Part shown: positions 1 through 64,000 of the stretch, in pieces | Layout: each line of letters begins with the position of its first letter | Position numbering within the stretch: position 1 is the first letter of the stretch | Source of the DNA: Candidatus Bathyarchaeia archaeon | GTDB taxonomy: Archaea; Thermoproteota; CALKCG01; B24 | Assembly: GCA_038870975.1 (NCBI GenBank) | Contig: JAVZJD010000001.1 | Span: 960,001 to 1,024,000, forward strand | Direction: 5' to 3' | Length of the DNA stretch: 64,000 nucleotides | The notes under the pieces: generated by a model | What the model was told of the DNA's origin: nothing | The model's input: the letters and a program-made list of their open reading frames with translations, nothing else | Databases searched by the model: none | Position numbers and translations under genes: made by a program

Positions 1-52
1 CAAATTGAAGGTGGGTATGTAGGAAAAAATAGGGTAGTGGAGTTTAATTGGG

Positions 53-2083
53 TCATGCTACTTGTGGGAAGAATATGAAGAACGATATCGCTGCCACTAG
101 AACTTCCAATGCTGTTCCAAGTATGAAGCCTCCTACAAAGGGCACTACTTTCTCCTCGTATAATTTGCTTCCACCGATTTTCAGTATTGTGTACTTCACT
201 ATTCCATCTACCAGTGCCACAAACCATACGCCGTGGAGTGACCCCTCCCAATCCCAAGCAACTATCGTTACAAGCGGATCTGGTAGCCATAGGATTCTCG
301 TAGACAAATACCTCATAATCACCATGAATATGAAGCCTACAGCAATGTAGATACCAGCCTCACTCATAGGCGCATCGACAGGTCTATTCCAGAGAGACCA
401 GTACCACCAACTGTCTTCATCGAGGTCGGCAGTAAGTACGAGACTTCCAAGGCGGAGGTTCCCACCATAAACCCCAGGTATGACTACCTGCATTATATGT
501 GCAAAAAACATAGATGTGAACAGCGACACTGCAAGGACTTTAATTACGTTTTTAACGCTCGCTCCTGTTAAGCTTGCCAAGTGGTAACTACCTACCGTAG
601 TGTAGAATGAGCTTCCATATCCCGAGAGAGCTCGGTGAGCAATCCAATGTCTATTCAAAGCTGGGGTTAACGCTAAGTCCGTTGTGGTTATCGGTGGACC
701 GTAACCAGTCGGCCAGACAAGCATTCTAATGAACCCAGGTGTAAAACTATAACACGGTGAATTCGAAATGCTTAGCCTACCCCAAACTTGAGTCATAGAA
801 ACCCATGTTATGATCGCTGTAAGTGTAACCGCGAACGATGTCCAAAGGCTCATGCCGGTATATGCAAAGAATAATATCATCAGTATGAAGCATACCGTGA
901 AGATCATCCAGGCATGTCTATACCGCATCGGTTCCACCCGGTCTTCTGCGTTCTTACCAAATGCTGCTTTCAAAGTATTGGTTAAATATTGTCTTTCAAG
1001 GAATATCGTCATGATAAATATTCCGAGAATACTACCTGTAAGTATACCGTGGAAAGCCAACGGTGGGCTGTCATATGGATCTGGAGGACACCAGTTTCTT
1101 CCGCAGAAGCCCACATTAGTTATACCTGTGTAGTAGCCAGAATAATATGCGATGTACAAGGCTACTTCAAACACTAGGGTGTAAAACACCATGCTAAACA
1201 AATAGTGAACAGGTACTAGAAGCATTAATGCATACAGTGGGGGATGTTTAGCAAATCCTAAATTCCAAGGCTGATCAAGTGGTGCAACTTGATGGCATCC
1301 AGGTCCACATGTATTCGTACGCCAGCCATATATATCTGGAAACCATGGGAATAGTGTAATGCCGCTAAGCGGTATAGCTGTTAACAGTCCTATTAAAAAC
1401 CCTAAAATAAATGTCATCCTACCAGGCCATTCGCGTTTTTTAACATTCTCCAAACCTAGAATCGAGCTGTACGCTACAGTAACCCACGGGAATGGTAATC
1501 GTTCAACGTCTATCCACTCTCTACGAAAGATGCTGACAAGGCATATGCTTATACCTCCGAAAATCGCAACTATTAGCGTATACCATACTACAGCTGGAAA
1601 TAGTACACTCCAAGGTAGAGCACTAATGCTTCCAGCACCGTAAAGGAGTACTTCAGCTGAAGTTTTCGGAATCGCTACAAATTCTGGGACGTATCTCAAC
1701 ACGGACTCTGACGTTTGTGCTGAGGCTAAAAGCATACCAATATCCCACCACCATGGATTGTCAAAAGATGAAAAGTACGATGCACACAAAGTAACTATGT
1801 AAAGATATACTATATTCGTCGTAGTCAAATATCTCCGCATATAGGGCAATTTCATAAGCATAGCGGTTAGTAGGAGCATTACAAAAGGCCACCCCATGAG
1901 ATCTAATCCCGGTGTCGATATTAGAACACTGACGCTTTGAGTACAGTATGCACTAGGCGGTAGCCAGAAGATGAACATGTTGAAGAGGCATGTTAGCACA
2001 GCGCTTAAAGCGAAGACCGTTAATAGCGTACCAGATTTTACCTCTTCGTTGCTAGACTTACTTTCAAACCGCTGTCTTTCCAC
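53..2083 (-). CDS. OPT-related multi-pass membrane protein (DUF6785/DUF6784-like), paralogue 1
   Basis: 676 aa, GTG start after GGTGG; many hydrophobic segments; motifs RREWIDVERLPFP, FPWFPD, GYYTG..GFCGR and LKIGGSKLYEE shared with the other paralogues in the window. Confidence 0.75.
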   Translation of the reverse strand: MERQRFESKSSNEEVKSGTLLTVFALSAVLTCLFNMFIFWLPPSAYCTQSVSVLISTPGLDLMGWPFVMLLLTAMLMKLPYMRRYLTTTNIVYLYIVTLCASYFSSFDNPWWWDIGMLLASAQTSESVLRYVPEFVAIPKTSAEVLLYGAGSISALPWSVLFPAVVWYTLIVAIFGGISICLVSIFRREWIDVERLPFPWVTVAYSSILGLENVKKREWPGRMTFILGFLIGLLTAIPLSGITLFPWFPDIYGWRTNTCGPGCHQVAPLDQPWNLGFAKHPPLYALMLLVPVHYLFSMVFYTLVFEVALYIAYYSGYYTGITNVGFCGRNWCPPDPYDSPPLAFHGILTGSILGIFIMTIFLERQYLTNTLKAAFGKNAEDRVEPMRYRHAWMIFTVCFILMILFFAYTGMSLWTSFAVTLTAIITWVSMTQVWGRLSISNSPCYSFTPGFIRMLVWPTGYGPPITTTDLALTPALNRHWIAHRALSGYGSSFYTTVGSYHLASLTGASVKNVIKVLAVSLFTSMFFAHIMQVVIPGVYGGNLRLGSLVLTADLDEDSWWYWSLWNRPVDAPMSEAGIYIAVGFIFMVIMRYLSTRILWLPDPLVTIVAWDWEGSLHGVWFVALVDGIVKYTILKIGGSKLYEEKVVPFVGGFILGTALEVLVAAISFFIFFPQVA

Positions 2084-2166
2084 TTAAGACCACCGAAGTT
2101 GAATAGATTCTCCCTCATAGTATTTATGGTTTTTCGTAATCAAATAAAAAATGAGGTTGAGTGGTT

Positions 2167-4137
2167 TTAGAATGGTATGAAGAATCTTATGGCGCTTATT
2201 ACTCCACCAGCCAGTATCGCTAACGCATATCCGAGTAGGAATCCAGTAGCCACAGGCACTCCATGCTCTTCGTAGGCTTTACTACCTCCGATTTTAAGCG
2301 TAAGAAGCTTAAGAACCCACGCAGCGGTAACCATAACCCATATTCCTTCGCTTATGCATCTTGAGCCGAATGTTAGTAGGAAGCCATATGGGTCTAGTGG
2401 GAATGCTACGAATCTAGCGTGTAGCCAGCTTAAAACCCAGATTACTACCATACCTGCTACGAAGTTTGGTATCCACGGTCCCCCACTCATAACTTCTGGC
2501 GCTATTCCACTCCACGGATTATCCGGGTTTGCGGCGTAGGATATGTCCCCTACGAATGTAGTCGATTGGTAGAAGGGTAGATAAGCCAATCCTACTGAAT
2601 ATCCTAGCGGAAGTATTGTAAGCCACCAGACTAGGGGTATTAGAAACACTATGATAAGCATGATGTAATATAGGCTTCTAGTATCTGTCTTCGTGAGGTT
2701 GGCGAATTTATAACCTGCGAATGAAGCTGCCAATGCTCCTCCCCAGCCCAAGCTTAAACCATCCGAGCCAGATTGACGCATCAATATGCATGTAAGTGCA
2801 TAGTTTGCATCAGCTCTCTCAGGGAGTTCAGGCCATATTGCTCTAAGCCAGTAGAGTCCATATGCGCCTAGTCCAATGGCATTATATCCGGTCCTACCGT
2901 AAACAAACATGGCTGCAAAGAAGAATAGCCAAACCATTATCGGCATCAATATAGCGTTTAGAATGCTTATACCTATTGAAGATAGTAGCCCTACTAGGAC
3001 TAGGTACGATAGTATGAGTGTCGCTCCAACAGCCTTATAATGCTTCTCCTCAGGCTTCAGTATTGCCTTAAAACTTTCAGCTAAATACCTCCTCCTCATA
3101 AAGACATACATCAATACAAGCCCAAGCCCTCCACCCATGTTTGCCACGATCGTCCACTTGAACGGTGCACCCCATTCTAGTGAACTTGGTCCACATTCAG
3201 CGCGGCCGCATCCAGGCATAGTCATCAGTCCAGTGTAGTATCCAGCGTAGTAGGCGACCTGCGTACCTATAAATAGGAACAAGTTGCATATCACGGACGT
3301 AAACAGTGTACTTAAGGGAGCCATATAGAATAGAGCTGCGAGAGACGGATTCTTGCTGTATATAGCTAATGCCACAATGCTATATAGTGGATGATTGGTT
3401 GGTATGCAACCTGCGCCATAGCACTCGGTAGCGCACCTCCAACTGAATACGTCTGGAAACCATGGGAATGTTATCGTTAGGAAAACTATGAATTGAAATG
3501 CAAATCCAAGCACTACACCAATGATATACGGTTTAACGGTCTTTTTCTCAGATTGTTTTACAATTTCGTAAACTGCCAGGGTCTGAGGGAAAGGTACTTG
3601 TTCTACTTCAATCCACTCCTTCTGCCATATGGTGGCTATGGAGAGCATGTAAACTCCGAAGAAGCTGTAGAGGAACCACCAATAAAGCATCACTGGCATC
3701 CAGTAGTTCCACGGTATTGTCGTTCCACCATATATGATTTGTTCGGCGATCTCACGTGGTGGCGCTATAAACTCAGGTATTAGTGGCGATATGGTTTCAG
3801 GGTTAAGCCACCTCTGTGCTATTATACCTGGTGGGACTCTGAATGCTCCGTAGCCGACAGCCATGTAAGAGCTGAATATTGAAGCTATGTATAGGCATGT
3901 TAGGGTTTTAACATCTACTTTGCCTTTGAGAAGTTTAAAAGGTATTATACCCAGAAGAATCACAAGATACGGTAGAGGTGTAAACTCCTCAGAGCAGTTT
4001 ACTGAGCCTGGGTTGTAGAATATCCATATACGTGAGCTCAGCAGGGTATTCCATAGAACTCCAATAGAAACCATGAGTATGGTGGCGATCACTACTATGA
4101 GTGCGGTACGACCTCCTATTCTGTATTCCTCACCCAT
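2167..4137 (-). CDS. OPT-related multi-pass membrane protein (DUF6785/DUF6784-like), paralogue 2
   Basis: 656 aa; KEWIEVEQVPFP, FPWFPD, GYYTG..GCGR and LKIGGSKAYEE motifs. Confidence 0.75.
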   Translation of the reverse strand: MGEEYRIGGRTALIVVIATILMVSIGVLWNTLLSSRIWIFYNPGSVNCSEEFTPLPYLVILLGIIPFKLLKGKVDVKTLTCLYIASIFSSYMAVGYGAFRVPPGIIAQRWLNPETISPLIPEFIAPPREIAEQIIYGGTTIPWNYWMPVMLYWWFLYSFFGVYMLSIATIWQKEWIEVEQVPFPQTLAVYEIVKQSEKKTVKPYIIGVVLGFAFQFIVFLTITFPWFPDVFSWRCATECYGAGCIPTNHPLYSIVALAIYSKNPSLAALFYMAPLSTLFTSVICNLFLFIGTQVAYYAGYYTGLMTMPGCGRAECGPSSLEWGAPFKWTIVANMGGGLGLVLMYVFMRRRYLAESFKAILKPEEKHYKAVGATLILSYLVLVGLLSSIGISILNAILMPIMVWLFFFAAMFVYGRTGYNAIGLGAYGLYWLRAIWPELPERADANYALTCILMRQSGSDGLSLGWGGALAASFAGYKFANLTKTDTRSLYYIMLIIVFLIPLVWWLTILPLGYSVGLAYLPFYQSTTFVGDISYAANPDNPWSGIAPEVMSGGPWIPNFVAGMVVIWVLSWLHARFVAFPLDPYGFLLTFGSRCISEGIWVMVTAAWVLKLLTLKIGGSKAYEEHGVPVATGFLLGYALAILAGGVISAIRFFIPF

Positions 4138-4214
4138 TTTCCCTCAGAGTATTCGTATACGAAATTCTGCTTAAAAGCTTATTCACATTAACTCTATGCT
4201 TCTCATTGGAAATG

Positions 4215-4231
4215 TATCCACTCAATGGATA
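4215..4231. promoter_or_regulatory. Candidate operator palindrome TATCCA-N5-TGGATA in divergent promoter region
   Basis: Perfect 6-5-6 inverted repeat between the transporter pair and GH38. Confidence 0.4.
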
Positions 4232-4298
4232 TTTATGTGATGGATGCTTTAAAGTACTAGACAATGCTTAAGTCCTAATTCAGACATTTTACTCTTTA

Positions 4299-6854
4299 AT
4301 GTCTGACGAAATATACCTTGTGGCTAATTCACATATAGACCTTTCATGGCTTTGGACGAGGGAAGAGACGATAGGTAAAATATGCCCTGAAACATTTCTA
4401 AACGTTTTAAACCTAATGGATAAGTATCCGCTTCTATGCTATGCACAGAGCTCTGCTCAAATATATGAGTGGCTGGAGATTCACCATCCGGAAATTTTCA
4501 GTAGAATACGTGAGAAAGTTAAGGAGGGAAAATGGGAGATAGTGGGCGGTTCATGGGTGGAGCATAATGCAAACCTCCTGTGCGGCGAATCCCTCGTACG
4601 GCAGTATCTTTTTGGAAAGAGGTATTTCATGGAGAAATTTAACGTAGACGTTAAAGTTGCTTGGCTACCGGACAGCTTTGGCTTCTGCTGGACGCTTCCC
4701 CAAGTGCTTAAGAAATGTGGATTGGACTATTTTCTAACGCATAAGTTGAAGTGGCAAGTAGAACGTATGAAACCTCCAATACCTTTTCCACACTACGTCT
4801 TCTGGTGGGAATCGCCAGATGGGTCGCGGGTTTTAACCTACCATACAGTGGGAAGCTACTCTGAAGACGTTAACGCAATGAGGATGCTTGAACAACTGGC
4901 TTTATTGAAAAGGCGTCATGGTTTAACGAAGCTTCTAGTACTATTCGGTAGAGGAGACCATGGAGGTGGACCGACCGAGGGAATGGTTAAGGAAGCTTTA
5001 AGACTTATGGAAATACGTGATCCTGCAGTCTACCCCAGGGTGACCCTATCGACATCTCAACGCTGGTTTCAAGAGGTTGAAACAGTTTCGGAGAATCTAC
5101 AGCTTCCGGTGGTTAAAGATGAACTATATGTTAAGACACATAGGGGGACGTACACTACAGAGTCTAAAGTAAAACTCCACAATAGGAGATGCGAATGTCT
5201 CCTGCTGACCGCTGAAAGATTTGCATCTATAGCTATGCTTCTAGGTATGGCTTATCCTTATGAGGATTTAAAACACGCTTGGAAGCTACTCCTCCTAAAT
5301 CAAGTCCACGACAACATAGATGGGACTTCCATAGAGGAGGTCTACGTTCAAGCTGAGAAAGACTATGGAGAAGTCTACAAGATTGGTGGTAGAGTTTTAG
5401 AGGAGGCTTTAAACACAATCGCATCCAACGTTGACACTGGAGGCTGTGAAGGAATACCTATACTTGTCTTCAACCCACTTTCATGGCGCAGGAGAGACGT
5501 AGTAGAACTCTCCCTTGAAAGGCTCTTTGAAAACGTGAAAGCGTTTAAAATACTAGACTACTCTGGGAGGGAGGCTCCAGTACAAGTCTTAGAAGATGGA
5601 CGTAGCGTTATATTCATAGCTGAAGACATTCCATCTTTCGGCTATAAGCTGTACAGTCTAACTCCTTCATCAGAAGGCTCTGTAGATTCAAACCTCAAAG
5701 TAGGCGAATTCTACCTAGAAAACGAGTTTCTACGCGTAGAAATAGATAGAAGAACAGGCTGTGTCTCTAGAATCTACGATAAAGTTAATGGAAGAGACGT
5801 TTTATCAGACTCCGGGAGAGGAAACATTCTCCAAGTATATGAGGATAAGCCTCCCAACGCTCCCGGTGGAGAACCAGCCTGGAACATGTACCTAGGAGCT
5901 TTAACAGAGCTAGATAAAGCAGAAGAAGTGCGTATAGTTGAGAAGGGACCTGTTAGAGCCACAATTAAAGTAGTTAAGAGATATGGCGGCTCTACTTTTG
6001 AACAATACATCTCACTCTACGATAAGATTCCAAGGGTGGACTTTACGCTTAAAGCCGATTGGCATGAAAAGTATAAAACCTTAAAGGTGGCCTTTCCATT
6101 GAGGTTTAAAAACCACTGGGCTACATACGACACACCCTTCGGCGTAATACAGCGTTACCAGTACATTTACGAGAAAGCCCCAGACAGACAGATGAATATG
6201 CCTAAGAGGCCGTGGGAGCCTGCGGATAAAGCCAAATTTGAAGTACCCGCGCTCTACTGGGTAAACATAGATACTGAAAATGGAGATTACGGTGTAGCTC
6301 TACTCAACGACTGTAAATACGGTTTCGACGTAGTTGAAAATACGATTAGAATGACTCTTCTCAGGGGTCCTAGACGCGGATATCCATCTACACCTGAACA
6401 GTGGGCTGATCAATCAGACGATCCACGTGTAGGAGTACACATCGTCAAATACGCATTATACCCCCATAAAGAGGATTGGGCGAAGTCGATGGTGTTTAGA
6501 AGAGGCTACGAATTCAACTATCCTCTGATAGCGTGGAGATCCCCAGGAAACCCGGGGCCTCTGCCGAAGGCTCTATCACTGATAGATGTTAAACCAGGTA
6601 ATGTCGTTCTCTCTGCTTTGAAAAAAGCTGAGGATTCAAACGAGCTTGTGTTGAGGGTTTACGAAACCTGTGGTTTAAAGTCAGACGTAGAATTGAAAAC
6701 GTCTTTTAAGCCTCTAAAAGCAGTTGAAACAGACTTAGTTGAATGGGATATGTATATAGAGGGAAGAGAATTTAAAGTATCAGAGGACGTGGTGAGCTTC
6801 TACATAAAAGGTAATGAAATAGTCACAGTTAAACTCACACCTCGGAAGCCATAA
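4299..6854 (+). CDS. Glycoside hydrolase family 38 alpha-mannosidase
   Basis: SHIDLSWLW (Zn ligands), WLPDSFG (nucleophile Asp), GDHGGG, HRGTYT and QVHD motifs. Confidence 0.92.
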   Translation: MSDEIYLVANSHIDLSWLWTREETIGKICPETFLNVLNLMDKYPLLCYAQSSAQIYEWLEIHHPEIFSRIREKVKEGKWEIVGGSWVEHNANLLCGESLVRQYLFGKRYFMEKFNVDVKVAWLPDSFGFCWTLPQVLKKCGLDYFLTHKLKWQVERMKPPIPFPHYVFWWESPDGSRVLTYHTVGSYSEDVNAMRMLEQLALLKRRHGLTKLLVLFGRGDHGGGPTEGMVKEALRLMEIRDPAVYPRVTLSTSQRWFQEVETVSENLQLPVVKDELYVKTHRGTYTTESKVKLHNRRCECLLLTAERFASIAMLLGMAYPYEDLKHAWKLLLLNQVHDNIDGTSIEEVYVQAEKDYGEVYKIGGRVLEEALNTIASNVDTGGCEGIPILVFNPLSWRRRDVVELSLERLFENVKAFKILDYSGREAPVQVLEDGRSVIFIAEDIPSFGYKLYSLTPSSEGSVDSNLKVGEFYLENEFLRVEIDRRTGCVSRIYDKVNGRDVLSDSGRGNILQVYEDKPPNAPGGEPAWNMYLGALTELDKAEEVRIVEKGPVRATIKVVKRYGGSTFEQYISLYDKIPRVDFTLKADWHEKYKTLKVAFPLRFKNHWATYDTPFGVIQRYQYIYEKAPDRQMNMPKRPWEPADKAKFEVPALYWVNIDTENGDYGVALLNDCKYGFDVVENTIRMTLLRGPRRGYPSTPEQWADQSDDPRVGVHIVKYALYPHKEDWAKSMVFRRGYEFNYPLIAWRSPGNPGPLPKALSLIDVKPGNVVLSALKKAEDSNELVLRVYETCGLKSDVELKTSFKPLKAVETDLVEWDMYIEGREFKVSEDVVSFYIKGNEIVTVKLTPRKP

Positions 6855-6885
6855 ATTTATTTAACGCGCATGCGCTAATAAGGGA

Positions 6886-7716
6886 GTGAAAACGATGAAA
6901 TACGAGATTAAGTATAGCCCAAGCTACTCTATGCTGGAAGTTAGTCTAGAGCCTAAGGAGATTATTGTAGCGGAAGCAGGCGCCATGATATACATGTCTC
7001 CTCAAATAACTGTTAAAACGAGGAAAAGAGAAAGCGACAGCCTATGGAGAAGCATCAAAACGACGGTTTTAGGCGGTGAATCCTTCTTCGTAAACGAGTA
7101 TATTGCAGAGAGAGGCCCGGGTAAAGTTGGCTTTGCTCCAGCTCCCGTAGGTGATATAAACGTTCTTAAAGTGGAAGCCGGGAGGGGGCTTATCCTTCAA
7201 AAGTCAGCCTATTTAGCATCAACAGAGGGCATAACCTTGGATACAGAATAGCAGGGGTTTAAAAGAGGGCTCTTTGGCCAAAGTCTATTCATGCTTAAAG
7301 TTTCCGGAGAGGGTCTATTGTTTGTAAACGCCTTCGGCGCAATAGACAGACACAGTCTAAAAAGTGGTGAGTCTCTAATAATAGACAATTACCATCTGGT
7401 AGCCTTTGACGACACATGCAGGTATGATGTTAAGAAGTTTGGCGGGTTAAAATCCACAATATTGGGAGGGGAAGGCTTAGTAACCGAAGTCTATGGACCT
7501 GGAGAAGTATACATTCAGACTAAGAATATACGCGAGTTTGTCGATTGGCTTTGGGAGCTACTTCATGCAAGGGTGGAAACTACGGCGAGAACTACGGCTA
7601 TGGAAAAAGGAGAGAGAAGGTATCGGCTTCAGCTTAGGCAGACCGAAATAATGGCAAATCTAGTCTCCAGCTATTTTTCAAACTGTGTTAAATACTGCTT
7701 ATGTGCCTCAAGGTAA
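6886..7716 (+). pseudogene. TIGR00266/AIM24-family gene interrupted by in-frame TAG (7249-7251), possible +1 frameshift near 7604-7608
   Basis: ORFs 6886..7251 and 7291..7716 are in the same frame; reading DTE*QGFKRGLFGQSLFML restores a continuous AIM24 domain (AEAGAM, GGESFF, GGEGLV, GPGEVYIQT). Confidence 0.75.
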
Positions 7717-9011
7717 TCATTGAAAAGCTTTTTAGCTATTTCAAGTGTTGGAACCATAGGGTCTAAAGCAAGGGCTTGAACCGCGAGCTGTCTATCCCCC
7801 GTTAATGCAGCTTCAACTGTTAGCTCTTGCTGGGCTATTCTCTGCTGTAGGATTGCCTCTACACCTTTAGGTAGTCTGCCGACGTTTACGCCTTTAAATC
7901 CAAGTGGGCTCACTACTACTGGTATTTCTACGACTGCGTCGTCTGGAAGCCCCTCTATGCATCCATTGTTAGGTATGTTCGCGCCCTCGAATAGTCTAAC
8001 TTGGTTTTTAACGATAATCTCCATAAGTTCATATGCAAACGAATGTTCAGCTATGCCTTTACGCTGTTCAACCAGCTCTTTAATAGGCCTTCTCCCGTCA
8101 GCCCAACCCGAGACCATCTCCCATACTTGGTTTCTCCACTCTTCACGGTATATGGTATCGCCTGGGAATAGCTTAAGCCCGTACTTAGCGCCATAGTTTG
8201 CCTCTTGACATAGGAAGTATGGGAAGAATTCAGCCACATGTGAATCTCCCTGTACAGGGTATAATCCGAATATTTCCATAAGCTCTACGGAAACATATGC
8301 ATGGAATGGCTTGCCCGTTTTAACGGCCTCATCCCTCATAGCTACGATTTTACGTTTAAACTCAGGGTATACGTCTCTACCGTTTGCATAGGCTTCTAAA
8401 ACCCACGTTAGATGGTTTACACCAGCCGCTGTAAAAACTAAATCCTCAGGTTTACAGCCTACAGCTCTAGATATGAAGTACCTAGGTGCTTTAACACCAG
8501 TACATAAACCTATGACATTCGCCTTAGTCGTTTTTCTAGCGGCTCTACACATAGTGGTCAGTGGGTTTGCCTCGTTGAAGACTACAGCATTTGGACAGAG
8601 CTTCTCCACGTCACGGCAGATCTCCACCATTGGAATTACATGCCTTAGGGCTCTTGAGAAACCAGCCGGACCTACCGTATCAGCAACCGTATGGTATATG
8701 CCGTACTTCTCCGCCACTTTAACGTCTGCCTCTATTCCTCTTATACCGCCTACTGCTATAGTTATTATGACGAAATCTGCATTCTTAAGAAGATCCCTTC
8801 TATCAGTGCTGGCTTCTACTTTAAGCCCAGCTTTAGTTTCCTCTAATATCCTTGAAGCAACCTTTTCCATTATTTTAAGCTTCTCTTCATCGATGTCTAC
8901 AAGTCCTATCTCTATGTCTCTGAATACGTCTGAGGTCGCCATTTCAGCTAAGAGCCCCGGCGTAAAGGCTAAACTTCCAGCTCCTATTACAACAAGCTTC
9001 AAATCCGTCAC
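7671..9011 (-). CDS. Glycoside hydrolase family 4 (NAD+/Mn-dependent alpha-glycosidase)
   Basis: IGAGSLAFT Rossmann start, DTVGPAG, ANP, GLC, GVNH and ALDP motifs. Confidence 0.9.
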   Translation of the reverse strand: MTDLKLVVIGAGSLAFTPGLLAEMATSDVFRDIEIGLVDIDEEKLKIMEKVASRILEETKAGLKVEASTDRRDLLKNADFVIITIAVGGIRGIEADVKVAEKYGIYHTVADTVGPAGFSRALRHVIPMVEICRDVEKLCPNAVVFNEANPLTTMCRAARKTTKANVIGLCTGVKAPRYFISRAVGCKPEDLVFTAAGVNHLTWVLEAYANGRDVYPEFKRKIVAMRDEAVKTGKPFHAYVSVELMEIFGLYPVQGDSHVAEFFPYFLCQEANYGAKYGLKLFPGDTIYREEWRNQVWEMVSGWADGRRPIKELVEQRKGIAEHSFAYELMEIIVKNQVRLFEGANIPNNGCIEGLPDDAVVEIPVVVSPLGFKGVNVGRLPKGVEAILQQRIAQQELTVEAALTGDRQLAVQALALDPMVPTLEIAKKLFNDYLEAHKQYLTQFEK

Positions 9012-9064
9012 AGCTTTCTCTATAGTTCGTATAGTATTTAAGTCTAGTGTAGAACATTATCACG

Positions 9065-9664
9065 CTAAGTACTATGGGGAGTTTCATTCAAAATTCCAGG
9101 TAGGATTTTTCCAAGCCTCACCCAGTCTTCTTCTAAAAGCTTCTTCATCGACGGGTTGTAGAGGGCTGAAGCGGGATGATACATGACTACTATATGCGCG
9201 TTATACGTCGACACTTCAACTCTGAATACTTTACCGTGAAGCCTATTCATAGAGCTGTATGGTAGCCCGTATTTAGTCAAAAGATAGTTTGCCGCTACAG
9301 AACCTAAAGCCACCAACACTGTGGGCTTCAGAATATCTATCTGTCTATCTAAATACTGGCTGCACATTTTCACCTGCTCATCAGTAGCCTTATTATCTGG
9401 AAGATAGCACTTGACTACATTGGTTATGTACAGCTTCCCTCTTTCAAGCCCAGCTAAAGCTAAGAGACTGTTGAGAAATTTCCCAGCGGCGCCTACAAAA
9501 GGCCTCCCTTCAAGATTCTCATAATAGCCGGGCCCTAACCCAACCAGCATAATTCTACTATTTAGAGGCCCTTCTCCTACGACCTTATGTCTACTCCCCC
9601 TCCATAAACTGCATTTTCTGCAGTTTTCAACTTCTAATTTAAGGTGCTCATAGGAGTCTTCCAT
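9065..9664 (-). CDS. udg: Uracil-DNA glycosylase, family 4 (Fe-S)
   Basis: CRKC, GLGPG..E...GRPFVG, TNVVKC and YHPA motifs. Confidence 0.9.
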   Translation of the reverse strand: MEDSYEHLKLEVENCRKCSLWRGSRHKVVGEGPLNSRIMLVGLGPGYYENLEGRPFVGAAGKFLNSLLALAGLERGKLYITNVVKCYLPDNKATDEQVKMCSQYLDRQIDILKPTVLVALGSVAANYLLTKYGLPYSSMNRLHGKVFRVEVSTYNAHIVVMYHPASALYNPSMKKLLEEDWVRLGKILPGILNETPHST

Positions 9665-9812
9665 CGTAGCTCTACATTGAAAAATATCATTGAAAACGAT
9701 TAATTAAATTAAACGTCGCAGATTTCTATGGCCTTCCAAGGAAACACGAACGGCTTAATATTCAAACTGGATAGTCCTCCGAAGACTTAATATTTGATAT
9801 TCCCTATAAGGA

Positions 9813-10679
9813 GTGGAGGCTATGTACGCAGTAGTAGACAATGCATTCAACGGTGCTGTTAAGAAGTTTAGAGCAAACTACCACGTCCACACGCGTATGA
9901 GTGACGGCTCTTCAGAACCACTAGATTACTTTGAAAAAGCAGCTGAAGCGGGACTCGTAGAGATAGGGTTTACAGACCACCTCGTAATACTAGATGATGC
10001 CAGTATAGGTTTAGGCTCTCTAAATGTAGATGAATTAGACTCTTACATTGAAGCGATAGATGCACTTAAGGAGTCCTCTAAAAAAGTGGCTGTTAAGTGT
10101 GGTTTGGAGGTAGACTATACGCCGGGAGGGATTAAACGAGTTGAAGAAATCCTAGAATCCTACGGGAGCCGTTTAGACTACACGTTGATGGGCGTTCATA
10201 TAATCGATGACTTCCACTTCGACACTCCAGAGTCGATTACAACATGGATGAATTTAAGCCAAGAAAAAATCGACAAACTATATGAAAGATACTATGAACT
10301 CGTTCGAGAAGGCGTTGAAACTGGAATTTTCACAGTAGTCGCCCATTTAGATATTGTGAAGAAATTCGGGTTTAAATCATCAAGAGAGTATTTGAAGCAG
10401 GTGGAATCCATACTGGAATCGGTTAAAACACTAGACATGGCAGTTGAAGTAAGTTCAGCGGGGTTACGACACCCAGTTCGAGAACTATACCCTTCAGGTA
10501 GAATAGTAGATATTTTGGCCTTCTTCCAGGTGCCTGTAACAATGGCTACAGATGCTCATAAGCCTGAAGACGTTTCAGCCGGGCTGGAATTCGTCGCTGA
10601 GCTTATAAAGGCGAAGAACCTCCCCCTAGCCATACCTGGTAATGGACTTACAATACTGAATCCACTTGAAATCCTCTAG
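9813..10679 (+). CDS. PHP-domain phosphatase, HisJ/HisK histidinol-phosphatase family
   Basis: YHVHT, GFTDH, GLEVDY, AHLD and TDAH motifs; start uncertain. Confidence 0.8.
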   Translation: MEAMYAVVDNAFNGAVKKFRANYHVHTRMSDGSSEPLDYFEKAAEAGLVEIGFTDHLVILDDASIGLGSLNVDELDSYIEAIDALKESSKKVAVKCGLEVDYTPGGIKRVEEILESYGSRLDYTLMGVHIIDDFHFDTPESITTWMNLSQEKIDKLYERYYELVREGVETGIFTVVAHLDIVKKFGFKSSREYLKQVESILESVKTLDMAVEVSSAGLRHPVRELYPSGRIVDILAFFQVPVTMATDAHKPEDVSAGLEFVAELIKAKNLPLAIPGNGLTILNPLEIL

Positions 10680-10708
10680 CGGAGAACCTTCCCAGCTTAA
10701 ACCGAAAA

Positions 10709-11491
10709 CTACTTCAGAAAAACCTGGGATATTTCTGAAGGATTCTTCGGATTAATCGTTAGAGCAAATGGCCTACCACGATAAGCACTCGTCGAACTAA
10801 CCGTAATCACTCTACCATTATGTTCAGAGTAATACCCTTTTAAGGCTTTCATCGGCTCATGGCTTCTAACAATCCTCTTAACACCCAATCTTCGACAGAC
10901 TTCCTCTGTGACATCTATTCCAAATTCAACGCCAACCCCCCTTCTATTCGGGTATTCCCCATATCCTTCAAAGGGGTCCGACCAGAGAACATCTATTTCG
11001 ACAATTTTTAACGGTCTTCTTAAGTCTTCCAAGCTTGTGATTTTACGCGATACCCCTCCATGAACTAAAAGCACTTCATTGGGTATTACCGCAGCCAAGT
11101 ACAATTGTTCAATAAATGGTTTAAGCTCGCTACGGAAATAATTGACCCAATCTCCCTTTTTCCTAATCGCCTCCCTTACTAGATCACACGGATAAAACTT
11201 TGGAGCTCCATCTTCAGTATAGTCTTCATGGTTACCCTTCAACGCTACAACCCTCCCATGGTATTTTCTCAGCAGTGTAGCCACGGTTTCAATGACTTCT
11301 ACTCCATGTCTCCCTCTATCAGCATAGTCTCCGAGAAAGACGAGGAAATTCCCCTCTTTCTCAGCTATTTTAACAATAGGATCTAGCACACTATAATCGC
11401 CGTGGATATCGCCAAACACTATAATCCGATCGATAATGCTAAGTACTTTCCATGTAAATTCGAATAAACAGGTTCTTGCGGAAGCCAACAA
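10709..11491 (-). CDS. Ser/Thr protein phosphatase, PPP (PP1/2A-like) family
   Basis: GDIHG, GDYADRG, GNHE, HGG, LWSDP and RSHE motifs; true start probably downstream. Confidence 0.9.
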   Translation of the reverse strand: MLASARTCLFEFTWKVLSIIDRIIVFGDIHGDYSVLDPIVKIAEKEGNFLVFLGDYADRGRHGVEVIETVATLLRKYHGRVVALKGNHEDYTEDGAPKFYPCDLVREAIRKKGDWVNYFRSELKPFIEQLYLAAVIPNEVLLVHGGVSRKITSLEDLRRPLKIVEIDVLWSDPFEGYGEYPNRRGVGVEFGIDVTEEVCRRLGVKRIVRSHEPMKALKGYYSEHNGRVITVSSTSAYRGRPFALTINPKNPSEISQVFLK

Positions 11492-11530
11492 TTTAAAATG
11501 GTTACGGTACTCTCCTTAAACTTTACCACG

Positions 11531-12298
11531 TTAGATGAGCATCATAGTCTTCAGAATCCTCTCAACATCTTCCAGTGCCACTGTAGTCTTCAGTCTCTCA
11601 CCCAATAAAATAGATTCATATAGATCGTCGTCAAACCTCACAACTCCATCGATTTTGACTTTAAGCTTTTCAGCTTCTCTTTTGATTATAGCCCAAACTC
11701 TAGGAGTGATCTTATTGGCTATGATCCAATAGCTTTTACCGAGCTTGCTGGCTACGTTTCTGAGAAGCACAGCCGACTGTAGAGATTCAGCCGTAGGATC
11801 TACAACTATAACTATGCAGTCCACAGCTTCCTCTACTCTTCTGCCTACATGCTCTATGCCGGCATCTGTATCTACTAGGACTATTTCATTGTCTTCCAAA
11901 ACCAAGTTCTTCAAAACTATTCTAGTTAAAATGTTGAATGGGCATGCACACCCTTCACCATACTCTCTTACTTTACCTATTGTAACCAGCCCAATCTCCT
12001 CCTCAGAGTATGATATGTACTTATCAGGTAGAAGCTTCAGCTTCACACCCGAGCCAGTTCTAGCTAAAATTCTAGCTACATCAAGCTCCCTCTTCTCAAG
12101 CTCACTTTCATCCATCTTACCGCCAATATACTCGATTAAAGGCGTAGGTGGGTTTACACCAAGAAGCTTAGGGAGGAGAATATTAGATTCATCTGAATCT
12201 ACGATGTAAACCCTATACTTTCCCGTTAAAACCCTCGACATGAGAACTGTTAACGCAGTCTTACCAGACCCACCCTTACCGCAAACCATAATCTTCAT
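11531..12298 (-). CDS. cooC: CooC/AcsF-type nickel-insertion ATPase
   Basis: Deviant Walker A GKGGSGKT, GCACP Ni-binding CxC, DTDAGIEH.GR. Confidence 0.8.
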   Translation of the reverse strand: MKIMVCGKGGSGKTALTVLMSRVLTGKYRVYIVDSDESNILLPKLLGVNPPTPLIEYIGGKMDESELEKRELDVARILARTGSGVKLKLLPDKYISYSEEEIGLVTIGKVREYGEGCACPFNILTRIVLKNLVLEDNEIVLVDTDAGIEHVGRRVEEAVDCIVIVVDPTAESLQSAVLLRNVASKLGKSYWIIANKITPRVWAIIKREAEKLKVKIDGVVRFDDDLYESILLGERLKTTVALEDVERILKTMMLI

Positions 12299-12441
12299 AT
12301 TTTTCTCAACTGTCTAATTGATTGGGAAACCGTTTAAACTTTATGAAAACCTCTAAAAACCACCTTCATCGAGTTGCGAGGGATTAAACTTAGCCGTTGA
12401 TTAAGGTGTTAATCTTAAGAGCTCCCACAGCTACTTCATAA

Positions 12442-13434
12442 GTGTCTCTTATGAAGGCTAAACGTGTGGTTTTTCAAAGCAAAGGTGTTGTTAAAGTTGA
12501 AGATTTTGAAATCGGTAAACCTCAACCCGGCTATCTACTCATCAAAACGATCTGCAGTCTTATAAGCCCTGGTACTGAAACGGCATTTCTAATGGCTCTT
12601 CCGAATACACCGGGGGTCTTCCCACAGTATCCGGGCTACTCAAACATAGGCATAGTTGAAGAAGTTGGTGAAAACGTTAAAGATTTTAAACCCGGCGACC
12701 TTGTAGCATCAGCGGCGGGGCACAGTAGTTACGTATTGGTTTCTAAAGATGAAGCTTTGAAAGTTCCAGAGGGTTTACCAGTCGAAGAGGCGTCTTTTTT
12801 CAACCTTGCAGCCATAGCCTTACAGGGCGTTAGAAAGGGTTTCATAGAGTTGGGGAGTTCAGTCGTAGTCGTAGGTCAAGGTCTTGTAGGACTATTAGCT
12901 ATGCAGTTTGCGGCATTGAGCGGCGCTTATCCTCTTATAACAGTAGACACAATCACCAGTCGTCTTAAGCTTTCAGCCAAACTTGGAGCGGACTACACGG
13001 TAAATCCAGCAGAAGTAGATGCTGTTGAGGAGGTTATGCGTTTAACCGATGGACGTGGAGCAGACGTCGTTATAGAGGCTACTGGAAACCCCGATGCGAT
13101 TCCTACGGCTTTAAACATGGCTGGTAGACTTGGTAGAGTGGTGATCTTAGGAAGTCCTAGGGGGTTGTCAACCGTCAACTTTTACATGCCAATCCATAGA
13201 AAAGGGTTGATAGTAGTAGGTGCGCATTCCAATGTTAGACCGATGTTTGAATCATTGCCACACTTCTGGACCCAGAAGGATGATATGGGCCTCGCTTTAA
13301 AACTTATGGCTAAAGGTAGGCTTAAAGTGAGAGAACTCATAAGTGTAAAACTGCCTGTTGAAAAAGCCCCTGAGGCGTATAGGCTCATAATGGAGAAGAA
13401 GGAGGAAACCCTAGGAGTACTACTATATTATTAA
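12442..13434 (+). CDS. MDR-family (alcohol/sugar) dehydrogenase
   Basis: SLISPGTE, GYSNIG, GQGLVG and GADVVIEATG motifs. Confidence 0.85.
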   Translation: MSLMKAKRVVFQSKGVVKVEDFEIGKPQPGYLLIKTICSLISPGTETAFLMALPNTPGVFPQYPGYSNIGIVEEVGENVKDFKPGDLVASAAGHSSYVLVSKDEALKVPEGLPVEEASFFNLAAIALQGVRKGFIELGSSVVVVGQGLVGLLAMQFAALSGAYPLITVDTITSRLKLSAKLGADYTVNPAEVDAVEEVMRLTDGRGADVVIEATGNPDAIPTALNMAGRLGRVVILGSPRGLSTVNFYMPIHRKGLIVVGAHSNVRPMFESLPHFWTQKDDMGLALKLMAKGRLKVRELISVKLPVEKAPEAYRLIMEKKEETLGVLLYY

Positions 13435-13577
13435 TTCATTTTCATTATAATTTATCTACATCTCTAGTCTACAGACTCATTGTAGGATGACTAGACCAGT
13501 AATCGACTAAGGAAGCCTGAGTATTAAATAAAACTTGGAAAATGGAGAGAGTTTACAATATTGCTGACCGTACTCTA

Positions 13578-14528
13578 TCAAACCTCTAGCGACTTCTTTA
13601 GAAGCTCTAAGTCGATTACACCTGCACTGTATACCTTCCCATCTCTGATATTGTTGACCGTTAAATGGGCTGGACTGAATATGGCTGGATCTATCTTGTA
13701 GAAGTCGTAGCCAGCCTCCTTGAAAATTTCGAAGAAGGGTTTACCGTAGATTTTTGAAGCCGAAGAAGGAGCTTTCTTAACATAGTCTTCTAGATCCGTC
13801 CCCTCGTAGTCCACCGTTAAGAAGACTTGACCTGAAGCTATTATCACGTCGTTCGTCCTACCCATGGCTCTTGCAAACTTAGGATGTATAGGTGCTATTG
13901 GAGCAATTCCAGCACCATAGACTATTTTCTTAGGGTCGAATCCGAGCTCAGTGAGCTTATGGATACCTGTTTCAACGATCCGCCCAGATATCTGTGTACA
14001 TCCAGCTATGCTGGATGTTGGTGTTATCACAGAATAAACCTTGCTGGGATCTACGTGGCATTTATCTGCTATATACTTAAAGACTTCCGCAGAAGGATAC
14101 TTGTCTGTTTCAAATACTATAACCGCTACGTCGGATTCATCCTTATACTGGATTTTACGGTAGAGCTCTTTAGGCTCTTGAGATATGGCTCTCGCCGGAC
14201 CAGAGCCTAACGCGAAAAAGTCTCCAACTTTAATCCTCCATCCCGCGAACTGCGAACCCAGTGTAGCTATACACGGTTCATCTGTATATACCACTACCGC
14301 TGGTAGTACGAGATCGCCATACTTTTGAACCGTTAAACAGGCTCTACCCAGTCCACCCATGCAGATCTCAGTTATCTTTAAACCAGTCTCATATCCTCCT
14401 CTGGCTTTAACGCCAGCATCCACAATAACTCCACCGTTTTCAACCTTCTCCACTTTAACACCGTAGTATTCTGGGTTTGAAATAACTTCTTCAAGTATTT
14501 TTAAAGCCCCTCGGTTTACGCTAAACAT
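13578..14528 (-). CDS. mch: Methenyltetrahydromethanopterin cyclohydrolase
   Basis: ICMGGLG, LGSQFAGW, GSGPARA, QISGRIVETG, AMGRTND and DFYKID motifs. Confidence 0.95.
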   Translation of the reverse strand: MFSVNRGALKILEEVISNPEYYGVKVEKVENGGVIVDAGVKARGGYETGLKITEICMGGLGRACLTVQKYGDLVLPAVVVYTDEPCIATLGSQFAGWRIKVGDFFALGSGPARAISQEPKELYRKIQYKDESDVAVIVFETDKYPSAEVFKYIADKCHVDPSKVYSVITPTSSIAGCTQISGRIVETGIHKLTELGFDPKKIVYGAGIAPIAPIHPKFARAMGRTNDVIIASGQVFLTVDYEGTDLEDYVKKAPSSASKIYGKPFFEIFKEAGYDFYKIDPAIFSPAHLTVNNIRDGKVYSAGVIDLELLKKSLEV

Positions 14529-14645
14529 ACCCTAAGACACCTCGTGGATTATTTCTACGGTGGTCGTATAATAGTTTTTACTTTCAACACTGATAACACA
14601 CTTTATTACAGTAACATACTATCTTATTTCCGGGAGGTTGCAGGT

Positions 14646-15725
14646 TTGAACTCTAGAGAACGTTGCATTAGAAGTATACGCCATGAAGAACTCGATAGGA
14701 TCCCTCTTGTATTTAGAAGTAGGCCTGAACCCTTTAAAGCACTTATGGAGAGGTTTAGCCTCTCAAACGCGGAAGACCTATACAAGATTCTACACATAGA
14801 TATTAGAGGAACAGGTATAGGTATTAAGGGCGGCTATCTTCCTAAGAATGTCGAGGTTAAAGAGGGACCTTACGGGCCGGCTTACACGGTCGGCGAATAC
14901 ATGGGGTTTGAAGTTAGAAGAGACCTATGGGGTGTTGAGAGCATTTGGGCACCGAATAGAACATACACGTATACATACTACAAGCATCCGTTGCAGCATA
15001 TTCCGCTTGAAGAGTACAAGTGGCCTGAAGTATCCGTGGAAGATTTCGATGCGGTGGTTAAAGCACGTAGAATATATGAAGACTACTGTCTCTGTGGGGG
15101 TGTTGAACACATGTGGGAGATCGCTTGGCAACTTGTCGGCTTCAAAGAGATTATAAAGCTCATGTTTACTAAGCCAAGCTACGTTAACTCCGTGCTAGAT
15201 GGTCTTCATAAGATTCGAATGCAGCAGGCTAAGCTCCAATGTGAAGCTGGTGTAGACGTAATATACGATGGTGATGACGTCGGTATGCAGAAGGGTATGA
15301 TGATGTCTCCAGAGATGTGGAGACGCTTCCTAAAGCCTAAGTATAAGGAACTTATCGACCTCTGCCATAGATATGGTGTATTCTTCCACTTCCATAGCGA
15401 TGGATGGATCGAACCGATAATTCCAGACCTTATCGAGATAGGCGTAGATATATTGAACCCTGTTCAACCAGAATGCATGGATCCTGTTAAACTTAAGAGA
15501 CTTTATGGGGATAAGCTCTGCTTCGAGGGGACGATAGGTGTTCAAAGCACACTACCATTTGGAACGCCTGAAGACGTAGCTAGAGAAGTTAAATGGAGAA
15601 TAGAAGAGTTGGGACCTACGGGTTTAATTCTAGGGCCAACGCATGCAATACAGCCGGATACTCCCATAGACAATATAATAGCACTATATGAAGCGGCTTT
15701 GAAATACGGCACTTTTAAACGTTAA
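14646..15725 (+). CDS. URO-D/MtaA-fold protein (uroporphyrinogen decarboxylase superfamily)
   Basis: Likely TTG start at 14646 after GGAGGT (MNSRER..DRIP); GDDVG, FHSDG, LNPVQPE and GPTHAIQ motifs. Confidence 0.85.
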   Translation: MNSRERCIRSIRHEELDRIPLVFRSRPEPFKALMERFSLSNAEDLYKILHIDIRGTGIGIKGGYLPKNVEVKEGPYGPAYTVGEYMGFEVRRDLWGVESIWAPNRTYTYTYYKHPLQHIPLEEYKWPEVSVEDFDAVVKARRIYEDYCLCGGVEHMWEIAWQLVGFKEIIKLMFTKPSYVNSVLDGLHKIRMQQAKLQCEAGVDVIYDGDDVGMQKGMMMSPEMWRRFLKPKYKELIDLCHRYGVFFHFHSDGWIEPIIPDLIEIGVDILNPVQPECMDPVKLKRLYGDKLCFEGTIGVQSTLPFGTPEDVAREVKWRIEELGPTGLILGPTHAIQPDTPIDNIIALYEAALKYGTFKR

Positions 15726-17460
15726 CCTCTTTAATCAGAGGAATAAGCTCACCCTTGTCTACGTCGAACAATCCTCTATCTGTAATTCTGACATGGGGTA
15801 TCACTGGTAATGTTAGTAGACTTATTAAAGGTATGGGTGCCTCCTCCTCTAAACCCAGCTTTCTTTCAGCTCTTCTAAATTCTCTGAATTGTTCAGCGAC
15901 TTTTTCAACAGGCTCCTCGCTCATTAATCCTGCGACTGGGAGCTCTAAAATAGATAAGACCTCTCCGTTTAAAACGGCAACGTAGCCTCCCTGCGCCCTT
16001 CTAAGGGCTTCCCACGCTTTCAACATGTCAAACGGCGATTTACCTAAGATAACCATATTGTGGGAGTCGTGTGCAACTGTCGACGCTATGGCTCCTCCCT
16101 TAATATTCAACCCGTCTATCAATGCTTTAGCCATACCGCCGGTTTTTCCATGCCTTTCGACGACGACGGCTAAAGCATAATTCAGAAGCTGGATGAAGCC
16201 ATTTTCAACTGGAAGCCTATCCTCTCTAAGCCTTGTTTCAAACCCTCTAACCTCTATAATATTCACACGTGCTGAACCACGCTGAACAGGGGCTTTAACC
16301 ATAAAATCTTCAACTTTCAAATCGGCTGTTTTAACCGTCCTCCTAGCCCATTCTGGGAAGAATTTCGGAGCCATTTGAACTATGAGTTTTCCATTTCTAA
16401 CGATCAATTTACCGTTTGAGTAAACATCTACTATTTCGAATTTTTCAAGGTTTTTCAGTAGAATTAAATCTGCGAGTTTACCCGGAGCTATACCTCCTCT
16501 ATCGTAAAGCCTCAAATGTTGAGCTGGTCTAATAGTTGCCGCCTGAATTGCTTCTACGGGGTCTAATCCATTCTCAATGGCGCTCCTCACAATACCATCT
16601 AAGTGTCCTCTTTCAACCAGTAGATCCGGCGACGTATCATCCGTAGCCAGTATAAGTCTAGACGCGGCTCCACTACTTTTAACGGCCATTATGAAATCCT
16701 TAGACTCCGCAAGGTGTCTGCGAATTTTAACCCAAATTCCAAGCCTAGCTTTTTCAACAACCTCCTCCACCGTGAAATTCTCATGGTCTGCTTCAACTCC
16801 AGTCGTTAAATAGGCATTTAAAACCCTCCCCTTAAGCATGGGTGCATGACCATCTATAGGAACTTTAAAAGATAAACCAACCCTCACAATATTCATTATT
16901 CTATTTGAAAGATTCACTACCCCACTGTAATCCATGACCTCGCCAAGCCCAAGAACCCCATCTATTTTAAGCATTTCAACAACATCTTCAGCAGTTATTT
17001 CAGCACCCGATTGCTCAAAGCCAGGTAGGGAGGGTACGCATGTCGGAGCCCAAAAATAGAGCTTAAGGTTTAACCCTCTAGAGTTTTCAATCATGGTTTT
17101 AACTCCTTCAACGCCTAATACATTAGCTATTTCATGTGGATCTGCGACTGCAGTAGTCACGCCGTGAGGTAATACGGCTTCAGCAAACCTCCAAGGGGTT
17201 ACCATACTGCTTTCAATATGAAGGTGTGAGTCTATTAAGCCAGGTATTAGAAACATGTCTTTTCCATCAACTACCTCAGAGGCTTCGAAGCCGTTATCTT
17301 CCCCTACGTAGCATATTCTGTCGTCTAGAATACCTACATTGGATTTATAAACTTCGCAGGTATACACGTTTACTAGGCTTACGTTTTTGAAGAAGATGCT
17401 AAGCCTCCTCTTACCTAATGCGGCTTCAATCAACTCCTTAAACTCAACCATACATTTCAA
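15715..17460 (-). CDS. ade: Adenine deaminase (AdeC type)
   Basis: PGLIDSHLHIESS, DPHEIANV, DGHAP, TDD and STVAHDSHN motifs. Confidence 0.92.
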   Translation of the reverse strand: MKCMVEFKELIEAALGKRRLSIFFKNVSLVNVYTCEVYKSNVGILDDRICYVGEDNGFEASEVVDGKDMFLIPGLIDSHLHIESSMVTPWRFAEAVLPHGVTTAVADPHEIANVLGVEGVKTMIENSRGLNLKLYFWAPTCVPSLPGFEQSGAEITAEDVVEMLKIDGVLGLGEVMDYSGVVNLSNRIMNIVRVGLSFKVPIDGHAPMLKGRVLNAYLTTGVEADHENFTVEEVVEKARLGIWVKIRRHLAESKDFIMAVKSSGAASRLILATDDTSPDLLVERGHLDGIVRSAIENGLDPVEAIQAATIRPAQHLRLYDRGGIAPGKLADLILLKNLEKFEIVDVYSNGKLIVRNGKLIVQMAPKFFPEWARRTVKTADLKVEDFMVKAPVQRGSARVNIIEVRGFETRLREDRLPVENGFIQLLNYALAVVVERHGKTGGMAKALIDGLNIKGGAIASTVAHDSHNMVILGKSPFDMLKAWEALRRAQGGYVAVLNGEVLSILELPVAGLMSEEPVEKVAEQFREFRRAERKLGLEEEAPIPLISLLTLPVIPHVRITDRGLFDVDKGELIPLIKEVNV

Positions 17461-17642
17461 GTATTCTCAACTACGAATTTAAAACTCTTTTTAGAGGTTT
17501 GCCGTACTTGTAGGGCTAGCATTTGTTTAACGCAGTGACGGAGACGTTTTAAATTTAACATTATGTAAAACCCCATACGAGCATCATAAAAACAAAGGAG
17601 TAGTTGGGTTCTGGCTCAGCTAGAATAGTGGAATCGCGTAGC

Positions 17643-18374
17643 CTACCTAATCGGCTCTAGTAAATCTAAAACTTCTCTCAGATTTTTTATAATGAAGTCT
17701 GGTTTAACGTTTGAATCTTCTAGTTTCTCCCCCTCTTTAAACTTCCATATCGCATACATGCCAACAGCCTTAGCTCCTCCTACATCCCTCTTTAAAGAAT
17801 CTCCAATATGTACTGCCTCATACGGTTCAACATCTAATTGATTTAAAGCGTAGTAGAAGATTTCCCTCCTAGGTTTACGCCACGTCGTCAGAGCAGAAGC
17901 TGCTATTGCGTCGAATAAATCGAAAACTTGAAATTTCTTCAAAATATCTTTAAGACCCTCATAGTCCGTAGTATTTGAGATTAAACCTAGTAGAAAACCG
18001 CGCTGTTTAAGTTCTTCTAAAACTTGCGTAGCACTTTCGTAGATAAATGTATCCTCTAGAGATGCCCGTCTGTAGGCTTCGTAAAGAGCTTCTATAAGAT
18101 CGTGGTGTTTCCTCTTAATGCCAAGGTTTAGAAGGATTAAGCTTATCCAATACTTACGGCAGAATTCAACATCCTCATCTAACATTTCAAAATATTCAGC
18201 CACCTTCCTAATGGAGTTTAAAACATCCGCTTCATTCAGAGAATATCCCAACTCTTTAAATCTGACTGTAAGTGCTCCAGCTCTAACTGGGAACCCTCCC
18301 TTAGAGTAGAAAAGCGTATCTCCAGCGTCGAAAAACACAGCTTTAACCTTCAAAGCCACCCTCCTAATAATCAC
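17643..18374 (-). CDS. HAD-superfamily hydrolase
   Basis: FDAGDTL, ISN, KP and HIGDSLKRD motifs; probable TTG start at 18353. Confidence 0.85.
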   Translation of the reverse strand: MIIRRVALKVKAVFFDAGDTLFYSKGGFPVRAGALTVRFKELGYSLNEADVLNSIRKVAEYFEMLDEDVEFCRKYWISLILLNLGIKRKHHDLIEALYEAYRRASLEDTFIYESATQVLEELKQRGFLLGLISNTTDYEGLKDILKKFQVFDLFDAIAASALTTWRKPRREIFYYALNQLDVEPYEAVHIGDSLKRDVGGAKAVGMYAIWKFKEGEKLEDSNVKPDFIIKNLREVLDLLEPIR

Positions 18375-19423
18375 GCATAACTTATAGCTAGCTTAACTGT
18401 TTCCTCCGGTTTTTCATCAATAAGTCTGTACGCTTCAATAGCGTTGTCAAATGGAACAATAGGCTTAAGCATACCTTCGACTTTAAGCATTCTACGTTTA
18501 AAAAGCTCAATAACAGTCGTGTAAACCCTACTTCTCGTCCACCTAGGGTGATCACGATAGGGTTCACTCTCCACTCTAGCACCTGAAACCATAATCTGTC
18601 TATTAAAATGCCACTCTTCACCTAAATCCAATCCCACAGCGTCACCATGATACCATGAAACAGGGACTATATTCCCACCGTAGGCAGTTGACCTTATGGC
18701 TTGATGCAATGCCCTATAAGACCCACTCGTCTCTATAGAAACGTCCACTCCCAATCCTCCCGTAAGCTTTTTAATCTCCGACGCGACGTCGCAAATGCTT
18801 GGATCTAAAACGTGATTTGCACCGTATTTCTCAGATAACCTCCTCCTTAATTCTATAGGTTCAACCGCTATGACCTCTATAGCCCCGGCTATCTTAGCCA
18901 TTTGAACAGTCATGAGACCTATCGCTCCAAGCCCGAATACGGCAACTCTATCCCCCACTCGAACACACCCCTCTCTCACAGCCATGAGTGCCACCGTCGC
19001 CGGGTCGACGCATACAAGCTCTTCATTCTTCAACTCAGGCGGAGCCTTCCAGACGAAGGGGGAATCCTCATCAATGGTATGCGTCTCTCTAGCAGGCAGA
19101 TAGCCGTAAACCCTATCGCCAACTTTAAACTTTGAAGTCTCTCCGCCAGTCTCTACGACAACGCCTACGGTCATATTCCCCACGTGGCACGGGTAAACTG
19201 CGCGTTTTCTCTCCTCTTCTTCTAACGGTATGAAGAGTTTTAAACGGTCATCGTAACGTTTCACGTGAAACGGAGACTTCCCCCTGTAAATCGCTAAACT
19301 CGTACCGTGCTTTTCGGCTGTTAGAATACTTTTAACTCTAATCTGCTTGGCTTTGAGTACTGGCTCTTCATACTCTCTAAACGTAAGGGTTCTAGGAGCA
19401 GTTAACACTAACTCCCTAGGCAT
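18371..19423 (-). CDS. MDR-family dehydrogenase
   Basis: GroES-like N-domain, GLGAIG and GVDVSIETSG motifs. Confidence 0.8.
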   Translation of the reverse strand: MPRELVLTAPRTLTFREYEEPVLKAKQIRVKSILTAEKHGTSLAIYRGKSPFHVKRYDDRLKLFIPLEEEERKRAVYPCHVGNMTVGVVVETGGETSKFKVGDRVYGYLPARETHTIDEDSPFVWKAPPELKNEELVCVDPATVALMAVREGCVRVGDRVAVFGLGAIGLMTVQMAKIAGAIEVIAVEPIELRRRLSEKYGANHVLDPSICDVASEIKKLTGGLGVDVSIETSGSYRALHQAIRSTAYGGNIVPVSWYHGDAVGLDLGEEWHFNRQIMVSGARVESEPYRDHPRWTRSRVYTTVIELFKRRMLKVEGMLKPIVPFDNAIEAYRLIDEKPEETVKLAISYA

Positions 19424-19599
19424 AACTATCGAAGGTTAATATTGAATTCAACAATATAAGTCTACAAGTCTCCCAACATTCTACAGAGTTTTCCCCAAAG
19501 GGTTGAATTTTTCCAATCGTAGAAAGTTTAAACGCTTCTAAAGTAGGATGATGTCTTTATTTCGTTCTCTGCTTATGTAAAGATAGGGTAAATCTGTCT

Positions 19600-20007
19600 T
19601 CACTTAGTCGAAGATAACGGTATTCTTTTGAGGTTTGGTACTTTATCAAAGGCTTCATCGTCTGAAACCACCTGTCGATCCAACGCTAGTGCTGAAGCGG
19701 CTATAAGGCTGTCAAAGTAGCTTAATCCATATCTATCCTCAAGCTCACTCTGAAGCGCCAGTAAGCTTAAGCTCAAGGTTTTCACCTCTTTCACACCGCT
19801 CCGTGTTAGAGCCTCATGCAGGGCTAATAGTGCCATCTTCACCTGAGATGGATTTCTACCACGAGCCCTAAGAACTGCTTGAAACTCAAGTACAGCAGTG
19901 TCGGGCACCATAAGGCCACTAAGCTCTTTAAGTAACCTCATCGCTTGCTTGTGCCTATAATCTCTAGGGCTTAAAGCAAAAAGAAGCTCTGTATCAGCGA
20001 CCGGCAC
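19600..20007 (-). CDS. vapC: VapC PIN-domain toxin
   Basis: ADT..L, E, YFDSLIAA and SDDEAFD PIN acidic residues. Confidence 0.88.
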   Translation of the reverse strand: MPVADTELLFALSPRDYRHKQAMRLLKELSGLMVPDTAVLEFQAVLRARGRNPSQVKMALLALHEALTRSGVKEVKTLSLSLLALQSELEDRYGLSYFDSLIAASALALDRQVVSDDEAFDKVPNLKRIPLSSTK

Positions 20008-20233
20008 GACTCCTCAGCCACTCCTCAGCCTTGACCTCTTCCTCCTCCTCATAGGGCTCTCCTACAACCTCTTCCATCACCTTGTAGGGATCCCAAGGCA
20101 AGGGCTCAATGATTATTCTCTTTCCCTCAACACGGATCAAAACCCTTTGCCCCTGCTTTAGTGCCAATTCCTCCCTAATAGCCTTAGGTATCACTAATGT
20201 ATATCTTCTGCCTATGACCGATTCGTCAGACAT
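19994..20233 (-). CDS. vapB: AbrB/MazE/SpoVT-family antitoxin
   Basis: LVIPKAIREELAL..G swapped-hairpin signature; overlaps vapC start. Confidence 0.85.
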   Translation of the reverse strand: MSDESVIGRRYTLVIPKAIREELALKQGQRVLIRVEGKRIIIEPLPWDPYKVMEEVVGEPYEEEEEVKAEEWLRSRAGR

Positions 20234-20244
20234 AAATACCCCTA

Positions 20245-20259
20245 GTACATAAAATGTAC
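20245..20259. promoter_or_regulatory. Probable vapBC autoregulatory operator
   Basis: GTACAT-AAA-ATGTAC palindrome 12 bp upstream of the antitoxin start. Confidence 0.5.
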
Positions 20260-20481
20260 AATTTGTCAGATAAAAAACTTATCATCAGCCAATGTCATCG
20301 AAGCACCCATTCCTAAGCCATATAAGTCTGGATTCTCGCATCTCTTACAAACCATTTTAAGGTTGAAGTGCGAAAGTAAAGCCAGCCAGATGTTACCTAG
20401 AACGCAAATACGCCGTCGTTACTATTACAAGCAACCATGGAAATGAGTCATCAATAGGATGGGAAATAGCTTTTAGGTTTT

Positions 20482-21645
20482 CTAAGGTGGGGTTCTTAAG
20501 ACCCATCTAGCATGTGACATAAGCCTACTGATTGGTAGACTTTGAGGACACTTCTTTTCACACGTACCGCATCCAATACACACGTCGGCTCTATTCTCCT
20601 TTGGAATCGCCTCATTATATCTTTTTACGACTTCATTAATCTTCTGAGGGTCGTTAGATCTAAGAATCTCGTTTAAGAATGCTATGATGTCGAGTATACG
20701 GACGCCCTGAGGACACGGCATGCAGTATTGGCATCTTGTACACCCTATGAAGCCGTATTGAAGATATTTCTCTTTAACTCTTCCGATTATTTCAAGGTCT
20801 TTAGGTGTAAGGGTGTTCGGGTCTGAACGGTCTGCGAACTCGATATTTTCCACAACCTGCTCCATCCTACTCATACCACTTAATGCGACTGAAACCTCTG
20901 GGTGGTTCCAAACCCAGAGTAACGCCCACTCAACGGGAGAACGTTTAACTTCAGCCTCCTCCCATATTTCTTGAATTTCTTTTGGAGGTGTGATTGCGAG
21001 TAATCCGCCTTTTACCGGTTCCATTATCACGATTGCAAGACCTTTTGAGGAAGCATATTTAAGTCCAATTGTCCCAGGTGTTTGCCGACTACTTTCAGTA
21101 TCCATGTAATTGTACTGTATTTGACACAACGTCCATCCATTATAGCCGTCGATTATCTCTTTAAAAACTTCAAATTCGTCGTGAAAGCTAAACCCGAGAT
21201 ACTTAATCCTACCCTCAGCCATCTGCCGCTCAGCCCAGTCGAGAACATTTAAATCCAAAGCCCTCCTCCAAGTATCTCTATTAAGTGCGTGTAGAAGATA
21301 GAAATCGACATACTCGGTTTGCAGGCGATTTAATTGCTCATTGAAAATTTTATCCATTTCTTCACGTTTGTTAATCATATAGACTGGCATTTTCGTTGCA
21401 ACCCTAACCTTATCACGGTAGCCATCTTTCAACGCTTTTCCAACGACAACCTCGCTGTTTCCACCATGATAGCCGTAGGCTGTATCGATGTAATTCACAC
21501 CATGATCTATAGCATATCTGATCATTCTTATGGCTTCAGCTTCATCCACCTTGCGGAAATCGTTGTCGATTATAGGTAGTCTCATAGTACCGAAACCGAG
21601 TGCGGAAACCCTCCAATCCAGTCTACCGAACTTTCTATACTTCAA
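20482..21645 (-). CDS. Aldo/keto reductase with C-terminal 4Fe-4S dicluster domain
   Basis: LGFGTMRLP, NYIDTAY, YLGFSFH; CTRCQYCMPC and CIGCGTCEKKC. Confidence 0.9.
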   Translation of the reverse strand: MKYRKFGRLDWRVSALGFGTMRLPIIDNDFRKVDEAEAIRMIRYAIDHGVNYIDTAYGYHGGNSEVVVGKALKDGYRDKVRVATKMPVYMINKREEMDKIFNEQLNRLQTEYVDFYLLHALNRDTWRRALDLNVLDWAERQMAEGRIKYLGFSFHDEFEVFKEIIDGYNGWTLCQIQYNYMDTESSRQTPGTIGLKYASSKGLAIVIMEPVKGGLLAITPPKEIQEIWEEAEVKRSPVEWALLWVWNHPEVSVALSGMSRMEQVVENIEFADRSDPNTLTPKDLEIIGRVKEKYLQYGFIGCTRCQYCMPCPQGVRILDIIAFLNEILRSNDPQKINEVVKRYNEAIPKENRADVCIGCGTCEKKCPQSLPISRLMSHARWVLRTPP

Positions 21646-21747
21646 TAGAATTCACCGTGCTTGGAAATGATAAGCACTCACTTATATAGTTAACCCCGTT
21701 TGCATTATTCACGTAGGTAAAGGCTGTTGAATCTTAAACGTATAAAA

Positions 21748-22929
21748 CTACTGTCGTATCTCCATAATCGTTTCACACGCTCTATCTATAAGCTTATCCA
21801 TTTGAACCTCTTTCTCAAACTTTAAAACTTTCTCTAGATCTGCCTTAGTCGCTGGTTTAGATGGCTTAGCCCAGCATGCTGTTTCCTGTGAGCACTCTGG
21901 GTCGGGTCTAATGCTGACTTCGTATGTTCCTATTCTCCTAGCTAAGCTCACAATCTCCTCTTTATCAAAGCCTATTAGAGGTCTAAGCACCGGGATTTCG
22001 ATTGCACTATCTATAGCGTTTAAGTTGTCGAGTGTTTGAGAAGCAACCTGTCCAAGGTTTTCCCCAGTAACTATGGCTTTAGCTCCTTTTTCACGGGAGA
22101 GTCTTTCAGCCACTCTAAGCATAAGCCTCTTACATAGTATACACGTGTAGTTTGTAGCGTGTCTACTTATCTCAGCTAAGGCTTCTCCATGTTTATAAAC
22201 GTAGACTGGTATGTTTAAGCCTATATGCCAGCCTTTCAACACTTCAACTATGTCTAGGAGTTTACGGGTGCAAGCCTCCGGTTTACCGGGATTTACTTGA
22301 GCGTGCAGTACAACTATTGAGCATCCCCTCTTCATCATAAGCCACGTTGCCACTGGGCTATCTATACCAGTCGATATCAGCGCTACGACCCTTCCAGAGC
22401 TACCGAGCGGTAGCCCCCCGTAACACTCGACCCTATGAGTATAAATGTAACACTCACCATTATGAACTTCTACGTATATAGTTCTATCCGGTTTTTCCAA
22501 TGAAACTTTAACACTAGTCTTCTCTTTGAGAATAGCGCCAAGCCGCCTCTCAAAATCTAAACTCGTAAACTCATGTTTACCAGTCCTCCTAACCCTTACA
22601 GCGAAGCTATCAGCGCCTTCAAGTAGGTTTTTAGCCTCCCTAGCCATATAATCCTCAAGCTCATCGAGATTCACGTATGCGAAGGGTGCTATGTATGTTA
22701 GACCGAAAACGCGATTCAACACTTCAACGCTTTTTTCAACTTCCAACGTTTTAACGATAATCCTGGACCACTTATGGCTAACTTGAGCTTTTATACCAGC
22801 CTCAGCTAACCCAGTCGTTACATTTGAAATAAGCATTTTAACCCATCGTCTTCTAACGGGTTTAGATTTAAGAGCAAGTTCACCGTAGGCTGCTAGTACA
22901 CCCTCCCACTGTAAATCCATAATCCTCAA
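21748..22929 (-). CDS. thiI: tRNA 4-thiouridine(8) synthase ThiI (no rhodanese domain)
   Basis: GELALKS, THUMP domain, STGIDSPVA PP-loop, CILCKR, GENLGQVASQTL. Confidence 0.93.
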   Translation of the reverse strand: MRIMDLQWEGVLAAYGELALKSKPVRRRWVKMLISNVTTGLAEAGIKAQVSHKWSRIIVKTLEVEKSVEVLNRVFGLTYIAPFAYVNLDELEDYMAREAKNLLEGADSFAVRVRRTGKHEFTSLDFERRLGAILKEKTSVKVSLEKPDRTIYVEVHNGECYIYTHRVECYGGLPLGSSGRVVALISTGIDSPVATWLMMKRGCSIVVLHAQVNPGKPEACTRKLLDIVEVLKGWHIGLNIPVYVYKHGEALAEISRHATNYTCILCKRLMLRVAERLSREKGAKAIVTGENLGQVASQTLDNLNAIDSAIEIPVLRPLIGFDKEEIVSLARRIGTYEVSIRPDPECSQETACWAKPSKPATKADLEKVLKFEKEVQMDKLIDRACETIMEIRQ

Positions 22930-23091
22930 GTTAAAAACACTATATGCCTTAGATTAAGGGTTTCTGGATAGATGGAAATGGAATTTAAAATATACTTAGA
23001 ATTACCCCCAGTTTTAACGGTTTAAACGATTTTCGGCGAAATGTTATTAAGATTGGGCTTGTCCTCTTCTACTATAAGAACGGGGCTTACC

Positions 23092-24009
23092 TTGCTTGTA
23101 GACAACTACGGTCGTGTCGTCGATAGTATTAGGATATCGCTAACTCAGAGTTGCAATTTCAATTGTTTTTTCTGTCATAGGGAAGGTGAAGTCAACCCGT
23201 ATGAAAGAGAAATGAGCGTAGATGAGATATCTAGAATCGCTAGAATAGCCTACGGTTTAGGTGTACGGAAGATTAAGCTGACGGGGGGAGAGCCTCTAGT
23301 TAGAAGCGATATTGTTGAAATTGTCTCCTCTATAGCTCGTATCGGTAGTCTAGAGGATTTAGCGGTTACAACAAACGGCTTTTTCCTAAGTGAACTTGCA
23401 CATCAGCTTAAGAAAGCCGGATTAATGAGGGTTAACATAAGCCTCCCTTCGCTTAAGCCTAACGTTTTCAAGTACGTAACGGGCTTCGACTCGCTAAGAG
23501 AAGTGCTTAACAGTGTAAAAGCGGCTCTAGAGGTAGGTTTAGTCCCCGTTAAACTAAACATGGTTCTTCTGAAGGGTATCAATGAGGATGAAGTCTGGGA
23601 CATGGTAGAATTCTCCGGCAGAATTGGGGCGATACTGCAGATAATAGAGCTTGAGCCTATAAACATGGATTTGAAGCTGTATGAAGGTCTCCATGTAGAC
23701 CCCTCGCCCATAGAGGAGGCTCTCAGGTGTAAGGCTATACGTACCTATGTTAGAAGCCTACATAATCGCCGAAGGTATGTAATGCCAAATGGAGCCGAAG
23801 TCGAAGTGGTTAAGCCTATGCACAATTCCCTGTTCTGTGCAAACTGTACACGTATACGGATAACATCTGACGGCTTTATTAAACCATGTCTTCTGAGAAG
23901 CAACAATCACATAGACATATTAACGCCCATGCGTAATAATGCATCAGATGATGAGCTCATAAAACTCTTCATAAGGGCTGTAAAGCTTCGAGAACCATTT
24001 TTCAAATGA
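23092..24009 (+). CDS. moaA: GTP 3',8-cyclase (molybdenum/tungsten cofactor synthesis)
   Basis: TTG start then LVDNYGR; CNFNCFFC radical-SAM motif, TGGEP, FCANCTRIR..KPCL. Confidence 0.93.
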   Translation: MLVDNYGRVVDSIRISLTQSCNFNCFFCHREGEVNPYEREMSVDEISRIARIAYGLGVRKIKLTGGEPLVRSDIVEIVSSIARIGSLEDLAVTTNGFFLSELAHQLKKAGLMRVNISLPSLKPNVFKYVTGFDSLREVLNSVKAALEVGLVPVKLNMVLLKGINEDEVWDMVEFSGRIGAILQIIELEPINMDLKLYEGLHVDPSPIEEALRCKAIRTYVRSLHNRRRYVMPNGAEVEVVKPMHNSLFCANCTRIRITSDGFIKPCLLRSNNHIDILTPMRNNASDDELIKLFIRAVKLREPFFK

Positions 24010-24022
24010 CTGGTGTCTTATA

Positions 24023-25294
24023 GTGGATTCGAAGACATACTACATCGAGCCTCCGGAGCTGGATAAGAGGCTTGGCATGCTTGTATACGTAACCAAAAGT
24101 CCACCCGTAGCAGGTAGAATTAAAGAGAGCTTCGAAGACTTCTACGTTGAAGAAATCATAGATTTAAAAATCGTTAAAAGTAGGCTTGAGAGGGGTTACG
24201 CCGTATACATTATGGAGAAGCGAAACATGGATACATTTTCAGCTATTGCTAAAGCCGCAAAATTGCTGGACGTACCTTCAAACGCCATAGGTTATGCTGG
24301 CTTAAAAGACACAGTGGCAGTAACCCGTCAATACATCACAGTCCCAGTTGAAAAGCTGAAGACTATTATTGAAAACGTTGAAGATAAGAAGTTAAGCCTA
24401 AGGTTTGTAGGCTTCTCCAACAGGGGGCTTAAACCAGGCCGTCTCGTAGGTAACAAGTTTAAAATAGCCATTTCCCTCGAAAGTGGGGAAAGACTCGACA
24501 AACTCCTAAACGCGTTAAAAGAACTGTCGGAGGTATCCGGTATAGCTGGCTTCTACGGTTATCAGAGGTTTGGAGTTAGAAGGCCAAATACTCATATTGT
24601 TGGCAAGCTGATGGTTAAACGCCTGTGGGATGAAGCGGTTAGAGAGATTGCGGGGCATCCGTATCCTTGGGAGCCTCCGCAGTCTTATGAAGCTAGAGTT
24701 TTATTCGAAGAGGGGAATCTACAAGAGGCTTTTAAAAAGTTTCCAAAATCCCTCTTCTATGAGAGATTCATAGTTAAAAAGCTTCAAGAAGGATGGGATC
24801 CTGTAAAAATACTTAGAGCGCTCCCCTCGAATCTACGCCACTTATACGTTTCAGGCTATCAGTCCTATCTTTTCAATACGGCTTTAAGCCGACGGCTGAT
24901 GGAGACCGATTTAAACCCGACGAAAATACTGGAGGGCGATATTGTTAAAGGTGTGAAAGATGAGAGTATGATTAGAGCAGGTTTATCAATACTCTACATG
25001 GTGACGCCGGGAGTTGGCCGTCTCATCGAAAAATTGAAGGGCGATTGTATACGCATCATTAAGCAAGTCATGGAGGAAGAAGATGTTAAGCCTGAGGATT
25101 TTAAGATAGATGAGCTTAACGTAGTATGTAAAGCATCTCTAAGAGAGGTTTTCATGAAGTTTAGAGACCTCGCTTTAATAATTCAACCGTCTTCTAAACC
25201 ACTCCTCTCTTTCACACTTCCCCAAGGTGGATATGCCACTGTTCTACTGAGAGAGCTTCTCAAGCAGGATCCGTTGAAAGCCAACTTTAGATAG
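24023..25294 (+). CDS. truD: tRNA pseudouridine(13) synthase
   Basis: EDFYVEE, YAGLKD..AVTRQ, GNKF, GYQRFG and F.LP.G.YAT..LRE motifs. Confidence 0.93.
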   Translation: MDSKTYYIEPPELDKRLGMLVYVTKSPPVAGRIKESFEDFYVEEIIDLKIVKSRLERGYAVYIMEKRNMDTFSAIAKAAKLLDVPSNAIGYAGLKDTVAVTRQYITVPVEKLKTIIENVEDKKLSLRFVGFSNRGLKPGRLVGNKFKIAISLESGERLDKLLNALKELSEVSGIAGFYGYQRFGVRRPNTHIVGKLMVKRLWDEAVREIAGHPYPWEPPQSYEARVLFEEGNLQEAFKKFPKSLFYERFIVKKLQEGWDPVKILRALPSNLRHLYVSGYQSYLFNTALSRRLMETDLNPTKILEGDIVKGVKDESMIRAGLSILYMVTPGVGRLIEKLKGDCIRIIKQVMEEEDVKPEDFKIDELNVVCKASLREVFMKFRDLALIIQPSSKPLLSFTLPQGGYATVLLRELLKQDPLKANFR

Positions 25295-26396
25295 GTTTAA
25301 GATATTTGTCGACTCCATCTGGGTCGAACTCATCTTCATCTAAAACGTTTAGTATGAAGTTTACGAGCATACGCCTCTGCTCTCTCTTCATATCTGGATA
25401 GTAGATGGGATGTACTACAACCATTCCTCTGAAAGCGTAAAAAGGCTGTACAACCCTTAGAATCTCTTCGTCGCCAGTCCTATTGAGGTATTCTTTGTAG
25501 AACAGCTTGAAGAGTCTTCTAAAGGCTTCCTCCAATGAGCCGTACTGCCATATGCTTATGAACAAGTAGTTTATCGTCAGAGCCGTCACATCGTCAGCAG
25601 GCTCGCCGTACATTTCTCTCGATAAATCGACTGCTACAATAGACCCGTCTGGTCTAAACCTTATGTTTCCAAACGGGTGGAAATCTCCATGAATTCTGGA
25701 GAGTCTATGAGTCATCCTCTTTAGACGGTTTCTCCATTTAACAGCTTCAACCTCTATTCGATACACCTCTTCGTCGGATATGAAGTCTAATCCACCTGGA
25801 TATGTATCTATAACTCCCATGAGCATCTCCCCGTGACCTATTAGGTCTCTGATGTGTCTCAAATATAGGTTCCTGTTGTTCGCCTTCTCTGAGTGCATCT
25901 TCGATAGATATGTAACGCAGTTGATACACATGTCTTCATCTCTACGCGTCAGATTCCTCCTTCTGCTAAGCTCAAGTAGATACTCTATATATGGCTTACC
26001 ATACTCTTCTGTTAAAGGCTCTACTAACTGGATAAACTCTACAGCTTCCCCTATCGATGCTAATGAACCGTTTTTCATAACGGCAACTACATCAATCGAA
26101 GGTATACACGTGTTCTTAGGAGCACTGTTGTAAAGCATGTGTTGAAGGAGTAGAACCGAAGCCCTATCGCTTAAGTAGTCATGTCCCCAACCCGTATCTC
26201 CCCTAACAATCCTCATAACTAGAGCCTTCAGCTTAGAATCTTGTTTAAACTTCAGTAGGAAGCCGGCATTATGGAACCCCTCCCCCAGCTTAACAACATC
26301 TAGAATCTTAACCTCCCCGCCGAGCTTAGACTCTAAGTACTTCCTTAAAGACTCTTCATCTATCATCACCGTATAGGAGCCCACTTTAAGGTCCAC
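25287..26396 (-). CDS. APH/choline-kinase-like phosphotransferase
   Basis: LGEGFH loop, IHGDFHPFGNI Brenner-type motif, GEPADD. Confidence 0.75.
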   Translation of the reverse strand: MDLKVGSYTVMIDEESLRKYLESKLGGEVKILDVVKLGEGFHNAGFLLKFKQDSKLKALVMRIVRGDTGWGHDYLSDRASVLLLQHMLYNSAPKNTCIPSIDVVAVMKNGSLASIGEAVEFIQLVEPLTEEYGKPYIEYLLELSRRRNLTRRDEDMCINCVTYLSKMHSEKANNRNLYLRHIRDLIGHGEMLMGVIDTYPGGLDFISDEEVYRIEVEAVKWRNRLKRMTHRLSRIHGDFHPFGNIRFRPDGSIVAVDLSREMYGEPADDVTALTINYLFISIWQYGSLEEAFRRLFKLFYKEYLNRTGDEEILRVVQPFYAFRGMVVVHPIYYPDMKREQRRMLVNFILNVLDEDEFDPDGVDKYLKPI

Positions 26397-26528
26397 ATAG
26401 ACACCACTATATATTGGGATTGCTGAGATTTACTGTTTACGTTTCTGCAACATCGGGTAAACATACCTTGTGGAGTTCTTTGAAGACGCTAAACCCTTAT
26501 ATTTACTTTCCCTCCTTCATATCTAGGA

Positions 26529-27842
26529 ATGAATCTTAAGAACTTCCTTAAACCGCACAGAGGTATGAAGGATTATCTTCCCAGAGACCTCTACGAGCGT
26601 AGAGTGGTTGAAGAAGCCATCCGAGAGCTATTCAAACTCTATGGTTATGAGGAGGTTGAAACCCCTACTGTTGAATACTACGAGCTTTTAGCCGCTAAAG
26701 TAGGTGAAGAAACAAGGAAAACCATGTATGTTTTTAAAGACTTAGCCGGTAGGACTCTGGCTTTAAGACCAGAAGGGACAGTACCAATAGTCAGACTTGT
26801 AGCGTCGAAGCTTAGGACAGCTCCAAAGCCGCTCAGACTAGGGTACATCTGGGATTTCTACAGGTATGATGAGCCTCAAAAAGGACGCTACCGTCGCTTC
26901 TACCAGGGTGGGTTTGAACTTCTCGGTTCATCTAAACTCCAAGCCGACATGGAAATACTGTCCATATCTATAGAGCTTATGAGGAAACTCAACCTTTCTA
27001 AATTTCAAGTCAAGCTTAGCGACGTAGGCGTACTCCGCGGTCTACTGAGTAGCTGGGGTGTTGATGAAAACGTGCAGAATAGAGTGTTAAGTCTAGCGGA
27101 TAAGAAGAACTACGTAGAAGCCATCAGAGTGCTTGAGGAGTCAAACCTAGACGAAACTTCGATTTCAAAAGTCGCTGAAATATTCAAGCTTAAAGGTTTA
27201 AACTATAAGAGCATTATAGTTGAAGCTAAGCGTATAATAGGAGGATGTGAACATTCTGAGAAATCTCTGGACAACTTAGAGACTATCCTCGATAACATAA
27301 GAGAAGTGTATCCAGAGCCTGAGTATTTTCTCGACCTTGGATTCGCAAGAGGATTAGAATACTATACGGGCTTCATATTTGAAATATTCGTAGAAAGCCT
27401 TGATATAGCATTGATAGGAGGAGGCAGATACGACAAGTTAGTAGAGCTTTATGGTGGTGAGCCTACCCCCGCAGTCGGTTGCGCTGCAGGTGTAGACAGA
27501 TTAGTCCTCGCTATGAAGATCAATAACGTGATCCCTCCCCCTCCACCGAATAGGAGAGTATATCTCTACGTACTAGACGACGCTATCCTATCCTACGGGT
27601 TTAAAGTTTCAGCCGAGCTTAGGTCCAACGGAATCCCTGTTGAGATAGAGGTTATGGATAGAAGCCTTTCCAAGGGCCTTTCAACGGCGGGTAAGAAAAA
27701 CTACCCGTATGCGTTAATAGTAGGCTCGAAAGAGGCTAAAGCTGGTCTAGTAACGTTGAAAGACATGTCTACTGGTCTACAGGAGACATTACCTCTTAAA
27801 GAGGTATTGAGTAAGATCAGGTCGAGCTTCAATGCGAATTAG
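26529..27842 (+). CDS. hisS: Histidine--tRNA ligase
   Basis: RGMKDY, LRPEGT, YRYDEPQKGRYR, RGLEYYTG, GGGRYD and C-terminal anticodon-binding domain. Confidence 0.96.
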   Translation: MNLKNFLKPHRGMKDYLPRDLYERRVVEEAIRELFKLYGYEEVETPTVEYYELLAAKVGEETRKTMYVFKDLAGRTLALRPEGTVPIVRLVASKLRTAPKPLRLGYIWDFYRYDEPQKGRYRRFYQGGFELLGSSKLQADMEILSISIELMRKLNLSKFQVKLSDVGVLRGLLSSWGVDENVQNRVLSLADKKNYVEAIRVLEESNLDETSISKVAEIFKLKGLNYKSIIVEAKRIIGGCEHSEKSLDNLETILDNIREVYPEPEYFLDLGFARGLEYYTGFIFEIFVESLDIALIGGGRYDKLVELYGGEPTPAVGCAAGVDRLVLAMKINNVIPPPPPNRRVYLYVLDDAILSYGFKVSAELRSNGIPVEIEVMDRSLSKGLSTAGKKNYPYALIVGSKEAKAGLVTLKDMSTGLQETLPLKEVLSKIRSSFNAN

Positions 27843-29311
27843 CCTGCTTTTTCAACCACAACGAGTCCTGAAAACCTCGTCGTAGAGGCTTCAAGCTCTC
27901 CTGAAGGCCCACTTCTAATGTATAGGTGTGTGAGTCTAACAACTGTTCCAGCTTCGAGTTTTTCGCATTCTTCTGCAAGCTCTCTCCAAACAGTCACTCT
28001 TATAGAGCCTGTATCGTCTCCGATGATGAAAGATGCGACTTTAACTTCCCCTTTGGCGGTGTCTACTTTCCTGGCTTCAGGAGTCGTTAAAATCATCCCC
28101 TCCAAAGTTACATATCTATCCCCATCTCTAAGCTCTCCAACTTTACGTGTGAGGTTTAAGACTTTAAAATTCGAAACATCGTGCCTCTTTTCAAGAACAC
28201 CATCTAAACCCACGTGAACCTCCATCCCCCTCAAACCCATACGTGTATACGCATTTTTAACCATGAAGACATCCCCCTCCTTAACCTCTTCAGCATCGTA
28301 TGACATCTTACCCCAGAAGTTTATTAAAATCAGACCAGTATCGTCACCAGCGAGTAGAGATGCAACTCTTCCTTCAACTCCACTAGGCGTCTTAAACACC
28401 CTCGTAAATGTTTTCGAGTATGCTCTTAGAAGTAGAGTAAGCCCCTTAGCATTCGGCTTCAAATCTACAACTTTAGAAACCAAATCCTCCAGACGTGCTT
28501 TAAACGGCATAATCTCAATCTTACCTGGGTCGTTTATATGTAGTTCCAATCCGCCTGTGGCTCTAAACCTGACTTTACCTCCTAGAATCCTCAGCTTACT
28601 TCCATCTTCAACGTTAACAACTCTATCAGCAGCATCATTCCACAATACTAAGGTAAGAAAGCCGCTTCCATCTTTAACGTTGACTCTAAGTACTCTACCC
28701 TCACGGTTATTCGCTTTAAAAGTCTTCAAATCGCTTTTAGATACGATGAAAACTTCTAAGATGAAGACTCTATCGTCAGCCGTTAAACTAGCAACCTTTT
28801 TAACAGGCAATTGAACGTTAGAGGTTTTCTCAAGCTTTATACTCCCTCTAGATCCAACATGTACTTCAACCCCTTCAGTCCCACTCTTCGTATACCCGTG
28901 GAGGATTTTAATCCTCCAACCAGCCGTGGGACCCGTAGATAGAAACTCATCGACTTTATCATCCCAGAGAACACAGTTCAGCTGTTTTGAGCCATCATCT
29001 AACACCAATCTTAAAACCTTCCCCTCACCCTGTCTACGTTTAAACCTCTTAACTTCTCCCACGTAAATTATGGGTGCCTCTATAGAGACGTCTTTAAGAC
29101 CAGAGACTAAATCCTTAAGTCTAAAACTTCTACCGCCAGTATAATCAACTGTAACACCTAGGTCTTGAGCAACTAAGTGAGCTGCCCCCTCATCTGTCAA
29201 TAGGCCATGATAACTCTTCTTCTTCTCCTCAATCATGGCTTTTACTTTCTCAGATGTTAAGCCCGGTTTAGAAGCTACTATACGGTTTATGATATCCCCT
29301 ATTTCACCCAA
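27839..29311 (-). CDS. rpa: Replication protein A (multi-OB-fold ssDNA-binding protein)
   Basis: GLLTDEGAAHLVA N-domain followed by four OB-like repeats (D.TG....V.W); TTG start at 29311 preferred over 29377. Confidence 0.85.
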   Translation of the reverse strand: MGEIGDIINRIVASKPGLTSEKVKAMIEEKKKSYHGLLTDEGAAHLVAQDLGVTVDYTGGRSFRLKDLVSGLKDVSIEAPIIYVGEVKRFKRRQGEGKVLRLVLDDGSKQLNCVLWDDKVDEFLSTGPTAGWRIKILHGYTKSGTEGVEVHVGSRGSIKLEKTSNVQLPVKKVASLTADDRVFILEVFIVSKSDLKTFKANNREGRVLRVNVKDGSGFLTLVLWNDAADRVVNVEDGSKLRILGGKVRFRATGGLELHINDPGKIEIMPFKARLEDLVSKVVDLKPNAKGLTLLLRAYSKTFTRVFKTPSGVEGRVASLLAGDDTGLILINFWGKMSYDAEEVKEGDVFMVKNAYTRMGLRGMEVHVGLDGVLEKRHDVSNFKVLNLTRKVGELRDGDRYVTLEGMILTTPEARKVDTAKGEVKVASFIIGDDTGSIRVTVWRELAEECEKLEAGTVVRLTHLYIRSGPSGELEASTTRFSGLVVVEKAG

Positions 29312-29609
29312 GACTTCCAAATCAAAGTTTAAAACAGTATCTATTAACCTTTTGCAACTTGATTTGTGTGATGCCATCGTACAGTGTCTATACGGCTTTA
29401 ACGTATTCCATACTTAACAACGGGGTATTTCAAGCCTCGCATCTAAACGATGCTAGTATAAACTCTGAGGCTGAAAATCTATTTAATAGCTCCCTAAAGA
29501 TCCCGTAAACCACCTCTCCTCGGTTTACAGTTCAGAATTCCCAGCTTCGATTGGAGATGCATCTGCCAAGGAAATTTTATAAGTAGTATTTACTTCATCT
29601 TGTTGCAAA

Positions 29610-31355
29610 GTGGCACTCATGGGATTAGACGTTGTAAAGTACTACAGGCGTCTATTTAAGATCCCAAGTCTAACAGTGATTCTAGCTGAGCATACGATTT
29701 TAGGCTTACTATTCGGCTTATATATGGGTGGCTTAAGTTTTGAATCCCCCTTGAAGGGTATTTTAACACTAACATTAACATCGGTTTTATCGGACCTACT
29801 CACGCGTCTAATATGTAGGTCTGAACCGCTCTTGAACTTTAGGAGGGTCTCCGGTTTAACCCTTTTCTCAAACCTCACGGTCGTAATATCGAGTCTACTT
29901 TTCACGCCTTTAAAATACCTCGGGGTCTCAGAAGGTAGAATTCTGCTGATAGGTTTTCCACTTTCAGCTGTTTTAAGATTCATGGTTTTTAGAGTCCTCG
30001 CGTTTAAAAAAACTTCCTACTTCTTTTTCATACTTCAACCTTTAACGTGCATACTATCGCTCGTGTACGTTTATAATCTAACTTTGCCCTTAAACCTCGT
30101 AATAGCATTGTCAACGGCGCTCCTAACAGCCATGGTATATTTGAATCTAATAGATGGAGAGGCTAAGCCTTTAACTGGTTTCAGCGGTTTAACGCTCTTC
30201 AGAGCCTTTTTAGCGAATTGGATGGAAGACTTAGACGGGCCGATTGAAAACATCTTAGAGGAATTGGGGGTTGAAAGTGAATGTTCAATAGACATCCTCC
30301 TCTTTAAAACATTAAACGGTAGAACGGCAATAGTGGTTCCATACATCCACCCCGGGCCTTTTAAAAACATCGGTAGTAGCTCCCTGCCGTGTAGTATTCA
30401 AGCGTTTATCGAGAAGGAGTTTAAATGTGAAGCAGTAGCCGTTCCACATGGTACTTCGACGCACGTCTACAATCTCACTTCGAAAAAATACATTTCCAGA
30501 GTTTTAAACGCATTAGGCTCCATAAAACCCGAGTTTAATATTTCTAAAGCATCTAAGCCCATTAGAGTTTACAATGGAGTAGCTCAAGCGGTCTGCCAAT
30601 CTTTCGATGGAATAGCTTTACTCGCACTAACACTAGCCCCCAAACCTATGGAAGACATTCCACCAGAGGTTAAAACTACGCTTGAAGAATACGGTAGGCG
30701 TTTAGGCTTTGAATCTGTTATCGTAGTAGATGCTCACAACAGCTTCTCATGGGATATATGCTCTATGACCGATGAAACTAGACAGATTTTAATCGAAGCT
30801 GGTAGAACAGCCCTCTATACAGCTCATAAAGCGGAGTTTAATAGGTTTAAAATAGGCTTCTCTAGAAAGTATGTACATGGATATGATGTTAAAGACGGTA
30901 TTGGGCCTTGTGGAGTAGTCGTACACGTATTCATGATAGAGGACTCCCTCTACGCATACGTAACGATCGACGGTAACAACATGATTTCTGGGCTTAGGGA
31001 GAAGATAGTTCAGAGCTTGAAGGAATTTGGTGTTTCAGATGCTGAGGTTTTCACGACGGATACACACATGGTTAATGCTGTAGTTCTAGATAAAGGCTAT
31101 CATCCAGTTGGCGAAACAATAGATGAAAAGTCCATTATACAGACGGTTTTAGACGCATTTAAAGAGGCTCGAAGTAGAATTGAATGGGCCTCTGCATACT
31201 ACGTGAAAACGAATATACCCGCTTTAAAAGTGCTCGGGGATGGTCTATCTAAGCTCACAAGCTCATTGGAAGCCTCAGTCAAAAAAGCAAAACGCTTGGC
31301 CCTCTGTCTCATGACACCACTTCTCATAGTTTCCATGCTTATAACAGTTTTATAG
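29610..31355 (+). CDS. DUF2070-family membrane protein
   Basis: N-terminal TM helices; IHPGPF..GSS, VPHG..H, DAHN, DGNN and TTDTH motifs. Confidence 0.85.
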   Translation: MALMGLDVVKYYRRLFKIPSLTVILAEHTILGLLFGLYMGGLSFESPLKGILTLTLTSVLSDLLTRLICRSEPLLNFRRVSGLTLFSNLTVVISSLLFTPLKYLGVSEGRILLIGFPLSAVLRFMVFRVLAFKKTSYFFFILQPLTCILSLVYVYNLTLPLNLVIALSTALLTAMVYLNLIDGEAKPLTGFSGLTLFRAFLANWMEDLDGPIENILEELGVESECSIDILLFKTLNGRTAIVVPYIHPGPFKNIGSSSLPCSIQAFIEKEFKCEAVAVPHGTSTHVYNLTSKKYISRVLNALGSIKPEFNISKASKPIRVYNGVAQAVCQSFDGIALLALTLAPKPMEDIPPEVKTTLEEYGRRLGFESVIVVDAHNSFSWDICSMTDETRQILIEAGRTALYTAHKAEFNRFKIGFSRKYVHGYDVKDGIGPCGVVVHVFMIEDSLYAYVTIDGNNMISGLREKIVQSLKEFGVSDAEVFTTDTHMVNAVVLDKGYHPVGETIDEKSIIQTVLDAFKEARSRIEWASAYYVKTNIPALKVLGDGLSKLTSSLEASVKKAKRLALCLMTPLLIVSMLITVL

Positions 31356-31401
31356 GAGGCCAACTCGCACAAGTGAAGATAAGAGTATAACTCTTCTCAG
31401 C

Positions 31402-31575
31402 CTATAGGACTCTAAAACCTATGTGTGCGATTATAACAGAGATTATTAAAGCCGTGGCAATTATAAGTACTACCTCCGGCCTGAGTTTTAAACCCTCCCC
31501 TTCCTCATCAAAAAACCTTAATAATCCCGCTGTAGTAGCTGGCATGGGTGATTCTTTCTTACGCTTCTTACTCAT
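31402..31575 (-). CDS. secG: Preprotein translocase subunit Sec61beta (57 aa; absent from ORF track)
   Basis: MSKKRKKESPMPATTAGLLRFFDEEGEGLKLRPEVVLIIATALIISVIIAHIGFRVL; AGL.RFF.EE signature plus one TM helix. Confidence 0.93.
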   Translation of the reverse strand: MSKKRKKESPMPATTAGLLRFFDEEGEGLKLRPEVVLIIATALIISVIIAHIGFRVL

Positions 31576-31700
31576 GGAGTTTCTGCTATACTAGTGCAAA
31601 CAGGGTATAATAAGCTTTTTTATAGGTAAGTAACATACATTCGGGTCGAAAAATATATAGGAGGGTTTTTGCTTAGATATGGAGTTTTAGGTGTCACTCT

Positions 31701-32729
31701 ATGGGTGAAGCCGATGCATTCATAGCGAAACTTGATGGTCTTCAACGGCTGCTCGATGAATTTATAAAACGTGGTTACACAGTTTACGGACCTATTGTAA
31801 AAGGGAAAAGCTGGGTTTTCTCTGAAGTCCGCTCAATTCGAGATTTAGACTTAAACTATGTTAGAACAATTCTGCCGCCTAAGAAGCTACTTCACCCAGT
31901 TAGAAGCTTCATCTTCGACTTTAAGCTTAACGATGATTTTGAAGTCTTTGAATCCTGCGATGTGAAGAACACCGTTATATTCGGTGTTCATCCATGTGAT
32001 TTAAAAGCGATTGAAAAACTGGATGAATTCTTCGGTCAGCATCCTGAGGATGTATGTTATGAAGCTAGGAGAAAGAGGGCATTAATAGTTGGTTTGACGT
32101 GTAATACTGTTGATGAAAAATGTTTCTGCTACTCGCTTGGTACTGGACCTGAGGCTTCTACAGGTTTTGACATATTGATAACTCAAATCGGTGGTGGATT
32201 TTTCTTGCTCGAAGCAGGCAGCTCGAAGGGAGCGGATATTTTAAAAACGCTTAATTTAGCGGAGGCTAAACCTGAACATTTTGAAGCTAAAAGAAAACAT
32301 ATAGAGCATCTTAAGAGTAGCTTCACTAAGACAGCGGACTTTGAAGAATTGGCAACGCTGGCTAAGGATAAGTTAGATCACAAAGTTTGGATAGAGACGG
32401 CTGAAAGATGTCTATCCTGTGGAAATTGTAGCATGGTCTGTCCAGTATGCTACTGCTTCGACGTATACGATTCTCTCGATTTAACTCTTAAAGAGGGAGT
32501 TAGAATTATGGAGCTTGATTCGTGTCAACTTTTAGAATACGCGGAAGTAGCGCTCGGCGGAAACTTTAGAAGAGATAGGAGTCAACGGCTACGCCATTGG
32601 ATGCTCTGCAAATTTGGAGCAGCTGCTGGTGTTACATACACCAGCTGTGTAGGATGTGGAAGATGTATAGTTTACTGTCCTGCTAACATAGATTTAACGG
32701 AGATTGCTCGCGTGTTAAAGGGAGGTTGA
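31701..32729 (+). CDS. hydB: Group 3b [NiFe]-hydrogenase beta subunit (Fe-S)
   Basis: GVHPCD, CLSCGNCSMVCPVCYC, CVGCGRCIVYCP. Confidence 0.9.
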   Translation: MGEADAFIAKLDGLQRLLDEFIKRGYTVYGPIVKGKSWVFSEVRSIRDLDLNYVRTILPPKKLLHPVRSFIFDFKLNDDFEVFESCDVKNTVIFGVHPCDLKAIEKLDEFFGQHPEDVCYEARRKRALIVGLTCNTVDEKCFCYSLGTGPEASTGFDILITQIGGGFFLLEAGSSKGADILKTLNLAEAKPEHFEAKRKHIEHLKSSFTKTADFEELATLAKDKLDHKVWIETAERCLSCGNCSMVCPVCYCFDVYDSLDLTLKEGVRIMELDSCQLLEYAEVALGGNFRRDRSQRLRHWMLCKFGAAAGVTYTSCVGCGRCIVYCPANIDLTEIARVLKGG

Positions 32730-33559
32730 TGATGTTGAATCCATACCTGCCTAGAAAGGCGATAATAGAGAATATACGGGATGAAACACCGGACATAAAG
32801 ACTTTCAGAGTCAAAATTAAAGATGGAGGCTTCCGCTTCAACCCCGGTCAATTCGTCATGGTTTCATTGCTCGGAGTTGGGGAATCTGCTATAAGTATAT
32901 CTTCCCACCCTGAAGACGCGGATAAATTCATAGAGCTTTCTGTTAGAAAGGTAGGCAATGTAACGGGGGCTATCTTCAGGTTAAAACCCGGCTCCACCAT
33001 CGGCATTAGGGGGCCATTCGGTAATGGATGGCCTATTGATGAAATCCCAGGTAAAGACCTCTTGATCGTAGGTGGAGGCTGTGGTCAAGGCGCTCTAAGA
33101 CCGCTGATTTTAGACGTGTTGAGGCATAGGAACCGCTATGGTAGAGTTGAAATACTCTACGGAGCTAGAACTCCTCAGGATCTAATGTTCAAGTATGAAC
33201 ACGATGTATGGGCTAGTGTTCCTGAAGGCTGTCTACTATTGACGGTTGATAGTATTCCACCTGGTGTTGAGTGGAGGCATAATGTCGGAGTGGTGACGAC
33301 GCTTTTCAGTAAAACGCTCATCAAGCCTGAAAATAGCCTAGTCTTTATATGTGGACCAGAGATTATGATGCACTTTGCCGTTAGAAACTTATTATCCATG
33401 GGTTTTAAGGGCGACCAAATATATCTATCCATGGAGAGGAGGATGAAGTGTGGCATAGGGAAATGTGGACACTGTCAAATAGGTGGTAAGTATGTCTGCA
33501 AGGACGGGCCAGTCTTCACGTATTCTGACCTAATCCATGAACCTGATAAAGTAGTTTAG
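32726..33559 (+). CDS. hydG: Group 3b hydrogenase gamma subunit (FAD/NAD(P), 2Fe-2S)
   Basis: PGQF, RGPFGNG, CGPEIMM, MKCGIGKCGHC..VCKDGPVF. Confidence 0.92.
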   Translation: MMMLNPYLPRKAIIENIRDETPDIKTFRVKIKDGGFRFNPGQFVMVSLLGVGESAISISSHPEDADKFIELSVRKVGNVTGAIFRLKPGSTIGIRGPFGNGWPIDEIPGKDLLIVGGGCGQGALRPLILDVLRHRNRYGRVEILYGARTPQDLMFKYEHDVWASVPEGCLLLTVDSIPPGVEWRHNVGVVTTLFSKTLIKPENSLVFICGPEIMMHFAVRNLLSMGFKGDQIYLSMERRMKCGIGKCGHCQIGGKYVCKDGPVFTYSDLIHEPDKVV

Positions 33560-33570
33560 GAGGTGGTATC

Positions 33571-34326
33571 TTGAAGCTTAAAGTAGGAGTATTCAAATTT
33601 ACAAGTTGCTCAGGCTGTCAAATAGAGTTTCTGAGGATTAATGAAAACCTTCCAGGAATACTCAACCTTCTGGATTTTCAAAACTGGGCTATGGCCAGTT
33701 CCAACGTGCAACCGGGTCCATATGATATAGCCATTGTAGAAGGTGGAATATCTACGCCTGAGAGTATAGAGGAGATTAAGACAATCCGGAGAAACTCTAG
33801 ACTTCTTATAGCGATTGGTGATTGCGCCGTTTTTGGGGGAATCCCATCGATGAGAAACTGGATGAAGCAACGTGAAGCTGAGAGTTTAACCTACCCAAAG
33901 CCTGAATACTTGAGGTCTATGAAGGTATCTAGTGTAGATGAGTATGTTAAGGTAGATGTGTATCTTAAGGGTTGTCCTCCACACCTCGATAATATACTTG
34001 AAGCACTTAAAGCCGCTATTTTAGACATTAAACCCAGATTAAGACAGCATCCAGTCTGTATTGAATGTAAGTTTTACGAAAATGAATGTCTTTTGACGAC
34101 TTATAGGCAAGCCTGTATGGGTCCTGTTACAGCAGCTGGCTGCGGAGCCATCTGTCCATCGGTAAATAGACCATGTGAGGGCTGCTACGGACCCATGAGT
34201 AATCCCAACGTTAAATCCATGGTTGAAAGACTTCGTGAGATTGGACTAGCCGATGACGATATCATGAGGAAGTTTAGGAAGTATGCTGGTACATCTGAAT
34301 ACTATAGGGAGGTGGCTAGACTTTGA
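33571..34326 (+). CDS. hydD: Group 3b hydrogenase delta (small) subunit
   Basis: TSCSGCQ, IGDCA, GCPP, CIEC, CMGPVT.AGCGA.CP...C.GC. Confidence 0.92.
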   Translation: MKLKVGVFKFTSCSGCQIEFLRINENLPGILNLLDFQNWAMASSNVQPGPYDIAIVEGGISTPESIEEIKTIRRNSRLLIAIGDCAVFGGIPSMRNWMKQREAESLTYPKPEYLRSMKVSSVDEYVKVDVYLKGCPPHLDNILEALKAAILDIKPRLRQHPVCIECKFYENECLLTTYRQACMGPVTAAGCGAICPSVNRPCEGCYGPMSNPNVKSMVERLREIGLADDDIMRKFRKYAGTSEYYREVARL

Positions 34327-35594
34327 AAAACGTTAGTATCGACTACCTGACTAGGGTTGAGGGTAAAGGTGGGCTTGACTTAACTATTGAAGGAAACGAG
34401 GTTAAAGACTTAAAATTGAGGATATACGAAGAACCCAGGTTCTTCGAAGCATTTATGGTCGGTAGGAGGTTCGATGAAGTTGTTGAAATAGCCTCTAGAA
34501 TCTGCGGTATATGCTACGTAACCCATCAGATAACCCCGGCGAGAGCTATTGAAAAGATTTTAGGCGTGGAAGTTAACGACCGTATAAAGCTTTTAAGGAG
34601 GTTGATAGCTGTAGGCGGTATTATAAGCAGTCATGCGTTACACGTATACCTGTTAGCGCTACCCGACGTTTTAAAACTGCCGAACTCCTTCTCAATAGAC
34701 CCCAAGCTTCTAGTAGAGGCTTTAAAGCTTAAAGGTCTAGGGGATAAGATTGTAGAAATCGTCGGAGGAAGGGCAGTACATCCTGTAACCATAGTCGTTG
34801 GTGGTTTTACGTATGCCCCGCCAAAAGAGAAGCTTAAGGCTTTAGTAGACGACCTTAAACGTGCGAAAAAGACGGCAATGGAATCTATACGGTTCTTCTC
34901 AGCGGAAAATCTTCCAAACTTTGAAGTAGACTCTGAGAATGTAGCTCTATCAAACCCTGAAGAATATGCTATAAACGAGGGAAGGGTTAAGTCTAATAAA
35001 GGATTGTATATATCAGAAGACGAATTCAGGAGATTTATTGAAGAGGAGCAAGTACCCCACTCTACGGCTAAACACTCAAAGGTTAAAGCCAGAGCATCCT
35101 ACATGGTTGGTCCACTATCGAGAGTTAACTTAAACTTCCACCAGCTTAGCGAGGATGCTCAGAATGTTGCTGAAGCTAGTAGCTTTAAATTTCCATCATC
35201 CAATCCGTTTATGGCCAACGTTGCCAGAGTAGTTGAAATGGTAAGTCTAATAGACGAAGCGATTGAACTCATAGACTCGTACAACGAGGGGGAGGTTAGA
35301 GTTTCATTTAAAGTGAGAGGTGGAGAAGCGGCGGCAATAACAGAAGCTCCTAGAGGGATAAACTACCACTGGTATCGCATAGACAATAATGGAATCGTCA
35401 GAGCAGCCGATATATCTCCTCCAACGTGCCAGAACGCCAAGAGAATCGAAGACGACTTAAGGGCATATGTACCAGCAATAGCCGATATGTCTGAAGAGGA
35501 AATAGCCCACAGGTGTTCAATGCTCATCAGAGCCTATGATCCCTGCATAAGTTGCGCAGTCCACAGTTTAAACGTTAAAGTCAGAAAAATGTAA
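34323..35594 (+). CDS. hydA: Group 3b hydrogenase alpha (large NiFe) subunit
   Basis: RVEG, L1 RICGIC, EAPRG, L2 DPCISCAVH plus short C-terminal tail. Confidence 0.95.
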   Translation: MKNVSIDYLTRVEGKGGLDLTIEGNEVKDLKLRIYEEPRFFEAFMVGRRFDEVVEIASRICGICYVTHQITPARAIEKILGVEVNDRIKLLRRLIAVGGIISSHALHVYLLALPDVLKLPNSFSIDPKLLVEALKLKGLGDKIVEIVGGRAVHPVTIVVGGFTYAPPKEKLKALVDDLKRAKKTAMESIRFFSAENLPNFEVDSENVALSNPEEYAINEGRVKSNKGLYISEDEFRRFIEEEQVPHSTAKHSKVKARASYMVGPLSRVNLNFHQLSEDAQNVAEASSFKFPSSNPFMANVARVVEMVSLIDEAIELIDSYNEGEVRVSFKVRGGEAAAITEAPRGINYHWYRIDNNGIVRAADISPPTCQNAKRIEDDLRAYVPAIADMSEEEIAHRCSMLIRAYDPCISCAVHSLNVKVRKM

Positions 35595-35706
35595 CACTCC
35601 ATTTTTAAAAATAAACCTATGGTTGAAATACATAAATCGTCTGTAAAATTGATATGGACATGGTTTACAAGCTTTGGTCTATTTCCGCCTCCTCCAAGCG
35701 ATCAAC

Positions 35707-36504
35707 TTAAAGAAGAGGGATGGCAATCATTCTTAAGGCAATCAGTATGAATACAGTTGCGAGCATTCTTCGCATTGTTTCCTCCTCTAGCCTTTTTGAA
35801 ATCCTCGGTCCCAATTGAGAGCCGCATAAACCTCCGATAACAATCGGTACTGCATAGTTCAGCGGTACTATATTGCCGACTTGAAAGTGTAGAATCACAG
35901 CTACGGTGTTTGTTAAGGCCATTCCAAAGACGGATGTGGCGGCTGCTACTTTAACCGGCATCCCCATGCAAAGAACCATTATCGTTTCATCCACCGTTCC
36001 TCCACCAGCTCCAAGCATTCCAGCTACAACGCCGCTGGTGAAGCTTGCAAATAAGGCTAAGTAAACCATTTTAGCAGTTAATTTATCCGCTTTGGGCTCC
36101 TCATCCGTTGAGGGTTCTCCAAGGTTCTTCGCTCTTCTAAAAAGCTGGAATGAAACTGTTAAAAGGAAAACGCCGAATAGGGAGGCTAAAGTCTTTGAGC
36201 TTATTATGGTTGTTAAATATACTCCTACCATAGTTCCAGGCACGTCGAGTAAATCCAGTAGTATGCCTATCTTATAGTTGATCCTTCTCTGCCTAGCATA
36301 AGCTAAAGTTGCAGAAACCGTTGTAAAGCTCATCGCCAGTAGGCTTGTAGAGACCGCTTTCTTAGTTTCAAAGCCAAAGCCGAGAACGAGTAGAGGTACG
36401 TAAAATACTCCGCCACCTAAACCAACGATCGATGCAACAGTCGAGATTGTAAAACTTAGAAGAAGCAAAATCAATTCCTGCATACATTCTCTAAAACCCA
36501 TCAA
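35707..36504 (-). CDS. TauE/SafE (TSUP) family membrane permease
   Basis: Two internal repeats GLGGGVFYVP / GAGGG, AVSTSL / AAATS; hydrophobic. Confidence 0.88.
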   Translation of the reverse strand: MMGFRECMQELILLLLSFTISTVASIVGLGGGVFYVPLLVLGFGFETKKAVSTSLLAMSFTTVSATLAYARQRRINYKIGILLDLLDVPGTMVGVYLTTIISSKTLASLFGVFLLTVSFQLFRRAKNLGEPSTDEEPKADKLTAKMVYLALFASFTSGVVAGMLGAGGGTVDETIMVLCMGMPVKVAAATSVFGMALTNTVAVILHFQVGNIVPLNYAVPIVIGGLCGSQLGPRISKRLEEETMRRMLATVFILIALRMIAIPLL

Positions 36505-36900
36505 GCGACTATTTAATTTTATTAAAAATTGTAATGGATTGCGTCTTTCTTTCCTCAGTTGTAGCTATGAAAAATTTCCTTTAGTCATTAACACCGTGAA
36601 TCCTACATTGTTCATGTGTGGAATGAAAGTGGGCGTCAAGTTTATATGGTTACTATGGATAAATATATTGCTATCATGACCCACAGGAAACTGGGGATGA
36701 ATTGAAAAGTCTTAGGCTTACTAAAAGAGAGCCTTATGTAGGCTGATTGATCCAGAAAGCTTCTTCAGAAGCTTTGTAAATTTAATTACTGGTTCTGGTG
36801 CATAGTAATTAAAGGTAAATATTATACTCTAGCAAAGATCCAAAAGGTAAGGAGGACTCTGAAGATAGAAGATAAGGATAAGATTGAGCTTTTATTAAGA

Positions 36901-37236
36901 ATGCTTAGTGAAGCTGAAGAATACATTGAAAAAGGGGATCCTATACAAGCAAGTGAAAAACTGTATAAAGCTTCCGAAGAAGCTATTAAAGAATTAGCGC
37001 GTCGATTTGAACTCTCAGAATACGAGGAGGCGGAAAGAAACGGAAGATGGACGACCACTCTGCTCTTTAAGGCTGTAAGGAGGCTTTCTGAGAGGGTAAA
37101 GCCTGAGATTCTTGATTGGTGGACTCAAGCTTGGCTTTTACATGTAGAAGGTTTTCATGAAGCAAGGTTAGATATGGAAGAAGTCAAAGTAAGGGTTAGC
37201 CGTATAAAGGAGCTTGTAAACCTACTCTGGAAATAA
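36901..37236 (+). CDS. PaREP1-family (HEPN-like) protein
   Basis: GDPIQASEKLYKA.EE.IK.LA, GRW and AW.LHVEGFHE motifs. Confidence 0.88.
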   Translation: MLSEAEEYIEKGDPIQASEKLYKASEEAIKELARRFELSEYEEAERNGRWTTTLLFKAVRRLSERVKPEILDWWTQAWLLHVEGFHEARLDMEEVKVRVSRIKELVNLLWK

Positions 37237-37358
37237 CGAATATCAATTAGATAGGTGAAGAGTCAAACACATCCTGACTCTGAAACCCTAGGTTACCTTC
37301 CCACCTTTAAGGTCAATACATATATTCTAGCTGGTAACTACTCTTTCATCTGACCTAT

Positions 37359-38414
37359 ATGGATTCTAGGAGTAGAGTCTTAGCTACCTTAAGAGGGGAA
37401 GAGGTTGATAGAATACCATTTACGATCTATGACGTTCTCATGCCTAGAGGTGAACTATGGGATGAACTTAGAAGAATGGGTTTAACCCCCATAACTAGTG
37501 TTTCAGTATTCTACGAGAAATGGTTAAACGTGAAGATTAGGCGGATTGTTGAGGGAGACTACGTTTACACGTATTACGATACACCAGTCGGGTCTGTATA
37601 TGCGAAGCATAGGGTTAACCTTAAGCCCGGCTTAGGAGACTCTTGGACAATTGAACACCCGATTAAGAAGCCTGAGGACTATAAAGTAGTTAACTACATC
37701 TTTAAAAACACGGTTATTACCCCAGTTAGAGAAGAAGATGTTCTTAAACAGATTGAACGATTTAAAGATGAACGTGTATTCTGGGCTTGGGTGGATAGAA
37801 CACCCATCCAGAAGATGCTTATAGAGCTTACGGGTTATAGAAGGCTTGCAATAGACCTGTATAGGAATCGAGAGCTTTTAGAAGAGCTCTACGATACGCT
37901 CGTCGATAGGACTGAATTGATCTGCGAAATAGCTTCAGAATCCCCCATGGAGCTTGTATGGTGTGGAGATAACGTGAACGGTATAGTCTTAGGGTCTAAA
38001 GTTTTCGAGAAGTATCATCTACCCGTTTATAGACATATGTCTAAATTGTTTGAGAAAAACGGTAAAACGTTCATAGTTCATATGGATGGGAAAATAAACT
38101 GTTTAAAACACCTCTTATCCAACTCTGGTATTAACGTTGTAGAAGCCTTTACACCGCCGCCTATGGGCGACCTGTCTGTCAGAGAAGCTAGAAACCTATG
38201 GGGTGAGAAAATTAAAATATGGATAAACTTTCCAGAGTCCATCCTCATAAGCGACGAAGAACACGTCAAACGGTATACGTTAAACCTTTTAGAGGAAATA
38301 TCCCTCCAGAGAGGCATACTACTAGGTATAACTGAAGATATAGCACCCGGGCATGAAGACAAACTTAAAATAGTTGCTAAAGCCTTAAGCGCGGGTATAT
38401 GTAAGACTTATTGA
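37359..38414 (+). CDS. URO-D-fold protein
   Basis: SR.RVLA...G..VDRIP start, GDN, VHMDG and EAFTPPP.GD motifs. Confidence 0.8.
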   Translation: MDSRSRVLATLRGEEVDRIPFTIYDVLMPRGELWDELRRMGLTPITSVSVFYEKWLNVKIRRIVEGDYVYTYYDTPVGSVYAKHRVNLKPGLGDSWTIEHPIKKPEDYKVVNYIFKNTVITPVREEDVLKQIERFKDERVFWAWVDRTPIQKMLIELTGYRRLAIDLYRNRELLEELYDTLVDRTELICEIASESPMELVWCGDNVNGIVLGSKVFEKYHLPVYRHMSKLFEKNGKTFIVHMDGKINCLKHLLSNSGINVVEAFTPPPMGDLSVREARNLWGEKIKIWINFPESILISDEEHVKRYTLNLLEEISLQRGILLGITEDIAPGHEDKLKIVAKALSAGICKTY

Positions 38415-38586
38415 GAGCTCATCCTTCTCTATGCAATTATTGTCTTCTTTACGTTTTTATGTAAAACTTATAATGTTTTATTAGTATTGTGCTAAAACTC
38501 CTATAGCTCTCGTATCTCACACAAACCCCCGTCTCTAAACTTAGAAGAAGCAGGTATGGCGAGGGACTTAGACCTGTAGAAACCGA

Positions 38587-38710
38587 CGCCGGGGGAGGGA
38601 TTTGAACCCCCGCTCCCCCAATGGGGAACCGGATTTCACGTTCTCTAAGCCCTCTCTAAAGCGTTTTAGTATCTCGAGTCCGGCGCCTTTCCTGGCTAGG
38701 CTACCCCGGC
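38587..38710 (-). tRNA. tRNA-Ser(CGA) with 38-nt intron at 37/38 (38635..38672)
   Basis: Reverse complement reads GCCGGGG acceptor stem, D arm, CCGGA-CT-CGA-G|intron|A-TCCGG, long variable arm, GGGGGTTCAAATCCCTC T arm, discriminator G, no encoded CCA. Confidence 0.93.
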
Positions 38711-39025
38711 ACTTCTAAATGGTATTTTACTCACTCTCTCTAAAAAAGATTAGCGAATTTTCTGCTGAAGGATAAGATAACCTATTCGACTCTCGTGATG
38801 TCCAGTAGCTTATACGGCGCGGAATGAACAACCTCTGGAAGATGAACTCCGCTATGAGAAGGCTCAATACACAGGTTAAACTCAGAAGAGCAAAACTGGA
38901 TATGGAATGTTAGAATACAAACTGAAGCGGGCATAATATGGTACATGTATAAGAAGCATGGACTATTAAGAGGTCTAAATACATTGAAACCCTGTTCGAA
39001 ATCGATTCGAAAAGCTGTTTTAACC

Positions 39026-39229
39026 CTAGCGTCCGATATTTAAAGCGTATCTACCAGCTTCCTTCAGGTTGAGTTTTCCAGCCAATATGGAAGATTGAGA
39101 GTTGAATATTACGATTAATCCGTTCCAATTCTCCGTGAGACTTCTAGTCTTACAAACTGGGCATACATCTAACTTTTTCTTAGGTATTGTAAATACTCTT
39201 CCACAGTTTCTACACGCCATTTCGCTCAC
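39026..39229 (-). CDS. spt4: Transcription elongation factor Spt4 (RpoE'')
   Basis: ACRNC..CPVC, W.GLIVI, S.LA..L....G.YAL; overlaps rpoE'. Confidence 0.92.
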   Translation of the reverse strand: MSEMACRNCGRVFTIPKKKLDVCPVCKTRSLTENWNGLIVIFNSQSSILAGKLNLKEAGRYALNIGR

Positions 39230-39792
39230 TCTTTACCACCTTTCTGAAGCTTTGAGACGTCCTCTTTAATCCATTCGATTTTACCTAGGAATGGCTGTTT
39301 AGCTGTAACGCCTATCTTCCCCATACCTCCACCCTTTGGAAGGCTTACAGCCACTATTCTAACTCTAACCACGTCTCCTTTCCTGAGAGACCTATTCGTC
39401 TGTTTGCCTATTAAACTCTCCCCATGCTTGTCGTACGTTATGTAGTCGTCCATAAGCTGAGACTTGTGAAGAAGTGCGTCTACAGGCCCTATTCTAACGA
39501 AAGCGCCGAAGTCTTGAACATCCATAACATCTCCTTCGACAACCTCCTGCAGACCTGGTAGAAACGTTAAGAGTGTAAAAGTAGCTTTATGGTATGTTGC
39601 ACCGTCGCCTGAAACTATTCTCCCAATAGGGTCGACGTTTACGTTTAGAATATCTATAACATAGCCTAGCTCCTCGTCAACTAAAGCAACATATTTAGAT
39701 CTAAGCTCTTCTTCAGCCACTTGTTTTAGAGGTTTTCCAAACTTCTCGGGTGGAATTCTTACAACGTCTTCAACGTCGATTAGCTTAAACAT
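39226..39792 (-). CDS. rpoE1: RNA polymerase subunit Rpo7 (E')
   Basis: VRIPP..FG, GDGATY, EVVEG.V, FGAFVRIGP.DALLH.SQ, KQPFLGK.EW. Confidence 0.96.
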   Translation of the reverse strand: MFKLIDVEDVVRIPPEKFGKPLKQVAEEELRSKYVALVDEELGYVIDILNVNVDPIGRIVSGDGATYHKATFTLLTFLPGLQEVVEGDVMDVQDFGAFVRIGPVDALLHKSQLMDDYITYDKHGESLIGKQTNRSLRKGDVVRVRIVAVSLPKGGGMGKIGVTAKQPFLGKIEWIKEDVSKLQKGGKE

Positions 39793-39927
39793 GAGGGAGA
39801 CACCATTTTACACAGTTATGTAATAAAAGGTGCGATATAAACATTGATTGACGACTGATTGAAAATATTTTATAGATATAAAAATGGAGAAAAACATATA
39901 TACATATTCCATTAACTAAGATTTTGG

Positions 39928-41961
39928 ATGTCGAAAGAGGTTGTTGAAGAAAAAGTAAACTGGCCCCTACTAATCATACTAGCGATAATAGTAAACGTCA
40001 TCGCAAATTTGGCTCAAGGTGTTCTTGGAATGCAGGGCGGCTACTTCGGATGCATATACAGCATGGGAATAGCATCCATACCATTCACAATGCCTACACT
40101 AGCTTTAATCCTACCGATGTTTGCATTTTTGACAAAATTCGCTGGAAAAAGGCTAACTTCAACAACGTTAGCGGCTCTATACATTATGGGCCTCGTCTCA
40201 TCACTATCCATAGGAAACTTTAACGACGCATACTACAGCTGGCCAGTGGGTTCAGTAAGCAGAGTGTGGAGGGCTATTCCAGAAGTTAGAGATGTTATGA
40301 GAACGCTTTGGTGGGTTCCACCAGAAGCAGCCGTAGCACCAACTTGGGGTAGAGGAGGCCCTGTAGATTGGGCTGCATGGTTCCCAGCAATGCTATACGT
40401 CTTCCTATTCCACTTCATAATACTCATCTACTCCTCAGCTGAAATGGCCATCCTTAGAAGACGATGGATAGAGATAGAGAAAGTTCCATTCCCATTCGCC
40501 ATAGCAATCTGGGAGAGCGTTAGAAACATACATGGATTTGAAGAGGTTAAACGTAGAAAACTTCCATTCTTAATAGGCCTATTGATAGGCTTAGTAATCT
40601 ACCTTCAGATAATGTTCACAACGCTTCTACCATGGTGGCCAGACATCATAGGTTGGCGTTCTCTTGGTCCAAGCCCCAACGGCTGTGTAGTTATCGCATC
40701 CTGGGCTAATCCAACGCTATGGGCTATAGGTTCTCAGTTGGTAGCGTTTATGAGGGTTAACGTACAACCGATCAACTGGGCAATTGCCTACTTAGTGCCA
40801 TTGGACGTTCTATTTACGGCCTGGTTCCTTTGGGTAATATTCATGATACTTGCTCAAGCGGCTTATGTCATGGGCTACTATACTGGTGCCTTAGACCTTT
40901 CAGGCTGTTGTAGAGTACTAATAGGTCCATATACGATCTCACCGAACTGGGGTCCACCTATCTACTGGTCATATATGTGCGTCACGGGAGGTATGGTTGC
41001 ATTCATAGTTATGATGCTATGGTATGCTAGAGACTATCTTAGAGAAGTTTTAAACGCGGCTCTTAGTAAACCATCACCTACTATCCGTGAGCTTGAGGCT
41101 AAAGAACCAGTAAGCTATAGAACAGCATTCATCATACTCGCAGTCGGGCTAATACTTTGGATAGCATTTCTAGCGTCGCTTCAAATAGATGCAATACTGA
41201 TAACTCTACTATTCATATTTGGAGGATTCATATTCCCGCTGGCTGAAGCCTACGCTAGAGGATTGACTGGAGCTGCCTACGCTCAGGAGCGTAGTAAGTG
41301 GGCTAGCTGGGCGGCTCACCTCATATGGTCTAGACATCCAGAAACCTATACCGCGGGATGGTGTAACGCCTTCATAATATACCACCGTGGTATAAACACG
41401 GCTTCAGCGGGTTTAAACACGTGGTCTGAAGTCACCATGCACAGCTTTAGAGTGGCAGATTTATCCGGTACTAGTCCGAAAGCCGTCTACAAAATGGTAT
41501 TCATATTCTTTGTAATAGCCTACGCTATAACACTACCCTTCAGAGTCTGGTGGCCACACTACCTTGGAGCTAGATTCCCCAACTGTCTCTCAGGGTGGGA
41601 GTGTGCCTACCTCGGCGTGGGTGCATACAACACAATGCCTCCTGCTGACGAGCTCTGGATTCCAGTGATAACAGGCTTCATAGTCACAGTACTACTCTAC
41701 TTCCTTAGGATGAGATTCGTCTGGTGGCCTCTACACCCAATGGGCTTCCTAATAAGCGGAGCTGCGCGTGAAGTTTGGACTGGTGCTTGGACAAGCTTCC
41801 TAGGCGCTTGGGTGCTTAAATTCATAACCTTAAGAATCGGCGGTAGCAAAGCCTACGAAGAATACGGTATCCCAGCAGCGGCAGGAGTGCTAGCGGGCTT
41901 CGTAATGGCGGCGGTGATAGGTGTCATCGTGGGGCTCATTAGGTGGTTCGTACCATTCTAA
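39928..41961 (+). CDS. OPT-related multi-pass membrane protein (DUF6785/DUF6784-like), paralogue 3
   Basis: RRRWIEIEKVPFP, LPWWPD, GYYTG..GCCR, WWPLHPMG and LRIGGSKAYEE motifs. Confidence 0.75.
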   Translation: MSKEVVEEKVNWPLLIILAIIVNVIANLAQGVLGMQGGYFGCIYSMGIASIPFTMPTLALILPMFAFLTKFAGKRLTSTTLAALYIMGLVSSLSIGNFNDAYYSWPVGSVSRVWRAIPEVRDVMRTLWWVPPEAAVAPTWGRGGPVDWAAWFPAMLYVFLFHFIILIYSSAEMAILRRRWIEIEKVPFPFAIAIWESVRNIHGFEEVKRRKLPFLIGLLIGLVIYLQIMFTTLLPWWPDIIGWRSLGPSPNGCVVIASWANPTLWAIGSQLVAFMRVNVQPINWAIAYLVPLDVLFTAWFLWVIFMILAQAAYVMGYYTGALDLSGCCRVLIGPYTISPNWGPPIYWSYMCVTGGMVAFIVMMLWYARDYLREVLNAALSKPSPTIRELEAKEPVSYRTAFIILAVGLILWIAFLASLQIDAILITLLFIFGGFIFPLAEAYARGLTGAAYAQERSKWASWAAHLIWSRHPETYTAGWCNAFIIYHRGINTASAGLNTWSEVTMHSFRVADLSGTSPKAVYKMVFIFFVIAYAITLPFRVWWPHYLGARFPNCLSGWECAYLGVGAYNTMPPADELWIPVITGFIVTVLLYFLRMRFVWWPLHPMGFLISGAAREVWTGAWTSFLGAWVLKFITLRIGGSKAYEEYGIPAAAGVLAGFVMAAVIGVIVGLIRWFVPF

Positions 41962-41995
41962 ATCCCCATTTTTCTTTTTTAAAAATAAAAATGGT
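41962..41995. terminator. Probable bidirectional T-rich terminator
   Basis: TTTTTCTTTTTT followed by AAAAATAAAAA between convergent genes. Confidence 0.5.
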
Positions 41996-42646
41996 TTAAG
42001 CTTTCTGAGAATGTTTAGTCGATGTCTTGAATTTCGATAAAGCTATTAACACTACTCCAATGCATGCAACGGCTAAACCTATCAACGGCTCAGGTCTCCT
42101 CACATGAACCATGACTATTCTATCGGTTTCAAAACCCGTGACAGCCCATCCCCACATGTATACATGCAATTCTAGCACATGCTTACCAGCTTTAATTTCC
42201 GGAGTTGCCCATTTAGATCCAACGGTTTGCCCCCACCTTGTCTCCCAAGCATCTATTACCAATTCACCGTCTATGTATAGTCTAGCGCCATCGCTGCTGA
42301 TGGCTTCAAATTTTACAAATCCATCTACAGGCATTTCTATTTCAGCTTTAGCTATAAAGCCCATCTGTCCTCCATAGCCTCCAAATACGGCCCCATCACC
42401 CCAATTATACCAGAATGTAGCTGGGAATGTTCCGTTTCCTAGGAGTAAAGCAGAATTCGTCAGATAGTCTTCAGAAAATCCTTCACTGGTGGGCTCGGAG
42501 AGAAGATAATACCATGTTACATTCCAGTCAGACACTTGAACTTTATACTCCGTCGGTACAGTTTCTTCCTTAAGCGGTATGACGGCTAAAGCGATACCGA
42601 CTGCAAGAATAACCACACCGACTTTAACAAGAGTATTCAATATCAT
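41996..42646 (-). CDS. PA14-domain membrane protein (N- and C-terminal TM helices)
   Basis: F...SSDGARLYIDGELVIDAW and AGKH.LEL PA14 signature. Confidence 0.75.
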   Translation of the reverse strand: MILNTLVKVGVVILAVGIALAVIPLKEETVPTEYKVQVSDWNVTWYYLLSEPTSEGFSEDYLTNSALLLGNGTFPATFWYNWGDGAVFGGYGGQMGFIAKAEIEMPVDGFVKFEAISSDGARLYIDGELVIDAWETRWGQTVGSKWATPEIKAGKHVLELHVYMWGWAVTGFETDRIVMVHVRRPEPLIGLAVACIGVVLIALSKFKTSTKHSQKA

Positions 42647-42735
42647 CCACAGCTTAAGGTATAGTTTCCTCGGTTTTTAAATATTAGCTTAAAGTTGCTA
42701 AGTTTTATAAACAGCCTGCGTTTAATAGTACGTTT

Positions 42736-45700
42736 ATGGTAGGAATGGGTATAGTTGAAGCTCTAATCGAAAAACTAAACGGTAAATATGAAGAGTTAAG
42801 CAGGTATAGAACTAGACTGCAGTGGAAGTTTTTCCAAGGTCGAGCCGTGGGAGCATACGACAAAAATTTCGACGACTCTTCTTGGGCTGATGTTAAACTC
42901 CCCATGATGGTCGACCTTAGGAAAGGTGAAGCATGGCTTAGATGCCGTGTAACGTTTCCAGATCGCGTGTCAAATATTCCAGTTGAAGGCTCTAAGGCTA
43001 AACTGTTCTCATCTGTTATGACTACTGGTGCTGAAATATACGTAGACTCTAAGCTTGTCTTATCGGCAGACTACTGGACGGAACTTAGAGGTCCTATGAT
43101 TGTTTTAAGCGAAAATGCTAAACCAGGTGAGTCGCATCTGGTTGCTGTAAGGTTTTATCCATGTACCGAACCCATAGGCGTACCTGAGTTTAACATCATA
43201 TACAGCAATGTAGAGAACGTGCTTTTCGAAATAGACGCTTTTATGGAGGAGCTTAAATTTGCTATGTTAATCCCCGGAGGCGATAAGGCTGTTGAAAAAG
43301 CAGCGGAGGATTTCAATCTAAGGGTTTTCGATGAAAGCTACGAAAAGTTACTGGATGAAATAGAGAGGGCTAGGAGTAAACTATCCTACCTGTCCAATGA
43401 GGTTAAGAAGTTTAAAGTACACTTGGTTGGTCATGCTCACATAGATATGAATTGGCTTTGGTCTTGGAGAGATACAGTTGAAACGATTAAAAATACGTTT
43501 AAAACAATGCTAGACCTTATGGATAAGTACCCTGTCTTCCACTTCTCACAGAGTCAAGCTGTCACTTACATGGTAGCTGAACAATCATTTCCAGAGGTAT
43601 TCAAACGTATACGTAAGAAGGTTGAAGACGGTAATTGGGAGGTTACAGCAGCTACATGGGTTGAGGCAGACTTAAACATGGGCGGCAATGAAGCTCTCAT
43701 AAGACAGTTCCTCTACGGTAAGCGTTACTCTAAGAATAAGTTGGGTGTAGATGTTGAAGTCTGTTGGGAGCCTGACACCTTTGGCCATCCGTTAACAATA
43801 CCCCAGATAGTGAGGAAATCCGGTATAAAGTACTACTACTTTATGAGGTGTGGTCGAGGCTTTCCAATGTTCTGGTGGGAGGGTATTGATGGTTCAAAGG
43901 TACTCGCTTTCAACAGCGTATACAATAACACAGTATACCCTAGAACGGTCTGCAGCATAGCTAGAGAAGTCTTCGAAAAACACGGTTTAAAGACGAGTAT
44001 GTTCGTATACGGTGTTGGAGACCACGGTGGAGGACCGACATTAGAAGACATAGAAATAGCCCTTAAAATGCTGAATAAGCCCCTCCTACCAACAATAATC
44101 TTCAGTTCGGCTCGAGAATTCTTCAGAGAGGTTGAAGAAGAGATTAAGCTTAAGGATAAGGAATTACCCGTTGTAAAAGGCGAGCTTAACTTCACATTCG
44201 ACGGATGCTATACAACTCACGGTGATATAAAACGGTATAATAGGATTTGCGAGAGGATGCTTGTAGATGCTGAGAAAATATGCTGTATCGTAAATCTATA
44301 TCCTAGGGATAAACTTGCAGACGCCTGGCGTAAGACTCTCTTCAACCAGTTCCACGACATTTTAGACGGGAGTGGAATAGGTGAGACGTATGTGTACTCT
44401 AGGATGTTGGCTGAAGATGTTTTAAGATGCATTAGAGACGTTATAGACTCGGCTCTTGAGAAATTAGCTTCAAGTATCAAGTTTAAGGAAGAGGGTTTAC
44501 CTATAGTCGTCTTCAATCCTTTAGCTTGGCCTAGACGCGGCGTTGTTAAAATTAAAATCCCCAGCCATTTAGTGCCCTCTAAACCAGTCGTAGTATCCCC
44601 CAGTGGTAAAGTTGAACCAGTTCAACTGTGTGAAGATGGCCTCGTATTTATAGCGGATGTTCCAGCCCTAGGATATTCTACATACTACCTTAAAGAGGGC
44701 TCAGTTGACGCGGGAGTCCTTGGTAAAAATCTTACGCTTGAAAACGAATTCTTCAGAATTACAATCGATAACAGGACTGGGACGATAAGAGAGCTCTACG
44801 ATAAGAAAGCTAATAGAACCGTCTTCAACAGATTTCAATACGAAGCTACACAGCCCAAGGAGAACAACCTATTCCAAGTACTCCACGAAGCCCCCCATCC
44901 GATGTCTGCTTGGATAATAGGTGAGATAACTCACGTTGAGAACCTCATTAAACCCGAAGAGATCAAACTCATCGAGAATGGACCTGTAAGAGCAAGAATA
45001 AGAGTAGTCTACAAGTATCGTAGGTCGAGAATATGCTCTGATGTAATACTACTCAAGGGAATTCCAAGAATAGACTTCCAAGCGTTGATAGACTGGTGTG
45101 AATTTTCAAATGAAAACGTAGATGCGCCGATGCTTAAAGTCTCATTTACACCGATTCTAAAATCTACTGGTAAAGCCGTTTTTGAAGTACCATTCGGCTA
45201 CGCTGAAAGACCCGCGGACGGTTCTGAAGTCCCTGCGCTAAGATGGGTTGACGTCTCAGATGGAGAATACGGGTTAACCCTAATCAACAACTCTAAGTAT
45301 GGTTTTGACGTATCTGGAAATACGATCAGAATGACGCTTGTTAGAACAAGCTATAGCCCAGATCCAACCCCAGACCAAGGCTTACATGAAGTAGCCTATT
45401 CATTATATCCGCATGAGGGGAATTGGACAGCAGCTTTAAGTTTTAGAAGAGGCTTCGAGCTGAACCATCCACTTGAAGCAATAGCCGTGACAAAACCCTC
45501 AGGTATGAGGGGTATAAACCCCGAAGTAATGAGCTTCCTAGAGGTAGAACCTGAGAATATAGTTGTTACCTGCCTTAAGAAGGCCGAAGACTCGGAAGAC
45601 ATAGTCCTCAGATTCTATGAGGCTACTGGCTTAGAAACCGATGTAAAGCTGAAATTCGGATTCCAGGTTAAAGGTGTACAGGAGTTAGATTTGATTGAAA

Positions 45701-45795
45701 GACCGCTAAGTGGAGAATTTGCCGTAGAAGGCGATGCGTTCACTCTGCGGGTTAAACCGCTTGAGATAAAGACGTTAAAGCTTAGAATGGTTTAG
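42736..45795 (+). CDS. GH38 alpha-mannosidase with extra N-terminal sugar-binding-like domain
   Basis: GHAHIDMNWLW, WEPDTFG, GDHGGGP, GCYTTH and NQFHDIL motifs; ~220 aa N-extension containing FDDSSW..V.LP. Confidence 0.92.
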   Translation: MVGMGIVEALIEKLNGKYEELSRYRTRLQWKFFQGRAVGAYDKNFDDSSWADVKLPMMVDLRKGEAWLRCRVTFPDRVSNIPVEGSKAKLFSSVMTTGAEIYVDSKLVLSADYWTELRGPMIVLSENAKPGESHLVAVRFYPCTEPIGVPEFNIIYSNVENVLFEIDAFMEELKFAMLIPGGDKAVEKAAEDFNLRVFDESYEKLLDEIERARSKLSYLSNEVKKFKVHLVGHAHIDMNWLWSWRDTVETIKNTFKTMLDLMDKYPVFHFSQSQAVTYMVAEQSFPEVFKRIRKKVEDGNWEVTAATWVEADLNMGGNEALIRQFLYGKRYSKNKLGVDVEVCWEPDTFGHPLTIPQIVRKSGIKYYYFMRCGRGFPMFWWEGIDGSKVLAFNSVYNNTVYPRTVCSIAREVFEKHGLKTSMFVYGVGDHGGGPTLEDIEIALKMLNKPLLPTIIFSSAREFFREVEEEIKLKDKELPVVKGELNFTFDGCYTTHGDIKRYNRICERMLVDAEKICCIVNLYPRDKLADAWRKTLFNQFHDILDGSGIGETYVYSRMLAEDVLRCIRDVIDSALEKLASSIKFKEEGLPIVVFNPLAWPRRGVVKIKIPSHLVPSKPVVVSPSGKVEPVQLCEDGLVFIADVPALGYSTYYLKEGSVDAGVLGKNLTLENEFFRITIDNRTGTIRELYDKKANRTVFNRFQYEATQPKENNLFQVLHEAPHPMSAWIIGEITHVENLIKPEEIKLIENGPVRARIRVVYKYRRSRICSDVILLKGIPRIDFQALIDWCEFSNENVDAPMLKVSFTPILKSTGKAVFEVPFGYAERPADGSEVPALRWVDVSDGEYGLTLINNSKYGFDVSGNTIRMTLVRTSYSPDPTPDQGLHEVAYSLYPHEGNWTAALSFRRGFELNHPLEAIAVTKPSGMRGINPEVMSFLEVEPENIVVTCLKKAEDSEDIVLRFYEATGLETDVKLKFGFQVKGVQELDLIERPLSGEFAVEGDAFTLRVKPLEIKTLKLRMV

Positions 45796-45810
45796 TTTAC
45801 GTATTGGAGG

Positions 45811-46791
45811 TTGATTTTGAAGTCTAGAGAGAGGGTTTTAAGGGCCTTAGACCTCGAAGAACCAGATAGAGTTCCAATGTTTGAACTCGAGTTTCAATAT
45901 CCCGAGCTTGTATGCGGTAAACCTTACATTTTATGGAGTGGCTACGGCTCATGGGAGCAGACGGTTTTCAGAGACATCTTAAGTAAGATGAAAATCGAAG
46001 AAGATATCGCTAAAGTCACGAGACACAATACTGAAGTCTTAGTTGAAACCTGTTCCAAGCTCGGTTACGACGTTTTCAGGCCATCCTTCGTACCAGATCC
46101 ATTGGAGGCTATACGGTATGCTCGTAAAATAGCCCCCGACCTTGCAATAATGGGTAATAGTCCTGGAACAGGACTTGGAATACCAGACGGTAAGTCTATG
46201 TTTCACATAGTCAAGTGGACCTATACTAACCCTGAAGGTTTGAGAAGAATAGCTGAAGATAGAGTCCGTAGAAGCTTAGAATATATAAGGCTTCAAGTTG
46301 AAGCTGGAGCTGAAATAATCGTAGATTGTACAGACTATGCCCTTAAATCAGGCCCATTCTTCAAACCAGAGTTTTATCATAAAGTAGTCTTTCCACTCAT
46401 AAAAATCCTAGTTGATGAAGCTCATAGAGTAGGAGCTTTCTTCATTCAACATACGGATGGAAATCTATGGCCTATAATAGACGGTCTCATAAACACCGGG
46501 ATCGACGCTTTACACTCGATAGATCCATCGGCTGGCATGAGCCTTAAAGAAGTTAAAGAAAAATACGGAGATAGAATAGCTCTATGTGGTAATGTAGATG
46601 CTGCTAACACCCTCTTCCTAGGTTCACCTGAAGACGTGGCTTATGAAGCTAGAAATTGTATAAGAAACGCTGCCTACGGTGGTGGATATTTCCTAACGAG
46701 TAGCAACTGCATATACCGCGGGGTGCCAATCGACAATACGCTCGCACTCGTTAAAACAGGTTTAAAATATGGCCGTTATAAGCCGCTATAG
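45811..46791 (+). CDS. URO-D-fold protein
   Basis: SRERVLRAL...EPDRVP, QHTDG, GNVD and GGGYFLTSSN motifs; 15 bp downstream of GH38. Confidence 0.85.
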   Translation: MILKSRERVLRALDLEEPDRVPMFELEFQYPELVCGKPYILWSGYGSWEQTVFRDILSKMKIEEDIAKVTRHNTEVLVETCSKLGYDVFRPSFVPDPLEAIRYARKIAPDLAIMGNSPGTGLGIPDGKSMFHIVKWTYTNPEGLRRIAEDRVRRSLEYIRLQVEAGAEIIVDCTDYALKSGPFFKPEFYHKVVFPLIKILVDEAHRVGAFFIQHTDGNLWPIIDGLINTGIDALHSIDPSAGMSLKEVKEKYGDRIALCGNVDAANTLFLGSPEDVAYEARNCIRNAAYGGGYFLTSSNCIYRGVPIDNTLALVKTGLKYGRYKPL

Positions 46792-47462
46792 TAAAGGTCC
46801 TTTAGAAGTCTCGGGAGCTCTCCTACGCTATCTATCACGTAGTCAGCTCCCGCCTCCTTTAAAACTTCTCTAGTAGCAACACCCGACGTAATGCCGATAG
46901 ATACCACCCCTGCTTTCAAGGCGGCTTTAATGTCTATGGTACTGTCGCCGACCATAATGGCCTCCCCTCTTCTTAGATTGAGTTTTGAAAGCGCGTATTT
47001 GATAGGTTCAGGGTTAGGCTTCATGGCTTTAACGTGTTCTCTTGCAACGATCAACTCGAAGAAGTTTCCGATGTTGAGTTTTGAAAGCGTAAGAATCGTA
47101 GCATTAAAACAATTGTTAGTTACTATTACTAGTTTAAGCCTCATACGTTTCAATTCGCTTAAGGCTTCGTAAGCCCCTTCTAAAAGCTCCGGGTTTGAAG
47201 CCGCCTCCAGCTCGTATTTTTCGGCTATTTCAAGACTGAGGGCTAACAGCTGTCTATACCTATGGGCTTCCCCTATCTTCTCCATGTAATTTTTCACCAC
47301 CTCTAAGCTCTCGTAAAGGCTTAATCTGGAATCTAGCAAGTATTCTGGCACTCCATTAATCTTAAGCGTTTTAAAGACTTCGGCCTTCGCATCCATATAT
47401 CTATACTTCAATTTAACTATGGTCCCATCTAAGTCTAAGAAAACAGCTTTTAGCAATCGCAC
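46776..47462 (-). CDS. HAD-superfamily hydrolase (phosphoglycolate phosphatase-like)
   Basis: DLDGTI, VTN, KPNP and VGDSTID motifs. Confidence 0.88.
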   Translation of the reverse strand: MRLLKAVFLDLDGTIVKLKYRYMDAKAEVFKTLKINGVPEYLLDSRLSLYESLEVVKNYMEKIGEAHRYRQLLALSLEIAEKYELEAASNPELLEGAYEALSELKRMRLKLVIVTNNCFNATILTLSKLNIGNFFELIVAREHVKAMKPNPEPIKYALSKLNLRRGEAIMVGDSTIDIKAALKAGVVSIGITSGVATREVLKEAGADYVIDSVGELPRLLKDLYYSGL

Positions 47463-47541
47463 TCACAGTTCTTCAATGATACTCTTAAATTTATCCTTTA
47501 AGGTTTGTTTAACAGAGTTGAGTAGACGTCGGGAAAAAATT

Positions 47542-48375
47542 ATGGATAGAGTTTACAGGGAGATCTTCCCAGAGCTTGAATTCGGCAAATTTAAAAGTAT
47601 TGAAGTGATTGGTGATATAGCGATAATTAAAATTCCAAGGGAGCTTGAACCGTACAGGTTTAAAATAGGTGAAGAAGTCTTAACGCACATGCCTTCGATT
47701 AAAACAGTCCTTAGACAGCTTTCACCGACATTGGGACCTTACAGAATTAGAGGTTTTGAGTGGCTTGCAGGAGAAAATAAGACGTTAACGTATCATAGAG
47801 AGCATGGTTGCATTTTTAAAGTCGACCTTTCTAAAGTCTACTTTTCACCTCGGCTATTGTTTGAAAGACTTAGAATAGCCAAACTTACGAAACCGAATGA
47901 GGTGGTTGTAAACATGTTTGCTGGTGTTGGATGCTTCTCCATAATCATAGCTAAACATAAACCTGTATTAAAAGTCTATTCTATAGATGTAAACCCTGAC
48001 GCATATGAACTTATGGTTGAGAATATAAAACTCAACAGGGTTGAAAGCATCGTCAAACCAATACTTGGAGACTCTAAAAACATCGTTGAAAATATGCTTA
48101 TGGGTTCTGCGGATAGAGTCTTAATGCCCTTACCAGAGCTTGCCTACGACTATTTACCTTCAGCTGTTTTATGTTTAAAAGACCGCGTGGGATGGATACA
48201 CTACTACGACTTTATTAAGGTTCATCCCGGCGAAAAACCCGCCGAGAAACTTTCTGAAAGGGTCTCTAAAATGCTCAACACTATCACACCACACTGGAGT
48301 ATAGAAAACTCTAGGATTGTGAGAACTGTAGCATCTAGAACCTATCAGGTCGCGTTGGACATACATATTGGTTGA
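47542..48375 (+). CDS. Trm5/Taw2 (Met-10-like) SAM-dependent tRNA-modifying transferase
   Basis: IGDIA, HREHGC.F.VD...VYFSPRL..ER, MFAGVG and DRVLMPLP motifs; ATG 47542 preferred. Confidence 0.88.
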   Translation: MDRVYREIFPELEFGKFKSIEVIGDIAIIKIPRELEPYRFKIGEEVLTHMPSIKTVLRQLSPTLGPYRIRGFEWLAGENKTLTYHREHGCIFKVDLSKVYFSPRLLFERLRIAKLTKPNEVVVNMFAGVGCFSIIIAKHKPVLKVYSIDVNPDAYELMVENIKLNRVESIVKPILGDSKNIVENMLMGSADRVLMPLPELAYDYLPSAVLCLKDRVGWIHYYDFIKVHPGEKPAEKLSERVSKMLNTITPHWSIENSRIVRTVASRTYQVALDIHIG

Positions 48376-48429
48376 ATGCTTAGATTTAAAAGGGTCTCTT
48401 CTTCAAAATTTCTAGAGGAGGTTGATATT

Positions 48430-48555
48430 ATGAGCGTTGAAAGAAAATGTGCAAACTGCGCCAATGCAAAGCCTAGGAAAGGTGAATTATACTGTTCCCT
48501 TCTCAAACAAAAGGTCTCTCAAGACTACAAATGTGGAAAATTCAAGCCTAAATAA
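48430..48555 (+). CDS. 41-aa Cys4 microprotein (absent from ORF track)
   Basis: GAGGAGGTTGA RBS then MSVERKCANCANAKPRKGELYCSLLKQKVSQDYKCGKFKPK*. Confidence 0.7.
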   Translation: MSVERKCANCANAKPRKGELYCSLLKQKVSQDYKCGKFKPK

Positions 48556-48566
48556 AGCTAAGAACA

Positions 48567-49415
48567 TCAAGTTAATACCTCAAATTCTCTACCAAATATC
48601 AGCTTAATATTCATCCTCCTACACTCTTCTTTTAAATACTCTAAAACATCCTTAGAAGCATTACCAACTGCCAGAAGCTTCAACATAGCCTTCTTTCCAG
48701 CCAATTTCTCCGCAATCTCAATTCTCTCAGAAAGCTTATTAAGCTCATTTCTAGCCACATCTAAATTTTCCAAGTACAATGTAACCTCACCGACAACTAA
48801 AGGATCCTCAGAGAAAACATTCACCTCGTAAATTCTCCCATCGTGGAGGAGAACCTTTCTATCTATTTCCACATCAAAATAACCCATATTTTCAAGCATA
48901 AGTTTCACAAATGAACAAGTATAATGTTCAAAAGTCACGTTTAAAGCCTTACCAAAAGTTTCAAAAGAGGCTCTAAGTCTCCTCTGCTCCTCCCTCATTT
49001 CTCTGAAATCTCTCCTAAGTTCCCGAACTTCTTCCCACAACTTGGTTACATTCTCCCAAAGCTTTTCTTGGCCCTCTCTCAACGCTTTAACTTCCATCCA
49101 CAGCTTCTCCTGTTCAGCTCTAAGGCTTTTCAACTCTTCTCTATGCTCCTCGAAACGCTTATTGTAGTCTTCTCTCAACGCTTTAACTTCCATCCACAGC
49201 TTCTCCTGTTCAGCTCTAAGGCTTTTCAACTCTTCTCTATGCTCCTCGAAACGCTTATTGTAGTCTTCTCTCAACGCTTTAACTTCCATCCACAGCCTTC
49301 TGAGCTCCTCCATCAACTCCCTTAAGCCAAGTAAACCAGCTACAGCAAATCTGAATTCTTCATCTTCTTCGAGAAGCCTTAACAACTCTTTTTTAAGAGA
49401 CATACTATATGACAT
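48567..49415 (-). CDS. Coiled-coil repeat protein with C-terminal PD-(D/E)xK-like domain
   Basis: LLEEDEEFRFAVAGLLG N-motif, heptad repeats, YEVNVF....VVGEVT C-domain. Confidence 0.7.
   Translation of the reverse strand: MSYSMSLKKELLRLLEEDEEFRFAVAGLLGLRELMEELRRLWMEVKALREDYNKRFEEHREELKSLRAEQEKLWMEVKALREDYNKRFEEHREELKSLRAEQEKLWMEVKALREGQEKLWENVTKLWEEVRELRRDFREMREEQRRLRASFETFGKALNVTFEHYTCSFVKLMLENMGYFDVEIDRKVLLHDGRIYEVNVFSEDPLVVGEVTLYLENLDVARNELNKLSERIEIAEKLAGKKAMLKLLAVGNASKDVLEYLKEECRRMNIKLIFGREFEVLT
49075..49296. repeat. Exact tandem repeat, 96-bp unit x about 2.3
   Basis: AACGCTTTAACTTCCATCCACAGC recurs at 49081, 49177 and 49273 with identical intervening sequence. Confidence 0.95.
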
Positions 49416-49627
49416 CGTATTTAATCAACTATTTAAAGCTGACGTAAGTCTCTTAATGTAATTTAGGGTTTATCCTTTCCTTTTATTAGGATCCTTGAAT
49501 GTAATAAAGTATTTAAACACTTTTCTTGTTAATTAATTTTTAATTATATGTACACAAAAATGAATCTCTTATATTGAATTTTCTCATCGTAATATTTAAT
49601 TTCAGTACATTATTTCTTAAATTTGCC

Positions 49628-51145
49628 CTATATATTTAAGATTTTCATGATTATTTTCGCGAATCTTTCTCCAACAATTGCCCTTATTAATTGAGCATCC
49701 TCTTTGCCTATACAATTTAACGCTCTTACTAACGCTATGTATATTGAGGCTCCAATAATGACGTATAGCGGAAGCAATAGGTTGTTTTGTAGGATTTGTT
49801 GTAGTGTCAGTACTCCCACTGCCATAATTGAAGAAGATATTAGCGTTTTTAAAGCCATCTGTTTATCTACTTCTATTTTAACTATTCTTGATGTATAATA
49901 GAATGATAGTGTAAACGAAGCCATGAGCGAGAGCCCTCTTACTATTGTCAATCCGATTAAGTTTAACCTCCAGAGTAGGGGGAAGAAGACTAAACTTACA
50001 GTAATGGAAACCACGTCCAACAATAGTATGGTCTTTGTCCTCCCATAGACTAGTAGTAAACTGCTAAACGATGGCAATATTCCATAAACTAGTCCAAATA
50101 TTGAGAGGATTGCGAGAACACTCCACGCATCAGAATACTGTGCACCAGCAAACAATGTAATTACAGGTTTAGCTACAACCGCCAAGCCGGATGCTAATGG
50201 AAACATTATAAGCATCGTGTATTTACTTGCGTGTTTCACACTTTCTGATATTGCTTTATGGTCGTTTTTTCCATACATTACTCCATAGTATGGGAGGAGT
50301 GAAGAACCAAGAGATGATGCTATCGTAATAAGTACTGAGAATGCCTTGTAAGCTACGTTATACATGCCAAGCTGCTGAATTGGTAAAAACATCAGGATTA
50401 ACGCTTTATCATACCAAGTGTATAAGAGTGAAACTATGGATCCTAAGTATATTGGCGTGGAGAATTTTAACATGCTGGGTAACAGTTCAATCGACTCATT
50501 TATTACATCTTTACTGAAGTTTACATGTTTTAAAGTCGATATAGCGAGGATTGTGAAAAGAGTTAAATCTCCAACGATCCAACCGTATATTACGCCGATT
50601 AACCCATATCCATTGAAGAGGAATAGTGTTGTAGACACCCATCTTATAGATGTATAGAAAATACCATAAATTGCCATCTTCTTCAATCTACCTGAACCCC
50701 AGAGAATACTGTTCAACAGGGAAGATATAGATAGAAAGACAACATTTACTGTAGCGAGTGTTAAGACCTTCGAGTAAACTGGTGTTTTGAATAAGGCTTC
50801 AGAAACCTGTGTTGATAATACAACGACTGGCAGGGTAGCAGTTAATATTAAAACGAGTCTAAGCATTAAGGCGGAGAGTATATGCTTCGAGTAGTCTAAA
50901 CCCCTACCAATATCTTCAGATATGAACCTTGCGATTGAAGGTGAAATCCCCAAGTCTATTCCAGTTTGAATAAGCGAACATAGCATTGTAACACCTGCTA
51001 TTACACCCATCTCCTCTTGAGTTATAACTCTGGCCATGTAGGCGTATCCTAGGACGCCTATCAACGTTGAGAAGATATTCTGTAGAGTAAGATATGCTGA
51101 ACCTACTGCAACGCTTGTTATGCTAAGTTCAGTAGCTTCGGCCAA
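49628..51145 (-). CDS. Wzx/MOP-family oligosaccharide flippase
   Basis: Many TM segments; DLGI...IARFIS, DK..I.......LG.Y..AY and PVI.LF.G..Y motifs. Confidence 0.85.
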   Translation of the reverse strand: MAEATELSITSVAVGSAYLTLQNIFSTLIGVLGYAYMARVITQEEMGVIAGVTMLCSLIQTGIDLGISPSIARFISEDIGRGLDYSKHILSALMLRLVLILTATLPVVVLSTQVSEALFKTPVYSKVLTLATVNVVFLSISSLLNSILWGSGRLKKMAIYGIFYTSIRWVSTTLFLFNGYGLIGVIYGWIVGDLTLFTILAISTLKHVNFSKDVINESIELLPSMLKFSTPIYLGSIVSLLYTWYDKALILMFLPIQQLGMYNVAYKAFSVLITIASSLGSSLLPYYGVMYGKNDHKAISESVKHASKYTMLIMFPLASGLAVVAKPVITLFAGAQYSDAWSVLAILSIFGLVYGILPSFSSLLLVYGRTKTILLLDVVSITVSLVFFPLLWRLNLIGLTIVRGLSLMASFTLSFYYTSRIVKIEVDKQMALKTLISSSIMAVGVLTLQQILQNNLLLPLYVIIGASIYIALVRALNCIGKEDAQLIRAIVGERFAKIIMKILNI

Positions 51146-51323
51146 GATTTACACCATTATTTACCAGTCGGTTTTTAAAACACTTAACATATGAAGTTTC
51201 AACGTTTTCCATATAAATATTTAGCAAAGCCAGCTTCAATCGCCAACACTCCTCTAATTCACCTAAAAATAAAAGGTGTTCGTCACGTTATGGAAATGTT
51301 TAAAGACTACCAGTGATATTATT

Positions 51324-51755
51324 ATGCGAATGTCTGAAGACGAAATAAGAAAGACGCTTAAAAATCTTAGTGAGAAGATGGATAATATCATCGCGAGACT
51401 GGACTACTTGGAACAAATTATAGCCAGATACCCGGATTTGGCATCTCTGTCTGAGGTGGTTTTCTGGTTTAAAACTGGTCTGAAAATCTATGATGAGCCT
51501 TTAAAAGTTTTAAACAGACTTCTATCCTTAGGCGAGGTGATGGACGAAAAAATCGACGAAATATCTAGAGTCATAGTGCAATCTCTGGCCTTAAGAGGGA
51601 GTATGAATATTTCACAGCTCACTAGAGAGGTTAAAGCTCAGAGGGGAAAAGCGTCTAGGAGGACTGTGAGGGCTAGGTTGAAAGCGCTAATTGAGAAAGG
51701 ACTCGTTGAGAAATCCGGTCATTACTTCCAGCTAGCTCGGAGGAAAACTGGTTGA
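51324..51755 (+). CDS. Coiled-coil plus C-terminal winged-HTH protein, putative regulator
   Basis: MNISQLTREV...GKASRRTVRARLKAL.EKGLV; ATG 51324 or 51330. Confidence 0.7.
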   Translation: MRMSEDEIRKTLKNLSEKMDNIIARLDYLEQIIARYPDLASLSEVVFWFKTGLKIYDEPLKVLNRLLSLGEVMDEKIDEISRVIVQSLALRGSMNISQLTREVKAQRGKASRRTVRARLKALIEKGLVEKSGHYFQLARRKTG

Positions 51756-51907
51756 TATACATCTGAGAATGGAATCTTCAATCCATCATATTACAACCGT
51801 ATTAGGCTCCATTGGATTATTCTTCTGACATATATCCATTTTCTGGCCACTTTTACCCATCAAACTTAAGTAATCTATCCAAGCTCATTATAGGCTGAGG
51901 TGGTATT

Positions 51908-52225
51908 ATGGCATCGGAATCTGAAAAGGAAGAGTTGAAAGCAGTCGCAGAATTCATAAAAGAACTGTCGAATGTAGTGCCAAACATGGTTAAAGGCATT
52001 TTAGAAAGCTTCTTTAGCGAAGAGGCTGGAAGGTCGATGGGGAAAGCAGTCGGCAACTTCTACAATGAGCTTGTAAAATCTGGAATTCCTCCGCAAACAG
52101 CCGTAGACATGGCTAGAGAATACTTAGAGACTCTAACAAAATGGAGCGATATTTTAAAGACCCTGCAAATCCATGCGCCGCCGAAAAGAGAAGCTAAAGA
52201 GGTAGAAGTGCTTAAAGAAGAATAG
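51908..52225 (+). CDS. Hypothetical helical protein
   Basis: GAGGTGG RBS, 105 aa. Confidence 0.75.
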   Translation: MASESEKEELKAVAEFIKELSNVVPNMVKGILESFFSEEAGRSMGKAVGNFYNELVKSGIPPQTAVDMAREYLETLTKWSDILKTLQIHAPPKREAKEVEVLKEE

Positions 52226-52235
52226 CAATAGGTGA

Positions 52236-52490
52236 ATGTGTTTGAATTCATCCCTCTTCTTTTTTATTCTCAAACTCTTCTGGGCTTTCACAGTTATAGT
52301 TTTCAAGTTTTCATGGATTCTTCTTAAAGCTAAATGGCGGAGATGGAGAACCGTTAAAGTCTTCAGAAAACAGCTTATGAAAAGTGGAGTTCCAAGAAGA
52401 GGAGCGGTGGAAATTTCAAAAAGTTATATTTCCATAAATTTTAGAGATATCGTCCGTCTGATGCGTTCATTATCCAAGCTGCAGCAATAA
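52236..52490 (+). CDS. Hypothetical basic protein with N-terminal hydrophobic helix
   Basis: AGGTGA RBS; shares KSG.P...AV motif with upstream ORF. Confidence 0.65.
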   Translation: MCLNSSLFFFILKLFWAFTVIVFKFSWILLKAKWRRWRTVKVFRKQLMKSGVPRRGAVEISKSYISINFRDIVRLMRSLSKLQQ

Positions 52491-52512
52491 GCTTAAAAAT
52501 AGAGGATATTTA

Positions 52513-54312
52513 CTAAGCTCTACAAGACTTTTTGAAGGCTTTAACAGTATTCACGTAGTTTCTTACAGAATCTACTAAAGCGACCGCGAAGAGTATGATG
52601 AAGATTATGAAAACCGAAGACTGTACGTAGGCTACCGTTGTTCCCATGGGTAGAAGTTCATATACTACTTTCAAAACTCCACCATGAATGGAGGCGGAGG
52701 CAAAGACTAGTATAGGCCAAAACGTAATGAGGCCATAGAGAGGATTGTAATGTTTAAGCACGTATGATGTTGCAACAAGTAGACCTATGCATGCCATCAA
52801 TTGGTTGCACATTCCAAACATAGGCCATATCACGCTTATAGTTCCAGTGTAAAGTAGATAGGCCCATGCAAATACCATAAAGATGGTTAAAACAATCGTG
52901 CTAAGCCACCACTTATAAGCTTTTGTAGGTTTTATTCCTAAAGCGTCCTGCAAGAAATACCTTCCCATACGTGTACCATGATCCATGATTGGCATTATAA
53001 ATACGCCTATGTATACTATTGCTATTTGATACCAATACACTATGGTTGCGTCTAGGCCAAATAAGCTGGAGAGGATCTTCGCTATACCGACACTTAGAGA
53101 GGTTACACCGCCTGTTCTTCCCTGAAGATTCATACCTATTAACTCTGAAATCCTCTTCAACTCCACAGGTTCCATTCCAAGTGTGGCATAAACTTTGGGA
53201 GACGTATTAATGGCAAAATAATCTCCTGGAGCTAACATGCAAGCTAAACATAAAGCCACAACCGCTATAGCGCTCTCCAGTAGCCAGCCACCATATGCAA
53301 TAGCTCTTATATCGGTTTCTTTAGATAGAAGCCTCGGTGTTACGCTTGAACAGCAGAGACTATGCCAGCCTGATATAGCTCCACACGTAATAGTTATAAA
53401 GAGAAACGGCCAAAGTGCTCCTGAAATCACAGGCCCTCCTTTGAAGCTGTATTCTGTGACTGGAGGTATTTCCAGAGTTGGATGTGCAAGGAATATAGCT
53501 ACCACAAGCAAAATGACGAATGCAATCTTCATAAGTCCACTTAAATGGTCTCTGGGAGTTAACAGTATATGGATAGGTAGTATGGAAGCAATTGAAGAGT
53601 ATAAGGCTATTAGAATTATCAAGGCTCCTCTATCTAAGTCGAAAATCTTAAGTAGCCATGTGTGTTGAAACATTCCTGCGGTGAAAAATAAAGCCATTAG
53701 TATGGCTAGACCTATTACCGACGCTTCGAAAGTCCTCATCCTCCTGATCCACCTCGTATATACATATATGAGAATTGAAATCGGAATGGTCATCATAACG
53801 GTGAACGTAGCCCAAGGATTATGTTCAAGCGCATTTATAAGGCCCATGCCCATACCTGAGATGGCGACAATAGCCATGAAGAATGTTGCCAATGTTATGG
53901 TGATCCAACTTAACCGCCCTAACTCCTTCCGTGCGATTTCTCCAATAGACTTTCCACCATTTCTGACAGATAGGAGCATAACCATAAAGTCGTGTACTCC
54001 ACCAGCTAGACACGTAGCTATCAGTATCCATATTATGCACGGAAGCCAACCATATTGAGCGGCTAAAGTAGGTCCTAAAAGGACACCAGCGCCTGCTATC
54101 GTTGCGTAATGATAAAATAGGACTACCCATTTATTCGTAGGTACGTAGTCCCTTCCATCATTAAACTTTACAGCTGGTGTCGGGTTTCTATCGTCCAGCT
54201 TAGCAATCTTTGCGGCTAGAAACTTTGAGTAAAACTGGAAACCTAATGCAAATACAAATACAGCCAATGCCATTAGAATGGCTGAATTCAACAACATCAC
54301 TCTTGAGAACAT
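52513..54312 (-). CDS. cstA: Carbon starvation protein CstA-family transporter
   Basis: TPA...DG.DYVP, IAGAG..LGP, GGVHD, LFITITCGAISGWH and IWPMFG..NQL motifs. Confidence 0.92.
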   Translation of the reverse strand: MFSRVMLLNSAILMALAVFVFALGFQFYSKFLAAKIAKLDDRNPTPAVKFNDGRDYVPTNKWVVLFYHYATIAGAGVLLGPTLAAQYGWLPCIIWILIATCLAGGVHDFMVMLLSVRNGGKSIGEIARKELGRLSWITITLATFFMAIVAISGMGMGLINALEHNPWATFTVMMTIPISILIYVYTRWIRRMRTFEASVIGLAILMALFFTAGMFQHTWLLKIFDLDRGALIILIALYSSIASILPIHILLTPRDHLSGLMKIAFVILLVVAIFLAHPTLEIPPVTEYSFKGGPVISGALWPFLFITITCGAISGWHSLCCSSVTPRLLSKETDIRAIAYGGWLLESAIAVVALCLACMLAPGDYFAINTSPKVYATLGMEPVELKRISELIGMNLQGRTGGVTSLSVGIAKILSSLFGLDATIVYWYQIAIVYIGVFIMPIMDHGTRMGRYFLQDALGIKPTKAYKWWLSTIVLTIFMVFAWAYLLYTGTISVIWPMFGMCNQLMACIGLLVATSYVLKHYNPLYGLITFWPILVFASASIHGGVLKVVYELLPMGTTVAYVQSSVFIIFIILFAVALVDSVRNYVNTVKAFKKSCRA

Positions 54313-54334
54313 ATACTTTGTAAGGTTTATTTAA

Positions 54335-54365
54335 ACATTATGTTAATATTTAATTAACATAATGT
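54335..54365. promoter_or_regulatory. 31-bp inverted repeat abutting the cstA TATA-like box
   Basis: ACATTATGTTAAT-ATTTA-ATTAACATAATGT, perfect 13-bp arms. Confidence 0.65.
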
Positions 54366-54451
54366 GGAGGTGTCTAGTAAATATTAAGGGGTTTATTTTT
54401 ATATGTAGTAATTAAAAAATTTGGCGTAGAATAGTTTCGTTCTTTACATTC

Positions 54452-55240
54452 TTAGCGTGTTATACTGTTGAAGATCTGCATGCTTTCCTCTTGTGCCTCT
54501 GTAATGAGTTTTAAGCCGTCATTGAACTTGCCGACTTTTAATAAAGCTTCCCCCGTTTCAAGCTTTCTTCTAGATTCGGCTGCTAACTCTGATCTCCCTC
54601 GTCGTACTACCCCCTCTATAGCCTCTCTAGTGAGGTAGATTATTTCATCAGCCATCCCATACTTCATGTAGGGTAGAGACTCATAGTAAGCTATTCTCTC
54701 AGCCAAATCTGAGAAAGGTTGAGGCTTTAACTTTGCCAGCCATCTGCCTCTGACTCTAGCTTCGACGAGTGCAACATCTAAGTTGTACCGTGTTACAGGT
54801 AGTGGGTTTATTGGACGGAAGCCTAAGATTATAAGCCATCTACAGATGTCCTGTAAAGCTAATATGCATCCTTTACCCGTACCGCCAGCTACAGCCACGG
54901 CTAAAGCTGGCTTTCCAGATTCTCCATAGTATCTCATTCTATCCATAAAGTCTTTAGCTAAACCGTTAACTGATAGAAAGTAGACTGGTGCTATAAAAGC
55001 TAGGGCATCATTATCGTTAAGCTTTCTCCTAAGCTCAAGAGTATCGTCTCTCACTCTACACGCCATCTTCTGCCAGCAAGGAGGTTGTTCACATGCAAGG
55101 CATGGACCAATACGCTTCTCAGCCAAGGTTATAAGCTCAACTTCACTATCAACCTCTTTAACACCCTCAGCAACTTCTCTAGCGAGCTTCATGCAAAGCC
55201 CATCTCTATGTGGGGAACCTGATACTATTAAGACCCTCAT
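54452..55240 (-). CDS. Flavodoxin-like / iron-sulfur flavoprotein (FMN reductase fold) with C-terminal extension
   Basis: GSPHRDG, CLAC....C.....C and APVYF......K.FMDR motifs. Confidence 0.82.
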   Translation of the reverse strand: MRVLIVSGSPHRDGLCMKLAREVAEGVKEVDSEVELITLAEKRIGPCLACEQPPCWQKMACRVRDDTLELRRKLNDNDALAFIAPVYFLSVNGLAKDFMDRMRYYGESGKPALAVAVAGGTGKGCILALQDICRWLIILGFRPINPLPVTRYNLDVALVEARVRGRWLAKLKPQPFSDLAERIAYYESLPYMKYGMADEIIYLTREAIEGVVRRGRSELAAESRRKLETGEALLKVGKFNDGLKLITEAQEESMQIFNSITR

Positions 55241-55316
55241 CCATAAACACCTCTACAAAATAGTACCAATTAGTATTAAAGACTTAAATTCAACTTGAAC
55301 GCCGTGTTGATCTTGA

Positions 55317-57137
55317 TTGGTCTACTGGTGTCTAGACTGCAACGTTCCCCTCATAGCTGAAAATTGCTCATCGTGTAGAAGTAGAGGAGTAGAAGTTAGG
55401 CTTTTCCGTCCTGAAGATCCTAGACCTGCTTTAAACCACGACTTAAATGTTCTTAGAGATGCTGTAGAATCTGAGTTTGGAGTAGGAGCTTTCAGGAAAA
55501 TACTGTGTGGTGGTGTTATTCTTCTAAATAGGGTTCCTTACGCCGATGTGGGATATGAAGTTGTTGGAGACGGTTATATTCTGGGGGATCTATTCTACGA
55601 TATTAGTCTTCTTAAATGGAGGTTTAAACCCGTTAAAGTTGGTTGCCTAAAGCTTGTTGAAAGTGGATGCATGGAATCTGTTAGAGTTGATGGCGAGCTT
55701 ATTAAGGGTCGAGAGATTCATTCAAAGGTCGTAGACCGTGGATATGTAGCCATTAAAGATCAAAATGGAGAAGTCGTAGGGGTTTCTGAACAGATGGGAA
55801 ATCGTTTAAAAATTTTAAACTTGTGGAAGCCACTTGGAGGTGTTGAAAATAGGAGGAGAAGCAGTCTTCTAGACGCTTTAAAAGCGAATGAGGATGCTCT
55901 TTTCTCAGTAGAGTCTAAGGGGGCAGCTTCTCTATATAAGAGATGTAAGAGATTTGAATGGGATGTCGCTCTATCTTTCTCAGGTGGTAAAGACAGTCTT
56001 GTAAGTTTGAATTTAGCTCTCGAAGCAAATTTAGAGCCTGTAATAGTTTTCACAGATACGGGTGTTGAACTACCGGAGACTGTTTTAAACGTTTACGATG
56101 TTTCCTCAAAGTTCGGACTTAAATCGTTTGAAGCGGAAGCCAGAGATGCGTTTTGGAAGGGGTTTGAACTTTACGGTCCACCTGCCAGAGGATATAGGTG
56201 GTGTTGTAAAACCTGTAAGTTAATACCAACAGTTAAACTATATAAGAACGTGTTTAAAGGAAGGGTTTTAACGATTGTTGGACAGAGGGCTGCAGAGTCT
56301 AGAGCTAGACGTAAGAGAGGGGACATATGGGTAAACTACTGGATACCTAACTGTTTGAATATGACGCCGATCAACGACTGGACTATGTTACACGTTTGGC
56401 TGTACATATTCTACAAAAAGCTTGAAAGTCTTGTAAACCCGCTATACTTTAAAGGATTAGATAGAATTGGATGCTACACTTGCCCCTACTGTAATCTAGC
56501 AGAGTTTCAAGATGTTAAACGTCTACATCCTGAACTATGGGCTCGATTAAATGAGAAGATTGAAGAATGGGCTTTTAAAAACGGTTTTAACGATGACTAT
56601 GTGAGGTTTGCATTATGGAGATGGAGGAAGACTCCGAGGAGGATCGAGAAATTAACGGGTTTATCGTTTAAAGATGTCACTCGTACTTCTCTTAAAATTG
56701 AACTAGTTGAAGTCGATAAAGACGTTTTAACCCTTAAGCTCAATAGCTCAATAATCCTTGATAAAATCTTAACACTTTCACCGACTATTGGAGGACTTGA
56801 GAAAACTTCAGAAAATGTGTTGGAGAGAAAAGAGGGAGGTGTCTTAGTACGCCTGTATTCTAATGGTGTAGTAGAAGCTCACGGTGTTGAATACTTCAAC
56901 CTCAGACCTCTAATTAAGGTGTTAAGTCTTGTGTCGAGGTCTACATTATGCTGTAGATGCGGCTCATGCGTCTACTGGTGTAGGAAAGAAGCCGTAAAAT
57001 TGGTTTACGACCATATAAGCGTAGATGCTTCGCGTTGTGATGGCTGTGGACTATGCACAGATAAGTGTCCCTCTGCCGTCTACTTTATAGAGGAAAATCT
57101 CCAGGTACTAGTTAAAGCCGTCTATAGGAAAAATTGA
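55317..57137 (+). CDS. PAPS-reductase-family PP-loop protein with N-terminal Zn ribbon and C-terminal 2x[4Fe-4S]
   Basis: WCLDC..CSSC, SFSGGKDS, RWCCKTCK, RIGCYTCP, CCRCGSCVYWC and CDGCGLCTDKC. Confidence 0.85.
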   Translation: MVYWCLDCNVPLIAENCSSCRSRGVEVRLFRPEDPRPALNHDLNVLRDAVESEFGVGAFRKILCGGVILLNRVPYADVGYEVVGDGYILGDLFYDISLLKWRFKPVKVGCLKLVESGCMESVRVDGELIKGREIHSKVVDRGYVAIKDQNGEVVGVSEQMGNRLKILNLWKPLGGVENRRRSSLLDALKANEDALFSVESKGAASLYKRCKRFEWDVALSFSGGKDSLVSLNLALEANLEPVIVFTDTGVELPETVLNVYDVSSKFGLKSFEAEARDAFWKGFELYGPPARGYRWCCKTCKLIPTVKLYKNVFKGRVLTIVGQRAAESRARRKRGDIWVNYWIPNCLNMTPINDWTMLHVWLYIFYKKLESLVNPLYFKGLDRIGCYTCPYCNLAEFQDVKRLHPELWARLNEKIEEWAFKNGFNDDYVRFALWRWRKTPRRIEKLTGLSFKDVTRTSLKIELVEVDKDVLTLKLNSSIILDKILTLSPTIGGLEKTSENVLERKEGGVLVRLYSNGVVEAHGVEYFNLRPLIKVLSLVSRSTLCCRCGSCVYWCRKEAVKLVYDHISVDASRCDGCGLCTDKCPSAVYFIEENLQVLVKAVYRKN

Positions 57138-57216
57138 ACCCTATGGGAATCTTTAAAACTTTTAAGTGAGGAGTAGCCTAGTAAACTACGTTCAAAATCT
57201 AAGGAGATGATATTTA

Positions 57217-57771
57217 ATGTGGGAAATCTTTTGGCTTGGCAGAGCTGGTCAAGGAGTCATAACCGCTAGTCATATTCTATCTGCGGCTGCCATCCTAGAG
57301 GGGAAACATGTCCAGGCATTCCCACAATTTGGCGCTGAGAGACTCGGCGCACCCGTGAGAGGATACACTAGGATAAGCGATGAACCCATAGAAATACACA
57401 GTTCCATATCCAAGCCTGATGTTGCCGTCATAATGGACACAAATCTTTTAAGAGACTTAGTTAGGAATGGAAGCTTACCAGACGCTAAGATTCTAGTGAT
57501 TAACAACAGTGGAGACGAACAACTCGCGAAGCAGGTTCGAAGCCTGAAATCTAACGTGTGGGCTGTTAACGCCACTGGGATATCTATGAGTATATTTGGT
57601 AGAGTTGTGGTTAATACCCCTATGGTGGGTGCCTTGGTTAAAGTCGCGCCAATTGTTTCTCTCAAAGCCGTTGAAGAAGCTGTTGTAGAGAGGTTTAAAG
57701 AGGTTCTTGGCGCGAGAAACGTTGAAGCAGTACGTAGAGCATATGAATCTGTGGAGGAGGTTAAACCATGA
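57217..57771 (+). CDS. porG: Pyruvate/2-oxoacid:ferredoxin oxidoreductase gamma subunit
   Basis: GRAGQG, AFPQFGAER.GAPV and NTPMVGA motifs. Confidence 0.9.
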   Translation: MWEIFWLGRAGQGVITASHILSAAAILEGKHVQAFPQFGAERLGAPVRGYTRISDEPIEIHSSISKPDVAVIMDTNLLRDLVRNGSLPDAKILVINNSGDEQLAKQVRSLKSNVWAVNATGISMSIFGRVVVNTPMVGALVKVAPIVSLKAVEEAVVERFKEVLGARNVEAVRRAYESVEEVKP

Positions 57772-58034
57772 GTAAATACGACGTAATAATGGGCGCGGTT
57801 ATACCTAAACCTAGAAGCTCTATCGAAAATAAAACCGGCGGATGGAGAACCAAAAGGCCGGTTATCGACGTAGAGAAGTGTGTAAACTGTCTAATATGTT
57901 GGATCTACTGCCCGGATGCAAGCATAATCAGGCTTGAAAAGTACGTTGCGGTAAACTACGACTACTGTAAGGGATGCGGTATATGTGCTGAAGAATGTCC
58001 TAGGAAAGCCATAACGATGGTAGAGGAGGTTTGA
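57768..58034 (+). CDS. porD: 2-oxoacid:ferredoxin oxidoreductase delta subunit
   Basis: KTGGWR..RP, CVNCLICWIYCPD, YCKGCGICAEECP. Confidence 0.93.
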   Translation: MSKYDVIMGAVIPKPRSSIENKTGGWRTKRPVIDVEKCVNCLICWIYCPDASIIRLEKYVAVNYDYCKGCGICAEECPRKAITMVEEV

Positions 58035-58037
58035 CAA

Positions 58038-59219
58038 ATGGGTAGACGTATGGGTTTAACGGGGAATGAGGCTATAGCGTACGCTGTTAAACAGTGCGAC
58101 GTAGGGCTCGTATCAGCCTATCCGATAACGCCCCAGACTATAATAGTTGAAAGGATAAGCGACTACATTGCCAACGGGGAGATAGATACAGAGTTTGTAT
58201 GCGTAGAGTCTGAGCATTCAGCACTTTCAGTATGCATCGGTGCCAGTTTAACTGGTTTAAGAGTATTCACTGCCACGGCCAGCCAAGGCTTAGCTTTGAT
58301 GCACGAAGTCCTCTACGCGGCCTCTGGGTTGAGATGCCCAATAGTTATGGCTGTGGCTAATAGAGCTCTATCTGCACCGTTAAATATACACTGCGACCAC
58401 TCAGATATGATGGGGTCTAGAGACTGCGGTTGGATTCAAATATTTGCAGAGAACGTTCAAGAAGCTTATGATTGGACTATTCAATCGTTTAAGATAGCTG
58501 AGCACCCCAATGTTCAGCTTCCTGTAGCCGTTAACATAGATGGATTCACCTTGACTCACTGTTTAGAAGACATAGATGTCTTAGAGAAGGAGACCATTGA
58601 AAAGTTTCTACCCCCTAGGAAACCCATATACCGAATAGACCCTGAGAATCCCATGACCTTCGGAGCGTGGACTATGCCTGAGTATTACTATAAGTTTAAA
58701 CTCCAACAGCAGGAAGCTATGGAGAATAGTATTAAAGTGATTAAACAGGTAACAGATGAATACGGTGAACTCACGGGTAGAAAATACGGAGTAATCCAAA
58801 GCTACGGCTTGGAAGATTCGAAAGTAGCTATTATGGCCCTTGGGAGTACATGTGGAACATTAAGACACGTCGCCAAGTCTCTAAGGAAGACCGATGGTCT
58901 TAAAGTAGGGGTTATAAAGCTTTGGCTATATAGGCCTATACCTGAAGACGACCTTCTATCGATATTTGACAACTTAAAGGCTTTAATAGTCTTGGATAGA
59001 GCATTAAGCCCTGGAGCCGTCTTCGGGCCTCTCGGAAGCGACATTGCTTCAATAATCGTTAAACGGGATTTAGACCTTAAGCTTCTAAACTACACCTATG
59101 GTCTTGGTGGAGACGAGGTCTCCCTAGAACTTGCTGAAAGGCTTCTTAAATTAGCTATGAAAATATCGGAAGGCGTTAAACCTCCGAGTTTAACTGGATA
59201 TTTAAAGGAGGTGGTGTGA
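58038..59219 (+). CDS. porA: 2-oxoacid:ferredoxin oxidoreductase alpha subunit
   Basis: AYPITPQT, VESEHSA, TATASQG and NRALSAP motifs. Confidence 0.93.
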   Translation: MGRRMGLTGNEAIAYAVKQCDVGLVSAYPITPQTIIVERISDYIANGEIDTEFVCVESEHSALSVCIGASLTGLRVFTATASQGLALMHEVLYAASGLRCPIVMAVANRALSAPLNIHCDHSDMMGSRDCGWIQIFAENVQEAYDWTIQSFKIAEHPNVQLPVAVNIDGFTLTHCLEDIDVLEKETIEKFLPPRKPIYRIDPENPMTFGAWTMPEYYYKFKLQQQEAMENSIKVIKQVTDEYGELTGRKYGVIQSYGLEDSKVAIMALGSTCGTLRHVAKSLRKTDGLKVGVIKLWLYRPIPEDDLLSIFDNLKALIVLDRALSPGAVFGPLGSDIASIIVKRDLDLKLLNYTYGLGGDEVSLELAERLLKLAMKISEGVKPPSLTGYLKEVV

Positions 59220-60145
59220 AAATGGTTACAATAAAAGAAGTTCCGTTAGAAGAGTATTGGGGTCCTGGGCACAGCGCGTGTGCTGGATGTGGTCCATCAA
59301 TAACCATTAGGCTAATACTGAAAGCTCTAAGAGGGCCGACTGTGGTTGTTACACCGACTGGCTGTATGGAGATTGTATCAAGCTCCTATCCGCAGACTGC
59401 TTGGGGTGTACCCTGGGTTCACGTGCTTTTCGAAAATGCTGCCGCTGTAGCCTCGGGAATAGAGGGAGCGTATAAATACATGGCTAAAAAGGGCCTTCTC
59501 GATAAAAAAGTTGACGTTGTCGTAATAGGTGGTGATGGGGGGACTTTTGACATAGGTATACAGGCTCTTTCTGGCGCTTTAGAGAGGTGGCATAAGTTTA
59601 CATACATATGTTATGACAATGAGGCCTACATGAATACTGGGATTCAAAGGTCTGGTGCAACGCCTAAGGGCGCGGCTACGACCACCAGTCCAGCAGGGGA
59701 AGTGGTACCGGGTAAGCTAGAGTATAAGAAGAACCTAATAGAGATAGCTGTCGCACATCGCATACCATACGCCGCTACTGGTACAATAGCCTATTGGAGC
59801 GACTTGATGGAGAAAGTACGTAAATCCTTAGAAGCAGACGGACCTGCTGTTCTACACTTTTTAGCACCATGCCCACTGGGTTGGAGGTTCGACCCATCCC
59901 AGACTGTTAAATTGTCTAGGCTTGCTGTTCAAACTAGATACTTCCCAATATACGAAGTTGAGAATGGAGCCTACAAGTTGAATGTTAAAGTCTTAAAACC
60001 TCTGCCAGTTGAAGAGTTTCTAAAGCCTCAAGGTAGGTTCAGACACTTATTCACTCCGAAGTTTAAATACGTTATAGAGGATATTCAAAAAAATGTAGAT
60101 GAAAACTGGAAGAAGCTTCTAGAAAAATGTGGCGTGAGAGAATAG
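59216..60145 (+). CDS. porB: 2-oxoacid:ferredoxin oxidoreductase beta subunit
   Basis: GHSACAGC, TGCME and GGDGG...DNEAYMNTG.QRS TPP motif. Confidence 0.93.
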   Translation: MKMVTIKEVPLEEYWGPGHSACAGCGPSITIRLILKALRGPTVVVTPTGCMEIVSSSYPQTAWGVPWVHVLFENAAAVASGIEGAYKYMAKKGLLDKKVDVVVIGGDGGTFDIGIQALSGALERWHKFTYICYDNEAYMNTGIQRSGATPKGAATTTSPAGEVVPGKLEYKKNLIEIAVAHRIPYAATGTIAYWSDLMEKVRKSLEADGPAVLHFLAPCPLGWRFDPSQTVKLSRLAVQTRYFPIYEVENGAYKLNVKVLKPLPVEEFLKPQGRFRHLFTPKFKYVIEDIQKNVDENWKKLLEKCGVRE

Positions 60146-60154
60146 ATGTTGGAT

Positions 60155-61822
60155 TTAATCTGAAGTCTCTTCTTCTTTTTCTTTTTCTCCTGGAGTCTTT
60201 GGCGGCTTCTCTTCTTTAATTTTGCCAGCAGCTATAACGTCGTCTATTCTAAGTATACTTGTTGCTGCTTCAACTGCAGACTTTATAATCTGCTCTTTAA
60301 CTGCTAGAGGCTCTAAGACTTCAAGGTTATACATGTCTGCAGTCTTCCCACTTAAAACATCTATGCCATACCATATTTTGCCTTTCTCATGGCTAGCTCT
60401 AAGCTCCGCAATAGCGTCAATAGGCTCTAAGCCTGCGTTTTCAGATAAGACTGACGGTATTACCTCTAAGGCTTCAGCGAACTTGAGAACGGCAAGCTGC
60501 TCTTTACCTGATAGGCTTTCAGCCCATCTTCGTATTCTAAGGCTTAGCTCAAGCTCTGGAGCACCACCACCAGCTACTATTGCAGGATTCTGTACGACGT
60601 CTTTAACAACGCAGAGAGCATCGTGAATACTTCTCTCAGCTTCCTCAACGACTTTATCAGCTCCACCCCTTATCAGAATAGTGACGCTCCTAGGATTCTT
60701 ACAACCTTCTATGAAGACCCACTTATCCTCTCCCACTTTACGCTCTTCAACTAGTGTCGCATATCCGAGGTCTTCAGGCTTCAAATCCTCAATGTCTGTG
60801 ACTATTCTAGCTCCAGTAGCTCTTGACAGCTTCCTCATATCTGACTCTTTAACTCTTCTAACAGCTAATATACCTCTCTTAGCTAAGAAGTGCTGAGCCA
60901 TATCGTCTATACCTTTCTGACATACTACAACGTTGGCACCAGTATCGGCTATCTTATCAACCATATTCTTAAGCATCTTAGTTTCCTGCTCTAAGAATGC
61001 TCTTATCTGGTCTGGCCTCTCTATCTGGATTTTCGCATCTATCTCTGTCTTCTCTATCTCAAGAGGGCAGTTTAAAAGGGCTATCTTAGCCTCTTTAACG
61101 GTCTTAGGCATGCCGGGGTGGACAACCTCCTTATCTAGAACTATGCCCTGAATAAGCTTTGTAGCTGTTATATCTTCACCAGCTTTCTTCTCAACTTTCA
61201 CATCGTCTAAGTCAACTCTATAGCCTTCTTCAAACTTCTCAGCCACTTGGAGGATTGCATCTACTACGAGGTTGGCGAGAAACTCCTTGTTTTCAGCTAT
61301 AGCCTTCGTACCCAGAGAAGTCATAGCTACTTTCTTTAAAACCTCCTTATCCTCGGGTTCCACCTTAATGGCGATTTCCCTTAAAATTTCAAGGGCTTTG
61401 CTAGCGGCAGCCTCATAGCCTTCAGTTATAACACTTGGATGAATGTTTAAATCCAGTAAATCTTGAGCTTTCGAGAGGAGTTCACCCGTAAGAACTACCA
61501 CCGAAGTCGTTCCATCACCAACTTCGTTGTCTGTAGCTTTAGCTATTTCAACCATCATTTTAGCCACAGGGTGTTGCACATCCATCTCCTTAAGAATAGT
61601 AGCTCCATCGTTTGTTATGGTGACATCGCCTAAGCTATCCACAATCATTTTATCCATGCCCTTAGGACCGAGAGAAGTTTTAATCATTTCAGCTACAGTT
61701 CTGGCGGCCATTATGTTGGTCGATAGAGCCTCTCTACCTCTTGTTCTAGTCGTCCCCTCTTTAAGAATCAATACTGGTTGACCGCTTTCAGTAACAACCG
61801 GTATCGCTTCCATAGCCGTCAT
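60155..61822 (-). CDS. ths: Thermosome (group II chaperonin) subunit
   Basis: [32 protein letters not shown]; charged C-terminal tail. Confidence 0.97.
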
Positions 61823-62061
61823 AATATCATCACCTAAAAACTTCAGTGAAGAAAAGAGAAATATAAAGATTTATCCAAAAAGACCCGCATTTCACAGTGA
61901 AATACCCGAAATAATTCTCAATTTTCCCAGTATGCGGTTAAACAGCTTAAAAATCGTTAGAAGCAACTATCTAATGGATAAGCTCTACACACGCCAACTA
62001 GAGTATATTGTTAAATGGACTCTACTTGCTGGCGACTCTAACTACAGGAGGGGATGGCGTT

Positions 62062-62646
62062 TCATTTTTTCTCGAGTTTAGACTCTGTTTTCGCAGGAAC
62101 TGTTTTAGACTTTGAGAGTCTGAATGTCTGTCTATCCCTCTCAACTTCTATCCTAAGGGGTACGTTCCTAATAGTTGTTGAAAGCTTTTTAACAGTTTCA
62201 AAGTCTATGGGAGCCTTTCTACCAGCGTAAGAGACTACAACTTTAACTTCAGTAGTTCCATCTGGAAGCCATATCCTGTTGATAGTTCTTATGCTTGCAG
62301 GTGCAAATAACTCTTCTAAGAATTCTCTGAGGCTACTTCTATAGCTTAAAACTCTAACCTTCTTTCCGAATATTTCTCCAAGCTCCTTAATGGCTCTACC
62401 GCCTTTAGAAATAAGCTTTGCTACGTCCTTCTGCTCAACTAAGACGGCTAGAACGTCGTCAACTATGTAAGCTTTATAAAAAGTAACATCTTGAAGCAAT
62501 TGGCGATGTTGAGTTTCAAGTTTCAGGAGAGCTTTCGCCACCTCTATATCCAGCTCTGAAATAATGCCTGTTTTAAGTTTCTCCTCACAGCTTGAGCACA
62601 ATATCCCAGTTTTTAAGTCGAAGAGGCATACCGGTGTCTTAACCAC
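62062..62646 (-). CDS. Archaeal NusA-like KH-domain protein with N-terminal Cys motif
   Basis: PVC.FD.KTGILC..C, LISKGGR.IKEL...GKKVRV and IWLPDG motifs. Confidence 0.75.
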   Translation of the reverse strand: MVKTPVCLFDLKTGILCSSCEEKLKTGIISELDIEVAKALLKLETQHRQLLQDVTFYKAYIVDDVLAVLVEQKDVAKLISKGGRAIKELGEIFGKKVRVLSYRSSLREFLEELFAPASIRTINRIWLPDGTTEVKVVVSYAGRKAPIDFETVKKLSTTIRNVPLRIEVERDRQTFRLSKSKTVPAKTESKLEKK

Positions 62647-62727
62647 ATCTACCTACCTTCCATATTCCTTTATCTATGAGAGGATTTTACTTAATAAATG
62701 TATTTCGCTTGAATAGACGGATTGACA

Positions 62728-62786
62728 GGGCTCAGCCGGTCGATCCGTCATCAAGAGTCAGCCTTTTGATAGGGTCATCACAGCCC
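62728..62786 (-). ncRNA. C/D box guide sRNA 1
   Basis: GGGCT-GTGATGA(C)-CCCTATCAAAAGG-CTGA(D')-CTCT-TGATGA(C')-CGGATCGACCGG-CTGA(D)-GCCC with terminal stem. Confidence 0.92.
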
Positions 62787-62844
62787 AAATAAATATTATG
62801 TAAATCAGTCAAATTAACTTTACAGCATCCTAAGCTTAAGAACA

Positions 62845-62910
62845 GGCTCAGAGTCTGCTCGCTAAATTCATCCACATATGTGTCGTTAGACAGTGTCGCT
62901 CATCATCACC
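62845..62910 (-). ncRNA. C/D box guide sRNA 2
   Basis: ATGATGA(C), guide, degenerate D', CACATATGTG hairpin, GATGA(C'), guide, CTGA(D); TTTAAA box about 25 nt upstream (62935-62940). Confidence 0.7.
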
Positions 62911-63201
62911 ACTATTTTCAGTGTAGCCGCGCGCTTTAAAACCTTTACTATTCTACATACACTTAAAACATCCGTCTAGTTGAAGAGACCTTAAAAAAGT
63001 TTTCATCTTTTAAATTAAATTAACGATTTCATCATTTTTTCATTAAATAGTAGACTATCTTTCATTTCGAAAAGACAACGTCTATTTTTTAGAAGCGTTT
63101 CCAAGGCATTGAAGGCTGAATCTTAGTATATACCATATGGATATCTGAAACAAAAGCATATATCTCTCTTACAGAGTCTAACTCAGTATTAGGTGAGAAA
63201 A

Positions 63202-64000
63202 ATGGGTAGCGAATACATGGAAGAATTGAAAATCACCGTACCAATGTTAACATTGGCGGTTGTTATAACAGCCATTCTAACAGCTCTTGGAAACTTATTC
63301 ATATTTTTCCTACCGTGGCCGTTTTCGTGTAACATGAACGCAGGGACTCAGATATCAACTCCGGGCTTTGAACTACTTGGTATGCCCTTCGTAGTGTCTT
63401 TAGTTATTGCTTTACTTATGCGCATACCATCTACCAGAAAATATTTGTCATCAGGGGCTCTCATACTTCTATACTCTACCGCTTTAGCAGCGTCAGCGTT
63501 TGCCAATACAAATTCACCGTGGAGGGAAATATATGCTCTGATGACGGCTCGTCTAGCCACCTCAGAATCAGTCATGGTCTACGTTCCTGAGTTCGTATCA
63601 CCACCAAGAGATGCGGCAGACGTACTTATTAGAGGCGCGGGAAGCATAACTGCAGTACCTTGGAATAAGTTCATACCAGCTATGACATGGTGGTTCTTCA
63701 TGTTCGCCTTCTTTGCAGGTGTGAGCGTAGGTTTAGCGAGCATCTTCCGACGCCAGTGGGTGGACATAGAAATGCTACCGTATCCTCAAATAGCAATTGC
63801 ACATAGCACAATCATAGGGTCGAGAGAAGTCGGTAATTCTAAATGGGCTGGAAGATTGGCATTCATTCTAGGTTTCATAATTGGACTTGCTCTAGAGCTT
63901 ATTAGAGCTGGTATATTATTCTTCCCATGGTTTCCAGACGTATACTCGATACGTACGAACACGTGTGGTGGTTCAGTTACACACTGGCTAACATTTCCAG
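63202..64000 (+). CDS. OPT-related membrane protein, paralogue 4 (runs off window end; absent from ORF track)
   Basis: AGGTGA RBS then open frame MGSEYMEE...ISTPGFELLGMPF...YVPEFV...FRRQWVDIEMLPYP...FPWFPDVYSIRTNTCG; most similar to paralogue 1. Confidence 0.85.
   Translation, partial: MGSEYMEELKITVPMLTLAVVITAILTALGNLFIFFLPWPFSCNMNAGTQISTPGFELLGMPFVVSLVIALLMRIPSTRKYLSSGALILLYSTALAASAFANTNSPWREIYALMTARLATSESVMVYVPEFVSPPRDAADVLIRGAGSITAVPWNKFIPAMTWWFFMFAFFAGVSVGLASIFRRQWVDIEMLPYPQIAIAHSTIIGSREVGNSKWAGRLAFILGFIIGLALELIRAGILFFPWFPDVYSIRTNTCGGSVTHWLTFP

Follow-up and report, generated by a model that had tools for sequence, protein, structure and literature searches.

Gene content and layout of locus A

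Are the two large membrane proteins encoded beside an alpha-mannosidase gene in a 1.85-Mb genome of a hot-spring Bathyarchaeia-like archaeon importers of the sugars on which that enzyme acts? To address this question, we analyzed a 64,000-nucleotide stretch of the genome (the window; positions are counted from its first letter). Locus A comprises the genes T1, T2, GH38, AIM24, and GH4 within 53–9011, together with an oxidoreductase gene beyond the window edge:

L010:8673-9869, minus strand: GFO/IDH/MocA oxidoreductase, immediately left of the window, neighbor of T2-T1
53–2083, minus strand: T1, predicted polytopic carrier of 676 aa, second gene of the T2-T1 unit (DUF6785+DUF6784, OPT/YSL-like fold)
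2167–4137, minus strand: T2, predicted polytopic carrier of 656 aa, first gene of the T2-T1 unit, divergent from GH38 (DUF6785+DUF6784)
4138–4298, no strand: divergent intergenic region between T2 and GH38, 161 bp, read from the sequence
4299–6854, plus strand: GH38 alpha-mannosidase of 851 aa, Ams1/MAN2C1-like, predicted cytoplasmic (four GH38 Pfam domains)
6886–7716, plus strand: AIM24/TIGR00266-family pseudogene between GH38 and GH4, with an in-frame TAG at 7249–7251
7671–9011, minus strand: GH4 NAD-dependent glycosidase of 446 aa, convergent on the GH38 unit (both GH4 Pfam domains)

The first-pass annotation had described tandem polytopic paralogs sharing a 161-bp divergent gap with the mannosidase gene and a GH4 gene about 0.8 kb further on, and the coordinates agreed: T2 starts at 4137 and GH38 at 4299, exactly 161 bp apart, and the GH4 3' end lies 817 bp from the GH38 stop. 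The absence of an ABC ATPase or solute-binding protein, also noted then, was confirmed by a Pfam search of positions 1–12300. T1 and T2 are 25% identical in pairwise comparison (E 4e-54), and their transcription unit probably extends into the oxidoreductase gene to the left. The intergenic region contains a perfect 12-bp palindrome, TTCGTATACGAA (4152–4163), with no second copy in the whole genome, so that the palindrome provides no evidence for a regulon. The TAG codon of the AIM24-family pseudogene corresponds to TGG (Trp) in relatives, one of which carries a frameshift instead.

The arrangement was conserved within the genus, and that of a second locus (locus B, below) in a second genus, at protein identities of 82–93%. 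The T2 ortholog adjoins GH38 in two same-genus genomes (L106, L107) and also on a contig of 8.6 kb from a relative with ~93% identity, the order GH38-AIM24-GH4 is retained within the genus, and most of T2 was covered by contigs from one RNA library.

The carriers have an OPT/YSL fold

T1, T2, and a third paralog in the window, T3, are members of the Pfam DUF6785+DUF6784 family, in which the two models follow each other in order along a polytopic protein of ~650–700 aa. The respective scores were 96.1/32.6 bits for T1, 60.7/46.4 for T2, and 88.7/56.0 for T3, all above the gathering scores of 25 (DUF6785) and 26.4 (DUF6784). None of the three matched the OPT model PF03169 at E <= 0.01; its gathering score (25.8 bits) was passed by only one of the 21 paralogs in the genome, at 34 bits, and a few homologs of the DUF6785 family carry a precomputed PF03169 match. 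Searches found no PDB sequence match for the carriers and no mention of DUF6785 or DUF6784 in the literature. The AF2 model (pLDDT 94.3, pTM 0.94) displayed the OPT/YSL fold over the whole chain, placing T1 and T2, at the level of predicted structure, in a very divergent, uncharacterized branch of the OPT (oligopeptide/yellow-stripe) superfamily. The initial label "OPT-related" was thus borne out by fold but not by a direct Pfam OPT match in T1, T2, or T3.

Known OPT and Yellow Stripe-like transporters (TC 2.A.67, PF03169), with barley HvYS1 (PDB 7wst, 7wsr) as the structural reference, carry peptides, glutathione, and metal-nicotianamine or metal-phytosiderophore complexes. To our knowledge, no plain sugar is among these substrates, HvYS1 is the only solved OPT relative, and the superfamily has few characterized prokaryotic members; nor do we know of a described OPT family with 21 copies per 1.85-Mb genome or placed beside glycosidases. 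The carriers resemble OPT/YSL proteins in length (about 650–700 aa) and, in some members, by weak profile-level similarity, with only about 10–12% identity to HvYS1. HvYS1 is a dimeric, proton-driven symporter (PMC9691689) and so serves as a model for the T1/T2 pair: by analogy, T1 and T2 would most likely be proton-coupled importers and, dissimilar as they are, may form a heterodimer.

The GH38 and GH4 glycosidases

The locus A GH38 scored above the cut-offs of all four domain models (PF01074, PF09261, PF07748, and PF17677), which places it in CAZy family GH38, and pairwise alignment of the GH38s located the metal-binding HxD motif (SHIDLSW) and the nucleophile Asp motif (LPDSFG; PDSFG). Its N-terminus, MSDEIYLVANSHID, lacks a hydrophobic leader, and no signal peptide or TM segment was detected in the protein. 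This upheld the earlier description of the enzyme as leaderless, and both GH38s of the window are predicted to be cytoplasmic. Among solved relatives, Ams1 was the closest (E 1e-100, versus 1e-24 for bacterial GH38). The enzyme shares with the yeast and mammalian cytoplasmic mannosidases Ams1 and MAN2C1 the full domain set and the lack of an export signal, and differs from Ams1 in missing its N-terminal region of ~280 residues, the alignment beginning at about Ams1 residue 283. Assignment to MngB-type mannosylglycerate hydrolases (NF007331) was rejected, with scores of 158.6 and 121.3 bits against an equivalog cut-off of 1138. PMC7469102 lists the characterized GH38s of archaea, among them those of Saccharolobus solfataricus and Picrophilus torridus, as intracellular.

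The GH4 matched PF02056 (148 bits) and PF11975 (150 bits) and bears the NAD-binding GxGS motif in its N-terminus, VVIGAGSLAF, placing it in CAZy family GH4. Its best NCBIfam match was an alpha-galactosidase subfamily, below the cut-off, and its nearest solved structures were a 6-phospho-beta-glucosidase and the alpha-galacturonidase LplD.

A second carrier and GH38 locus

The pairing of transporter and GH38 had been reported to recur further along the window, and it does, with T3, a PA14-like membrane protein, and a GH38 at 39928–45795 (locus B). A fourth paralog lies at the window edge:

39928–41961, plus strand: T3, third paralog of the window, 677 aa, head of locus B (DUF6785+DUF6784)
41996–42646, minus strand: membrane protein of 216 aa, two TM helices flanking a PA14-like domain (Pfam PA14, 26 bits)
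42736–45795, plus strand: second GH38, 1019 aa, with a ~225-aa N-terminal extension and no signal peptide (GH38 Pfam domains)
45811–46791, plus strand: URO-D-fold gene, 16 bp downstream of the second GH38 (Pfam URO-D, 98 bits)
63193–64000 (C1:1023193-1025217), plus strand: fourth DUF6785 paralog, running off the window, found by paralog search

The two GH38s are 38% identical. In the tree, T3 is sister to a paralog that likewise has genes for a PA14 membrane protein and a glycosidase-like protein behind it, and a homolog of the 216-aa protein follows a paralog at C2:743859. Locus B is retained in another genus (L020), where the adjacency of the second GH38 and URO-D is also kept (G056).

Radiation of the carriers within the genome

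The genome encodes 21 full-length carrier paralogs in 1.85 Mb, about 1 gene in 80, and 20 of them fall into one lineage-specific clade of the family tree (support 1.0). Their neighbors include genes for GH38, GH29, GH4, a DUF4838 glycosidase-like protein, an esterase, DegT, GFO/IDH/MocA, and URO-D/MTTB. A GH29 fucosidase gene lies 32 bp upstream of one paralog, a GH4 gene is in an operon with another, and others occur in a T-PA14-DUF4838/GH67N-like arrangement or beside an esterase and a DeoC aldolase; the distances of such paralogs from GH29, PA14/DUF4838, and esterase genes were 13–60 bp. Three DegT/DnrJ-type amino-sugar aminotransferases flank two paralogs, a GT1/GT28-like transferase gene is near another, and an M20 peptidase gene adjoins one. 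The commonest neighbors of solo carriers were URO-D-fold genes, ahead of glycosidases, which makes substrates other than sugars probable for many copies. An informative partner was missing for about half of the 21 copies.

Enrichment of glycosidase genes near carriers, proposed in the first-pass annotation as a check, was found inside this genome. In pooled tests whose families were chosen after viewing the tally and which included the discovery loci, 5 of 14 GH38 and GH4 genes lay within three genes of a paralog (0.99 expected, p 0.002), as did 10 of 41 GH38, GH4, and GFO genes (2.9 expected, p 4e-4). When the discovery loci were removed, GH4 alone remained enriched (3/10, p 0.03). Two of the four GH38 genes of the genome have no carrier within three genes, and about four binding-protein-dependent ABC importers encoded in the genome could serve the glycosidases.

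Carrier neighborhoods in other genera

In carrier neighborhoods from about 18 other genera, two partners were conserved: an M28-like/FtsX giant of ~1500 aa and another OPT-like protein, highly divergent and ~640 aa long. This triad was present phylum-wide, in about 35 of the 47 loci from these genera, and two complete triads occur in our genome (L008, L014); one triad carrier nests inside the radiation clade. Homology between the ~640-aa partner and the carriers is distant (hhalign 99.8%, E 2e-27). In the giant, a PA/M28-like ectodomain is joined to a MacB/LolC-type membrane domain, and its M28-like domain lacks the catalytic Glu-Glu pair (HW here; SGHWQ in the consensus, n=33), so the ancestral context of the family is not clearly proteolytic. 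The DUF6785 member of the triad is of one protein family with T1, T2, and T3, but locus A has two solo carriers from the lineage-specific radiation and no giant; about 10 kb around T1/T2 and T3 contained neither triad partner, and 19 of the 21 copies lack a giant among the nearest 3–4 genes.

GH38, GH4, and GH29 were absent from the 25 commonest Pfam families in an unbiased tally of 146 carrier neighbors from these genera, and a carrier lay within 9.5 kb in only 2 of 40 GH38 loci (about 3.3 expected by chance); the association with GH38 disappears beyond this family and order. A lack of glycosidase excess near homologs had been named at the outset as evidence against sugar import, and at the level of the family it was in part what we observed. 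The usual partner elsewhere is a different membrane protein, and the family as a whole is therefore not a sugar importer. At the level of single loci, T1, T2, T3, and a carrier from genus g3 fall into four separate supported subclades of the tree, and a different family of the order also has a carrier and a GH38 gene paired on the same strand (L023, L109). Judged from the family tree, carrier-GH38 adjacency arose at least three times, in separate branches. A genome from another family (G152) repeats the pairings of carriers with GH4, DegT, URO-D, and MTTB.

Proposed function and alternative explanations

The first-pass annotation had proposed that the family imports oligosaccharides. The cytoplasmic GH38s, the enrichment within the genome, and the repeated adjacency speak for this at the level of the locus; the triad partners and the 2 of 40 GH38 loci speak against extending it to the family, and import of glycans by the family as such is not supported. 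Locus A is plausibly a cluster for alpha-mannoside uptake and breakdown. We infer that its substrate is most likely an alpha-mannoside, namely a short mannose-containing oligosaccharide or glycoside, which the Ams1-like GH38 would cleave in the cytoplasm, the GH4 and the probably co-transcribed oxidoreductase then processing the product further. We read the triad as the ancestral setting of the family. In this lineage, a single triad carrier gave rise to about 20 solo copies, each having a catabolic module of its own as neighbor, with genes for mannosidase, fucosidase, GH4, esterase, amino-sugar aminotransferases, sugar oxidoreductases, or URO-D/MTTB methyltransferase-type enzymes. Taken as a whole, this reading, a lineage-specific catabolic cluster with OPT-fold importers of alpha-mannoside for GH38 in a family that is not sugar-specific, is tentative, with a chance slightly below even.

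It is unlikely that T1 and T2 import oligopeptides or glycopeptides, the classical OPT role, with GH38 and GH4 trimming the sugar of a glycopeptide or GH38 only loosely linked. The OPT-family fold, the M20 peptidase gene beside one paralog, and the closest language-model clusters that bear a name ("peptide transporter" and "OPT oligopeptide transporter"; score 0.81, a lead only) would fit such a role, as would the reported de-mannosylation of glycoproteins by the S. solfataricus GH38, in work cited by PMC7469102. However, neither locus contained a peptidase in a Pfam search, the giant's M28-like domain lacks its catalytic pair, and most copies are partnered by sugar- or methyl-group enzymes. 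Import is also challenged by the aminotransferases and the GT1/GT28-like transferase near some copies, which could point to export or flipping of sugar-containing molecules such as surface-glycan precursors; known OPT members are importers (HvYS1), locus A encodes hydrolases and an oxidoreductase but no transferases, and the window has a separate Wzx/MurJ-type flippase gene (49628–51145), making export very improbable.

The phylum-wide triad, the homology of its ~640-aa partner to the carriers, the ectodomain and membrane domain joined in the giant, the triad carrier inside the radiation clade, and the twin-like T1/T2 tandem could alternatively mean that solo carriers are spare subunits of a giant plus twin-OPT-like membrane machine, acting in trans with both giants that the genome encodes. 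We give this little credence: most copies have no giant nearby, HvYS1 functions without such a partner (PMC9691689), and the conserved catabolic neighbors of each solo copy fit autonomous, substrate-specific carriers better. There is likewise a small chance that the adjacency is circumstantial, 21 copies and expanded enzyme families producing juxtapositions that persist by descent in close relatives. The chance-level GH38 test in other genera, the two GH38s without a nearby carrier, and the unique palindrome in the shared promoter region agree with this, whereas direct adjacency in four separate subclades, including the same-strand pair, conservation at 82–93% protein identity in the genus and a second genus, and the 13–60 bp spacing of further copies argue against it.

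Comparison with polysaccharide utilization loci

In sediments and hot springs, Bathyarchaeia rank with the most abundant uncultured archaea, and which substrates they take up, and by what route, has largely been guessed from enzyme lists. With 21 copies in 1.85 Mb, an OPT-like fold, and copy-specific catabolic neighbors, the carriers are a concrete candidate for their system of organic-substrate uptake. From the neighborhoods, substrates that can be tested may be proposed copy by copy: mannosides, fucosides, GH4 substrates, amino sugars, and methylated compounds. If true, this would extend the OPT superfamily to further kinds of substrate. The family also ties the solo carriers to the giant-FtsX/twin-OPT triad.

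Compared with the SusC/SusD-type PULs of Bacteroidota, locus A is missing the TonB-dependent transporter, SusD, outer membrane, secreted endo-enzyme, and recognizable sensor; Pfam families of TonB-dependent transporters and SusD-like lipoproteins were absent from 1–19400 and 35700–49400, and the organism is an archaeon. Unlike in those PULs, the hydrolases here are predicted to be cytoplasmic, and many carrier copies lie beside non-carbohydrate enzymes. The broader proposal that OPT-fold carriers radiated in some Bathyarchaeia into the main substrate-specific importers, with one carrier or pair per catabolic module (cytoplasmic mannosidase, fucosidase, and GH4 modules among them), is more doubtful than the reading of locus A; it would make them an archaeal PUL counterpart based on secondary transporters and the first OPT members for sugars and methylated compounds. 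What the two systems share is their logic, an uptake component placed beside glycosidases of one specificity and repeated through the genome with different enzymes.

Organization of the two carrier-glycosidase loci

The window contains two sets of genes, loci A and B, in which polytopic carriers (T1, T2 and T3) lie close to GH38 glycosidases.

Gene features of loci A and B (positions in the window; L numbers denote fetched neighborhood loci; C1 and C2 are contigs of the window's genome)
53-2083, minus strand: T1 carrier, 676 aa (ORF listing), DUF6785 and DUF6784 (Pfam)
2167-4137, minus strand: T2 carrier, 656 aa (ORF listing), DUF6785 and DUF6784 (Pfam)
4299-6854, plus strand: GH38 of locus A, 851 aa, full GH38 domain set (Pfam)
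6886-7716: AIM24/TIGR00266-family gene, broken, between GH38 and GH4 of locus A
7671-9011, minus strand: GH4, 446 aa, both GH4 domains (Pfam)
L010:8673-9869, same strand as T2-T1, just beyond the window edge: GFO/IDH/MocA oxidoreductase
39928-41961: T3 carrier of the second set, 677 aa, DUF6785 and DUF6784 (Pfam)
41996-42646: PA14 membrane protein beside T3; counterpart at L017:5857-6483, beside carrier C2:743859
42736-45795: second GH38, locus B, 1019 aa, full GH38 domain set (Pfam)
45811-46791, 37359-38414 and 14544-15725: URO-D-fold genes

The arrangement described in the first-pass annotation was borne out: two polytopic paralogs are present at locus A, the divergent spacer between T2 and GH38 measures exactly 161 bp, GH4 lies past GH38, and the pairing of carrier and GH38 recurs with T3. 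Both GH38s lack a hydrophobic leader and any transmembrane segment, in agreement with the proposed lack of a signal peptide, and the reported absence of an ABC ATPase or binding protein holds for the first 12 kb. Over its full length T1 shares 25% identity with T2 and 27% with T3, and identity between the two GH38s is 38%. Downstream of the T2-T1 unit, after 184 bp, comes the oxidoreductase gene, past which lies an MFS gene on the opposite strand.

The AIM24 gene carries an in-frame TGG to TAG change at 7249-7251, and its C-terminus is altered as well; within the genus, two genomes have the gene whole, and a frameshift interrupts it in a third. Because the relatives read TGG at the stop position and one of them is frameshifted, the sequences indicate a gene decaying in this genus, not a recoded one; together with the altered C-terminus, the same features rule out a pyrrolysine reading of the TAG. 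The divergent spacer also holds a perfect 12-bp palindrome, TTCGTATACGAA, at 4152-4163, about 15 bp upstream of the T2 start. No other copy occurs in the 1.85-Mb genome, and this single occurrence rules it out as evidence of a shared operator or regulon; it may be a local operator. At locus B, a URO-D-fold gene begins 16 bp after the second GH38, a placement kept in another genus. In the small membrane proteins that follow the sister carriers T3 and C2:743859, a PA14-like domain faces outward between two transmembrane helices, and each protein adjoins a glycosidase-type gene (GH38 and a DUF4838/GH67N-like gene, respectively); these proteins may be surface sugar-binding partners.

Archaeal markers in the window include thermosome, RpoE, PaREP1, DUF2070 and methenyl-H4MPT cyclohydrolase, and the named carrier homologs come from Bathyarchaeia/Bathyarchaeota, Thermoprotei and Brockarchaeota MAGs. 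The stretch occurs in DNA runs of hot-spring metagenomes, which come from several studies; two runs labeled 'metatranscriptomic WGS' are probably DNA. Within window positions 1-9700, a sediment metatranscriptome (run X15) has contigs, 95-99% identical, that cover T1 and GH4 in part and T2 for the most part; no contig of this RNA library covers GH38. Since these are contigs and DNA carry-over is possible, they attest presence in an RNA library and not transcription, and gaps in coverage carry no weight.

The carriers are related to OPT transporters by fold

An AlphaFold model of T1, built from a 110-sequence alignment (A3), reached a mean pLDDT of 94.3 and a pTM of 0.94. Its sole significant Foldseek match in the PDB was barley Yellow Stripe 1 (HvYS1, E 6e-8), the structural representative of the OPT/YSL family, which works as a proton-driven symporter and dimerizes via scaffold domains (PMC9691689). 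No Pfam OPT match was obtained for T1, T2 or T3, and the carrier-family profile had no real match among PDB sequences. One of the 21 paralogs in the window's genome passed the Pfam OPT cut-off, at 34 bits, and a few carrier homologs have a precomputed OPT match; the relation to OPT sequences is at the detection limit, visible only by fold and these weak matches. Since HvYS1 was found by Foldseek and T1-T3 lack a Pfam OPT match, the earlier term "OPT-related" is retained at the level of the modeled fold, as a superfamily statement, and dropped as Pfam-family membership.

The carrier family accounts for about 4,400 of 1.84 billion cluster representatives at E <= 1e-3 and for 965 at 1e-30. Literature searches returned no paper naming DUF6785 or DUF6784 and nothing relevant on Bathyarchaeota and OPT, and the carriers are not taken up in a genomics paper on hot-spring Bathyarchaeia. 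Protein-atlas matches of the carrier (score 0.81) serve as a lead only.

The usual setting of the carrier is a triad, not a glycosidase

To define the setting in other genera, about 17 kb was fetched around 47 carriers from about 20 genera. Neighborhoods were rebuilt from raw genome stretches by ORF calling (minimum 80-90 aa, greedy overlap removal), BLAST labeling and Pfam tallies, so small genes and exact starts are approximate. In about 35 of the 47 loci, spanning about 20 genera, the carrier stands beside a giant protein of about 1500 aa and a protein of about 620-650 aa without a Pfam match. The conserved context of the family is not a glycosidase. The window's genome itself has two complete triads.

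Triads of the window's genome
L008: giant 13200-17900, minus strand; OPT-like protein of about 640 aa 11243-13195, minus strand; carrier 9111-11168, minus strand
L014: three members 1403-5668, 5655-7556 and 7566-9500, all plus strand

The partner of about 640 aa is a remote carrier homolog (hhalign probability 99.8%, E 2e-27, 550 columns). In the giant, an ectodomain resembling PA/M28 aminopeptidases (2ek8, E 5e-34) is joined to an FtsX membrane domain of the MacB/LolC type (5lil, E 7e-22). The M28-like part of the giant has the consensus "SGHWQ" (33 sequences), with H-W at the catalytic Glu-Glu position; in both giants of the window's genome His-Trp again occupies this position, and in the copy aligned with Vibrio aminopeptidase Tyr also replaces one zinc-binding His. 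Given these substitutions, the giant is probably not an active peptidase. ABC ATPases are not among the commonest triad neighbors.

Pfam counts were small throughout for 146 genes next to the carrier or the triad core, drawn from about 18 other genera (Radical SAM 6, xylose-isomerase-like TIM barrel 5, URO-D 4, B12-binding 4, GFO 3, GH57 3, GalT 3, TrmB 2), and GH38, GH4 and GH29 were absent from this tally.

Radiation of solo carriers with catabolic neighbors

The window's 1.85-Mb genome encodes 21 full-length carriers of 644-687 aa. The family is present in 52 of 301 sampled genomes of the phylum, among them every genome sampled from the window's own family and order, with 1 to 39 first-look candidates per genome. 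In a tree of 74 carriers (FastTree LG+gamma, 619 columns, SH-like supports), 20 of the 21 copies grouped in a single clade with support 1.0, which also holds carriers of their own family and of G152, a genome that belongs to a different family; carriers of other genera occupy the deep branches, which run across the phylum. T1, T2 and T3 belong to three different subclades (supports 1.0, 0.955 and 1.0), so the T1-T2 tandem appears from the tree to be old and not a recent duplication.

Within three positions of the 21 carriers, 117 genes included URO-D 6, GFO/IDH/MocA 5, DegT 3, GH4 3, GH38 2, MTTB 2, PA14 2 and MFS 2 (Pfam). About nine carriers have no informative partner; within the radiation, the neighbors are catabolic and often sugar-related.

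Partners of solo carriers (carriers without a giant)
C2:685388: GH29 alpha-L-fucosidase 32 bp upstream
C1:1040696: operon URO-D / carrier / GH4 / MTTB / URO-D (L012, C1:1035053-1046768)
C2:743859: PA14 membrane protein, next a DUF4838/GH67N-like gene
C1:428182: glucuronoyl-/acetylxylan-esterase-like gene 59 bp divergent, DeoC/LacD aldolase behind
C1:374252: DegT aminotransferases on each side
C1:535464: DegT aminotransferase behind
C1:123675: M20 peptidase

The pattern is repeated in G152, which has 31 copies and whose 79 inner neighbors include URO-D 7, AP_endonuc_2 3, DegT 2, MTTB 2, GH4 2, GH53 1 and GH95 1. The most frequent neighbors of solo carriers, those of G152 (L113-L142) included, are URO-D-fold (MtaA/HemE-like) genes. 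MTTB-superfamily methyltransferase genes lie on both sides of one G152 carrier (L119, G152:C108) and share the operon at L012, a hint that methylated amines or betaines are the substrates of some copies. Three genes from a carrier of the window's genome, a GH4 fragment (C1:387780-388264, L004:16874-17358) with internal TGA and TAA stops is probably a pseudogene.

Against genome-wide counts of GH38 4, GH4 10, GFO 27 and URO-D 23, 5 of 14 GH38 and GH4 genes lie within three genes of a carrier (0.99 expected, p 0.002), as do 3 of 10 GH4 genes alone (p 0.03), 10 of 41 GFO, GH4 and GH38 genes (2.9 expected, p 4e-4) and 6 of 23 URO-D genes (p 0.004). Because the tests are post hoc, with the discovery loci among the data, we take them as moderate support. 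In the enrichment test suggested earlier, glycosidases are over-represented near carriers within this genome; for GH38 in other genera there is no enrichment, a carrier lying within 9.5 kb of GH38 in 2 of 40 loci (17 genera) versus about 3.3 expected from copy numbers.

Repeated association with GH38 and the proposed role of locus A

Two genomes of the genus share the order T2|GH38-AIM24-GH4 (L106, L107; GH38 82% and GH4 93% identical), and the arrangement is also preserved on an 8.6-kb contig, covering T1, T2 and the beginning of GH38, from a hot-spring relative about 93% identical. Another genus retains locus B (T3-PA14-...-GH38-URO-D; L020). In g3, a genus from another family of the same order, a carrier of a different, triad-type branch lies directly upstream of GH38 on the same strand (L023, L109). 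Since carriers of different branches adjoin GH38, the adjacency appears from the tree to have arisen at least three times, at locus A, at locus B and in g3. The GH38 of locus A scores E 1e-100 against the cytosolic/vacuolar Ams1 class versus 1e-24 against bacterial GH38s, and characterized archaeal GH38s are listed as intracellular (PMC7469102). It falls far under the mannosylglycerate-hydrolase equivalog cut-off, which rules out membership of that group, though it might still act on mannosylglycerate.

From the fold, gene order, conservation and independent juxtapositions observed for locus A, we propose that T1 and T2 import an alpha-mannoside for breakdown by GH38, GH4 and the GFO-type oxidoreductase, a reading that we hold at slightly short of an even chance. 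We infer transport direction, coupling, oligomeric state and substrate as follows: T1 and T2 would import the alpha-mannoside with protons, possibly as a heterodimer modeled on the HvYS1 dimer; cytoplasmic GH38 would free mannose; and GH4 and the oxidoreductase would process whatever glycoside or sugar is left. The genome also encodes about four ABC importers that depend on binding proteins, which leaves other possible routes for sugars besides the carriers. The wider suggestion, that these archaea take up nutrients mainly through the carrier family and that its members are the first sugar carriers with an OPT fold, is tentative and rather doubtful.

Adjacency of carrier and GH38 by chance would be consistent with the GH38 counts in other genera; the repeated origin is the best argument for a functional adjacency, and we consider coincidence unlikely. 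Import of peptides or glycopeptides by T1 and T2, to which the OPT fold and the peptidase gene beside one solo carrier might point, seems comparably improbable, as locus A and locus B hold no peptidase gene and the M28-like part of the giants looks inactive. Solo carriers might also depend in trans on giants, which the two triads of the genome could supply; with distinct catabolic genes beside individual solo copies, we give this little credence. Export is the least plausible: characterized OPT members such as HvYS1 are importers, and the enzymes of locus A are hydrolases and an oxidoreductase.

What emerges as new is the radiation of one triad carrier, which gave rise to about 20 solo copies whose catabolic partners differ from copy to copy, and the repeated recruitment of GH38 beside carriers. 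The carriers are members of Pfam DUF6785/DUF6784, placed in the OPT superfamily by fold alone. Because both defining genes of a SusC/SusD polysaccharide utilization locus are absent, the earlier description of locus A as PUL-like does not apply in that sense; it stands in that locus A resembles a sugar utilization locus, but one built on a secondary transporter.
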